In this document: piece by piece, positions 1 through 45,085 of the stretch | Layout of the letters: the number at the start of each line of letters is the position of its first letter | Position numbering within the stretch: the stretch's first letter is position 1 | NCBI GenBank assembly: GCA_039208735.1 | Contig: JBCCQY010000060.1 | Coordinates: forward strand, 1-45,085 | From: Myxococcota bacterium | GTDB lineage: Bacteria > Myxococcota_A > UBA796 > GCA-2862545 | Direction: 5' to 3' | Length of the DNA: 45,085 nucleotides | Notes under the pieces: model-generated | Seen by the model: only the letters and a program-made list of their open reading frames with translations | Told to the model about the DNA's origin: nothing | Database searches by the model: none | Made by a program: the position numbers and the translations under genes

Positions 1-138
1 CAACGCCCGGATAGAGGCCCGCTCTGGCCCCGCTCCTCCTTGGCGCGCGGCTAACGAGGCCTTGCTCGAACCCGGGAAGAGCCCATCTGGAGGCTCGAGT
101 CCCTGTGAAAGGGAGTGTGGACGATCTGTCCACGCGCT

Positions 139-1968
139 TTAGCCGCCCTGCGTTTCCGCTTGCTTTCGTGCCAGCTTCGCCGCCCCCTCGTTCCCCGATG
201 CCTCGTATGCGGCGGCGAGAGCCTGCCAAACGTCGACCTGCCTCGGCCGGAGGTCGGCGGCGGACTCCAAGGCCTGGACGGCCTCTTCGAGCTTGCCAAG
301 CTTGGTGAGCACCCGACCGCGCAGGAAGTGGGCCTCGCCCAGGAGGGGGTCGAAGATCAGGGCCTGATCGAGGGCGCCGAGACCTTCGCGCACCTTCCCC
401 TGGCCAAGCTTCACCACGCCAAGGTTGTAGTGGGCGAAGGCGTAGCGGGGGGAGCGGTCGAGAGCGGAGGCGAGAGCCTTCTCGGCGGCCTTCAGATTGC
501 CCTCAAGGATGAAGGCGGTCGACCGGTAGTTGTCGGGTACGCCCCACGCCGGACAGGCCTTGGCCGCACGGTCCGCCGCGGCGCTCACTTGCTTGCTCGA
601 CTCGCCGGCATAGAGCCGGGCCCGAGCCAACGCGGTCCACAAGGGAGCCGAGCTGCTCTTCTTGGCCGCGGCCTGCAGCAAGCCCATGGCTTCGCGGTCT
701 TCGGACCGGTCGCCCCCCGAACGACCGTCGCGCAACAGTTGCTGCGCCTTCACGAGCAGGGCCCCCTCTTCGGCGCTCGCTTCGCAACCGTCGGGAGGTG
801 GGACTTCACGACTGACCTCGCGTTGCTCCCGCAGGGCGGCGATCACGTAGGTTTCTTCGGCGCCGGGCTCGCCGGCGAGCAGCCCCGTCAGTCGGGCGTA
901 TTCGTCGTTGCTGATGAGCCCCATTTGGTGGTCGACACAGGCGTGCTCAGCGAGGCGCTCCCGGGCTCGCCGGTCTGCCTCATTGATCTGTTCAAGCTTC
1001 GCTGCGGCATCGAGGTTGGCAAGCGAGTCGTACAGCGAGCGTCCCGCTTCGCCTTGCGCCTTGCAGGCCTTGGCCGCCTGGGCCCGATCGACACTGCGCG
1101 CGACGATGGTGCCCTTCGGAGCCGTCTGGTTTTCAAGCACGAGCTGGCCGCCCTCGTGGAAAGCGCGCTGGAAGATGCCCTGCTGGGGCGTTTGGTCGGC
1201 GTTCTGTTGGACGCGTGCCCGCAACTCGGGAAACAGTGTATCGAGCACCACGTAGCGGCCCTGCGCCTCAGCGAGCCCCTGGCGCAGGTAGTAGGCGAAG
1301 ACCGACAACCCGTCGCGGCCTCCATCACTCACGGGCTCGTTGCCGCCCGACGCGAGCACAACCCGGCTTCGCTTGCTGGCCAGGGCCTTGAGCGGGGCGA
1401 GTTCGCTTTCCGTCGTGGGGCGAAGTGCGTCCCGGAACATGCCCGAGAAGCACGAATCGATGATCATCAGCACGTGCCGAGCCGGAATTGCGCGGAGCTT
1501 GGCCGAGACATCGTCGTTGCTCACCCAACGCGAGGTTTCGCTCAACACGGCGTCCGTGGGCAGCCAGTAGCCGCGATTCTCTCCGGTGTCGTACAACCCG
1601 TGGCCTGCGAAGTACACGATGACGGCGTCGTTGGGCTGGGTCTCCCGCTTCAGGGTGTCGAGGCGCGAGATGATGGCCTTTTCGGTGGCGTCGGCCACGA
1701 TCTCGACCTCGAAGCCAAACCGGTCGCGCAACACGCTGCCGACGGCTTCGACGTCCCTCGATGGCGTTCGAAGATCGGGAATTCCCGATTCGGGAGCGTA
1801 GTCCTGTGCGCTGAAGAGAACCGCCCGGTAGCGGGTGATGCCCAGCCCATCGTCGGGCAAGGCGTCGGTGGCTTCGATGACATCGAGACCGCGCGTGGGG
1901 GAGGGCTCAGCGGCCAGTCCCGGTGTGGCGAAAAGCGAAAGCAAACCGAGCATGAGGCCTTCCATCAT
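139..1968 (-). CDS. Exported caspase-family (peptidase C14) protease with C-terminal TPR repeats
   Basis: Hydrophobic N-terminus ending ATPGLA-AE (signal-peptide-like). Intact dyad motifs VIVYFAGHG and LMIIDSCFSG. C-terminal TPR-like repeats (AFAHYNLGVVKL, GEAHFLRGRVL, VDVWQALAAAY). Start placed at ATG 1968, which overlaps the upstream stop (ATGA); the ORF track starts at 1974. Confidence 0.9.
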   Translation of the reverse strand: MMEGLMLGLLSLFATPGLAAEPSPTRGLDVIEATDALPDDGLGITRYRAVLFSAQDYAPESGIPDLRTPSRDVEAVGSVLRDRFGFEVEIVADATEKAIISRLDTLKRETQPNDAVIVYFAGHGLYDTGENRGYWLPTDAVLSETSRWVSNDDVSAKLRAIPARHVLMIIDSCFSGMFRDALRPTTESELAPLKALASKRSRVVLASGGNEPVSDGGRDGLSVFAYYLRQGLAEAQGRYVVLDTLFPELRARVQQNADQTPQQGIFQRAFHEGGQLVLENQTAPKGTIVARSVDRAQAAKACKAQGEAGRSLYDSLANLDAAAKLEQINEADRRARERLAEHACVDHQMGLISNDEYARLTGLLAGEPGAEETYVIAALREQREVSREVPPPDGCEASAEEGALLVKAQQLLRDGRSGGDRSEDREAMGLLQAAAKKSSSAPLWTALARARLYAGESSKQVSAAADRAAKACPAWGVPDNYRSTAFILEGNLKAAEKALASALDRSPRYAFAHYNLGVVKLGQGKVREGLGALDQALIFDPLLGEAHFLRGRVLTKLGKLEEAVQALESAADLRPRQVDVWQALAAAYEASGNEGAAKLARKQAETQGG

Positions 1969-4004
1969 TGGCATCCGGATTGGCGCAATCGTTCACACGT
2001 GGTGGCCGCGTTGCGCTCGGGCGAGGACCATTGGGTGGGATCGCCCACGACCTGCAACTGCAGGAAACCCGAGGTCCAGGCAGGATCTCCCTCGGTCTCT
2101 GGCGGCTCGTCATCGATGCCTCGGGTGCCCGAGATGTGGCCAAGCACAAAGCTCTGGAGCTTGTTCTTGCCCGAGGAACGCTCCAACGCGATCGACCGCG
2201 CCTGCAGCGTGCTCCAGCGCACGGGCTCATGGCTCCCGAACACGAGGATGCGGTCAGGCGCGTCCAGGGGCGGCGTGACGGTGCCCAGCGTTTCGATATG
2301 CTTTTCATCCTTTCGCTTGAGTGTGATGGACACCCCCGCCTCGGGCCAAGCGGCGATGCTGCCGTCGTTCGCGAGGTAGAGGATGCCGATGTAGAGGTCT
2401 TTTTCGGGGTTTCGGCGCAACGAGACCTCGAGCTGTACCGGCGTGCACATGGGCACCTGAACGTAAGGAACCGGCACGGTGGGGGGCCGGTAAGGCGTTC
2501 GAGCGCAGTTGCTGGTGGTAAACGGATCTTGGGTGATCCGCAGATCGAGCATGTCGTGAGGATAGACCTCGTTCGGTTCGGCCGACAGCGCCAACAGACT
2601 GGCTTGGCGGGCGTGAAGGCCCAAGTTCTTGGCCACGTCGAGGGCTTCGCGCGCATTCCGCATGGGATTGCGATTCCGAATCGTGCCTTCGCTCCCTACG
2701 ATTTCCACTGTGCTGGCCGAACCTTGGCGCACCACGAAGTCCGCGGGACCATCGGTGAGCAGGACGGTCTTGGAAATGACGTCGTCGCTCCGAATGGCCT
2801 TGCGCAAGGCGCTGGCGAAGGCCACGCCATCCGTGATGCGCACCCGAATGGCCGCCGTGTCGCGGCCCGGCGTTTCAAGGATGGCGTAGTCGCCAGGGGA
2901 AATGCCGCGGACCTTCCCGATGGTCACCCCTTCCGCCTGGAACTGCCCTGCCTTTTCGAGCCGCACGCGACCCCGGCGTTTGGTCGCCTTGTCGGCGAAT
3001 ACTTCAACGATGGCACCTTCCGTCCATCCGGGCATGGCCGGACCCCGGAACTTGACCCGGTCGCCGCTTACCCGGTGCACCTGCCACGACAGGGAGTGAT
3101 CGACGACGGCCTGGCCAAAGATCTCCCGATCGAGCTGCCCCTCGAACGTGGCGACCTGAAAGCTGCGTTGCGCCGCGATCCAGCGAGGCACGATGGGCAT
3201 GATCTGGGACCAAGACCCTTCGCCCCGGGCATCCAGCGAACGCAACAGGGCGTTGGTGAACACGCCCTGCCCGCCCCGCTCAAGGGCCGAGGTGCCGTCT
3301 TGGGCGGCGGTGATGGTGACGAGTTCGGGGAACCGTTCGGGCCGGTAGTCTCCGTTTGCACTGACGATCCGGTTCTGGATGGGTCGTGACCGCTTGGTGG
3401 GTTCGACACGCCGTTCCGCGAATCCGGCTGACGCCACAGACCGTGTGGTGGTGCCGGAATTGCACGCATCGACGAGGACCGTGATGTTGGTGGTGCGTTG
3501 GTAGGCTTCCGCGAGCAGGGCATTGAACTCGTCGTCGAGGAAGTCGGGAACGGTGGCCCGGCTGTCGTGCAGCAGGATGGTCTCGTCCATCCCGTCTGGC
3601 TCGTCTTGGGGCCCGTCGAAGTCGGTGGTTTGGCTTCCGTGACCCGCGAAGTAGTAGACGACGGTGTCGCCCTGTGAGGCACGGCCCACGTGCTTTCGCC
3701 ACCCGTCGATGTAGGCGGCCCGGGTCGCCTCGTTGTCGAGCAGGGTGCAAATGTTGTCGACAGGAAAGCCGTAGCGCTCAATGAGCATGTCACGGATGCG
3801 GCGGGCGTCGTTGGGCGGGCCGACCAAATCGATGCTCTGGCCCCCCGGCTTGGCTTCGTAGTCGCCGATGCCAACGATATAGGCGATCTTTCGCTCTCCT
3901 GGCGTTCCCACGAGCGGCTTCGGGGACCGGTCGAGGGCGACGCAGTCGGGGCTCGCCATGGCCGCTGACCCGAGCGACCACAGCACCATCAGGGCTGACA
4001 TCAT
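1965..4004 (-). CDS. Exported caspase-family (C14) protease with middle domain and DUF4384-like C-terminal domain
   Basis: MMSALMVLWSLGSAAMA-SP signal peptide after a GAGGGAG RBS. Motifs AYIVGIGDY, VVYYFAGHGSQ, DEPDGMDETI and VLVDACNSG. C-terminal YIGILYLANDGSI...PPLDAPDRILVFGS resembles DUF4384. Confidence 0.88.
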   Translation of the reverse strand: MMSALMVLWSLGSAAMASPDCVALDRSPKPLVGTPGERKIAYIVGIGDYEAKPGGQSIDLVGPPNDARRIRDMLIERYGFPVDNICTLLDNEATRAAYIDGWRKHVGRASQGDTVVYYFAGHGSQTTDFDGPQDEPDGMDETILLHDSRATVPDFLDDEFNALLAEAYQRTTNITVLVDACNSGTTTRSVASAGFAERRVEPTKRSRPIQNRIVSANGDYRPERFPELVTITAAQDGTSALERGGQGVFTNALLRSLDARGEGSWSQIMPIVPRWIAAQRSFQVATFEGQLDREIFGQAVVDHSLSWQVHRVSGDRVKFRGPAMPGWTEGAIVEVFADKATKRRGRVRLEKAGQFQAEGVTIGKVRGISPGDYAILETPGRDTAAIRVRITDGVAFASALRKAIRSDDVISKTVLLTDGPADFVVRQGSASTVEIVGSEGTIRNRNPMRNAREALDVAKNLGLHARQASLLALSAEPNEVYPHDMLDLRITQDPFTTSNCARTPYRPPTVPVPYVQVPMCTPVQLEVSLRRNPEKDLYIGILYLANDGSIAAWPEAGVSITLKRKDEKHIETLGTVTPPLDAPDRILVFGSHEPVRWSTLQARSIALERSSGKNKLQSFVLGHISGTRGIDDEPPETEGDPAWTSGFLQLQVVGDPTQWSSPERNAATTCERLRQSGCQ

Positions 4005-4014
4005 CCCAACTCCC

Positions 4015-6630
4015 TCAACGACACGTTTCCGGACGACAGATGCGCGTGGTGTCACGCGTACCCGGCCGGGAGGTGGGGTCGATGGACCACTCCTCCGCGA
4101 CCTGCTTGTGGCGCCAGCACGCCTTGAGTCGTTCCCCGGCGTACCCGCCCCATTTCTCGAGTTCGGTGCCCACGAGATCGGACTTCCGGTACCAAGCTAG
4201 GAACTGGTACTCGACCCCCACGTCACGGGCGCCGGGGTCGAGGTTTTCGTACCCCTCCCAAATCTGACGCTCTTCGGGGCTCATACGGGCCCAACTGGCG
4301 TCACCGGCGTGGCTGCCAAACACCACGAATCGATCTGGGTCTACAACCAGGTAGGTGTGGCCGCCGGTATTGCGCCGATTCCGGGTGACGAGCACGTCGC
4401 CGGTCTGCAGCGCAAGGCCCATGCAGTCGATCCAGTGGTCCTTCATGATCTCTGGATGGTTGGCCATGATGTTGGTCGACACGAAGCCTGCGCGGAAGTT
4501 CTCGTTGGTGAACAGCAAGCATTGCCGCTGGTCCACATGGAACGCCCGTAACCGGGCCTGGTACGCCGCTTTCCGCTCTCGAGGCTGCTTCTCGGGAATC
4601 GCCGTGCGGGTGTCACCCTTGCAGGCGCGCGTGAACACGAACCACATCGTGGAGCTGCAATCGATGCCTGGGCTGTCACCGAGTTCGATTTCATCGCGGG
4701 TGAAGTCGTACGGCCGTTCCCAACACGTGTCGCCTGGCCAGTCTCGCTCGGAAAAGCGGGTTCGGTTGTTGATGGCCTTGTGGCCCTCGCCCCAACACTG
4801 GGCGTAGGCAAGCCCATCTCGCCCCGCGTTGGTGCGACGGAACTTGGCGAGCCGGTCGGCCTGCTGGAGCACCTTCGTGAGGTAGGCGTTCGGGTTGGCC
4901 GGCAGGTAGGGCGTCACATCGAAGCCGGCGAGGGTGATGTCGCGCCGCCGAGCGCCTGGGTCACGGGGAAGGTCCGTCGGGCGTGGAGGCACCGGCGTGA
5001 CTCGATAAGCGAGGTGCTGGCGGTACCAGCGGCCTCCGATGGTGGGCGGGCCCGCCACGGTGATGTCGCGTGCGGACCAGCCCGAAACCGCTCCGAAATC
5101 GACGTTGGAGCCGACGGGCGCAGCAAACACGAGAATGTGCTCGGTGATGTCGAACGGCGGCACCGACACGAGGCCAGGTTTACGCTTGGGGCGCTGTAGA
5201 TCGAAGCGGCGCCGGTCGCCGGGCTTCAGCACCACGGGGGTGTCGGTCATCGGGAAGCCGAGGAGGGTGCCGTCGTTGCCCATCACCACGACCCCAACTT
5301 CGGCCGCGAATGCGGTCTTGGCCGCAAGTTCGACCTCGACCTGCCACCGCCAACACACCGGCACCGTCTGCACCTCGTGCAAGGGGGCTTGCACCCATTC
5401 CCCGGCGGCACAGGGGCCCTGTCCTTCGACCGGTCGCATGCGGATGGTCAGGGGTCCGGTTGGGACGTCCATCGACAACAAGGCGGCTTGCTGCCCGTGC
5501 AGCATGAGGTTCTGGGCGACCTTGTCGGCGGCAGACCGGAGGTCATCGTCGGAGACGCGGTTGCGCACCCCCCCTTCGGGCCCGACGACCTCGAGTGCAC
5601 CCGACGTCGGGTCACGGCGGACGATCCAGTCTCCGCCCTCCTTCGGCACGAGCGTCACCCGGCGGGCAACCTCCTTGTCGCGGGCGATTTCTCGCTTCAG
5701 GAGACGGGCTTCTTTGGCCGGGAGATCGATGGGGCGGTCGCCCTCGAGCAGGCTCACCGTGATGCCCCCGTCGGGGATTTCGAACTTGGTGACCTGCAGC
5801 GGCTCTTCGCCAATGCCTGGCTTGCCGAACACGGGGGTCTCGAGTGCGCCCACGAGGCTCGGGACCTGGACGCTGCGAGATGCCACCTTCGCGATGAGGA
5901 GGTCCGAGAGGGCCTCGTAGGTGCCATGGCGAGGCGCGAGGTCGGTCAAGAACCGGGTGAACACCCCGCCGTTCTCGGTCTCGAGCGCTGCGCCAAGGCG
6001 TGCGGCATCAACCACGGTGAGGTTGGGGGCTCCCGCGTCGACCCAATGGTAATCTCCATCGCCAACCCCGATAATGGCCTGTTCGACCTCGGTGCGCGTC
6101 GGCGTACGGCGATCGGTGAAACGGGCGGTATGGCGACGTCGTTCGCCACTCGCGGGCTCGGTGCTCGCATCGATGACCACGGCCACGTACGAGGCGCGCC
6201 GCAGGATGCCTTCGAGGGCCTCGTGCAAAGCGTCGTCGAGAAGCATGCCGTCGGCAAGCATCCAGGCTTCGTCCCAGGGGTCCGGTTCATCCTGGTTCAC
6301 ATCGGCGACGAGGGTGCCTGCACCAGCGAAATAGAGCACCACGGGTTCGTCCTTGGGCGCACCGTCGACGAGCTTCGTGAATTCTGCCGTCACCGCGTCG
6401 ACGGTGGCGGCCTTTCCGACCAGCTTCACGACATCGCCGGGCGGAAACCCGTAGGTCCCCGTGAGCAAGGCTCCCATCTTCTCAACATCGGCGTTAGCGC
6501 CCGGCAATGCGGGCCCTTCCCGGGGCTCACTCGCTCCGATGAGCACGGCCCGGCCGGACGCATAGGCGCTCGATGGGGCCAGCCAAAAACTCATCATCAG
6601 GAGGGGAACAAGGGCAGCGAGGTGGATCAA
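4015..6630 (-). CDS. Exported inactive caspase homologue fused to a DUF4384-like domain and a C-terminal NlpC/P60-like cysteine hydrolase domain
   Basis: TTG start with GGAGG RBS and signal peptide (..APSSAYA-SG). Caspase-fold motifs with the dyad lost: VVLYFAGAG and VVIDASTE. C-terminal YAQCWG, PGIDCSS, LQTGDVLV, GGHTYLV and FGSHAG follow NlpC/P60 motif order. Confidence 0.8.
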   Translation of the reverse strand: MIHLAALVPLLMMSFWLAPSSAYASGRAVLIGASEPREGPALPGANADVEKMGALLTGTYGFPPGDVVKLVGKAATVDAVTAEFTKLVDGAPKDEPVVLYFAGAGTLVADVNQDEPDPWDEAWMLADGMLLDDALHEALEGILRRASYVAVVIDASTEPASGERRRHTARFTDRRTPTRTEVEQAIIGVGDGDYHWVDAGAPNLTVVDAARLGAALETENGGVFTRFLTDLAPRHGTYEALSDLLIAKVASRSVQVPSLVGALETPVFGKPGIGEEPLQVTKFEIPDGGITVSLLEGDRPIDLPAKEARLLKREIARDKEVARRVTLVPKEGGDWIVRRDPTSGALEVVGPEGGVRNRVSDDDLRSAADKVAQNLMLHGQQAALLSMDVPTGPLTIRMRPVEGQGPCAAGEWVQAPLHEVQTVPVCWRWQVEVELAAKTAFAAEVGVVVMGNDGTLLGFPMTDTPVVLKPGDRRRFDLQRPKRKPGLVSVPPFDITEHILVFAAPVGSNVDFGAVSGWSARDITVAGPPTIGGRWYRQHLAYRVTPVPPRPTDLPRDPGARRRDITLAGFDVTPYLPANPNAYLTKVLQQADRLAKFRRTNAGRDGLAYAQCWGEGHKAINNRTRFSERDWPGDTCWERPYDFTRDEIELGDSPGIDCSSTMWFVFTRACKGDTRTAIPEKQPRERKAAYQARLRAFHVDQRQCLLFTNENFRAGFVSTNIMANHPEIMKDHWIDCMGLALQTGDVLVTRNRRNTGGHTYLVVDPDRFVVFGSHAGDASWARMSPEERQIWEGYENLDPGARDVGVEYQFLAWYRKSDLVGTELEKWGGYAGERLKACWRHKQVAEEWSIDPTSRPGTRDTTRICRPETCR

Positions 6631-6714
6631 TCGGTCCTCCCGAGGACGTGCCGACCTTTATGAGATGCTCGTCTGCGCTGCACCCTTTCCTTGATCCTCC
6701 GATTCCAACCTCGA

Positions 6715-7488
6715 TCAGTTGGGGTCTTCCGCCTTGGCACCTTCAAAGCGCTGCCACACGACGAGCACGACGATGATGATGGCGAGGGACACCAGGGTGA
6801 CCTGAAGCGGCTGCACGCGTTCGAGTTCCGCTGCGTTGAGGTTGGACCCAAACAGTTCCTGGGCTCGTCCAATGGCCAGCGAGATGCGGCCCATGACCGT
6901 AAACCCAAAGCTCGCCCCAAACGACAGCATGAGTACGAGCACGCCAAACCGGCTGATGCCTCGCATGACGGGCGAATGCGGCGCCGAAAAGTAGAAGTGA
7001 AGCAGGCAAGCAGCCAGTCCGACGACGAGGAAGATCGAACTCAGCACCCCGGCATAGTCGGCACTGGGGTCGACGAGGCCGTGCATCTCGTAGACCACCC
7101 GCAGGTTGGGCATGGTCTCGGCGACCTGCCGCATGAGGCTTCCACTGGCTTCGCCGGTGAGTTTTACCCCTGCGTAGGCCGCGACGAGGAACGCGATGGG
7201 GAGCCGGGCCATCCAGGCCACGGAACGACCCCCCACCTTGAGGAACAGCAGGATGCACAGTAACAACGGAAACAGCGAGATGAGGTTTCCGTCAGCGAGC
7301 TTGTCGAGCAGGTTCGGCTTGAATGCGTTGTAAAACTGCTGGACCACCCCAATCCCGATCGACACGCCCAGGAACAGGTGCTCGGCGATCTTGTACAACG
7401 GATTATCGGCGTACAAGTATGAGAAGATGCACAGGGTAAGGAAGATCGAGAGCCAGGCTCCAAGGAGCGTCAGCACTTCGCCGCTCAT
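6715..7488 (-). CDS. Uncharacterised polytopic membrane protein (GlmL-operon member)
   Basis: MSGEVLTLLGAWLSIFLTLCIFSYLYADNPLYKIAEHLFLGVSIG, with about 7 hydrophobic segments. ATG 7488 overlaps the upstream stop; the ORF-track extension to 7647 is not protein-like. Confidence 0.8.
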   Translation of the reverse strand: MSGEVLTLLGAWLSIFLTLCIFSYLYADNPLYKIAEHLFLGVSIGIGVVQQFYNAFKPNLLDKLADGNLISLFPLLLCILLFLKVGGRSVAWMARLPIAFLVAAYAGVKLTGEASGSLMRQVAETMPNLRVVYEMHGLVDPSADYAGVLSSIFLVVGLAACLLHFYFSAPHSPVMRGISRFGVLVLMLSFGASFGFTVMGRISLAIGRAQELFGSNLNAAELERVQPLQVTLVSLAIIIVVLVVWQRFEGAKAEDPN

Positions 7489-8360
7489 GCGCGACCTCCC
7501 GCAGCGGGGCCGCCCCGCGGCCGGGTGAGGAACCAGGCGATGTTGCCCAGCATGATCAGGACGATGATGTAGAGGTGCCCCAAGTTGAGCACGTTCACGG
7601 CGGGCGTTGCGAGCAGGCGTACCCCTTCGGGCGGACCGTCGGGCCATACCAGCCGCTCATACTGGGCTGCCGCCGGCATGCCTCCGACGAGCCCTCGCAG
7701 CTGATTGCCCTTGTAGAAGGGGACATAGTCAGGCGCCGACACCGCGGTGCATGCGCTTACCATGTCGAGCGAGTACTGCCCCTGGATCTGCAGGACGTAC
7801 TCCCGAGTGCCCGGAAATCCAGCTGAAATCAGGACCAAGAGGGGAAAGTCCTGGGCCTGTCGCTTGCCCTGCATGATGGGGAGCGACTCCACAGGATTGC
7901 CCTTGGGATCGACCGGAAAACTCTTGGGAATGTTGGCGCCAATCGCTTTGATGGCGAGTTCGAGCCCCGGCTTGAATCCGAGAAAGGCGTAGTCCGTGCC
8001 GTACTCGAGATCATAGGCGCCCGCGACCTCTTCGAGCATCGGTCCGACGAGCGGGGGGGCCGTTTCCCATAGGGTCACCATGACCACCTTCACGTCCTTG
8101 CGGAACAGGTGGTGCAGGTTCGCTCGCATGAAGGGTTCGAGTTCGGGACGGGACCCCGGATCGAAATCGGCCGACAGCAGCACGGTCGACCCATCGGGCA
8201 CGGCCTCGACTTGATCGTACAGCGCCTGGACACGCTCATCGATCTTGAAGCCAAGCTGAATGGGGACGAACATGGGTACGACGATGGCCACCGCCATCCC
8301 GAGAAACACGAAGCGCGGGTCCATGCGTTGGAACCGCTCGAGGAACTGGAACAGGGTCAT
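7485..8360 (-). CDS. Uncharacterised membrane-anchored protein, 291 aa (GlmL-operon member)
   Basis: N- and C-terminal TM segments flank a soluble alpha/beta domain (LSADFDPGSRPEL, GLVGGMPAAAQYE). ATGA overlaps at both ends. Confidence 0.8.
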   Translation of the reverse strand: MTLFQFLERFQRMDPRFVFLGMAVAIVVPMFVPIQLGFKIDERVQALYDQVEAVPDGSTVLLSADFDPGSRPELEPFMRANLHHLFRKDVKVVMVTLWETAPPLVGPMLEEVAGAYDLEYGTDYAFLGFKPGLELAIKAIGANIPKSFPVDPKGNPVESLPIMQGKRQAQDFPLLVLISAGFPGTREYVLQIQGQYSLDMVSACTAVSAPDYVPFYKGNQLRGLVGGMPAAAQYERLVWPDGPPEGVRLLATPAVNVLNLGHLYIIVLIMLGNIAWFLTRPRGGPAAGGRA

Positions 8361-8986
8361 CCCTCGCCTCCCAAGTGGCTACGCTCGATGCCGAGGATGA
8401 CGCGCAGGCCGGTGGCGATGGCGCCCAAGGCCGCCCCAATGAAGATGGCGCGTCGTGCCGCGGTGTTGGGCACGTCCATGATCCAGTTGCGAATGCCCGG
8501 GAGGTAGTCGCCGATCAAGGGGATTTGTTCGCCGATGGGCACGCTCGCGAGCATCACGAGCATGGCGGCTGACAACAGGACCGCGGCGTCCAGGTTTCGC
8601 GCTCGAAAGGCCCGGAACGCCGCCGAGGCGATGAAGAATGCAAGCAACGCGAACATCGTCGCTGACAAAGGCACGAAGACGTAGTCGTAAATCCACTTGT
8701 AGACGTCGCCTTCTTCGCCGTAGCCCAAGCCAAAAACCAGCGTGACGGCGAGGGCTACGAGCATGAGGAGCTTGTACGGCCAATCTCGTTCGCGGCGCGC
8801 GATCTTGGGGACGTTGACCTGCAGCAGATTCAAAATGCCCAGCAGGTAGGCCGCTGCGGCCAGGATGAGGCCCCACTCCGTGAACTCGTCGGTGAGCGCT
8901 TTGAATCGGTAGTGCGGGATGAAGAACTCGAGGGCCATGACAATGCCCACGACCATCGTGATGATGAGGGGAAGCGTACGCCTCAT
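8357..8986 (-). CDS. Uncharacterised polytopic membrane protein, 209 aa (GlmL-operon member)
   Basis: About 6 hydrophobic helices. Motifs PLSATMFALLAFFIASAAFRAFRARN and PNTAARRAIFIG. Overlaps both neighbours by 4 nt. Confidence 0.8.
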   Translation of the reverse strand: MRRTLPLIITMVVGIVMALEFFIPHYRFKALTDEFTEWGLILAAAAYLLGILNLLQVNVPKIARRERDWPYKLLMLVALAVTLVFGLGYGEEGDVYKWIYDYVFVPLSATMFALLAFFIASAAFRAFRARNLDAAVLLSAAMLVMLASVPIGEQIPLIGDYLPGIRNWIMDVPNTAARRAIFIGAALGAIATGLRVILGIERSHLGGEG

Positions 8987-10170
8987 CCACCACCTCCCAC
9001 GGTGAATGCGAGCTGAATGGCATCGCTATTAAAGAAGGTCGCCGCCATCGTACCGATGACCAGCATCACCACGACGTAGATCTTGATGTAGTCGCTGGCC
9101 TTCAACGAGCTGATGAGCCTCGGATCGCGCGAAAGGTAAGCGCTCACCGCAAACAGCTCCTCGCCGATGAGCGTGTAGTCGCACGCTGCGACGAAGAACG
9201 GGAGCTGGCTTGCTTCGGCGGTACCCGCAATCTGGATGGACTGGTTGACGTAGCCCGTCTCGGCCAGGATGAGCGATTCGGCGAAGAAGCGCCCTAGATA
9301 TAAATTAGTGGCTGGCTTTTCTCGGTGGATGATGCCATTCGTGCCGGCCGTAAACGCGAACTGGTCGGAACTGATGAACCGGACGTTGGCGGGGTCGTGG
9401 GCATCGGGGAACCCAGCTTCGAAGAAGCCCGCCTTGACCACCTCATCGGCGACCTCGCGCACGACGGGAATGCGGCACGACACCACGATTTCTGAGCCGT
9501 ATTCGGCCACCGTCTTCGACACCTGCCCGAGAATGAGCATGGATGCGATGGTCTGGATGTCTTGCAGTTCGTCGATGCCGGGGACGTACAGCACGGGCCG
9601 ACCCATCTCGGTGGCACGTCCGATGCCTTCTTCGATCGCATCGATGCCGGGGATGCGTCGGATGAAGATGGGGTGTCCGGCTTGAGCTTGCCGCGTGAAC
9701 AGCATCATCAGTCCTGCGATGGCCAAAATGAGCAACGCAAGATGGATGTAGGCGGCCGACGTCTTGACGAAGGTGGCGCGGGGAATGCCTTCGACCGCAG
9801 CCGACGCAGCCATCGCAAGCAGATTTGAGACCGATAGCTCGTCGTTCGGATCGTCGGTGCGGGCCACCACCCGGTACCAATACCGGTCGGCGGGGCCCGT
9901 CCAAACGTCGTCGGTCACCTGATCGACAAAGGTGGTGGTCGAGGCGGCGACCGCAGCTTGCACGACGGTCCACGGGCCTTCGGGGCCGGCGTCCGATCGA
10001 AGCAATGCGTAGCTTGTGGGTTCGGAACCGGCCTCTCGAGGTCGTTTCCACGACACCTCGAGGGTCAATCCATCGCCGCCAGAGGGCGCCCGGACCGACA
10101 CGTCGGTGGGGGCGCTCGCCTGAGCGATTCCGGCGACCAAGGCCAACAACAGGGCAAGGAGTGCCGTCAT
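8983..10170 (-). CDS. Fibronectin type III domain membrane protein with DUF6754-like C-terminal domain
   Basis: Signal peptide, FN3-like pattern (APTDVSV..LEVSW..YALLRS..YWYRVVA), one TM helix, then IRRIPGIDAIEEGIGRATEMGRPV...QIAGT...QLPFFVAACDYTLIGEELFA and a final TM. The DUF name is from recollection. Confidence 0.75.
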   Translation of the reverse strand: MTALLALLLALVAGIAQASAPTDVSVRAPSGGDGLTLEVSWKRPREAGSEPTSYALLRSDAGPEGPWTVVQAAVAASTTTFVDQVTDDVWTGPADRYWYRVVARTDDPNDELSVSNLLAMAASAAVEGIPRATFVKTSAAYIHLALLILAIAGLMMLFTRQAQAGHPIFIRRIPGIDAIEEGIGRATEMGRPVLYVPGIDELQDIQTIASMLILGQVSKTVAEYGSEIVVSCRIPVVREVADEVVKAGFFEAGFPDAHDPANVRFISSDQFAFTAGTNGIIHREKPATNLYLGRFFAESLILAETGYVNQSIQIAGTAEASQLPFFVAACDYTLIGEELFAVSAYLSRDPRLISSLKASDYIKIYVVVMLVIGTMAATFFNSDAIQLAFTVGGGG

Positions 10171-11294
10171 GCTTCGATGACCTCTACGTTGGAGCGCGGG
10201 ATCTGTGCGGTTTCGCCGTCGTCGAAGCGAACTTCCATGACTCGGGCCTTGCTGCCGGATGACAGCACCACGGGTTCGACGGGGAGTCCGGTCACCTTGC
10301 CAAGTCGCCCGAACCAGGGCGCCCGAATGCCGCGCACCGTGTCGCCAATCGCGATACCCACGGGGTCCGCCGGCGTCACGCGTTCGGCGTCGACCGAGGC
10401 GTCTTCGAGGGGCACGACGACCTCGGGCCGAATCACGCCGGCGCGAATCTGGGTGGCGCCGTTGATCGAGGCCATTCGGCCGCTCTTGGACTTGAGGAGC
10501 GAGAACGTGGCTGGTGCCATGGCGATCTCGCCAAAACCCTCGGTCACGATCAAGGTGAGCCCGAGGTCTTCGCCGCCCGTGATGGCGACCCCGACCTCGT
10601 AGCCAAGCAGCTTCTTGATCTCATCGTAGTCGAAGCCTCCGGTCACGATGCCGCGCACGCCAATCTCGATGGCTCGCTTCACAGCCTTGGCGGTGACATA
10701 GGCTCCGCCGACCACGATGTGGCCTTCGGCATGGGGATGCAGGGCGGTGGCTTCGAGGACCTGGCTTGGCTTGTCGACGGCCATGGCCAGCGGGGCTCGA
10801 ACCTCGCCGCCCAGCCCGAAGATGCCCTGCACCAACGCCGCCGGCGTCTGAATGACGCAGCCTTCGTTGGGCATCACCTCAACGACGCGGCCAGGCAGGT
10901 AGGCATCGACCTCGACGGGGATGGGGTGGGCTTGGAAAATGACTTGTCCGGTGACCGCGGACACGCTCTCGATGGTGCCCGACACAGGTGCGGTCGCAAA
11001 GCTGCGAAACAGGCCGAACAAGCCTGGGGTGCTCGCAATGACTTCGCCGCGTTCGACGCTGTCGCCCACCGACCGTTCCATGTTGTCGGGCAGCCGTCCG
11101 GCGTCGATGCCCAGTTGGTTGGCGACGTTCACCGGAAAGATCTTTCCCGGAAGGTCGGTTCGCGCGACGATGTCGTCGGCCTTGACGGACTGGCCGACCT
11201 CGACCATCACGGTGCCCTCGAGGGGCAACTGCCGCTCCTTGACCACCACGGTGTTCGGGCTGACCTTCAGCCCGGGCGTGAAGATCGCCGCCAT
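10167..11294 (-). CDS. Uncharacterised soluble protein with barrel-sandwich-hybrid-like repeats and KOW/SH3-like C-terminus
   Basis: Repeats VEVGQSVKADDIVA and SVGDSVERGEVIA, plus TAPVSGTIESV and AYLPGRVVEV. C-terminal IGDTVRGIRAPWFGRLGKV. Confidence 0.75.
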   Translation of the reverse strand: MAAIFTPGLKVSPNTVVVKERQLPLEGTVMVEVGQSVKADDIVARTDLPGKIFPVNVANQLGIDAGRLPDNMERSVGDSVERGEVIASTPGLFGLFRSFATAPVSGTIESVSAVTGQVIFQAHPIPVEVDAYLPGRVVEVMPNEGCVIQTPAALVQGIFGLGGEVRAPLAMAVDKPSQVLEATALHPHAEGHIVVGGAYVTAKAVKRAIEIGVRGIVTGGFDYDEIKKLLGYEVGVAITGGEDLGLTLIVTEGFGEIAMAPATFSLLKSKSGRMASINGATQIRAGVIRPEVVVPLEDASVDAERVTPADPVGIAIGDTVRGIRAPWFGRLGKVTGLPVEPVVLSSGSKARVMEVRFDDGETAQIPRSNVEVIEA

Positions 11295-13111
11295 CAGGTG
11301 CTCCCTGGGTCAGAGTCGGGGTATTCGTCGAGCTGGTAGCCCCAGCCCTCGAGCTTGATCACCCGCGGACCTGGGCCTTCGGGCAGCACGATGGGACGTC
11401 CGCGCGTGTCGATGATGATTCCCACCTCACCGCCCCGGAGCGTCCGTTCGACCCGTCGTCCTTGGCCTTCCCCCAGGTCGAGGCGAGGCTGCAACGGGGT
11501 CAGGGTGGCCTTGGTGACCTCGTCGACCCCACAGGGGAAGCGCAGCAACTCGCCGGCCGGCACCTGGCGTTCGATTCGCGTGCCATCTGGCAAATCGAGC
11601 TGCACCTTCAGCGCCGGTCGGTCTTGGCGCATGGCCCCTGCGGGCGCCACACACGTGCCCAATGCGATGAGGCAATCCCGTTCGAAGACCTCGGTGGCCG
11701 CATCTTCCTGTACGGTTGAGAGCACGCCGAGATGCGGCATCATGAAGATGCTGTCGACCGCGAGTTCGGTGATGCCTTCGGGAGCGAATGCATCGATCAT
11801 CATGCGCATCGACTGCACGCGGCGTGGCGCATGGGAGAGCACGCCGCCCGAGCCGACGAGGAGGTCCAACTTCATCATCTGAACGAGGCTTTCGTCCTCG
11901 TTTTGGGCAAACGCATCGGCGATGGTGCGCTGCTTTTGCACCCCTCGCAGGCCCACCGCGAACTCTCGGTGTTGGATGAAGGCGAGTCGCAGCGCCTCTC
12001 GAGCGATGGCCTGCTCGACCTTCAGTTCTTCCAGGGTCTCCGGAATCGTCGTGGGCCGAATCATCTTGTTGCCGATGCGGTTGCGCAGGCCCTTTTCGTC
12101 GAGTGCGAAGGGGACCCAGCGTAAGATCTGCGCCAGCCCAGCTTCGGCGAGCACGTTGCTGACCGAGTAGCTCATGCCGAGGTTGGCACTCACCGTACGG
12201 TTGAACTGTCCGTCGAACACGCTGAAGACGTCGGTGGTGGCGCCGCCAATGTCGACCCCGAGGACGTTGATGCCGCGTTGCCGCGCAATCGTCTGCATGA
12301 TGAGGCCGACCGCCCCTGGCGTGGGCATGATCGGAGCGTCGGTCCACCCCATGAGCTTGGGGTAGCCAGGCGCCTGCTGCATCACGTGTTCCATGAACAG
12401 GTCGTGGATTTTGTCGCGAGCAGGGTCGAGGTGCTCGACTTCCATGACCGGGCGCACGTTTTCGACCATGGAGAGCGCTGAGATGCCGCCGAGCAGCTCC
12501 TGGATGTCGTCACGGGTGGCTTGGTTGCCGGCGAAGATGATGGGCAGGTCGTACGCACCGCCAAGGCGGGTTCGAGGCCTTGCCGCGCGAATCCGCTCGG
12601 CCATGGCCACAACGTGCTTGCGCGTGCCGCCGTCGATCCCCCCGGAGAGCAAGATCATGTCTGGGCGCAGCTGGCGAATGCGTTCGATCTGCTCATGAGG
12701 GCGGCGTTTGTCGTTCGTGGCGAAGGTGTCCATCACGATGGCCCCGGCTCCTAAGGCCGCGCGCATCGCGGATTCGGCCGACATGGACCGGACGACTCCT
12801 CCCACGACGACCTGGAGTCCGCCGCCCGCCGAAGAGGTCGAGATGTAGGCGTCGACCCCCGCGCCGTCATCGCGCTGCGGGGTGAGGATGCCTCCGTCCG
12901 GGTCTACGAGTTGACGCCCAGACATCTCCTGGATTTCTTGGGCGGCGTTCGTGACCCCTCGGGTGACGTCCTCGAAAGGCGCTTCGACGGTGGTCGGGGC
13001 CTCACCGCGCCAGGTCTGACGATATTCATCGCCGACCTTCTCGATGAGGATGGCTTTGGTGGTGGTGCTCCCACAGTCTGTGGCGAGCACGCTGCGCAAG
13101 GGCTTCTTCAC
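11294..13111 (-). CDS. glmL: GlmL (glutamate mutase L) family actin-fold (ASKHA) ATPase
   Basis: Phosphate-1 DCGSTTTK, SSAGGGL, PDMILLSGGIDGG, phosphate-2 DIGGATTDVFS, RTVSANLGM and GSGG adenosine motif. GTG start at 13111 overlaps the upstream stop. Confidence 0.85.
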   Translation of the reverse strand: MKKPLRSVLATDCGSTTTKAILIEKVGDEYRQTWRGEAPTTVEAPFEDVTRGVTNAAQEIQEMSGRQLVDPDGGILTPQRDDGAGVDAYISTSSAGGGLQVVVGGVVRSMSAESAMRAALGAGAIVMDTFATNDKRRPHEQIERIRQLRPDMILLSGGIDGGTRKHVVAMAERIRAARPRTRLGGAYDLPIIFAGNQATRDDIQELLGGISALSMVENVRPVMEVEHLDPARDKIHDLFMEHVMQQAPGYPKLMGWTDAPIMPTPGAVGLIMQTIARQRGINVLGVDIGGATTDVFSVFDGQFNRTVSANLGMSYSVSNVLAEAGLAQILRWVPFALDEKGLRNRIGNKMIRPTTIPETLEELKVEQAIAREALRLAFIQHREFAVGLRGVQKQRTIADAFAQNEDESLVQMMKLDLLVGSGGVLSHAPRRVQSMRMMIDAFAPEGITELAVDSIFMMPHLGVLSTVQEDAATEVFERDCLIALGTCVAPAGAMRQDRPALKVQLDLPDGTRIERQVPAGELLRFPCGVDEVTKATLTPLQPRLDLGEGQGRRVERTLRGGEVGIIIDTRGRPIVLPEGPGPRVIKLEGWGYQLDEYPDSDPGST

Positions 13112-13404
13112 CGGGGCTCCTCCGCTGACCCACGGGCTTCGCGGTCGACGTTCTCGAGATGTTCGACGAAGCGCTCGAGTCCGTCGGGTTCCTCGAGCAG
13201 TGTGGCGAGTGCGTTCCATTGGTTCACGGGCAGGAACGCCCCAATCGCTGGGGTGAGCAGATGCATGAATTGCGATCCCGTTCGGGCGAGCGGGCGGAGC
13301 GACTCGAGCCAGAGGATCGCGGGGACCGTGAGTTCGAAGCGCACCAAGAACCGCGCCACCTTGTCCATGGCGAGTTCGGCCTCTTGGGCTTCCTCGGGGG
13401 TCAC
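13108..13404 (-). CDS. Small hypothetical protein, 98 aa (GlmL-operon member)
   Basis: Protein-like amphipathic sequence (MDKVARFLVRFELTVPAILWLESLRPL). GTGA overlaps at both ends. Confidence 0.75.
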   Translation of the reverse strand: MTPEEAQEAELAMDKVARFLVRFELTVPAILWLESLRPLARTGSQFMHLLTPAIGAFLPVNQWNALATLLEEPDGLERFVEHLENVDREARGSAEEPR

Positions 13405-13820
13405 GGATGCTCTCCCGTCGTGAGCACGGTGTCGAGTGCGGCCCGGACCCGACCCCGCTCTTCATCACAACGCAAGAGCACGGTCCGGGACTGGCGCAAT
13501 GCCCGATGGTGGCCCCGTCCGAGCAGGACGAACCCCTCGTCGGTGGAGCGGTAGCCCGTGAAGCGCGACCAGCCGTGGCGGCGCGACACGAGGGCGCGGG
13601 CCACCGTGAGGCCTCGGTCATCGACGGTGTAGGTGGCGGGAATCAGCACGTCGCTGGTCGCCCAAACGAGCACCCCGACCGCGACGAGGGCCAGCCAACC
13701 GTCGACGAGGCCCACCGCCGCTGCGGTGCATCCGATGACGAGGGCCGAGGCGGCGCTGCGGACGGGCTGGCGTCGGGCGGGCCAGTCGGTCCACCGAAGC
13801 GGGGGAGGTGCATCGACCAT
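13401..13820 (-). CDS. Small membrane protein (2 TM plus small beta domain), first gene of the GlmL operon
   Basis: MVDAPPPLRWTDWPARRQP, two hydrophobic segments, then PATYTVDDRGLTV..RRHGWSRF (bacterial PH-like pattern). Start uncertain. Confidence 0.65.
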   Translation of the reverse strand: MVDAPPPLRWTDWPARRQPVRSAASALVIGCTAAAVGLVDGWLALVAVGVLVWATSDVLIPATYTVDDRGLTVARALVSRRHGWSRFTGYRSTDEGFVLLGRGHHRALRQSRTVLLRCDEERGRVRAALDTVLTTGEHP

Positions 13821-13876
13821 CGAGGTTCCACAAGGAAAGCGCATCGCCTTAAGCGTGCGTCGCCCTGCGGTCAACT

Positions 13877-15121
13877 TCAGGCCTCGTCCTCGTCCTCGTC
13901 CATCGTGGTCCTCGGTCGGGCGTCTTCAGACGACCCGAGCTGACCCCGCAACGTCTTGGCTTGGTCCTCGGCAATCTCGCTTAGGGGCCGGCTCTTGGGC
14001 GCGCCGATCCACTCGGTGACGGACGAGATCATCAGTTCTTTGAGGTAGGCGAACGAAAAGCCATCGGTCTGCTCGGCCAAGGCAGCCCGGTGGTCGTCCG
14101 CAAGGTCGACGCCCATCTGGGCCGTGAGTTGGTCAATGTACTGTCGTCGAATCCACTCATCTGGAAGATCGAAGTGCACTTTTCGGTCGAAGCGCGACGG
14201 TCGATCCAAAATGGCGGGATCGAGACGGTCGGGGTGATTCGTGGAGGCTAGCGTGAGAATGCCTTCGTTCGTGGCGAACCCATCAAGTTCGTTGAGGAAG
14301 AACGACCGCGTCTCCTTGGTGAGGAGCGAGTCGAGGTCTTCGAGCACGAGCACACAAGGGGAGGTTCGGCGTGCGCGTTCAAACACTTGGTGAACGTTGC
14401 TTTCGGGCGTGCCGTACTGGGACGCAAAGCTTTGGATGTAAAAACAGGGCAAATCGAGGGCATTAAGGAGCGCCTTGATGCAGTGGGTCTTGCCGTTGCC
14501 TGGCGGCCCAAGCAACAGGATGCCGCGCTTCCAAGGGACTCCGAATCGGGCGTACTGTTCACGGGAATGGAGGAACTGCTTGCATTGAGCCAGGAGTTTT
14601 CGGCCTAGGTCGCCGGGCAGGATCAGGTTGTCGAAGGTGGCGCTGCGGATGGCCTTGCGGAGGTCGCGATTGCGGCTGAAGCAGCCGTCGCTGAAGACCA
14701 TGACTTCATCTTCGACCTTGCCCGCGACCCTCGCCACATGATCGACAAACCGCCGTACCGCCTCGTCGCTGGGTCCGATGAAGAAGCGGCGCCGTTTGTG
14801 GCCCCAATCGGCCGGCCATTGAGCGTCCACCACCTCGAAGGTGATGCTCGACCAGGTCACGGACCGGTGGCCTTGGGTAAGACCCACCGCGAGGCCCTTC
14901 TCGGGACCCCGCCAAACCAGGTCGAAGACCGGATGGGGTGTGGGATGGACGACGACATCGCAGGGTTCCCGTTCGAGAAAGGTCGCGACATCGAAGTCCC
15001 CGTCCTCGGTCTCGAGAATCGCCGCATCTGGCCACGTCGCCGCGACGGCGCGAGACAGATGGTAGGTCAGCGCGGCCTCGGTCTGGACGTAGGCGTCAAA
15101 GAGAAGATCGTCTCGATTCAC
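13877..15121 (-). CDS. AAA+ family ATPase
   Basis: PWKRGILLLGPPGNGKT (Walker A), VLVLEDLD (Walker B), STNHPDRLDPAILDRPSRFD (second region of homology). Confidence 0.9.
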   Translation of the reverse strand: MNRDDLLFDAYVQTEAALTYHLSRAVAATWPDAAILETEDGDFDVATFLEREPCDVVVHPTPHPVFDLVWRGPEKGLAVGLTQGHRSVTWSSITFEVVDAQWPADWGHKRRRFFIGPSDEAVRRFVDHVARVAGKVEDEVMVFSDGCFSRNRDLRKAIRSATFDNLILPGDLGRKLLAQCKQFLHSREQYARFGVPWKRGILLLGPPGNGKTHCIKALLNALDLPCFYIQSFASQYGTPESNVHQVFERARRTSPCVLVLEDLDSLLTKETRSFFLNELDGFATNEGILTLASTNHPDRLDPAILDRPSRFDRKVHFDLPDEWIRRQYIDQLTAQMGVDLADDHRAALAEQTDGFSFAYLKELMISSVTEWIGAPKSRPLSEIAEDQAKTLRGQLGSSEDARPRTTMDEDEDEA

Positions 15122-15139
15122 GGTGGTCCTCGGTGAGAC

Positions 15140-15766
15140 TTACGCCTTGGGGAGTCGGCCGGCGATGAACCGGTCGACGTGGTCGGCGATGAACCCTTGG
15201 ACATCGAAGGGGCGCACCTCGCGACCTCGCAGGCTGTCCTGGTGAATCAGCGCGAACAGCAGCGGAGGCAGAAACGACACCGCCGCCATGCGGGGGTCGC
15301 GAATGTCGAGGGCGCCCGTTTCGGCATAGTACGCGAACAGCTCTTCACCCACCGACAGCATGGGTTCGAACAGGTGTTCGATGACCACTGGGCCACGGAC
15401 CTCGTTTTCGAGCCCACATGCGAGGGCCACATGAAACACCCGGTCCATGCCGTAGCCCCATCCGGTCGACATCGACTGGCAGTAGAAGGTCAGAGCGGCG
15501 AGGGGGCCCTGGTCGCGTCGCGACAACACTTCGTCTCGAAACCGCTGACTGCGTTCTTTGAGCGTTTCAAACGTGGCTTGGTAGAGTCCGTCGGCGTTGC
15601 CGAAGTAGTGTCGAAGCGTGCGAGGGTCCTCACCGATCTCCTGAGCGATGGCCCGAAACGAGTTGGGCTGCCCGGAGGGCCCGAGAAAAGCGCGCAATGC
15701 GGCTTCGGCGAGGGTGGCGCGGCGCATTTCGTAGTTGGCGTTTCGCGTTCCCGGCGTTCGTCCCAT
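15140..15766 (-). CDS. TetR/AcrR family transcriptional regulator
   Basis: N-terminal HTH SFRAIAQEIGEDPRTLRHYFGNADGL. 208 aa with a helical C-domain. Confidence 0.85.
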   Translation of the reverse strand: MGRTPGTRNANYEMRRATLAEAALRAFLGPSGQPNSFRAIAQEIGEDPRTLRHYFGNADGLYQATFETLKERSQRFRDEVLSRRDQGPLAALTFYCQSMSTGWGYGMDRVFHVALACGLENEVRGPVVIEHLFEPMLSVGEELFAYYAETGALDIRDPRMAAVSFLPPLLFALIHQDSLRGREVRPFDVQGFIADHVDRFIAGRLPKA

Positions 15767-15787
15767 GGGAGCCCTGTAACGCGCCGC

Positions 15788-16027
15788 TCAGTCCTGGCGG
15801 AAGACGCATCGTGTGATGGGCTGAACGACATCTCGCTGCACATACAGCAGGTAGTCGCGCCCAGACTCCAGGGGCGTAGGCTCTCCAAGTGAGGGAACGC
15901 GTTGCGAAGCGCCCGTTGGAATCTCACCGAAGCGGACGGTCCCTACATCGAGCGGCGGGTCGGTGTGGGCCACTTCAATCAGCTACCGCGTGCCTTCGGG
16001 GACATCGAGGTTGGGCGGTGAAAGGAT
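15788..16027 (-). pseudogene. Probable gene remnant (C-terminal fragment of an unknown protein)
   Basis: Frame reads ILSPPNLDVPEGTR*LIEVAHTDPPLDVGTVRFGEIP...YLLYVQRDVVQPITRCVFRQD. It is protein-like on both sides of an in-frame TAG at 15983-15985, with another stop just upstream and no clear start. Confidence 0.35.
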
Positions 16028-16123
16028 TCAACTTGGTCGGTCACCCTCACGGAACCGTCGAGCAGGGACTCGGAAACCGCACGGAGCGAGGCGGCGCTAC
16101 GTTCCCGGGACGAGGGAGGAGCG

Positions 16124-17023
16124 ATGCGCTTCGACTGGCTTCGCCAACGATCGGAATCGTCTGCGTTCCGCACGAACGTCCGGGTGGTCAACGCTCCGGC
16201 GAACCCCTGGTTGCAGGACGTCTACTTTCTGTTCTTGACGCTTTCCTGGCCCGCGGCGCTGTCGCTGATTGCCTTTGGGTGGCTCTTCACCAACGCGCTG
16301 TTCGCCGTGGCCTACATGATGGTGGGCGGCATTGCCCAGGTCGAGCGGGGCTCGTTTCTGGACGCGTTTCACTTCTCGGTGCAGACGTTTCAGACGATTG
16401 GCTACGGCGCCATGAGTCCTGTCGGATTCTGGGCAAACCTGCTCGTGGATCTCGAGGCGATGACCGCGCTTGTGCTCACCGCTTTGGCTACGGGGCTGAT
16501 GTTTGCCAAGTTCGGCCGCGCCACAGCTCGCGTGCGGTTCGCCAAGTGCGTGACGGTCTCGACGATGGATGGTGTGCCCACCCTGATGATTCGGGTGGGT
16601 AACTCTCGTCAAAACCAAATCATCAACACCCGAATCCGGGTGGTAATGTTTCGGACCGAGCGCGTTGCCGAGGGCTATCTCTTCTACCGGATGATCGATC
16701 TAGATCTGGAACGCGATTGGGCGCCAGCGCTCGCCCGTTCCCTGCTCATTCGCCACCCCATCACCCCGGACAGTCCGCTGTACGGGGTGGACCAGGAGCG
16801 GGCGAGGGCCGAGGAAGTCGAACTGATGGTCCTCATCACGGGCAACGACGACACGCTCATGAGCGAGGTTCACGCCATGAAGCGGTACTCCCACGATGAT
16901 GTGGTGTTCAATGCGCGCCATGTCGATGTGCTTCGCGAAACCGACACCGGCACCATCGTGCTCGATGTCGACCGCTTCGACGACGTTGAACACGTCACAC
17001 CGATGTCGAAGGTCGAGGCTTAG
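16124..17023 (+). CDS. Inward-rectifier potassium channel (KirBac family)
   Basis: GGAGG RBS. Two TM helices around FHFSVQTFQTIGYG (selectivity filter). Cytoplasmic domain DGVPTLMIRVGN and HPITPDSPLYG. Confidence 0.93.
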   Translation: MRFDWLRQRSESSAFRTNVRVVNAPANPWLQDVYFLFLTLSWPAALSLIAFGWLFTNALFAVAYMMVGGIAQVERGSFLDAFHFSVQTFQTIGYGAMSPVGFWANLLVDLEAMTALVLTALATGLMFAKFGRATARVRFAKCVTVSTMDGVPTLMIRVGNSRQNQIINTRIRVVMFRTERVAEGYLFYRMIDLDLERDWAPALARSLLIRHPITPDSPLYGVDQERARAEEVELMVLITGNDDTLMSEVHAMKRYSHDDVVFNARHVDVLRETDTGTIVLDVDRFDDVEHVTPMSKVEA

Positions 17024-17751
17024 CGGTCGTTGCGGGTCGCTTCCCGCATGGCGGCTCGGGCCTGCGCCAAATCGCGGCGGAGGTCACGAGCGTCACGTTC
17101 ATCTTGACGTTCGCGCTCTTCGGCGAGATCCGCTCGCATGGATTCGAGTTCACGTGCCGCGGCTCCGTCCGGATTGACGCGGGCCCGGGCTTCGAGGTCG
17201 CGAGCCCGCTCGAGGAGTGGCCTAGCCACGTGTTCGGGTAGGCCCGCCACCAGATCGGAGACGTCTCGAACCACTGAATTCGCAGGTGGCATGGTGGTAA
17301 AGAGCGGCAATCGCATGGACTGTGACAGCGTCACGAAGCTCGCCATGGCATGCAGGCCTACCAAACCAATGGACAGTGCCGCCATGATCGAGCCGAAGGG
17401 CGGCGGCAAGAGGGCGAGAGCCCACGTCATGGCGAGCACGGCGAAGGGGCCGAGCATCATGGGGACCACGGTGGCTTGGCCGATCCGAGCGCTCATCGTG
17501 ATGTCGGACCGGGGCACGACCCGGACGACCAGCCCGACTTCACGGAGATCTCGGGCCAAGGCGGCAGACGTATGGCCATCGAGGTCGCGACTGACCACGA
17601 ACTCGACGGGCAGTGGTCCACTCTCGGCGCGGTACAGCCCGTAGCGGGCAAGGACCCGGTCGAGGCCTTTGGTATCGACCCGCGGCTTGAGGTAAGGAGC
17701 GAGGTAGAGACTGGTGCCATGCGCCGATGCGATGACGGTATGGGCGCTCAT
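17020..17751 (-). CDS. Hypothetical membrane protein with C-terminal coiled coil
   Basis: 243 aa, two central hydrophobic segments, charged helical tail. Fills the gap between confident genes. Confidence 0.6.
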   Translation of the reverse strand: MSAHTVIASAHGTSLYLAPYLKPRVDTKGLDRVLARYGLYRAESGPLPVEFVVSRDLDGHTSAALARDLREVGLVVRVVPRSDITMSARIGQATVVPMMLGPFAVLAMTWALALLPPPFGSIMAALSIGLVGLHAMASFVTLSQSMRLPLFTTMPPANSVVRDVSDLVAGLPEHVARPLLERARDLEARARVNPDGAAARELESMRADLAEERERQDERDARDLRRDLAQARAAMREATRNDR

Positions 17752-17837
17752 GTCCTAGTCATTATCCAGCCGTGACACGGATTGGGGTGGTTCCCGAGGA
17801 CCGGTTACGCTGCCTGCCGCCCCGCCCGAGGTGTTCC

Positions 17838-19466
17838 GTGGCCCAGGATCGCTGGGACGTCGTGATCAATGTCTTGAACGGACCCATGGCCTCGCTTGGC
17901 GAACAGGTGCTGCGGGGACCGGTCGTCCGTATCGGTGCCCAACCGGGCCCCGGTGGCTTCGAGCTTCGCGGCTATCGCGGTCTCGACAAGCGACAGTGCG
18001 TGATCACGGCCTACGAAAAGGGGGGCGCTTCGATCGCCCCCGTCGGTCGAAACCAAGTGCGCATCGCCCCACATGCGAACGTCGATTGGTCCGACATCGA
18101 CCCGCTCTACAATCCGGCGAACCTGTCGCCAGGGTGCGCGGTACATCTAGGCCCCGTTGGCCGAGGCGCCACCTTGCAGTTCGTCAATGCGCGACGCCTT
18201 GGCGAATGGCAAAGCGGGGATTTGGTCTCTGACGTGGATGCACCCGAGGCCGGTGCCGCCCCCGTCCCTCGCCCGGCTCATCAGGTCCGACGCATCCGCC
18301 CGAGCGGGGTGCCCGCGTGGTTCTTTGGCTGCGCGTTCCTTCTGGCGACGGGGTTGTCCATCTCGGTACTCGCCGTGGCCGTGTTCATCGTTGCTTCGCA
18401 GGTGCTTCGGCCGGGACTCGGTGAGAAGTACGAGGGCGAAGCGCGATGGGATTCGGTCTCGCTCGAAGAGAATACCAATCTCAAACTTGAGGGATTGCAG
18501 GGCCCATTCCTCGATTTTGTGATGCGGCACAATCTGGCCGCGGTCGACGGTCCACGCAAGGTCGCGTTGTCCGAGCCGAAGGTCTGGGATGAGCGGCTCG
18601 AGCGCTACATCACCGCTTCGGTCGAGCGTCATGCCCGGTCCCTGCGTTTCTTCGACCGACTGGAGGAGGTCCGTCGGGAATACGGGCAGGTGATCCTAGA
18701 GATGCGCCGCAATGGCCTGCCCGAGGTGTTCGCCGCGATTCCTTACCAGGAGAGCAAGTACGAAAGCGACGCCCAGTCCTACGTTTGTGCCCGAGGATAC
18801 TGGCAATTCATGCCCGAGGTGGCGCACCGCCTTTCGAAGCAGGGGCTTGATTTTCAAGTCGCGGACTGCCGCCTCGATGGCTCATCCACACTGTGGACCC
18901 CGACCCAGGACGCTCCTCCCCCCAATGCCGTCGTCAACGCCGTCTACGTGCGCAACAAGCAGTGCCGCATCCAGTCGTGTCGGGTCGACGACCGGTCGGA
19001 TCTCGTGAAGTCGACGGCCGCGGCCGTTCGCTCCTTGCGGGAGGCCTACGATGATCCCACGCTCCGGCAGTCCGGCGCCATCGTTCAGCTCACCATCGCG
19101 AGCCACAACGGCGGCTACAACGACGGTCGGTTTGGTCGGGAGTACGCCAAATCTTCGAACTTGCTGCCCGCTTATCGGCGATGGGCCAAGGCGAATCCGG
19201 GGCATGAGCACCGCTTCATCGGCCAGAACATCCGATGCAAGTCGCACAACACGCCAAGTAGGTGTGAAGCTGAGATCTACGCGCAGACGCAGCATTACAC
19301 CTACACGATCATCGCCCAGCACATCGTGGCGGCGTGCTACTACGGCAAGAACTATGGTTCTGACCCTGCATTCCAGAACTATCGCAGCTATTTGTCCAGC
19401 GATGGCTACTGCAGTGCACTCGAGGTGCCCACCGCGAGCGAGGTTCGCGCACGGGGGTCGAAGTGA
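17838..19466 (+). CDS. Membrane-anchored lytic transglycosylase (SLT/MltD-like) with N-terminal degenerate FHA-like domain
   Basis: SLT motifs AIPYQESKY (catalytic Glu), ARGYWQFMP and IASHNGG. One TM (WFFGCAFLLATGLSISVLAVAVFIV). FHA-like N-terminal pattern. Start GTG 17838 chosen; the ORF is open from 17772. Confidence 0.8.
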   Translation: MAQDRWDVVINVLNGPMASLGEQVLRGPVVRIGAQPGPGGFELRGYRGLDKRQCVITAYEKGGASIAPVGRNQVRIAPHANVDWSDIDPLYNPANLSPGCAVHLGPVGRGATLQFVNARRLGEWQSGDLVSDVDAPEAGAAPVPRPAHQVRRIRPSGVPAWFFGCAFLLATGLSISVLAVAVFIVASQVLRPGLGEKYEGEARWDSVSLEENTNLKLEGLQGPFLDFVMRHNLAAVDGPRKVALSEPKVWDERLERYITASVERHARSLRFFDRLEEVRREYGQVILEMRRNGLPEVFAAIPYQESKYESDAQSYVCARGYWQFMPEVAHRLSKQGLDFQVADCRLDGSSTLWTPTQDAPPPNAVVNAVYVRNKQCRIQSCRVDDRSDLVKSTAAAVRSLREAYDDPTLRQSGAIVQLTIASHNGGYNDGRFGREYAKSSNLLPAYRRWAKANPGHEHRFIGQNIRCKSHNTPSRCEAEIYAQTQHYTYTIIAQHIVAACYYGKNYGSDPAFQNYRSYLSSDGYCSALEVPTASEVRARGSK

Positions 19467-20155
19467 ACTTTCGACCGTGGGCGGTCATGGGTGCGCTCAT
19501 CGTGGCCTTCGTGACCAATGTAGCCCTCCTGGCTTCCGAGGACTTGCCGGCGGAACGCCGCGATACGACGATCGATCAGGTGAGCCCGGTCGCTCAGCTC
19601 ATCTACGTGCCCGCCAATCGAACGCGCAACTTGCAGGTCATGGGCCTCGACCCCGAGCTGGTCAAGGAAGCCAACCGGCAGATGTCGTCGATGGATGGCG
19701 ATCTCGAGCGGCTTCGCCTGCTGCTCGAACAGAACACGGCCGCGGGAGCGACTGCCTTCTGCAGCCAAGATCTGCCGCCGCCTTACTCTGCGATCGGCGT
19801 CTTGGTGACCCAGGACAACGATCGCCGCTCGGCGACGGGGCCGCAGCGACTCGCTCGTCTGGAGGAGGCACCGTTCTTCGACCGCTCGCTCACCCTGTCG
19901 CTCTACGAGAGGCTCGAACTTGCGGATCGCCGCAAGGGGCAGGCCACGGTCATGGCCGTCGGGGCGGTGCTGACCGGACGAGAGGCCGACGCATTGGAAG
20001 GGAACGCACCGTTCTCGCTTGGTTTGGGGGGATGGGGGCTCGCCAAACTCGAGGCGAGCGACCCCGCCGTTCGCCCCAAGCTCGCCACCTACTTTGCCAT
20101 GATGCACGTGTTGACCGAACTCGCCACCGACCCTTCCGACGGAATCTGCCGATGA
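19463..20155 (+). CDS. Hypothetical exported or membrane-anchored protein
   Basis: GTG overlaps the upstream TGA. N-terminal hydrophobic segment. 230 aa. Confidence 0.7.
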   Translation: MNFRPWAVMGALIVAFVTNVALLASEDLPAERRDTTIDQVSPVAQLIYVPANRTRNLQVMGLDPELVKEANRQMSSMDGDLERLRLLLEQNTAAGATAFCSQDLPPPYSAIGVLVTQDNDRRSATGPQRLARLEEAPFFDRSLTLSLYERLELADRRKGQATVMAVGAVLTGREADALEGNAPFSLGLGGWGLAKLEASDPAVRPKLATYFAMMHVLTELATDPSDGICR

Positions 20156-20225
20156 GCGGGACGGTGACCGGTGCGATAGGACCCGAACGTCTCCTCGCCG
20201 TCCGGGCAAGACGAGGTCAGCGACA

Positions 20226-21815
20226 GTGAGCCGCCGTCAATTCAAGATCCTGAAGGAGATCGCGGAAGGTGGATTCGGCAAGGTCTACCTGGCCGAATTG
20301 ATTTCCGCCGACCAGCAGTTCTCGCGCATCGTTGCGTTCAAACTGCTCCACGAAAAGTGGTCCACCCACGACGAAGTGCTGTCGCGCACCCGTGACGAGG
20401 CTCGGCTGCTCGGCCTCCTGCGCAACGACCACATCGTGAAGGTCGAGGATCTCACCTCGATCAACGGCCAGTGCGCCATCGTCATGGAGTACCTCGAAGG
20501 CGTCGACCTCAAATGGCTCATCCAGTTCCTCGCGCAAAAGGAGCAACAGTGCCCCTATGAGGCCCTGTTCGAGATCATCCAAGCCGCTGCGGATGCCTTG
20601 GGTAGCGCCTACAATGGCGTCCCGCTGCAGTCGGAAGAGCCCCTGCGGGTGATTCACCGCGACATCAAGCCGTCGAACATCTTGGTCACCACTTCAGGCG
20701 TCGTGAAAGTCCTCGACTTTGGTACGGCCCGCGCCAACTTTGCCAAGCGGGAAGCGGTCACCGAAGAACTGGCGTTCGGCAGCCAAGGCTACATGTCGCC
20801 CGAGCGCATGTTGGGCGAAGACGACACTCCGGCGGCCGACATTTTCAGTCTCGGCATCACGATGTATGAGCTGCTCGCGCTCGACAATTTCGGGAAAATC
20901 CCGCCGCGTCCCGCCAAGTTCAACACTCGGGTCGACGAAAAGATCGCCGGGCTCAAGCTCACCGGCCCTCGGCAATTTCAATCCGACGTTCGGCACATCC
21001 TGAAGTCGATGCTGTCGTACTACCCGGTGGACCGGCCTACGGCCGAGCAGGTCATCGAGGTGATGGAACACCTCGTTTCGGAGGCCGATGACGAGCCGCT
21101 GAAGCGATTTGCCCGGACCGTGGTGGGCGAAGCGCGACAAGCCATGCCCGAAGTGCAATCTCGGGATCCATTGACGGGCAGCATCGTCCAGGAAGACATC
21201 TCCGAGAGCCGGCCGATGGCCAGTTCGGGATCGCTTGCCGATACGGAGCCCGACCGAGAGCCACTTCCCGTTACGGTTGAGCGCCCCTTCACGGGTCGAG
21301 TCCCCCCGCCCCCGAGTTTGCCCGGAGGCACCCTTTCGCCGCCGAGCGGGGTGGCGTCGCAACCCTTCACGCGGTCGACGAGCAGCACCTCACCGCCCAT
21401 CACCACGGAGTCGAGCCGGCTGTTTCTGGCGTTGTCGGTCTTCGGGGGGCTTGGCGTGGGCATCGTCCTGCTCACGGTCATTGGCGTCGCGGTGTACGTC
21501 ATCGTCACGGTGGGACAACCCGCATCGTCGGCGTTGAACGTAGATAAGCCAGGCAACACCAAGACCGTCGTGAAAACCACCCTCCAGGTCACTCCGCCCG
21601 AGGCGATCGAAGCCAAATTGCAGGGTGATGCTGGGTTCAAAGGCACCTATCAGGGGCCCGATTCCGTTACGGCAGATCTTCCGGCGGGGACCTACCAGAC
21701 CGTGGTGAAGCGCGGCGGTGACCGCATTCGGGGCCGAACCTTCGAACTGACGGGAACCGAGTGCACGGTGACCCTCGACCTTTCGGCCGAACGTTGGGAG
21801 GCGCAGTGCAACTGA
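20226..21815 (+). CDS. Membrane-associated Hanks-type Ser/Thr protein kinase
   Basis: IAEGGFGKV, VAFK, HRDIKPSN, DFG, GSQGYMSPE, DIFSLG. Pro/Ser linker, TM helix and small extracytoplasmic beta domain. Confidence 0.93.
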   Translation: MSRRQFKILKEIAEGGFGKVYLAELISADQQFSRIVAFKLLHEKWSTHDEVLSRTRDEARLLGLLRNDHIVKVEDLTSINGQCAIVMEYLEGVDLKWLIQFLAQKEQQCPYEALFEIIQAAADALGSAYNGVPLQSEEPLRVIHRDIKPSNILVTTSGVVKVLDFGTARANFAKREAVTEELAFGSQGYMSPERMLGEDDTPAADIFSLGITMYELLALDNFGKIPPRPAKFNTRVDEKIAGLKLTGPRQFQSDVRHILKSMLSYYPVDRPTAEQVIEVMEHLVSEADDEPLKRFARTVVGEARQAMPEVQSRDPLTGSIVQEDISESRPMASSGSLADTEPDREPLPVTVERPFTGRVPPPPSLPGGTLSPPSGVASQPFTRSTSSTSPPITTESSRLFLALSVFGGLGVGIVLLTVIGVAVYVIVTVGQPASSALNVDKPGNTKTVVKTTLQVTPPEAIEAKLQGDAGFKGTYQGPDSVTADLPAGTYQTVVKRGGDRIRGRTFELTGTECTVTLDLSAERWEAQCN

Positions 21816-22624
21816 AGCCTGCGAACGACGACGGCACGGTGATGACCCTCGAGCTGGACCACGGGCGTGCCAACGAAATGGGCTCGACCCAGCTGAAGGC
21901 CATCGAGGCGTTCACGGCCACGCTCGAGTCTGGCACGGTGCGCGCGCTCGTCACGTTCTCGCGCCGGGTTTCTCGCAAGGGCACGCCCATCTTTGTTGCG
22001 GGGGCCGATGTCACCGAGCGCGTGGACTGGGACGATGACCACGTCAAGGAACACGTGCGATGGCAGCGTGCGGTGCTGGCGCGCTGGCGGCGGGCGCCCG
22101 TCTTCCACGTCGCAGTGGTGCACGGCGTGGCGTTGGGGTGGGGCACAGAGCTGCTGCTGACGACCGACTACGCAGTGGCCACACCGGGCGCGCGGTTCGG
22201 CTTGCCGGAGACCGGGCTTGGTATTGTGCCTGGAGCGGGTGGAACGGCGGAATTGTGGTCGCGAATCGGGGTGGCGCAGGCCTTACGCCTCGGCATGACC
22301 GGCGAGCCCATCGGAGCCGACGAAGCGTTGCGCATCGGCTTGGTGCAGGAGTGCTGCGACGACCTGGATGCGGGGCTCACCCGCGCCCATGCGTTGGCGT
22401 CGGCGGTCGCACGACGGAGCCCGACGGCGGTTGCGGCGTTCAAGCGAGGGGTCCTGGACAGCATTGGCGTGACCGAATCGAAGCGGACCGCTATCGAGGA
22501 TATCGCGTACTCGCGGTGCGTGGACACGGGGGACGCGGCCGTCGGTCGAGCCAACTTCAAGGCCGTTGTGGAGGGCCAGCCGGCTCCCTGGGGTCCGCTG
22601 GTCACCGAGGACGACCCCCACTGA
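21806..22624 (+). CDS. Enoyl-CoA hydratase/isomerase family protein
   Basis: FVAGADV, HGVALGWGTEL, FGLPETGLGIVPGAGGT, GADEALRIGLV. Start uncertain. Confidence 0.9.
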   Translation: MQLKPANDDGTVMTLELDHGRANEMGSTQLKAIEAFTATLESGTVRALVTFSRRVSRKGTPIFVAGADVTERVDWDDDHVKEHVRWQRAVLARWRRAPVFHVAVVHGVALGWGTELLLTTDYAVATPGARFGLPETGLGIVPGAGGTAELWSRIGVAQALRLGMTGEPIGADEALRIGLVQECCDDLDAGLTRAHALASAVARRSPTAVAAFKRGVLDSIGVTESKRTAIEDIAYSRCVDTGDAAVGRANFKAVVEGQPAPWGPLVTEDDPH

Positions 22625-22634
22625 GGCGAACGTC

Positions 22635-24326
22635 ATGTTCACGCGTCAACGGATGTGGGCGCAGCTGCCCGAACAGGTCGATCTGCTGGTCATCGGGGGC
22701 GGTGTCACGGGGGCGGGAATCGCCCGTGATGCGGCCCGCCGCGGGCTTTCGGTGGCCTTGGTTGAGATGCGCGACCTTGCCCACGGCACGTCGTCTCGGT
22801 CGAGCAAGCTCGTGCACGGGGGCTTGCGATACCTCGAGCAGTACGAGTTCAGCTTGGTGTTCGAGGCGGTCTCGGAGCGTCGCATCCTCATGGACATTGC
22901 GCCGCACTTGGTTCGTCCGTTGGGCTTCTTGTTCCCGGTGTACGGAGGTCGAGGCCGGCCGCTGTGGATGGTCAACGCAGGGATGTGGCTGTACGACGGG
23001 CTGTCGCTGTTCCGCAGCCCCAAGCTCCACCGCAACCTTCGTCCCGATCAGGTGGCCGAGGAAGAGCCTGCGCTGACCCGCGAGGGCCTTCAGGGCGCGC
23101 CCCTGTACTACGACGGCCAGACCGACGACGCGCGACTCACCCTGGAGACCGCGCTAGACGCCGCCGCCGCCGGGGCCACCATCGCAACGTGGGCCAAGGT
23201 GACGAAGCTCACCTCCGACGAGCAAGGTCGCGTCGACGGGGCTGAAATCACGGACATGATCGACGGCGAGACGCGCATCGTTCGGGCCCATGCGGTCGTC
23301 AACGCCACAGGGCCGTGGACGGACCGGACACGCGGTCTTTCGACGGCCGACGCGGGCGCTCCCTTGCTGAGGCCTACGAAGGGCGTCCACATCGTGGTGG
23401 ACCATGACCGTCTGCCCGTCCAGCACGCCATCGTCGCCCAGCACCCCGAAGACGAACGCGTCCTGTTCTTCATTCCGTGGGGTGAGCAGACCTACATCGG
23501 CACCACCGACACGGACTACGACGGTGACCCGATGGAGGTGCAGACCGATTCTGAAGACGTCGACTACCTCATCGATGCCGCCGCTTCCTACTTCCCCGAC
23601 CATCCGCTGACCCGAGACGACGTGTTGTCGACGTGGGCCGGTCTGCGACCGCTCATGGCCCCCATTGATCAGGACCGTGAGGTGGACGAATCTTCGGTGA
23701 GCCGGGAGCATCAGATCGTCGTGGGGACCGATGGGCTCGTCACCATTGCAGGCGGCAAGCTCACCACGTACCGCCGCATGGCGAGCGAGGTGGTCGATAC
23801 GGCGGTGAACTTGCTGAGGCTTGCCAATCGCTTGCCCAGCCCGCTTGCGGCCTCTCATACCGACCAGCAACCGCTTCCTGGCGCAGTCGGGTGGCCCGAA
23901 GACGACGATGTGACCCACGTGGCGAGCCTGGTGCGCGATGCGTCAGGGCAGCGATTGGCCTCCGAAACGGCCCAGCATCTCGCGCAGACCTACGGCATGC
24001 GCGGCATCGAACTTGGGCGGCTGATCGCGGAGGACCCCGATCGGGCCGCCCCGCTGCTGACCGGACGGGTGGAGGTGCTTGCCCAAGTGGATTGGGCGGT
24101 CCAACAGGAACTCGCCGCGCGGCTCGAAGACGTCATGGTGCGAAGGCTCGACCTCTACTACCGAGACCGCGACCAGGGATTGACCATTGCGCCGCTCGTC
24201 GCCAAGCGGATGGCGGAGCTGCTTTCCTGGGACGAACGCCGCACTGCCGAGGAACTCGGACAGTACGAGGCGTTTGTGGTAAACTCCCGAACCTGGAAAA
24301 AAGAAAGCGACGGGAGTGCGCCCTAA
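22635..24326 (+). CDS. glpD: FAD-dependent glycerol-3-phosphate dehydrogenase/oxidase
   Basis: DLLVIGGGVTG, GTSSRSSKLVHGGLRYL, VVNATGPW, AGLRPL, SREH, GGKLTTYR. Confidence 0.93.
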   Translation: MFTRQRMWAQLPEQVDLLVIGGGVTGAGIARDAARRGLSVALVEMRDLAHGTSSRSSKLVHGGLRYLEQYEFSLVFEAVSERRILMDIAPHLVRPLGFLFPVYGGRGRPLWMVNAGMWLYDGLSLFRSPKLHRNLRPDQVAEEEPALTREGLQGAPLYYDGQTDDARLTLETALDAAAAGATIATWAKVTKLTSDEQGRVDGAEITDMIDGETRIVRAHAVVNATGPWTDRTRGLSTADAGAPLLRPTKGVHIVVDHDRLPVQHAIVAQHPEDERVLFFIPWGEQTYIGTTDTDYDGDPMEVQTDSEDVDYLIDAAASYFPDHPLTRDDVLSTWAGLRPLMAPIDQDREVDESSVSREHQIVVGTDGLVTIAGGKLTTYRRMASEVVDTAVNLLRLANRLPSPLAASHTDQQPLPGAVGWPEDDDVTHVASLVRDASGQRLASETAQHLAQTYGMRGIELGRLIAEDPDRAAPLLTGRVEVLAQVDWAVQQELAARLEDVMVRRLDLYYRDRDQGLTIAPLVAKRMAELLSWDERRTAEELGQYEAFVVNSRTWKKESDGSAP

Positions 24327-24422
24327 ACCCAGCGAAATCGCGGCGTCAGCCAGTGGGCTGCATCGCCGGGACTTCCGATGGCAGGTTACGCTTCGTCGCA
24401 CCGCCTGACGCCCCGGATTCGT

Positions 24423-25361
24423 GTGTTCGTCCTTTGGCTCCTTCTAGGACTGGTGTTGTTGGTCACGGGAGCCGAGCTTCTCGTCCGTGGCGGCGGCCAA
24501 GTTGCCCTCGCCCTACGAGTCCCCGCGCTCGTTGTCGGCCTCACCATCGTCGCGTTCGGCACCTCGATGCCCGAACTGTTGGTCAGCGTGACCGCCGCGA
24601 TGCATGCATCGACCGAAATGGCCCTTGCCAACGTCAACGGATCGAACCTTGCCAACGTCACGTTGGTCCTCGGCTTGGCCGCTCTGGTGAATCCGCTCAC
24701 CGTTGAGCGGACGCTGATTTGGCGAGAGATTCCTGTCGTTCTTGGTCTATCGCTCATGGTGCCCCTACTGGGCTCCGACCGCATCATCAACCAGGGCGAC
24801 GGCATCATCTTGCTGCTCGCGGGCATCATCTACAACGTGTGGTTGCTCCTCGATGCGTTGCGGGGTCGTGCATCGAGCAACGCCGAAGAGGACATCGACG
24901 GCGACCCGGGGTTGGGAAAGAATCTGCTTCTCCTTGCCTTTGGGGTACTCGCCTTGGTGTTGGGTGCCCAGTGGTTCGTCTTCGGCGCCGTCAAGGTCGC
25001 AGAGGTGCTGCATCTGTCCGACCGGTTCATCGGCCTCACGGTGGTGGCGATGGGCACATCGGCGCCCGAAGTGGCCACGGGCATGTGGAGCGCCTACCGC
25101 GGCGAGACCGAGCTTGCCGTGGGCAACAGCCTAGGGTCGAACCTCCTCAACATCGCGATGGTGTTGGGCATCACGGCGTTGGTGGAGCCCATTCGCATCG
25201 AGGATACATCGGCGTGGGGCGACATGGCGCTGTGCGTCGTGGTCACCGCGGCCTTGGTGCCGTTTGTCCTGAAGGGCTCGATCACCCGCCTTGAAGGGGG
25301 CATTCTCACCGCAGTGTACGGGCTTTATCTGGCCTCGGGATACTTTGACGGCCATGCCTAG
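24423..25361 (+). CDS. Calcium/sodium antiporter (YrbG-like, CaCA family)
   Basis: Two alpha repeats: GLTIVAFGTSMPEL...GSN and GLTVVAMGTSAPEV...GNSLGSN. Start uncertain. Confidence 0.92.
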   Translation: MFVLWLLLGLVLLVTGAELLVRGGGQVALALRVPALVVGLTIVAFGTSMPELLVSVTAAMHASTEMALANVNGSNLANVTLVLGLAALVNPLTVERTLIWREIPVVLGLSLMVPLLGSDRIINQGDGIILLLAGIIYNVWLLLDALRGRASSNAEEDIDGDPGLGKNLLLLAFGVLALVLGAQWFVFGAVKVAEVLHLSDRFIGLTVVAMGTSAPEVATGMWSAYRGETELAVGNSLGSNLLNIAMVLGITALVEPIRIEDTSAWGDMALCVVVTAALVPFVLKGSITRLEGGILTAVYGLYLASGYFDGHA

Positions 25362-26505
25362 GTTCCCCCAGTTTGCCCCTCACGTCGCGGCGATGCCCGG
25401 CTCCGTTTATTCTGCCATCGCAGCTCGGGTCATGGCCCAGGGCGGACCGGTGTTTCCCCTACATGTGGGTGACACTTGGCTCGAGCCCCCTCCGGGCTGC
25501 CGCGTTGAGGACCTCAGGGTGGCCGACCATCCTTGGGGGTTGCACAAGTACACGTCGGTGGCGGGTTGGGGTCCGCTGGTTGACGGCATCGTCAAGCGCG
25601 TCTCGGAACGGACCGGCCTCAATACCGACCCCAGCGAGGTGTTGGTCACGGCTGGCGCGACCGGAGGCCTGGGAGCGGTGCTGGGGGCGTTGATGGCCCC
25701 AGGCGACGAGCTGATGATCGTCGCGCCCTACTGGCCGCTCATCGCGGGCATCGCGCGTGCAATCTCCGGTCAGGCTCGAGCCGTGCCGATCATGGGAACG
25801 GCGACGGACGTGGCGGACGTCACCCGGCGCCTTGAGGCCGGTCGAAGTGACCGTACCACCGCGATCTACCTGAATACGCCGAACAACCCGACGGGCCAGG
25901 TCATTCCCCGCGACTGGGTCGAGGCCATGGTCGCCTTCGCGAAGGCGCATGACCTGTGGATCATCGCCGACGAGGTCTACGAGGACTACGTCTACGACGG
26001 CGGTCACACCTACACGCGACCGCTGGCGCCCGACCGGACGTTCGCGGCCTACAGTTTTTCGAAGGCCTACGGCATGGCGGGCAACCGGGTGGGCTACGTG
26101 GTGGGCCCGGCCGATGCGATTGCCCAGGCGCGTAAGCTCGGCGTTCACACGATCTATTCGGCGCCGACCGCTAGTCAGGTTGCCGCGGCTCGGGTGCTCG
26201 AACGAGGGACGACGTGGCTTGCGGACACGGCGGGTCAGTACGCCGAGGTCGGTCGGGCAGCCGCTTCGCGCTTGGGGATTCCGGCCCCTCAAGGTTCGAC
26301 GTTCCTCTGGGTGGATGTTGCGGACCGCATCGATGAACGTGGGCTCGCTGGCGTTCTCGACGACCTGGGCGATCAGGGGGTGCTCGTGGCGCCTGGGCCG
26401 AGCTTTGGGCCCTATGAGACGCACCTGCGGGTGTGTTTCACAGCCACCGAGCCGGCTCGAACCCTGGAAGGCTTCGACCGGTTGGCCAACGTCTTGGGGC
26501 GTTAG
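25354..26505 (+). CDS. PLP-dependent aminotransferase class I/II
   Basis: YLNTPNNPTG, ADEVY, SFSKAYGMAGNRVGY (PLP lysine). Confidence 0.92.
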   Translation: MPRFPQFAPHVAAMPGSVYSAIAARVMAQGGPVFPLHVGDTWLEPPPGCRVEDLRVADHPWGLHKYTSVAGWGPLVDGIVKRVSERTGLNTDPSEVLVTAGATGGLGAVLGALMAPGDELMIVAPYWPLIAGIARAISGQARAVPIMGTATDVADVTRRLEAGRSDRTTAIYLNTPNNPTGQVIPRDWVEAMVAFAKAHDLWIIADEVYEDYVYDGGHTYTRPLAPDRTFAAYSFSKAYGMAGNRVGYVVGPADAIAQARKLGVHTIYSAPTASQVAAARVLERGTTWLADTAGQYAEVGRAAASRLGIPAPQGSTFLWVDVADRIDERGLAGVLDDLGDQGVLVAPGPSFGPYETHLRVCFTATEPARTLEGFDRLANVLGR

Positions 26506-27323
26506 CCGAGCCGACGATGATTCCGCACCGGCATGCGTCGGCGGACGTTAAAGGCCTTGTGCCGGTCGACGGCGGTCAGTGCGAACCCCTCGCCCTCAGT
26601 CACCTCGGCCTGAACGATGCCCCAAGGGTCGATAATCATCGAATGGCCGTAGCTTTCACGGGTGCCTGCCGCATCGTGCCGACCCACCTGCGCCGGCGCC
26701 ACCACCCAACACTGCGTCTCGATGGCCCGGGCGCGCAGCAGGACACGCCAATGGGCTTGGCCTGTCGGTACCGTAAACGCGCTCGGGACGGTTAGGATTT
26801 CGGCGCGGGCGTCGGCCAGTGCGCGGTACAGCTCGGCAAAGCGTAGGTCATAGCAGATGCTCATCCCAACCCGGCCAAACGACGTCATCGTGACCACCAC
26901 TTCGGTACCGTGCAGCGTGGTCGCGCTCTCTTGAAGGCGGACGTCGTCGGACAGGTCTACATCGAACAGGTGGATTTTTCGGTATACGGCGAGCGCTTCA
27001 CCATTGGGGTCGAACAACGCTGACGTGTTGTAGGTCCGGCCTGGAATCGGGCTGCGTTCATGGAACGAGCCCAACAACAGATGGATGCCCAGTTCGGCCG
27101 CGAGTCCTGCCATGCGCGTCATCGTGGGGCCGCGCAGACCTTCGGCCAAGGCGACCCGTTGGTCGGCAGGCCCCAGAAACGGCGTGGCTTCTGGGGTTGC
27201 GATGAAGCCGGCACCGGCCGCGGCGGCCTGCCGAATCCAGTGTTCGGCACGGTCCAGCGACGTGGCAACGTCATCGCGCGTGTTGAGTTGAACGACCGCG
27301 GCCACCACCGCCTCGGAGTTCAC
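26502..27323 (-). CDS. Carbon-nitrogen hydrolase family protein (Nit1-like)
   Basis: Glu-Lys-Cys triad motifs ATPE, YRKIHLFDV and ICYDLRF, plus PSAFTVPTG.AHW, RARAIE and YGHSMIIDPWG. GTG start overlaps the upstream stop. Confidence 0.92.
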   Translation of the reverse strand: MNSEAVVAAVVQLNTRDDVATSLDRAEHWIRQAAAAGAGFIATPEATPFLGPADQRVALAEGLRGPTMTRMAGLAAELGIHLLLGSFHERSPIPGRTYNTSALFDPNGEALAVYRKIHLFDVDLSDDVRLQESATTLHGTEVVVTMTSFGRVGMSICYDLRFAELYRALADARAEILTVPSAFTVPTGQAHWRVLLRARAIETQCWVVAPAQVGRHDAAGTRESYGHSMIIDPWGIVQAEVTEGEGFALTAVDRHKAFNVRRRMPVRNHRRLG

Positions 27324-28345
27324 CCGGCCTTCCGCATCGTCAGCGCCGCATCTTCGATCACGCGTTCCATCCGCAGCATCGCAATGGCCCCAAGGATGAC
27401 TCCGAACCACAACGTGGCCACGCGGATGAGGAGCGCCGCGGCGAAGGCCTCGGCGGGTCCGACGTTGGCGATGCCCACCGCTCCTTCGACAAGGGCCGCG
27501 TCGGCCATGCCCATGCCGCCTGGCGAAGGGGCGCCAAACACGGTGGCGAATGCGTAGAGGAAGGTGGCCGCATCGAGGGACACCGTCTGCTGAAGCCCGA
27601 TGAACACAAGCCAGTAGCCGATGCACTCTGCGAACCAGGCGACGAGGGAGGCGACCAAGGTGATGGCGAGCGGCACTGGCGCGATGCACACTCGGGTGGC
27701 TTCATAGGCCTCCTCGAGCCGGTGTGCGATGCCAGACAGGCCAGGGATCTTGGACAAGAGACCGAGGAGGCCTCGGGCCAGGGGACGCAACGAGAGAACG
27801 ACCAATCCCACGATGACGACGCCAATCGTGCCGTAGATGAGTTCGCGAGACTCGGGCAGAAATGTTGAGACGCCCACCGCGGTGAGCAACACCACGGCAA
27901 TGCCGTCGGTGATGCGTTCGACGGCAAGGGCGGGGAGGGTCTTTGTGACGGGTGCCCCTGCCGTCACCCACACCAGGTAGGGTTTGACGAGTTCGCCGGC
28001 CTTTGCCGGGCTGATCACCATCGCGAGGCCCGCGGTGAAGATCCAGAGGTTCGTGCGATGGGGAACGTCGATGCCCAGCCGACCGAGCAGGTACGACCAC
28101 TTGAAGTAGCGCAGACCGTAGTTCACGAGGGTCAACAGGAGAATAGGGACGTATAGCGCCCAATCGAAGGTGATGAGGGCCTCGGTGGTCCGCGCCACCA
28201 GGTCAGGGTCATCGCCCGTTGTGCCGCGCAGCATGGCGTAGGCGAAGTAGCCGAGGGTCGCGAGCGCGACGGCGATGGCGATCCAGCGGCGGAACCGCTT
28301 CATCGCATCGGGGGGCGCGGTTTCCGCGGTTTCCGCGGTCTGCAT
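27320..28345 (-). CDS. Lysylphosphatidylglycerol synthase TM-domain (flippase-like, UPF0104) membrane protein
   Basis: NYGLRYFKW, ISPAKAGELVK, ERITD, PGGMG, LIRVATLWF. Multiple TM helices. Confidence 0.85.
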   Translation of the reverse strand: MQTAETAETAPPDAMKRFRRWIAIAVALATLGYFAYAMLRGTTGDDPDLVARTTEALITFDWALYVPILLLTLVNYGLRYFKWSYLLGRLGIDVPHRTNLWIFTAGLAMVISPAKAGELVKPYLVWVTAGAPVTKTLPALAVERITDGIAVVLLTAVGVSTFLPESRELIYGTIGVVIVGLVVLSLRPLARGLLGLLSKIPGLSGIAHRLEEAYEATRVCIAPVPLAITLVASLVAWFAECIGYWLVFIGLQQTVSLDAATFLYAFATVFGAPSPGGMGMADAALVEGAVGIANVGPAEAFAAALLIRVATLWFGVILGAIAMLRMERVIEDAALTMRKAG

Positions 28346-28441
28346 GGGGCTCCTTTCGCCAAACGGCCTGTTGGCACCGCAGTAGTCAATCGTCGTGCCG
28401 ATGTCATGCCGATTGAGGCACGAGGTGGGGCCAATGACGCG

Positions 28442-29344
28442 TCATGACTCCTTCGCGGGGGCCCAAGCCTCGCGAAGCGCATCACACACCGCACGTACGC
28501 GCGCAGGCACGTAGCGACGGGTGGGCAGAACGATCCAGACACTCGCGTCGAAGGTGGTCAAGGTGACCGCGAGGTCCTCGAGCAGCACCACCAGGCGACC
28601 TTGTGCGATGGCCTCGTCGACGAGCCAATCGGGCAGCACGGTTACCCCCAAGCCTTGCTCGGCCGCGTCTCGCAGGATTCGGGTGTTGGAGGCGATCAGG
28701 GGCCCTCGGACGGGAACCTCGACGAGGCCATCCGCGGTCCGGAATCGCCACACCGGCGTTTCGTCGAGGGGGAACCGCAACGTCTGGTCAACGGGAAGCG
28801 CGTCGAGCGTGGAGGGCAGGCCGTGCCGCTCGATCCAGTCGGGCGAGGCCACGAGCCGGTAGGTCATGCGCTTCACGCGCTGGGCCACGACGTGGGCATC
28901 GGCTACCTGGCCGAGTCGAACCGCGAAATCGAGTCGGGATTCCAGCAGATCGAGGCGCCGGTCCGTCACCACCCAGTCGAAACGGATGTCGGGGAACTGG
29001 GTGTGCAGGTGGGGAAGGTGCGGGGTCAGGGCTTCCCATGCGAACGAGGTGGGGACGGTGGCCCGTACAGACCCCGCCAGCACCTCGTGAGCATCCTTGG
29101 CGTACCGCGCCGCGTCAGCAAGCCCGGAAACCAAAGGCTCCACCCGGTCAAGGTAGCGCTCCCCGGCTTCGGTGAGCCGAAGGGAGCGAGTGGAGCGCTG
29201 GAGCAGGCGAAACCCCAGTTCATGTTCGAGACCGGTGATCGCTCGCGAGACGGCGGACGGATGCACCCGGGATTGCCGGGCCGCGGCTGCGAAGCTGCCC
29301 TCGCGAACCACCGCAATCAGCAGTTCGAGCTGTTCGACATGCAT
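28442..29344 (-). CDS. LysR family transcriptional regulator
   Basis: GSFAAAAR..SAVSRAITGLEHELGFRLLQRSTRSLRLTEAG. Substrate-binding domain DFAVRLG, GLGVTVLP. Confidence 0.93.
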   Translation of the reverse strand: MHVEQLELLIAVVREGSFAAAARQSRVHPSAVSRAITGLEHELGFRLLQRSTRSLRLTEAGERYLDRVEPLVSGLADAARYAKDAHEVLAGSVRATVPTSFAWEALTPHLPHLHTQFPDIRFDWVVTDRRLDLLESRLDFAVRLGQVADAHVVAQRVKRMTYRLVASPDWIERHGLPSTLDALPVDQTLRFPLDETPVWRFRTADGLVEVPVRGPLIASNTRILRDAAEQGLGVTVLPDWLVDEAIAQGRLVVLLEDLAVTLTTFDASVWIVLPTRRYVPARVRAVCDALREAWAPAKES

Positions 29345-29401
29345 TGCTGCGACTTTCGCATGAATCAATGCAGAATGGAAGTTGGTCGTGCGAATTGTGG
29401 A
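29340..29401. promoter_or_regulatory. Putative LysR binding site(s) in the divergent promoter
   Basis: T-N11-A dyad TGCGA-ctt-TCGCA at 29348-29360, flanked by inverted repeat TGCATTG (29340-46)/CAATGCA (29366-72). Second T-N11-A TGCGAATTGTGGA at 29389-29401. Confidence 0.55.
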
Positions 29402-29443
29402 GCGTCACACTGACGTCGGACAGAACGAACGGAGACGTCGACA

Positions 29444-30283
29444 ATGAACGCAACCTTCCTGGGTCTTGGGGCGATGGGCATCCGAATGGCTCGACGCGCG
29501 GTCGAAGCGGGCCACACGGTGACGGTGAGCAATCGAACGCGGCGCGACGTCGAGGGGGCCAGCTTCGTGGCCACGCCTCGCGAGGCGGTCCGCGAGGCGG
29601 AGGTCGTGATCAGCATGCTCACCGATATTGAGGCTTCACGGACGGTCTGGCAGGACCCTCAAACGGGCGCGTTCGCCGGCATGCGACCCGGCACGGTGGC
29701 GATCGAATCAAGCACCTTGACGCCTGCGGCTACCGTTGCCTTGCAGGACATGGCCCATGCGGCCCAGGTTCGGTTTCTCGAGGCACCGGTGGTGGGCACG
29801 CGCCCGCACGCGGATCAAGGCATCCTCACGGTGTTGGTGGGCGGTGACGGTGCGGTGCTTGAGGACGTGCGGTCGGTGTTGGAATCGTTTGGGAAGGTGG
29901 TCCCTGTGGGGCCGGTGGGCCAAGCCGCAGCATTGAAGTTAGCCATCAACTCCATGTTCGCGGGTCAGGTGGTCCTGCTTTCGGAAGGGCTGGCCTTGCT
30001 TGAGCGCCACGACGTATCGATGGACCGAGGGCTGGGACTTCTCGAGACGACGCCCGTGTTCGCTCCCGTCCTGACGGGCATTGCGGCGCTCCTGCGCGCG
30101 AAGGATGAGGCCCCCCGGTTTCCGGTTGCACTGGTGGAGAAGGATCTGGGCTACGCGGCTCGCCAGGCGGATCTCCCGCTGCTGGAAGCCGTGCGGCGCC
30201 GCTACGCGGCTGCAGTGGAACGGTCATTCGGCGATCGGAACATCCAGGCGGTGGCCCGGTTGGTGCTCGATTCGACCGAGTAA
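29444..30283 (+). CDS. NAD(P)-dependent oxidoreductase, 3-hydroxyisobutyrate dehydrogenase family
   Basis: FLGLGAMG Rossmann motif, IESSTL, FLEAPVVG, ALKLAIN, EKDLGYA. Confidence 0.9.
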   Translation: MNATFLGLGAMGIRMARRAVEAGHTVTVSNRTRRDVEGASFVATPREAVREAEVVISMLTDIEASRTVWQDPQTGAFAGMRPGTVAIESSTLTPAATVALQDMAHAAQVRFLEAPVVGTRPHADQGILTVLVGGDGAVLEDVRSVLESFGKVVPVGPVGQAAALKLAINSMFAGQVVLLSEGLALLERHDVSMDRGLGLLETTPVFAPVLTGIAALLRAKDEAPRFPVALVEKDLGYAARQADLPLLEAVRRRYAAAVERSFGDRNIQAVARLVLDSTE

Positions 30284-30334
30284 GCACGGCGTCGAGGCGC
30301 GGCGGAGGGTACGCTTGTAGGGGAGTGACCGTCC

Positions 30335-31120
30335 ATGAAGCATTGGAGCGTCACGGCGCAGGGCGTCGCAAGCGTCGAAGTGCCCGCTCGAAACTGGATG
30401 GTGGCGCTCGGGCGCGGACTCGACGAACTCGGGCAGGCCGACAGCCTCGAGCGATTGGCGTGCGAGGTGTTGCCTAACGGAACCGTCATCGCGCGCGATG
30501 TGAGTACGGGCACGGGCTATGTCGTGCACGCGGTGGACGCGGAAGGCTCGCCAGACGCCCCCAATCGAGAAGACCATCCGTTGATCGAAGCCGAGGATGC
30601 CGAGGCCGAGTCGGTGTTCGTGGCCGAAGGGCTTCCCGAGCCAGCGGGCTTCGACGTTCGAATTGGCCAGGCCTCGACGACGGCACTTGCCTGCGAGGCG
30701 GCCCTCGAAGCGGCACTGGCCTCCGTTCCTGCAGAGAGTGGAGCGGTGATTCTCCAGGAGCGGGGTTTCCTTCGCTTCAATGCAGTGCATGGGCCAGCGA
30801 GCGCCAAGCTTGCGGGGACACGCTTGCCGCCCGGGAGCGGCGTGGCCGGCTTTGCGATGGCGCATCAACGAACCATTGTCGTGGACAATGCTCAAGTTGA
30901 TGCGCGGCACTGCGCCGATATCGATACGCTGACGGGCTATGTCACTCGCCAAATTGCGGTCATCCCCATTGGAGGGGGAGGCCCCGCAGAGCAAGGTCTC
31001 GCTGATGCGATGGGGGTCATTGAAGTCATGAACCTCACCGATGGGCAGCGGTTCGAGCCCAAACAGCTGGCTGAACTCGAGTGGGTGGCCCGTTGTCTCG
31101 CCGAACGACTCGCACGCTGA
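30335..31120 (+). CDS. GAF domain-containing protein with no output domain
   Basis: AESGAVIL, GSGVAGF, VDNAQVDARH, GYVTRQIAVIPI, GVIEVMN. Small N-terminal beta domain and acidic linker. Confidence 0.85.
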   Translation: MKHWSVTAQGVASVEVPARNWMVALGRGLDELGQADSLERLACEVLPNGTVIARDVSTGTGYVVHAVDAEGSPDAPNREDHPLIEAEDAEAESVFVAEGLPEPAGFDVRIGQASTTALACEAALEAALASVPAESGAVILQERGFLRFNAVHGPASAKLAGTRLPPGSGVAGFAMAHQRTIVVDNAQVDARHCADIDTLTGYVTRQIAVIPIGGGGPAEQGLADAMGVIEVMNLTDGQRFEPKQLAELEWVARCLAERLAR

Positions 31121-31155
31121 ACCGTTTCGCACCGCGGAGGCAAACCGGCACGTCG

Positions 31156-34100
31156 TTAGGTGAGGGACTCGTCGACTTGGGTCTGCAGTGCGTCGGCATC
31201 GTCTTGGAGGCCGAGCTGACCCAGCTGAGCCACGCCCAGTTTGCCGGCGACTCGAATCACGTTGGCCCATCCCGCTTCCGCAGCGATGTTGCAAATGGTC
31301 TGGAGACACCGCGCGGCATCCAGGTCGACCGTGTCGCCCAAACCGAGTTCAGACGCAGACCAGAGCCACTGCCAAGTCTGGGTGTGGTCGCCTCGTCGTG
31401 CGAGAAGCGTGGCCACGATGAGTCGGTAGACCGGCCACATCCAATGACCGGGGAATCGGTCGAGACGAGCGGCGGCTTGCCGCGTTTGGTCGTAGGCCGA
31501 GTCGAGGTCGCCGCGTTCGAGGGCCACCAACGCCAAGCCCAAGCTTGAAAAGATGCCGTCCTCGAAGCGTCCGAGGTTGCGAACGGCCCGCGCATGCTCC
31601 TCGTACAGGCTTTGTGCACGTTCGAGATCACCTCGCCAACGGGCGAGTTCGGCAAGTCCGTACCGGGCTTCGAGACGCAGGTGCACCGCACCGAGTTCCT
31701 CGGCGAGGGCCATCGCCTCGCGGGACAACGCTTCGGCTTCGTCCCAAGCACGTTGCTGTCGGGCGAGGGTGGCCAACCCGATGCGCACCTGGGCGACACC
31801 AAGCGGATTTCCGGCGGCGTCGAGAACCGACTCGGCCTCGCCGTACAGTTCGCGTGCATCGGCGAAGGCGCCGGTGCGGCGGGCGACGTAGGCTCGGCCA
31901 AGGAGGGCCTCTCCGGCTCCTCGCGCGTCGTCTGCCTCTCGGAAGCGATCGAGGACCTGGCCAAACAGCACATCTGCACTTTCGAAGTTGTGCTTCTTCT
32001 GCTCGAGCCATGCCTTGCCGGCGAGTCCGCGGGCCTGCTGAAGCGGAAGGTCTTGGGCCTTGGACTTGTTGAGCGCATCGGCGAACAAGACCTCGGCCGA
32101 CTCTACGTGGCCTTGATCGAGTTCGGCGCTTCCCAGCCCGATCAGCGCATCGGTGAGCCCTGCAATATCGTCGCGCTCTTCGAACCGGTTGCGTGCGGCG
32201 AGGAATTGCTCGGCGGCTCCTGCTGGATCACCCAATGCATCAAGGGCTCGTCCTCTCCAAAGCGCTGCCCACGCCTCGGCGGGATCGGGTGTGTCGAGGG
32301 CTTCGACGGCCTCCATGAGGCGCTTCGTCACGTCGTCGAGTGTCGTGGCGCGCCCGCTGTGCCATGCCTGTTCGCTGGCTCGAATCAGCGGACCCACGGC
32401 AAAGGAGACATCACCTGCGAGCAGCGCGTGGATTCCCGAGAGCCGGTCTGACTCGACCCCTGGCCGCTCCCCGATGCGGGCCCAAGCGCGAGCGAGCCGC
32501 CGGTGCAGGTAGCGTAGGTCGTCGCGGCTCCGCGCCCGATGTCGGACGGCCTGGTAGAGCGCCTTGCCATCGAACGAAAGCCGGTCGCCGCGTTCGACGA
32601 ACAACCCGCAACCCCGCACGAACGCGAGCAGTTCAAGCCCCGCCACCGCTTCGACAAGCGCAACGGGAACGGTCTGCCCGGCGAGGGCGATGAGGTGCAT
32701 GGTGTCTTGGAAGCGCTTTGGATTGCCCGAAGCGATGGAGAGGTTGGCCACCCGAAGTCCAAACACCGCGTCGGCGTCGGCAGGCACCGCCTGATCGACC
32801 TCGACATCGGCTTTGAGGCCATACTTGAGGTCGCCCACCTCTTCGAGCCAGTCCTGTTCCGTCCAGAAGAGAAGCAACTGACGGGCGAATTGGGGGTTTC
32901 CGCCCGAGAGCACCCGTGCGCGCTCGGCCAGATCGTCGGTCAGGTGGAGGGCGTCGGCCAGCACCAGCTGGGTCTGCGATTCGTCAAGGGGTCCCAGATC
33001 GATGCGTTCTGCGCCCGCGTCGACGGCGCGTGCGAGCCGGTCGGCGAGCGCGGGTTGCCCCGACAATTCCTCGCCCCCCACCGTGACAAGGACGAGCCAG
33101 GGAGAGGGCGGTCCACCTTCTCCCCATCGCTGCATGAGGGCTTCTGCGATGGACAATCCCTCGTCGTCGGTCGTCGCCCAATGCACGTCGTCGAGCACCA
33201 TGACTGCGAGACGTCGCCATTCCCGTGCCCGCAGGTGACGATAGATCTCGCGGAGGCCAACCCCGGCGGGAACCGCGTCATCGGGCGAGGGCAAACACCA
33301 CCGAGCCAGATCGCGAGCCACTTGGGGCACCGTTTGGTCCAAGCTTTCGCGTTCCCGTGCGAGTCGTCTGCGAAGCCGGGCTTCGAGGGACTCGGGGGTC
33401 TCGTTGAAGGGCCGCAGCAATTGTCGAGCCGCGCCGACGTACCCGTCTCGGTCCGTGGGGTCGAGGTGGTAGCCGATGCGAACCGTTTCGGCCCAACCAC
33501 CGGTCTCAAGAGTGCGCACGATGTCGTCGACGAGGTAGCTCTTGCCGCTGCCTGCGTCCCCCACCACAAACACCACGCGGCCCGCTCCGGTTTCGATCAC
33601 GTTGCGAGCGATGTCCCAGAGTGCTTGGCGTTGGGTCTCGCGGGCAAGCAGCTGCGGCTCGCGGAGGGCCCAAAGCTGCAATGACGCCGGAGGCCGATGC
33701 GGAGATCGCGCGGGGGGCGGTACGATTTCAGGCAGCGCTTCTGGAAAGGGCCGATTGTAGATCGGCACCACCGCCTTGGTCTCATCGACGAGACCGAGCA
33801 GAGCGCGATCGTCAGGCTCGTCGACCGCCTCATCGTCGTCTGTGTCGGGCTCCTGGGGGAGGGGGGGGCAGCCTGGGGCAATGATGCCCGATTCACCAGC
33901 TTCGAGCTCAACCCCAGCCAGGGCGTCGGCCTCCCCGAGCGCCAGCAGTTCGGTCCGAAGATCTGCGGCGAGATCGTAGCGGCCAAGGGGTTCAGGCCGA
34001 AGGAGGTTGCCCAGCACCTTGCGGAGCCCCGTTGGCACATCGATGCGTGGGAAGAACGCGGGTAACGGAGTGGCGTCCGGGGAGGCTTCTGGCGCGTAGG

Positions 34101-34737
34101 GAAGGTGACCGGTGATCAGCTCCCAGAGGATCACGCCCACTGAGAACAAGTCGGTCCAGGGTCCGGCTTCGCGGGGCTGCCCCAGCGACTGCTCGGGAGC
34201 CATGTAGCCGGGAGTTCCTACGCGTTGTCCCACCGTTTGGGAGGCCACAGACTGAAGGGACGCCAGGCCGAGATCTGCAAGCCAGACATGAGGTTTGTCG
34301 TCGTCGCCCGCATGCAGCAAGACGTTTCGGGGCTTCACGTCCCGATGGAGCACATCGCGCGCATGCAGGTACGCCAGCGCATCGAGCAACTCGAGCGTGA
34401 GACGCCGCAATTCCGACCACGGGGGTGGGTCTTTGCGAAGCTCGAGCAAGTGCCCTCGATCGGCGTAGGCGAGACCCAAGAAGGGCACGTCATCAGGCGT
34501 TCGACCGTGGTCGTGCAACGGCACCACATGAGGATGACTCAAGCGGGCCGACAACCGGATCTCGAGGTCAAACCTACGCTGAAATCCGGGTTCCTTAGCC
34601 AGCTCGGGCCGCACCACTTTCAGCGCGACGGGAACGTCGAGGAGCACGTCGCGGGCAGAAAACACCCGCGCCATGCCGCCTTCGCCGATGGGCGTGGGCG
34701 AGCTGAGCTCATAGCGATCGGGAAGGGTCAGGTCCAT
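31156..34737 (-). CDS. Ser/Thr kinase fused to STAND-like P-loop NTPase and TPR repeats
   Basis: Kinase motifs IGEGGMARV, VALK, HRDVKPRN, DLG, GTPGYMAPE. Walker A GDAGSGKS, Walker B VMVLDDVHW, GGNP motif. Long helical TPR-like C-terminus. Confidence 0.88.
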   Translation of the reverse strand: MDLTLPDRYELSSPTPIGEGGMARVFSARDVLLDVPVALKVVRPELAKEPGFQRRFDLEIRLSARLSHPHVVPLHDHGRTPDDVPFLGLAYADRGHLLELRKDPPPWSELRRLTLELLDALAYLHARDVLHRDVKPRNVLLHAGDDDKPHVWLADLGLASLQSVASQTVGQRVGTPGYMAPEQSLGQPREAGPWTDLFSVGVILWELITGHLPYAPEASPDATPLPAFFPRIDVPTGLRKVLGNLLRPEPLGRYDLAADLRTELLALGEADALAGVELEAGESGIIAPGCPPLPQEPDTDDDEAVDEPDDRALLGLVDETKAVVPIYNRPFPEALPEIVPPPARSPHRPPASLQLWALREPQLLARETQRQALWDIARNVIETGAGRVVFVVGDAGSGKSYLVDDIVRTLETGGWAETVRIGYHLDPTDRDGYVGAARQLLRPFNETPESLEARLRRRLARERESLDQTVPQVARDLARWCLPSPDDAVPAGVGLREIYRHLRAREWRRLAVMVLDDVHWATTDDEGLSIAEALMQRWGEGGPPSPWLVLVTVGGEELSGQPALADRLARAVDAGAERIDLGPLDESQTQLVLADALHLTDDLAERARVLSGGNPQFARQLLLFWTEQDWLEEVGDLKYGLKADVEVDQAVPADADAVFGLRVANLSIASGNPKRFQDTMHLIALAGQTVPVALVEAVAGLELLAFVRGCGLFVERGDRLSFDGKALYQAVRHRARSRDDLRYLHRRLARAWARIGERPGVESDRLSGIHALLAGDVSFAVGPLIRASEQAWHSGRATTLDDVTKRLMEAVEALDTPDPAEAWAALWRGRALDALGDPAGAAEQFLAARNRFEERDDIAGLTDALIGLGSAELDQGHVESAEVLFADALNKSKAQDLPLQQARGLAGKAWLEQKKHNFESADVLFGQVLDRFREADDARGAGEALLGRAYVARRTGAFADARELYGEAESVLDAAGNPLGVAQVRIGLATLARQQRAWDEAEALSREAMALAEELGAVHLRLEARYGLAELARWRGDLERAQSLYEEHARAVRNLGRFEDGIFSSLGLALVALERGDLDSAYDQTRQAAARLDRFPGHWMWPVYRLIVATLLARRGDHTQTWQWLWSASELGLGDTVDLDAARCLQTICNIAAEAGWANVIRVAGKLGVAQLGQLGLQDDADALQTQVDESLT

Positions 34738-34920
34738 GGCGGCGCCAACTTGACCCGCTCTCGAGCGTTTGACGAGGGCTCTACCCGTCCACCTCGTCGA
34801 ACCGCCCGAGCGATCTCGGGTTCAACCTGCGACTGCGAGCCCGACTATGGCACTGCGAATGGTATGGCCTTCACACCGTCGACGCGGGGACGGACGGATC
34901 ACCGAGAAGGAGAAACGACT

Positions 34921-36003
34921 GTGACGATCGGTGTCGCATTGCTCGACTTCGGAGGCCCTCAGGGACCCGATGAGCTGGTGGGCTTCCTCACGGAGCTTCT
35001 GACGGATGTCTTGCCGGGTCCGAAATGGCTCCGGGCAGGTGCGGCCGGGTTCATCGCCCCTCGTCGCGCGAAGATCGTCGGGCCCAACTACGAGGAGATC
35101 GGCTGGTCGCCGTTGGTTCCCACGCATTACGCCCAGGCCGACGCGCTACGGGAACGGCTGGGCCCGGATGGCCCGCCCGTCGCCTCGGGCATGCAGTTCA
35201 CGGCGCCCACGATGGATGACTGTCTGGAAAGCCTCGTGTCGCAAGGCGTGGACCGGTTCATCGCGCTGCCCATGTATCCGCACTACAGCCTCGCCACGAC
35301 GGGAGCAGCGTTCAACTTCTTCTTTGAAGCGTTGGAACGTCGAGGCATGCAGAAGGCACCGGTCCACTGGGTGTCGGCCTACCCCGAGCACCCCGCCTAC
35401 ATCGAAGCGTTGGCCGCAACGATCCGCGAAGGGGCGGAGGCCATGGAAGGGCCGGCGGACGAGCCCATCCACCTGTTGTTCACGCCCCATGGGTTGCCCG
35501 TCTCGTTTGTACAGGGTCAAGGCGACCCCTACCCCGATCACATCCGGTCGACGGTGCGGGCCGTCATCGCGGAATTGGGATGGACTGACCCCTACCACAT
35601 TGGCTGGCAAAGCCGGGTTGGACCTGTGCAGTGGCTCACTCCGGGAACGCCCGAGGTCATGCAGCGCATCAAGGACGCCGGAGGGCGTCGGGTCTGCCTG
35701 GTTCCCATCAGTTTTGCGGCGGAGCACATCGAGACCCTGCATGAGATCGACATCGAGTACCGTGAGGATGCCGAGGCCATGGGCATCGAGTTCTTCGGTC
35801 GGGCGCCGGCCCTCGGCATGCAGCCACGATTCATCGATGCGCTGGCTGACTTGACCCAGGACGCGATCACGTCGTTCGACCGCTACACCTGCGTGCGCTG
35901 CCTGATCCCGAAGCCCGAAGCGCACCGCCGCCGCAAGAACTGTCCAAACTGCCGGTTTACCTTCCCCGATTGGGCCCGGGAGGGTTGGGGAGCATCGTCA
36001 TGA
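34921..36003 (+). CDS. hemH: Ferrochelatase
   Basis: GTG start after AAGGAG. LLDFGGP, LPMYPHYS, HGLP, WQSRVGPVQWLTP, PISFAAEHIETLHEID. Confidence 0.92.
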   Translation: MTIGVALLDFGGPQGPDELVGFLTELLTDVLPGPKWLRAGAAGFIAPRRAKIVGPNYEEIGWSPLVPTHYAQADALRERLGPDGPPVASGMQFTAPTMDDCLESLVSQGVDRFIALPMYPHYSLATTGAAFNFFFEALERRGMQKAPVHWVSAYPEHPAYIEALAATIREGAEAMEGPADEPIHLLFTPHGLPVSFVQGQGDPYPDHIRSTVRAVIAELGWTDPYHIGWQSRVGPVQWLTPGTPEVMQRIKDAGGRRVCLVPISFAAEHIETLHEIDIEYREDAEAMGIEFFGRAPALGMQPRFIDALADLTQDAITSFDRYTCVRCLIPKPEAHRRRKNCPNCRFTFPDWAREGWGASS

Positions 36004-37145
36004 CGGTTCGTGTTGCGACGCTCGGCGATGTGCCAGAGATCCGCGAGGGCCTTCTTGAGGCTCCCGCCATCGCCATCGACACTGAATTTCATGCGGAACG
36101 GCGCTATCTGCCGGCGCTGTTTCTGGTTCAGTTGCGCTTGCCCGACGGGCCCACCTGGATCATCGACCCCCTCGTGGATGGGTTGTTGCCGGGTTTAGCC
36201 GAAGCATTGCGGACGCCCACGTGGATCTTGCACGGCGGCCGATGGGACATGGAGGTGCTTCAAAGCGCCCTGGGAGGGCTCCCCGACCAAGTGTGGGACA
36301 CCCAGATTGCGGCAGGACTGGTCGGAACGTGGTTCCCCGCTCCCTACGCGAGTCTCGTGGAACAGTATCTCGGCGAGAAAGTTGATAAATCGGCCACGTT
36401 ATCGGATTGGAGCCGGCGACCGCTTAGCGACCAGCAAATCGCCTATGCGGCCTCAGATGTGGCGCAGCTCGAAGAGCTTTGGACCCGGCTCGCGGACCGC
36501 CTGCTGGAACTCGGTCGCACCGAGCTGGCCCTCCAAGCGTGTGCGGATGCACGTCAGCAGATTGTCGAGGGACCGGATCCAGACACCGCATGGCGACGTC
36601 TGAAGGCGTCTGCGGCCCTCACGCCACCGCAGTTGGGCGTTCTCCAGGAGATTGCGGCCTGGCGGCTCGAGCGGGCACGGATGATCAACCAGCCCGAACG
36701 AAGCGTGTTGGGAGATGGGTCCATGATCGAGTTGGCCCGTCGTCAGCCCACCACGCGAGGGGCCCTGACCGCGAATCGACGCATCCCCAAGGCCCTCCAC
36801 AAGAATTCCGAGGTGTTGCTCGAACGGATCGCACGCGCGGTCCGTCGGCCGTCGATGGCGTGGCCCAAAGCGATACGTCGCCGAACCCCGGAATGGCAGG
36901 TGGTTGCTTTTCTCGAGGTCTGGGCGATGGCGCTCGGGCATGACTGCTCCTTTGCACCTGGGTTAGTCTTGCCGCGCTCGGTCATTGAGGATGTGGTCCT
37001 CGCAGACGGGGAAGCAGGGATTAAAGCGGCGATTGGGCCATGGCGGGCAGGCCTTGTTTGGCCTGAATTGCTCAATGCCGTCGCCGGACGCGCCGCCCTT
37101 CGACTGGATGCTGGCGCACTTCAGCTTTTTTCGTCTGAAAGTTGA
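36000..37145 (+). CDS. rnd: Ribonuclease D (DEDDy 3'-5' exonuclease plus HRDC)
   Basis: IAIDTEF, WDTQIAA, SDWSRRPLSDQQIAYAASDV, HRDC-like AWRLERARMINQP. ATGA overlap with hemH. Confidence 0.88.
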   Translation: MTVRVATLGDVPEIREGLLEAPAIAIDTEFHAERRYLPALFLVQLRLPDGPTWIIDPLVDGLLPGLAEALRTPTWILHGGRWDMEVLQSALGGLPDQVWDTQIAAGLVGTWFPAPYASLVEQYLGEKVDKSATLSDWSRRPLSDQQIAYAASDVAQLEELWTRLADRLLELGRTELALQACADARQQIVEGPDPDTAWRRLKASAALTPPQLGVLQEIAAWRLERARMINQPERSVLGDGSMIELARRQPTTRGALTANRRIPKALHKNSEVLLERIARAVRRPSMAWPKAIRRRTPEWQVVAFLEVWAMALGHDCSFAPGLVLPRSVIEDVVLADGEAGIKAAIGPWRAGLVWPELLNAVAGRAALRLDAGALQLFSSES

Positions 37146-37200
37146 AGGAGATTTTCCTCCTGCTCATTGCGCGCCTTGGCGCAGGATAAATTTCTCGCCC

Positions 37201-37251
37201 AAAAATTTTTTATGTCGAACTCTTGCGTGGGTTTAGGGCCACCGGTACCTT
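37201..37251 (+). promoter_or_regulatory. Putative sigma70-type promoter with AT-rich UP-like element for flp/tad
   Basis: AAAAATTTTTTAT (37201-13), TTGCGT (37223-28), a 17-nt spacer and TACCTT (37246-51). The AT tract is conspicuous in this high-GC DNA. Confidence 0.4.
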
Positions 37252-37318
37252 CAACTCAGCGGGGGTCAGCACCCCTCCCCCGTTCCATCCCCGGACATCC
37301 CGGAACACGGAGTTCATC

Positions 37319-37480
37319 ATGATCGCTCGCTTCATCCAGGACGAAAATGGCGCCACCGCGATTGAGTACGGCCTCATCGCTTCGCTCGTCGCCGTCGTGA
37401 TCATCACCGGCGTCGGCCTCCTCGGCACCCAGCTGAACGCGGTCTTCACCGGTGTCAGCAACCACCTCACGGCGCCCTAA
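37319..37480 (+). CDS. flp: Flp family type IVb pilin
   Basis: MIARFIQDENG/ATAIEYGLIASLVAVVII has the prepilin cleavage Gly and the E+5/Y+6 Flp motif. GGAG RBS. Confidence 0.95.
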   Translation: MIARFIQDENGATAIEYGLIASLVAVVIITGVGLLGTQLNAVFTGVSNHLTAP

Positions 37481-37541
37481 GGTTGCCGAGCCGGTGGACG
37501 CGATTCGGTGGCCGTTACGCAACCGAAACCGCGATTCCAAG

Positions 37542-37578
37542 AGAAGCACTGTCCGCTGGGCAGTGCTTCTTTCGGTTT
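37542..37578 (+). terminator. Stem-loop after flp (putative intrinsic terminator or mRNA-stabilising hairpin)
   Basis: AGAAGCACTGTCC-gct-GGGCAGTGCTTCT (13-bp stem, one G-U) followed by TTCGGTTT. Confidence 0.65.
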
Positions 37579-37681
37579 GGGGAAGACGTTTCGACTTCGT
37601 TGGACGATAGGCAGACGATCCTGTGCGTGCAGCGCGCGCAGCGGTAGACTACCAGCGGAAAGCTCTGCAGCTGAGGAATGA

Positions 37682-38551
37682 ATGGCACGTCGTAATACCG
37701 GTGGACGGCTTCGCGCCCTCCTCTTCCTGTTCATCTCGTTCTCGGCCGCGGCGGTCGCGAGCGTCGTCATCTACTTCGTCATCAGCTCCTACCAGAGCCA
37801 GCTCGACAACGCGCAGCTTCCCGAGCAGACGGTCGAAGTCATGGTGGCGGACCGGAACCTTGGTCCCGGCAAGACCATCATCGATGAGGACCTTGCGATG
37901 GAGGCGCTTCCGCCTGACTACGTTCCGGATTCGGTGCTCCGTCAGAAAGAGCAGGCGAAGGGTCGGGTGCCCCGAGAACGCATTTTGAAGGGTGAGTTCA
38001 TCCGTGAGGAGCGGTTGGCCGATCCCGAGGCCGGCTTGGGCCTCAACGCGATCATCCCCCGAGGCATGCGCGCCCTTTCCATCAATATCAGCGATGGATC
38101 GGCGGTGTCGGGCTTTCTGAATCCGGGCAACTACGCGGATGTGCTCGTCACGATCGATGGAGATTCGACGCGTCCCGAGGCCACGACCAAGACGCTGCTG
38201 CAGGCGGTGACGGTGCTCGCGGTCAACAACCGACTGGGCACGAGCGTCGAGCAGCTCGACGGCAGCTACAAGCCTTCCGTCACCTTGGCTGTGACGCCCG
38301 AAGACGCTCAGAAGCTGACCCATGCGGTGGCCCAGGGTGAAGTCACCCTCACGCTTCGCAACGACATCGACGTCACCCACGTCGAGACCCACGGTGCGAT
38401 GGCGTCCAAGATGCTCATGAACGAAGACACCGCGAAGCGCATCACCGTCAAGGAGTGGACGGAGCGTCGCGAGAAAGGTGGCGACGGTACGCTCCTGCTG
38501 ATCCAGGGCAAATCGGTCCAGAAGGAGAAGTCGCAAGCTCAGCGACCCTGA
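37682..38551 (+). CDS. cpaB: Flp pilus assembly protein CpaB/RcpC
   Basis: N-terminal TM, SAF domain (VMVADRNLGPG), PRGMRALSI, VSGFLNPGNYADVL, VTLAVTPEDAQKL, LTLRN. Confidence 0.92.
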   Translation: MARRNTGGRLRALLFLFISFSAAAVASVVIYFVISSYQSQLDNAQLPEQTVEVMVADRNLGPGKTIIDEDLAMEALPPDYVPDSVLRQKEQAKGRVPRERILKGEFIREERLADPEAGLGLNAIIPRGMRALSINISDGSAVSGFLNPGNYADVLVTIDGDSTRPEATTKTLLQAVTVLAVNNRLGTSVEQLDGSYKPSVTLAVTPEDAQKLTHAVAQGEVTLTLRNDIDVTHVETHGAMASKMLMNEDTAKRITVKEWTERREKGGDGTLLLIQGKSVQKEKSQAQRP

Positions 38552-38567
38552 CCTCCGATCGCGGGAT

Positions 38568-38613
38568 CAAACGCCTCGCTGGTGATCCAATCGGGTCACC
38601 AGCGAGGCGTTTG
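38568..38613. repeat. 21-bp inverted repeat (hairpin) downstream of cpaB
   Basis: CAAACGCCTCGCTGGTGATCC-aatc-GGGTCACCAGCGAGGCGTTTG: 20 Watson-Crick pairs and one G-U. Confidence 0.85.
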
Positions 38614-38868
38614 CTGTGTGGTGGAGCGTGTTTGAACCGGATTTGGGATCGCGTGTTGTCCGAGGCAGCAACCGTTCCGAGACCGCAGTAAAAGGTCCAT
38701 CCCGTCACGTGGTCAACGTTGACGATCGAGAAACGAGAACAGAAATCGAAAGGCCTACCGATGCCATCGTGGACCGGACCTCCGATCGGTCGGAAAACCC
38801 ACTGGCCGATCTGTCGATTTGAGGTAGGCTCCGCTCCGACCGATTCACCCCCCGAGAGGAACCGTCCG

Positions 38869-40266
38869 ATGTATTCCTTACTTTCCAGGTGGGCTGCGTT
38901 GCTTGCGGTCCTGCTTTGTTGCACCACGACGGCGCACGCGCAGGACGGACGCTCCGACTGGCTCGACATCACCCTCGGCAAGAGTCTCGTGCTCACTCTT
39001 CCCCGGGTGCCCAAGGCCATCGCGATTACCGACCCCGAGATTGCATCGGCGGTAACCCTTGGGAGTGCGACCAAGATCCAGGTCCAGGGGATCGCCATTG
39101 GGACGACCGACCTCGTCGTTCAGTTTTCTGGCGGGATTGCGCCGGAGATCTACGAGGTCACGGTCGCTCGCGACCTTTCCGACCTCATCCGCCGCATCGA
39201 CTCCATCGTGGAAGGGGAGCCGCCGCGGGTGTACCCGCTTGGTGAGCGGGTGGTCGTCGAAGGAGGGGTGGACGACCTCGATACGCTCGAGCAGGTGGCG
39301 TTGGTCTCGCGCATCTTCGATGAGAACTTCGTCAACCTGATGAGCGTTCGGGGTGACCACCAAGTCCAAATTGAGGTGGTGTTTGCCGAAGTGTCGCGGA
39401 CTGCGACCCGCGAGTTGGGCATCAACGCGCTCGCGAGTGCAGGCCAGTTCCGAGGCGGCATCGTTGGGCCGACCAACGGCCAGAACATCCAGGTCACGGG
39501 CATCCAGGGGGGCATTCAGACCGCACAGACGGTGGGGGTCATCGGCAACCCCGTGATCGGCGGATTCAACCTCGCGGGCATCGCGCAGCTCGGGCAGGTG
39601 ACGGCGGGGGCGGTCATCGGTGCGCTCGATGACTACCGCGTCGCGAAGATTCTCGCCCAGCCGACGTTGTTGTCGCTCTCGGGTCAGAAATCCGAGCTGC
39701 TTTCCGGTGGTGAAGTTCCGATTCCAACGCCTCAGGGCGGTGGTGCGGGCGGTACCACGGTGACCATTCAGTTCAAAGAATACGGGATCAAGCTTTGGTT
39801 CATCCCGACGGTGTTGGCGAGCGACGTCATCGACATCCAGATGTACCTGGAGATTTCCGAGCCCGACTTCGCGGTGGCCACCAGCGTTGCGGGCGTGAGC
39901 GTGCCTGGGTTCATCACGCGCAAGAGCAAGGCGCACCTCCGGCTCGAGAACGGCATGACCTTCGCGGTGGCGGGCTTGCTTTCCGAGAACAGCAATTATT
40001 CTCGCATTGGCGTTCCTGGTCTGGGGCGAATTCCCTTGATTGGATCTCTCTTCCGGACGATTCGCCACGTTCGCGAAGAGGCCGAAGTGGTCATTTACGT
40101 CACGCCGCGGCTCGTCCGTCCGATGGCCCCCGGTGAGGTTCCGGCGGCTCCGGGTACGACCGAGAACAACAACCCGAGCGACTTCGAGTTGTACATCCTC
40201 GGCATGGATCACCGCCCGAACTCGCGAACCGCGTCGCCGACGGGGGCCGTGGGGCTCCAGCGATAG
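38869..40266 (+). CDS. cpaC: Tad pilus secretin CpaC/RcpA
   Basis: Signal peptide (..TTTAHA-QD), QVQIEVVFAEVSR, ILAQPTL..LSG..LLSGGEVPIP, FKEYGIKL, VPGLGRIPLIGSLFR, VIYVTPRLV. Start at ATG 38869 after GAGAGGA. Confidence 0.92.
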   Translation: MYSLLSRWAALLAVLLCCTTTAHAQDGRSDWLDITLGKSLVLTLPRVPKAIAITDPEIASAVTLGSATKIQVQGIAIGTTDLVVQFSGGIAPEIYEVTVARDLSDLIRRIDSIVEGEPPRVYPLGERVVVEGGVDDLDTLEQVALVSRIFDENFVNLMSVRGDHQVQIEVVFAEVSRTATRELGINALASAGQFRGGIVGPTNGQNIQVTGIQGGIQTAQTVGVIGNPVIGGFNLAGIAQLGQVTAGAVIGALDDYRVAKILAQPTLLSLSGQKSELLSGGEVPIPTPQGGGAGGTTVTIQFKEYGIKLWFIPTVLASDVIDIQMYLEISEPDFAVATSVAGVSVPGFITRKSKAHLRLENGMTFAVAGLLSENSNYSRIGVPGLGRIPLIGSLFRTIRHVREEAEVVIYVTPRLVRPMAPGEVPAAPGTTENNNPSDFELYILGMDHRPNSRTASPTGAVGLQR

Positions 40267-40397
40267 GTAGTGTGACCGGTTGGTGCCCCAGGCTTGACTC
40301 CCCCGGGGCAACAACCGAAGGTATGGTACTCAAGGCGTGGGGCCGCGCCTGACAATGGCCTAAGATGCGCCCCTGTCGACGTTGAGGAGGTCAGCTC

Positions 40398-41597
40398 GTG
40401 CGCAACATCGGGAGAAGCGCTGGTGCCGCCTCGGTGGTTTTGGTGGGGCTCGATCCGGATGCCATGGGCATGGTGAAGGAGGCTCTGGCTGCCGAAGCGG
40501 TGCTGCCAAACGCATCGGTTCCCTTCGCAGATGCCCTGCCGGTCATCGAGAAGACCAACCCCGACGTAGTCATCGTCGGCTACACCCGTTCGGTCGAAGC
40601 TTCGTTGTTCCTCGCAGAGGAGATGCGAAAGAGTCAATCCAGCTCGGTGATGGTCGCGCTGGCTGAAGTGCCGGACTCGCAAGCCATTTTGGGTGCGATG
40701 CGAGCGGGTTTCAAGGAGTTTGTGTGTCTTCCGGATGACGCTGCGCGTTTGCGGACCGTCGTTCATGAAGCCGCGTTCCGACCGGGCGATGACGAAGAAC
40801 GGGGCCGAGTGGTCGCCCTCACCGGAGCCAAGGGCGGGGTGGGCACGACCACGTTGGCGGTCCACCTTGCGGCCGAACTTGCGGGTATCCACCGGGTTTT
40901 GCTCGTCGACATGGACTTCGGCATGGGCGATGTGGCGCCCATGATGGACATCAGCAGCCGCGACTCCATCGCGGATCTGCTTCCTCGAGCCGACCGACTC
41001 GATGAGCGCATGCTCACTTCGGCGGTGATGGTGCACCGCACCAAGGTGAATGTGCTCACCACCCCCGACGACATGGAAGCCATCGGGCCCGTCAAAACGG
41101 ACGACATTTACAACGTGTTGAACGTGGCGGCGAAGGCCTACCAGTGGGTCATCGTCGACTGTGGCACCTACTACGACGAAGCGGTTGCCATGACGTTGCA
41201 GCTCGCCGACACGATCGTGCTTGTGACCACCCCAGACGTTACCAGCGTTCGCGACGCGTTTCGGCGCGTCCGAACGTTCAATGTGCTCGGTATGGAGCGC
41301 GACCGGGTTCGACTGGTGGTCAATCGCTACCACAAGGCAGCGTACGTCTCGAAGAAGGACATCTCCACCAACCTCGGGCTGCAAATTGCGGCGACGGTTG
41401 CCGACGATGCGCGTCATGTCGAGCAAGCGGTCAACGAAGGGAAGATCATTCGGGAGGTCAATCGCCGGTGCGACGCAGCTCGTGACATCGCCAACCTTGT
41501 GGCCGTCCTCACCGAGGATCCCGAGGATTACGGCGAATATCCCGAGCAGGAAGGCAGCGGCAGTTGGCTTTCGGGCCTGTTCGGCGGGCGGAGGTGA
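40398..41597 (+). CDS. cpaE: Pilus assembly protein CpaE/TadZ (receiver-like plus MinD/ParA-like domain)
   Basis: GAGGAGG RBS. AMRAGFKEFV receiver-like segment, deviant Walker A GAKGGVGTTT, LLVDMD, VIVDCG, LVVNR. Confidence 0.88.
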   Translation: MRNIGRSAGAASVVLVGLDPDAMGMVKEALAAEAVLPNASVPFADALPVIEKTNPDVVIVGYTRSVEASLFLAEEMRKSQSSSVMVALAEVPDSQAILGAMRAGFKEFVCLPDDAARLRTVVHEAAFRPGDDEERGRVVALTGAKGGVGTTTLAVHLAAELAGIHRVLLVDMDFGMGDVAPMMDISSRDSIADLLPRADRLDERMLTSAVMVHRTKVNVLTTPDDMEAIGPVKTDDIYNVLNVAAKAYQWVIVDCGTYYDEAVAMTLQLADTIVLVTTPDVTSVRDAFRRVRTFNVLGMERDRVRLVVNRYHKAAYVSKKDISTNLGLQIAATVADDARHVEQAVNEGKIIREVNRRCDAARDIANLVAVLTEDPEDYGEYPEQEGSGSWLSGLFGGRR

Positions 41598-41601
41598 GTG
41601 A

Positions 41602-42960
41602 ATGGGCGGCGGAAGGCTGATTGACCGGGTTCGGGGCGCACAGAGGTTCCGGACTGGGCAGACCGGGCCAGCTCAGGCGAGCGGGCTGAATGTCGAGTTC
41701 GCCCAAATCAAGCGCGAACTCCATAACGAACTGATCGAGTCCCTCGACTTCGAGCAAGTCGGCAACACGCCGCGTGAGGAGTTGGCCCAGCGTCTCCGCC
41801 AAACGCTGACCGAACGGGTCGAGGCGAGGCAGCTTCCGCTCAACCGGATGGAGCGCGAGCGGCTCGTCGAGGAGATTCTTGACAACATTCTCGGACTCGG
41901 ACCGCTCGAGCCTTTGCTTCGCGACCCCGAAGTGTCCGACATCATGATCAACGGCCCCAAGACGGTCTTCGTCGAACGGAAGGGGCGTCTGGTCAAAACG
42001 AACGTCACGTTCAACGACAACAAGCACCTGCTGCAGATCATCGAACGCATCGTGGCCGCGGTGGGTCGTCGTGTCGACGAGCAGAACCCGATGGTCGATG
42101 CGCGGATGCACGACGGCTCGCGTTTCAACGCGATCATCCCACCACTGGCCCTCGACGGGCCTTGTGTGTCCATCCGGCGGTTTGGGACGATCCCCATCAC
42201 CGCTGAAGACCTCGTGGCGCTCGGCTCCTGTCCTCGGCCCATCCTCGAAGTCCTTCGTGGAGCGGTGCGCAGCCGTCTGAACATCATCATCAGCGGGGGC
42301 ACCGGATCGGGTAAGACCACGCTTCTCAACGTGTTGAGTTCGTTCATCCCGGATTCTGAACGAATCATCACGATCGAGGACTCGGCCGAGCTGCAGCTCC
42401 AGCAGAACCACGTCGTTCGGCTCGAAACCCGCCCGGCCAACCTTGAAGGCAAGGGGTCGATTAACCAGCGCGACCTCGTGAAGAACTGCCTCCGGATGCG
42501 TCCTGACCGCATCATCCTGGGGGAGATTCGTGGGGGTGAGGCCATCGACATGCTCACCGCCATGAACACGGGCCACGATGGCTCCCTCGCTACGGTTCAC
42601 GCCAACAACACCCGGGACGCGCTTGCGCGCTTCGAAACCATGGTCGGCATCGGTATGCCGAACATGGGCGACAAGGCGATTCGCGAGACCATCGCTCGTG
42701 CGCTCGACGTCATCGTGCAGCAGGAACGGCTTTCGGATGGGTCGCGACGCATCATGGCGTTGACCGAGATCACGGGCATGGAAGGCAGCGTGATCACGAC
42801 GCAGGACATTTTCATCTTCGAGCAGCGTACGATCGACGAACAAGGCAAGGTCCGAGGCGCATTCCGCGCCACGGGAATTCGTCCCAAGTTCGCGGGACGC
42901 CTCGCGAGCAAGGGCATCCGGCTCGCTCCCGAGCTTTTCCGCTTCGAGATGGAGGTCTGA
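41602..42960 (+). CDS. cpaF: Tad pilus ATPase CpaF/TadA
   Basis: LGPLEPLL, GGTGSGKTT, ITIEDSAEL, LRMRPDRIILGEIRG, AMNTGHDGSLATVHAN. Confidence 0.96.
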   Translation: MGGGRLIDRVRGAQRFRTGQTGPAQASGLNVEFAQIKRELHNELIESLDFEQVGNTPREELAQRLRQTLTERVEARQLPLNRMERERLVEEILDNILGLGPLEPLLRDPEVSDIMINGPKTVFVERKGRLVKTNVTFNDNKHLLQIIERIVAAVGRRVDEQNPMVDARMHDGSRFNAIIPPLALDGPCVSIRRFGTIPITAEDLVALGSCPRPILEVLRGAVRSRLNIIISGGTGSGKTTLLNVLSSFIPDSERIITIEDSAELQLQQNHVVRLETRPANLEGKGSINQRDLVKNCLRMRPDRIILGEIRGGEAIDMLTAMNTGHDGSLATVHANNTRDALARFETMVGIGMPNMGDKAIRETIARALDVIVQQERLSDGSRRIMALTEITGMEGSVITTQDIFIFEQRTIDEQGKVRGAFRATGIRPKFAGRLASKGIRLAPELFRFEMEV

Positions 42961-42964
42961 GTCC

Positions 42965-43930
42965 ATGCAGCAGTGGGTTCTGGTCATCGTCCTGGCCATC
43001 GTGTTCACCGCGGTGCTCGCCATGGGACAGGGGCTGTACTGGGCTTGGGTCGCAAAGCGCGAGCGGGAGCAGGAAGAGCTGCTCCGTCGTCTTGGCAGCG
43101 GCACGGGCTACGACGAAGAAGAAAACGAGCTGTCGCTGTTCCGCGATCAGGCGGTCGACCAGGTCGCCGGTTCGCTCGGCAACATCGGCGAGGCGTTGCA
43201 GACTACGCTTCGCAAGGCCGACGTAAACTACGATGTCAGCTCACTGTTGATCCGCATGGGCATGTTGGGCGCCATTGGCTCCATGGTGGGAGCCATCTTC
43301 TCGCCGGCGGGCCTCGTTGGGGCGTTGGTCGGCATTCCGCTGGCCTATGTGCCGCTCTTCATCGTTCAGCAGCAAGGCAACGCTCGCATCAAGAAGTTGG
43401 TGGAACAGCTTCCTGATTCGCTCGACCTGATGGCGCGCGCACTCTCTGCGGGGCTTGGCTTGTCCGACGCGTTCCGCCTCGTCGCCGAAGAAATGCCGAT
43501 GCCGATTGCGGCCGAGTTTGGTCGGGTGCAGGAAGAGGTCCGGTTCGGCCGTGACTACCGCGAGGCATTCAACAAGCTCCTCGAACGGAATCCGGGGGTC
43601 TTCGACCTTCGGATCTTCGTGTCGTCGGTCATGCTTCAGCGGGACACCGGCGGTAACCTCATCGAAATCCTGAAGAACATTTCCGATACGATTCGGGCCC
43701 GCTTCCTGTTTGACGCGAAGCTCGCTGCCATGACGGCCGAAGCCAAATTTTCGGCCCTCATCCTCGGCAGCTTGCCGCTGTTCGTGCTTGCGGTCCTCGT
43801 GCTTGGGAACCCCGAGTACCTGGAGCCGATGGTCACGACGACGATCGGCAACGTGATCATCGTGGCCTGCATCACGTCTTATACGCTCGGCATTCTCCTG
43901 ATGCGCGATCTGTCGAAGGTGGAGGTCTAA
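42965..43930 (+). CDS. tadB: Tad inner-membrane platform protein TadB
   Basis: EQLPDSLDLMARALSAG, PIAAEF, QRDTGGNLIEIL, TAEAKFSALIL. Confidence 0.92.
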   Translation: MQQWVLVIVLAIVFTAVLAMGQGLYWAWVAKREREQEELLRRLGSGTGYDEEENELSLFRDQAVDQVAGSLGNIGEALQTTLRKADVNYDVSSLLIRMGMLGAIGSMVGAIFSPAGLVGALVGIPLAYVPLFIVQQQGNARIKKLVEQLPDSLDLMARALSAGLGLSDAFRLVAEEMPMPIAAEFGRVQEEVRFGRDYREAFNKLLERNPGVFDLRIFVSSVMLQRDTGGNLIEILKNISDTIRARFLFDAKLAAMTAEAKFSALILGSLPLFVLAVLVLGNPEYLEPMVTTTIGNVIIVACITSYTLGILLMRDLSKVEV

Positions 43931-43931
43931 G

Positions 43932-44885
43932 ATGGGCGAACTTGTCACCATCGTCCTGATTGGCGGCTTCATCATCATCGTGTTTGGAGCGTTTTTCTAC
44001 GGACTGTATTTGTTGCTGAACCCGACGCGGACCGCGGGCGACCGTCTGCGTGAGTTCGCCGGCACCCAAGGTGGAATCGCCGAAGAAGTCGAAGCGTTCG
44101 ACATCATCACCGTCGAGTCGGGCTCGGAAAGCGCAGGGGTGGTGAGCCGCCTCGGTCAGCTCGCCGCACCCACCACCGAAGAAGAGAAGAACAAGCAACG
44201 TCAGATGCTGCTGCAGGCGGGTTTCAAGAACCGCCATGCACTCGAGATGTTCAACAGCATCCGGGTGACGGCGGCCCTGTCGTTGCCGCTGCTCACGCTG
44301 CCGTTTGCGGCATCGCTGTCCACGCTCAACATCGCGTTCCTCGTCATCTTCATGGCGAGCTTTGGGTACTACGCGCCGAGCATCTGGCTCACCAACATCA
44401 TCAACAAGCGTAAGCGGCGGCTCCTCGCGGCCTTCCCCGATGCGCTCGACCTTCTGGTGAGCTGCGTCGAAGCGGGTCTTGGTCTCGATGCCGCGTTCCG
44501 ACGGGTGGCCAACGAGATGGAGACGGCCGCGCCCGAATTGTCGCGTGAGTTCCAGATTGTGAACCACGAGATTTCGGCTGGTGTGCCCCGCGTAGAATCG
44601 CTGCGCCACCTCGAAACCCGAACGGGACTCGACGAAATCCGCTCGCTGGTCAATATGCTTGCCCAGGCGGAGCGGTTCGGTACCTCGATTGCCCAAGGCT
44701 TGCGCATCCACTCCCAGATGACCCGTCAGAAGCGGATGTCGCGCGCGGAAGAAGAGGCCGCAAAGGTCTCGCCGAAGCTGACCGTCGTGATGATTCTCTT
44801 CTTGCTGCCGGTTTTGGGCGCCGTCCTCATCGGTCCTGCGATCATCAAGGTCATGGAAACCTTCGCCGGGAATGCGGCAGGCTGA
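43932..44885 (+). CDS. tadC: Tad inner-membrane platform protein TadC
   Basis: FPDALDLLVSCVEAGLGLDAA, QAERFGTSIAQGLR, AEEEAAKVSPKL..LFLLP. Confidence 0.93.
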   Translation: MGELVTIVLIGGFIIIVFGAFFYGLYLLLNPTRTAGDRLREFAGTQGGIAEEVEAFDIITVESGSESAGVVSRLGQLAAPTTEEEKNKQRQMLLQAGFKNRHALEMFNSIRVTAALSLPLLTLPFAASLSTLNIAFLVIFMASFGYYAPSIWLTNIINKRKRRLLAAFPDALDLLVSCVEAGLGLDAAFRRVANEMETAAPELSREFQIVNHEISAGVPRVESLRHLETRTGLDEIRSLVNMLAQAERFGTSIAQGLRIHSQMTRQKRMSRAEEEAAKVSPKLTVVMILFLLPVLGAVLIGPAIIKVMETFAGNAAG

Positions 44886-45085
44886 TGGTGGCATTGCTGT
44901 CGATGCTGGTCGTCACGGCGTGCAGCCCCGCGACCAAACGACTTCCTGAACAGCCGGTCGCAGACGGGTTGCCTCCATGGATGGAAGACGGCGATGAGGT
45001 GCGCCTCGGCGTCGCTCGGAAGTGGCTCGACCTCGGTTTTACCCAGGGGGCGTTGTCGATTGTGAGCCAAATGCGGGCGGATGGC
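44885..45085 (+). CDS. Partial lipoprotein, likely TadD/CpaO-like pilotin (truncated by window end)
   Basis: Not in the ORF track. ATG overlaps the tadC TGA and reads MVALLSMLVVTAC-SPATKRLPEQ...KWLDLGFTQGALSIVSQMRADG with a lipobox VTAC. The frame is open to the end. Identity is inferred from position. Confidence 0.55.
   Translation, partial: MVALLSMLVVTACSPATKRLPEQPVADGLPPWMEDGDEVRLGVARKWLDLGFTQGALSIVSQMRADG

What the first reader, a model, noticed from the sequence alone, without database searches (positions are those of the whole stretch)
139..6630. Operon of three exported caspase-fold proteins: candidate extracytoplasmic protease cascade
Seen: three consecutive co-oriented C14 genes (10-nt gap containing an RBS, then an ATGA overlap). 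Each has a signal-peptide-like N-terminus and several Cys outside the active site, compatible with disulfides. Architectures differ: pseudocaspase+NlpC/P60, caspase+DUF4384-like, caspase+TPR. Established: the best-characterised bacterial caspase-like proteases in defence and cell death (for example gasdermin-activating ones) are cytoplasmic, and TPR domains commonly act as ligand sensors. Inference: a sensor (TPR caspase), amplifier and effector relay working outside the cytoplasm. I know of no characterised system with this layout.
Basis: partly seen in the sequence, partly recalled or inferred. Interest (0 to 1): 0.85.

Follow-up and report, generated by a model that had tools for sequence, protein, structure and literature searches.

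The report
Exported caspase-gated cell-wall hydrolase pair
An uncultured myxobacterium carries three neighbouring genes for caspase-like proteins that are predicted to be exported; two of them are complementary halves of a widespread, apparently undescribed two-enzyme protein, so one likely cuts and switches on the other's predicted cell-wall-cutting domain, while the third gene is only loosely tied to them.

Summary
In detail: three intact, co-oriented caspase-fold genes, each with a signal-peptide-like start and an even number of non-catalytic cysteines. A and B are paralogues. Both belong to a large unnamed family of exported proteins that join a live metacaspase to a DUF4384-like region and a live NlpC/P60 domain (49 of the 150 best profile hits keep both active sites). 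A has lost the caspase dyad but keeps the NlpC/P60 site; B has the reverse. A and B are adjacent in all four congeneric genomes that hold them. A basal A-type gene also sits beside two B-type genes in another assembly. C (caspase plus TPR) follows them in only two of those four genomes; elsewhere it lies near CsgG-like genes. Export is no distinction here, since about 25 of this genome's 26 caspase-fold genes look exported. Most likely B activates itself at a conserved arginine after export and then processes A in trans, freeing a peptidoglycan peptidase. A fixed three-step cascade is less likely. Family members often lie beside other exported caspases (16 of 23 locus groups) and sometimes beside contractile-injection genes (6 of 23). 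No cleavage, export or activity has been shown.

The parts
4015..6630 (-). Gene A (871 aa): predicted signal peptide, dead metacaspase domain, middle domain, DUF4384-like domain, NlpC/P60-like domain with an intact catalytic site
6559..6630 (-). A: predicted Sec signal peptide (about residues 1-24)
   Evidence: hydropathy; family count; SignalP not run
5821..6555 (-). A: pseudo-metacaspase (Ala104 and Ser156 replace the His/Cys dyad; acidic metacaspase motif kept; post-cysteine Arg site lost)
4987..5463 (-). A: DUF4384-like domain with Cys407/Cys426 and a variable loop holding Arg521, a candidate cut site (5068-5070)
   Evidence: (by homology to B); the site is inferred
4018..4953 (-). A: NlpC/P60-like domain, Tyr609, Cys658, His758, His774; predicted peptidoglycan peptidase
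4005..4014 (-). 10-nt A-B gap with a purine-rich ribosome-binding-like sequence
   Evidence: the gap is also 10 nt in G001 and an ATGA overlap in G002 and G003
1965..4004 (-). Gene B (679 aa): predicted signal peptide, live metacaspase (His122, Cys181), insert, middle domain, DUF4384-like domain; no NlpC/P60. Candidate cut sites Arg188 and Arg628
139..1968 (-). Gene C (609 aa): predicted signal peptide, TRGL pro-segment motif (Arg26), live caspase domain (His123, Cys173) of another subfamily, helical middle part, TPRs at about 488-602
1..141 (.). Two-copy repeat at the contig end (identical to the start of contig C239); what lies beyond C is unknown

Best explanation
A and B are a split form of a protein family whose members are predicted to be exported and carry both a metacaspase and an NlpC/P60 domain; B likely self-activates after export and then likely cuts A in trans to free or switch on A's predicted peptidoglycan peptidase. 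Shown: paralogy, complementary active-site losses, conserved adjacency, and the fused form with both sites. Inferred in steps: (1) Sec export and disulfide formation. (2) B activates itself by cutting after Arg188, just behind the catalytic Cys, perhaps helped by the higher calcium outside the cytoplasm. (3) B docks on A through the shared caspase-fold or DUF4384-like domains and cuts a basic site such as Arg521. (4) The freed domain cuts peptidoglycan, more likely of prey or competitors than of the producer. C is a separate exported arginine-type caspase that moved next to A-B in one sub-lineage. It may join in because its pro-segment carries the same motif, but it is not a required part.
For: Fused form: 49 of 150 best hits keep both sites, 39 have a live caspase and no NlpC, and 13 have a dead caspase and a live NlpC. 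A phmmer search with one fused member gave 182 hits, and the 120 listed were nearly all full-length, from several phyla. Adjacency: A-B are adjacent and co-oriented in G000-G003. P0018 (basal A-type) and P0152 and P0095 (B clade, support 99) have consecutive accessions and the same 88,565-nt longest contig. Caspase-less forms: of 6 leader-bearing NlpC genes with no caspase of their own, 5 have a caspase gene within 540 nt and the sixth is on a 2.3-kb contig (most are close kin). Cut sites: a basic residue just after the catalytic Cys is found in 46 of 49 live/live rows, 33 of 40 live/no-NlpC rows and 1 of 20 dead-caspase rows. A matching motif remains in the DUF4384-like loop in 11 of 15 A-clade rows, against 23% of random windows. 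B's closest solved relatives are Arg/Lys-type metacaspases and Geobacter GSU0716. The NlpC domain is nearest to tail lysins and wall endopeptidases (30 of 39 match phrog_1015). A phage-type lysozyme gene is a neighbour in 4 of 23 groups.
Against: No cleavage, export, expression or hydrolase activity has been shown. Four A-type paralogues (G000:C7, G001:C38, G002:C194, G003:C2) have no B-type gene beside them. The loop motif in A is weak row by row (random windows reach it 4-67% of the time), and A has higher-scoring sites elsewhere. Fifteen of the 20 dead-caspase rows are one clade, so the loss of the first site is largely one event. NlpC/P60 hits are mostly below the Pfam cut-off, and the PDB profile search gave only E 0.3, so the substrate could be something other than peptidoglycan. 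The four congeneric genomes are kin. The free tree did not join the A and B clades, although one clade was not rejected (p-AU 0.55).
Confidence: 0.5

Rival explanations
1. Three-tier extracytoplasmic cascade: C senses a ligand through its TPRs, activates B, and B activates A.
For: C is coupled to B by an ATGA overlap in G000 and follows B in G001. Fragments of A and C orthologues share a 32,448-nt longest contig in a third assembly. The TR[GA]L motif lies before the caspase domain in 7 of 7 C-type caspases and is the best match to the family's site profile, equal to B Arg628. Another caspase-fold gene lies within 8 kb in 16 of 23 family locus groups, and a WD40- or TPR-bearing one in 8 of 23.
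Against: C is unlinked in G002 and G003. Its steady neighbours are CsgG-like genes in G002, G003 and G016, and one lies about 4.4 kb away in G001. None of the 27 C hits shares a contig length with the A orthologues P0006-P0008, P0011 or P0013-P0015. A shared motif fits self-cleavage just as well.
Confidence: 0.15
2. Independent secreted enzymes of a predatory arsenal: B and C are self-activating degradative proteases, A is a constitutive wall hydrolase whose dead caspase is only a scaffold or binding module, and the genes cluster through duplication and shared expression.
For: The genome holds 26 caspase-fold genes, nearly all with export-like starts. A-type, B-type and doubly reduced paralogues occur alone, for example a dead caspase without NlpC at G000:C92. 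The NlpC domain was lost many times across the tree.
Against: It does not explain why the caspase is kept live in 49 fused members, why caspase-less NlpC genes sit next to live caspase genes, or why the A clade stays beside B-clade genes from its basal member on.
Confidence: 0.2
3. Producer-side lysis or release module for an extracellular contractile injection system (eCIS): the exported, caspase-timed hydrolase opens the producer's own wall, and the window's copy is a detached descendant.
For: eCIS sheath, baseplate or spike genes lie within 8 kb in 10 of 31 loci (6 of 23 groups), often with a lysozyme, a small membrane protein and a lipoprotein. In the same genus, family members sit beside sheath or baseplate genes at G000:C208, G003:C23 and G003:C2, the last an A-type gene. 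The hydrophobic leaders are unlike the hydrophilic eCIS loading signals (PMC11297309, passages), so these are not tube cargo.
Against: The sheath and baseplate markers hit other contigs (C12, C63, C208) and not this window. G001 has the trio but no sheath match, while 55 of 61 genomes searched have one and nearly all lack this family. Seventeen of 23 groups show no eCIS gene in the DNA held. Peptidase_C14 is not significantly enriched in eCIS loci in PMC8213781 (supplement file 4: 5 genes, FDR 0.26).
Confidence: 0.12

Closest known systems
Caspase-like releasing peptidases of polymorphic toxins (Zhang et al. 2012, PMC3482391; passages read)
   Same: A caspase-fold domain lies upstream of a C-terminal effector and is proposed to release it. 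NlpC/P60 is a listed effector domain, and catalytically dead caspase repeats are noted.
   Different: Here the protease is metacaspase-like, N-terminal and behind a Sec-type leader. The C-terminal domain is constant, not polymorphic. No RHS or FilH repeats were found in the three proteins. The protease and effector can be split into two genes.
Prokaryotic metacaspases with predicted signal peptides and multi-metacaspase operons (Asplund-Samuelsson et al. 2012, PMC3501461; passages and section 13 read)
   Same: N-terminal helices likely to be signal peptides, operons with up to three metacaspases (20 of 217 operons have more than one), fusions to Amidase_2, and an amidase in the Geobacter operon.
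   Different: That paper's main text does not mention NlpC (0 occurrences), and the passages read describe no live/dead complementary pair or processing link.
Metacaspases Yca1, AtMC4 and GSU0716 (PDB 4f6o, 6w8s, 3bij) and orthocaspase MaOC1 (PMC7475262; passages read)
   Same: His/Cys dyad and the acidic metacaspase motifs. MaOC1 activates itself by cutting after an Arg.
   Different: The eukaryotic enzymes and MaOC1 are treated as cytoplasmic (recalled). They have no DUF4384-like or NlpC/P60 domain.
Csx29-Csx30 of type III-E CRISPR (bioRxiv 10.1101/2022.08.17.504292; passages read)
   Same: A caspase-like protease cuts a partner inside its C-terminal domain, which in one group is DUF4384, a domain often fused to proteases.
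   Different: That system is a cytoplasmic CHAT protease triggered by RNA, cuts after Met, and acts through a sigma factor.

Membership tests
Peptidase C14 (caspase domain) | PF00656 above the cut-off with a His/Cys dyad | tested here: met
   B and C meet both. A has the fold by alignment but lacks the dyad.
Metacaspase (C14B) | Acidic S1 and calcium-site motifs and closest similarity to solved metacaspases | tested here: met
   B aligns to Yca1 at E 6e-15 with the aspartates kept; they are nearly invariant in the family. C lacks the acidic motif after the His.
Metacaspase (C14B) | Arg/Lys specificity, calcium dependence and self-cleavage | not testable with these tools
   Only inferred from the conserved basic site.
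NlpC/P60 superfamily | Papain-like core with Tyr, Cys, His and a polar third residue | tested here: met
   Conserved in 39 aligned domains; 31 of 39 match PF00877 at E<=0.1 and at least one passes the cut-off; Atlas structural neighbours of A are CHAP, NlpC and Amidase_5 clusters at TM 0.3-0.5.
NlpC/P60 peptidoglycan endopeptidases | Cuts peptidoglycan stem peptides | not testable with these tools
   Nearest annotated relatives are tail lysins and wall endopeptidases.
DUF4384 | PF14326 match | tested here: inconclusive
   No Pfam hit in A, B or 30 family members; Atlas neighbours include DUF4384 clusters.
Sec-exported proteins | Cleavable signal peptide | tested here: inconclusive
   Hydropathy, orthologue starts and paired cysteines agree; no dedicated predictor was available.
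Conserved three-gene system | A, B and C linked wherever all three occur | tested here: not met
   Linked in 2 of 4 genomes.
Polymorphic toxin systems | Variable C-terminal toxin domains on a constant N-terminus, with immunity genes | tested here: not met
   The C-terminus is NlpC/P60-like, absent or degenerate in most of the 150 hits. Twenty rows with other or degenerate tails were not examined one by one. Immunity genes were not sought.
eCIS accessory or cargo proteins | Location in an eCIS locus and a hydrophilic loading signal | tested here: not met
   Not met for this locus. Location is met for 6 of 23 family groups. Leaders are hydrophobic.

The most novel reading that the evidence does not exclude
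A widespread, undescribed extracytoplasmic caspase pathway: a repeat-bearing exported caspase (WD40, TPR or TPR-CHAT; here C) triggers a metacaspase that unlocks an NlpC/P60 wall hydrolase, either in cis (fused family) or in trans through a pseudocaspase partner (A plus B). It would kill prey or lyse the producer to release contractile injection particles.
Probability: 0.25. Interest if true: 0.85.

Novelty: new variant of a known kind. Interest (0 to 1): 0.62.

Why it matters
Bacterial caspase-like proteases with known substrates act in the cytoplasm (recalled). Exported ones have been catalogued since 2012, and the papers read name no substrate for them. This family supplies a built-in candidate substrate, candidate cut sites and a natural split version (a dead-caspase effector plus a trans-acting protease). 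That makes the question of what exported bacterial metacaspases do directly testable. A fused member is annotated in a named species, Peristeroidobacter soli (WP_157995372.1). If confirmed, it would be a protease-gated wall hydrolase and a bacterial enzyme/pseudoenzyme pair outside the cytoplasm.

Tried and rejected
SignalP could not be run. No RNA holder was listed for the locus, which says nothing about expression. The promoter/terminator scan found nothing above chance. A PDB profile search with the NlpC alignment gave only LytE at E 0.3. A phylum-wide search found the family in 3 of 401 genomes, but scored only 2 candidates per genome, so this is a lower bound. An order-wide search with P0018 found no new genome (5 of 154), so the A+B+B locus rests on accession order and contig length, not on DNA that I read. 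Whether A and B come from one duplication is unresolved. An obligatory link to eCIS was rejected. Literature searches that found no description of this family: DUF4384 + caspase (4 papers); 'NlpC P60' + metacaspase + bacteria (0, but the space may not match the slash); NlpC + caspase-like + prokaryotic + secreted (2); eCIS + caspase + peptidase C14; bacterial metacaspase + secreted + calcium + autoprocessing; caspase-like protease + periplasmic + cascade + peptidoglycan hydrolase; pseudo-caspase + heterodimer. Searches were seen as listings only. Three of 15 supplements of PMC8213781 were not searched, and subscription papers are outside the library. Earlier scan notes held no look-alike of A or of a fused member.

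Full report
Setting. The window is the whole contig C60 of a 9.4-Mb, 64% GC draft genome. A congeneric genome (G002) is labelled a Myxococcales MAG, and close C homologues are labelled Myxococcota. C ends 138 nt from the contig end, at a two-copy repeat, so nothing downstream can be read.

Domains. B and C pass Pfam Peptidase_C14 with intact dyads, and C has TPRs; A has no Pfam hit. A aligns to B over residues 42-504 (E 3e-33), with Ala and Ser at the dyad positions and without an insert of about 65 residues. B's nearest solved structures are yeast and plant metacaspases and Geobacter GSU0716, with the acidic motifs kept. C lacks that motif and is a different subfamily. B's C-terminal region resembles DUF4384-type clusters in the Atlas, which is a lead only. 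A's last 310 residues are NlpC/P60-like. In 39 aligned family domains the Tyr, Cys and first His are invariant; 31 of 39 match PF00877 at E<=0.1, mostly below the cut-off; and 30 of 39 match a tail-lysin PHROG.

Export. SignalP was not available. All three starts are hydrophobic and no later stretch looks transmembrane. In the family, 114 of 123 leaders are hydrophobic against 66 of 490 control windows. Non-catalytic cysteines are even in number (10, 6, 4). A lacks both partners of B's Cys21/Cys86, and the A clade gains cysteine pairs around its insertions. Export is not special to this locus: the genome has 25 PF00656 matches plus A, and about 25 of the 26 have such starts by eye. Exported prokaryotic metacaspases and operons with up to three of them were reported in PMC3501461 (passages and section 13).

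The family. A profile of A and ten relatives was run against 1.84 billion representatives. Of the best 150 hits, 49 have both sites live, 39 have a live caspase and no NlpC, and 13 have a dead caspase and a live NlpC. A further 14 have NlpC without a caspase (some are fragments), 20 have a live caspase with another or degenerate tail, and 15 fall in other classes. A search with one fused member listed 120 of 182 hits, nearly all full-length, from Gamma- and Alphaproteobacteria, Acidobacteriota-type MAGs, Ca. Kentrum, Thiolapillus and Peristeroidobacter soli. A few are named 'NlpC family hydrolase' or 'peptidoglycan hydrolase' by their sources. A and B are therefore complementary reductions of one two-enzyme protein. 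The A clade is well supported, and its basal member P0018 has lost the dyad but keeps the insert. A single duplication giving A and B was neither recovered nor rejected (p-AU 0.55).

Linkage. A-B are adjacent in G000, G001, G002 and G003; the fifth congener (80% complete) had no match. C follows B only in G000 and G001, and probably on one further contig. In G002 and G003, C lies elsewhere near CsgG-like genes, and G016 has C's TPR half alone in the same setting. Four A-type paralogues have no B beside them.

Family neighbourhoods. A metagenome scan gave 77 loci. I kept the 31 with at least 5 kb of flank and dropped 46; the 31 fell into 23 groups at 70% identity. Another caspase-fold gene is present in 16 groups, a WD40- or TPR-bearing one in 8, eCIS structural genes in 6 and a phage-type lysozyme in 4. 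For comparison, 20 of 217 operons in PMC3501461 hold more than one metacaspase; that is a different measure (operons, not 8-kb windows). In G000, caspase genes within 8 kb of each other occur at C60, C208 and C55 only. Five of six leader-bearing NlpC genes that lack a caspase lie within 540 nt of a caspase gene, but most are close kin. eCIS is not required: G001 has the trio and no sheath match, while 55 of 61 genomes searched have one. PMC8213781 does not mention caspases in its text, and its table shows no significant enrichment (12 of 15 supplements searched).

Processing sites. A basic residue just after the catalytic Cys is present in 46 of 49 live/live, 33 of 40 live/no-NlpC and 1 of 20 dead-caspase rows; 15 of those 20 are one clade. 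This resembles the self-cleavage of MaOC1 after Arg219 (PMC7475262, passages). A profile built from that site scores B Arg628 and C Arg26 highest. It finds a match in the DUF4384-like loop of 11 of 15 A-clade rows against 23% of random windows, including A Arg521, but the match is weak row by row and A has better-scoring sites elsewhere. The motif [TS]RG[LIV] occurs 12 times in the genome's 26 caspase frames, against 2.3 expected. A shared motif allows cross-processing but fits self-processing equally well. DUF4384 is one form of the Csx30 domain that the caspase-like Csx29 cuts (bioRxiv 2022.08.17.504292, passages).

Mechanism. Most likely (0.5), B activates itself after export and processes A in trans, freeing a peptidoglycan peptidase, as caspase-like domains are proposed to release polymorphic toxins (PMC3482391, passages). 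Paralogy, complementarity and linkage are shown. Export, cleavage, substrate and target cell are inferred. Rivals are independent secreted enzymes (0.2), the three-tier cascade with C as sensor (0.15) and an eCIS-release lysis module (0.12). The last shares the gating step and differs in target.

Verdict. The feature is real, and the family behind it was not found in the seven literature searches listed under Tried and rejected. The two-gene core is the stronger finding; the trio is confined to one sub-lineage. It is a new variant of a known kind (a protease-gated effector), interest 0.62. If the full extracytoplasmic pathway is real (probability about 0.25), interest would be about 0.85.

Noticed in passing
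window 37682-44885: Tad/Flp pilus cluster (CpaB, secretin, CpaE-like ATPase, TadA and two further genes), about 31 kb from the trio. Tad-like systems are linked to contact killing in Myxococcus (recalled).
   Followed up: no
window 6715-13621: GlmL-like gene followed by five conserved genes with no NCBIfam hit, several of them membrane proteins. It ends 84 nt upstream of A here, but in G001 about 4 kb of other genes lie between, so the adjacency is probably incidental.
   Followed up: partly
L060 (G000:C208:1-9437): A tail-sheath gene divergent from a live B-like caspase, an unnamed 598-aa exported protein and a WD40-caspase. The 598-aa protein family recurs beside the fused family in 10 loci.
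   Followed up: partly
L059:9405-12848 (G000:C92): A B-like paralogue with a dead caspase and no NlpC, behind an unnamed 474-aa exported protein; the pair is syntenic in G001:C27.
   Followed up: no
L063:6494-9409 (G000:C45): A TIR domain fused to the B-like middle and DUF4384-like region, with no caspase hit.
   Followed up: no
L062:1043-4720 (G000:C49): A lipoprotein with a C-type caspase, many Sel1 repeats and 44 cysteines; orthologues in G002 and G003.
   Followed up: no
L076, L077, L079, L081 and others (G000): Several exported caspase genes follow small genes that look like sigma and anti-sigma pairs (judged by eye), the operon type noted for Myxococcus in PMC3501461.
   Followed up: no
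L122, L124, L127, L133, L155, L170: An eCIS subtype in which baseplate and tail genes are followed by a PASTA-domain protein, a small membrane protein, the fused caspase-NlpC gene and, in most, a lipoprotein, a WD40-caspase and a lysozyme.
   Followed up: partly
G000-G060: Sheath homologues occur in 55 of 61 genomes of this uncultured order, which suggests a near-universal contractile system there.
   Followed up: no
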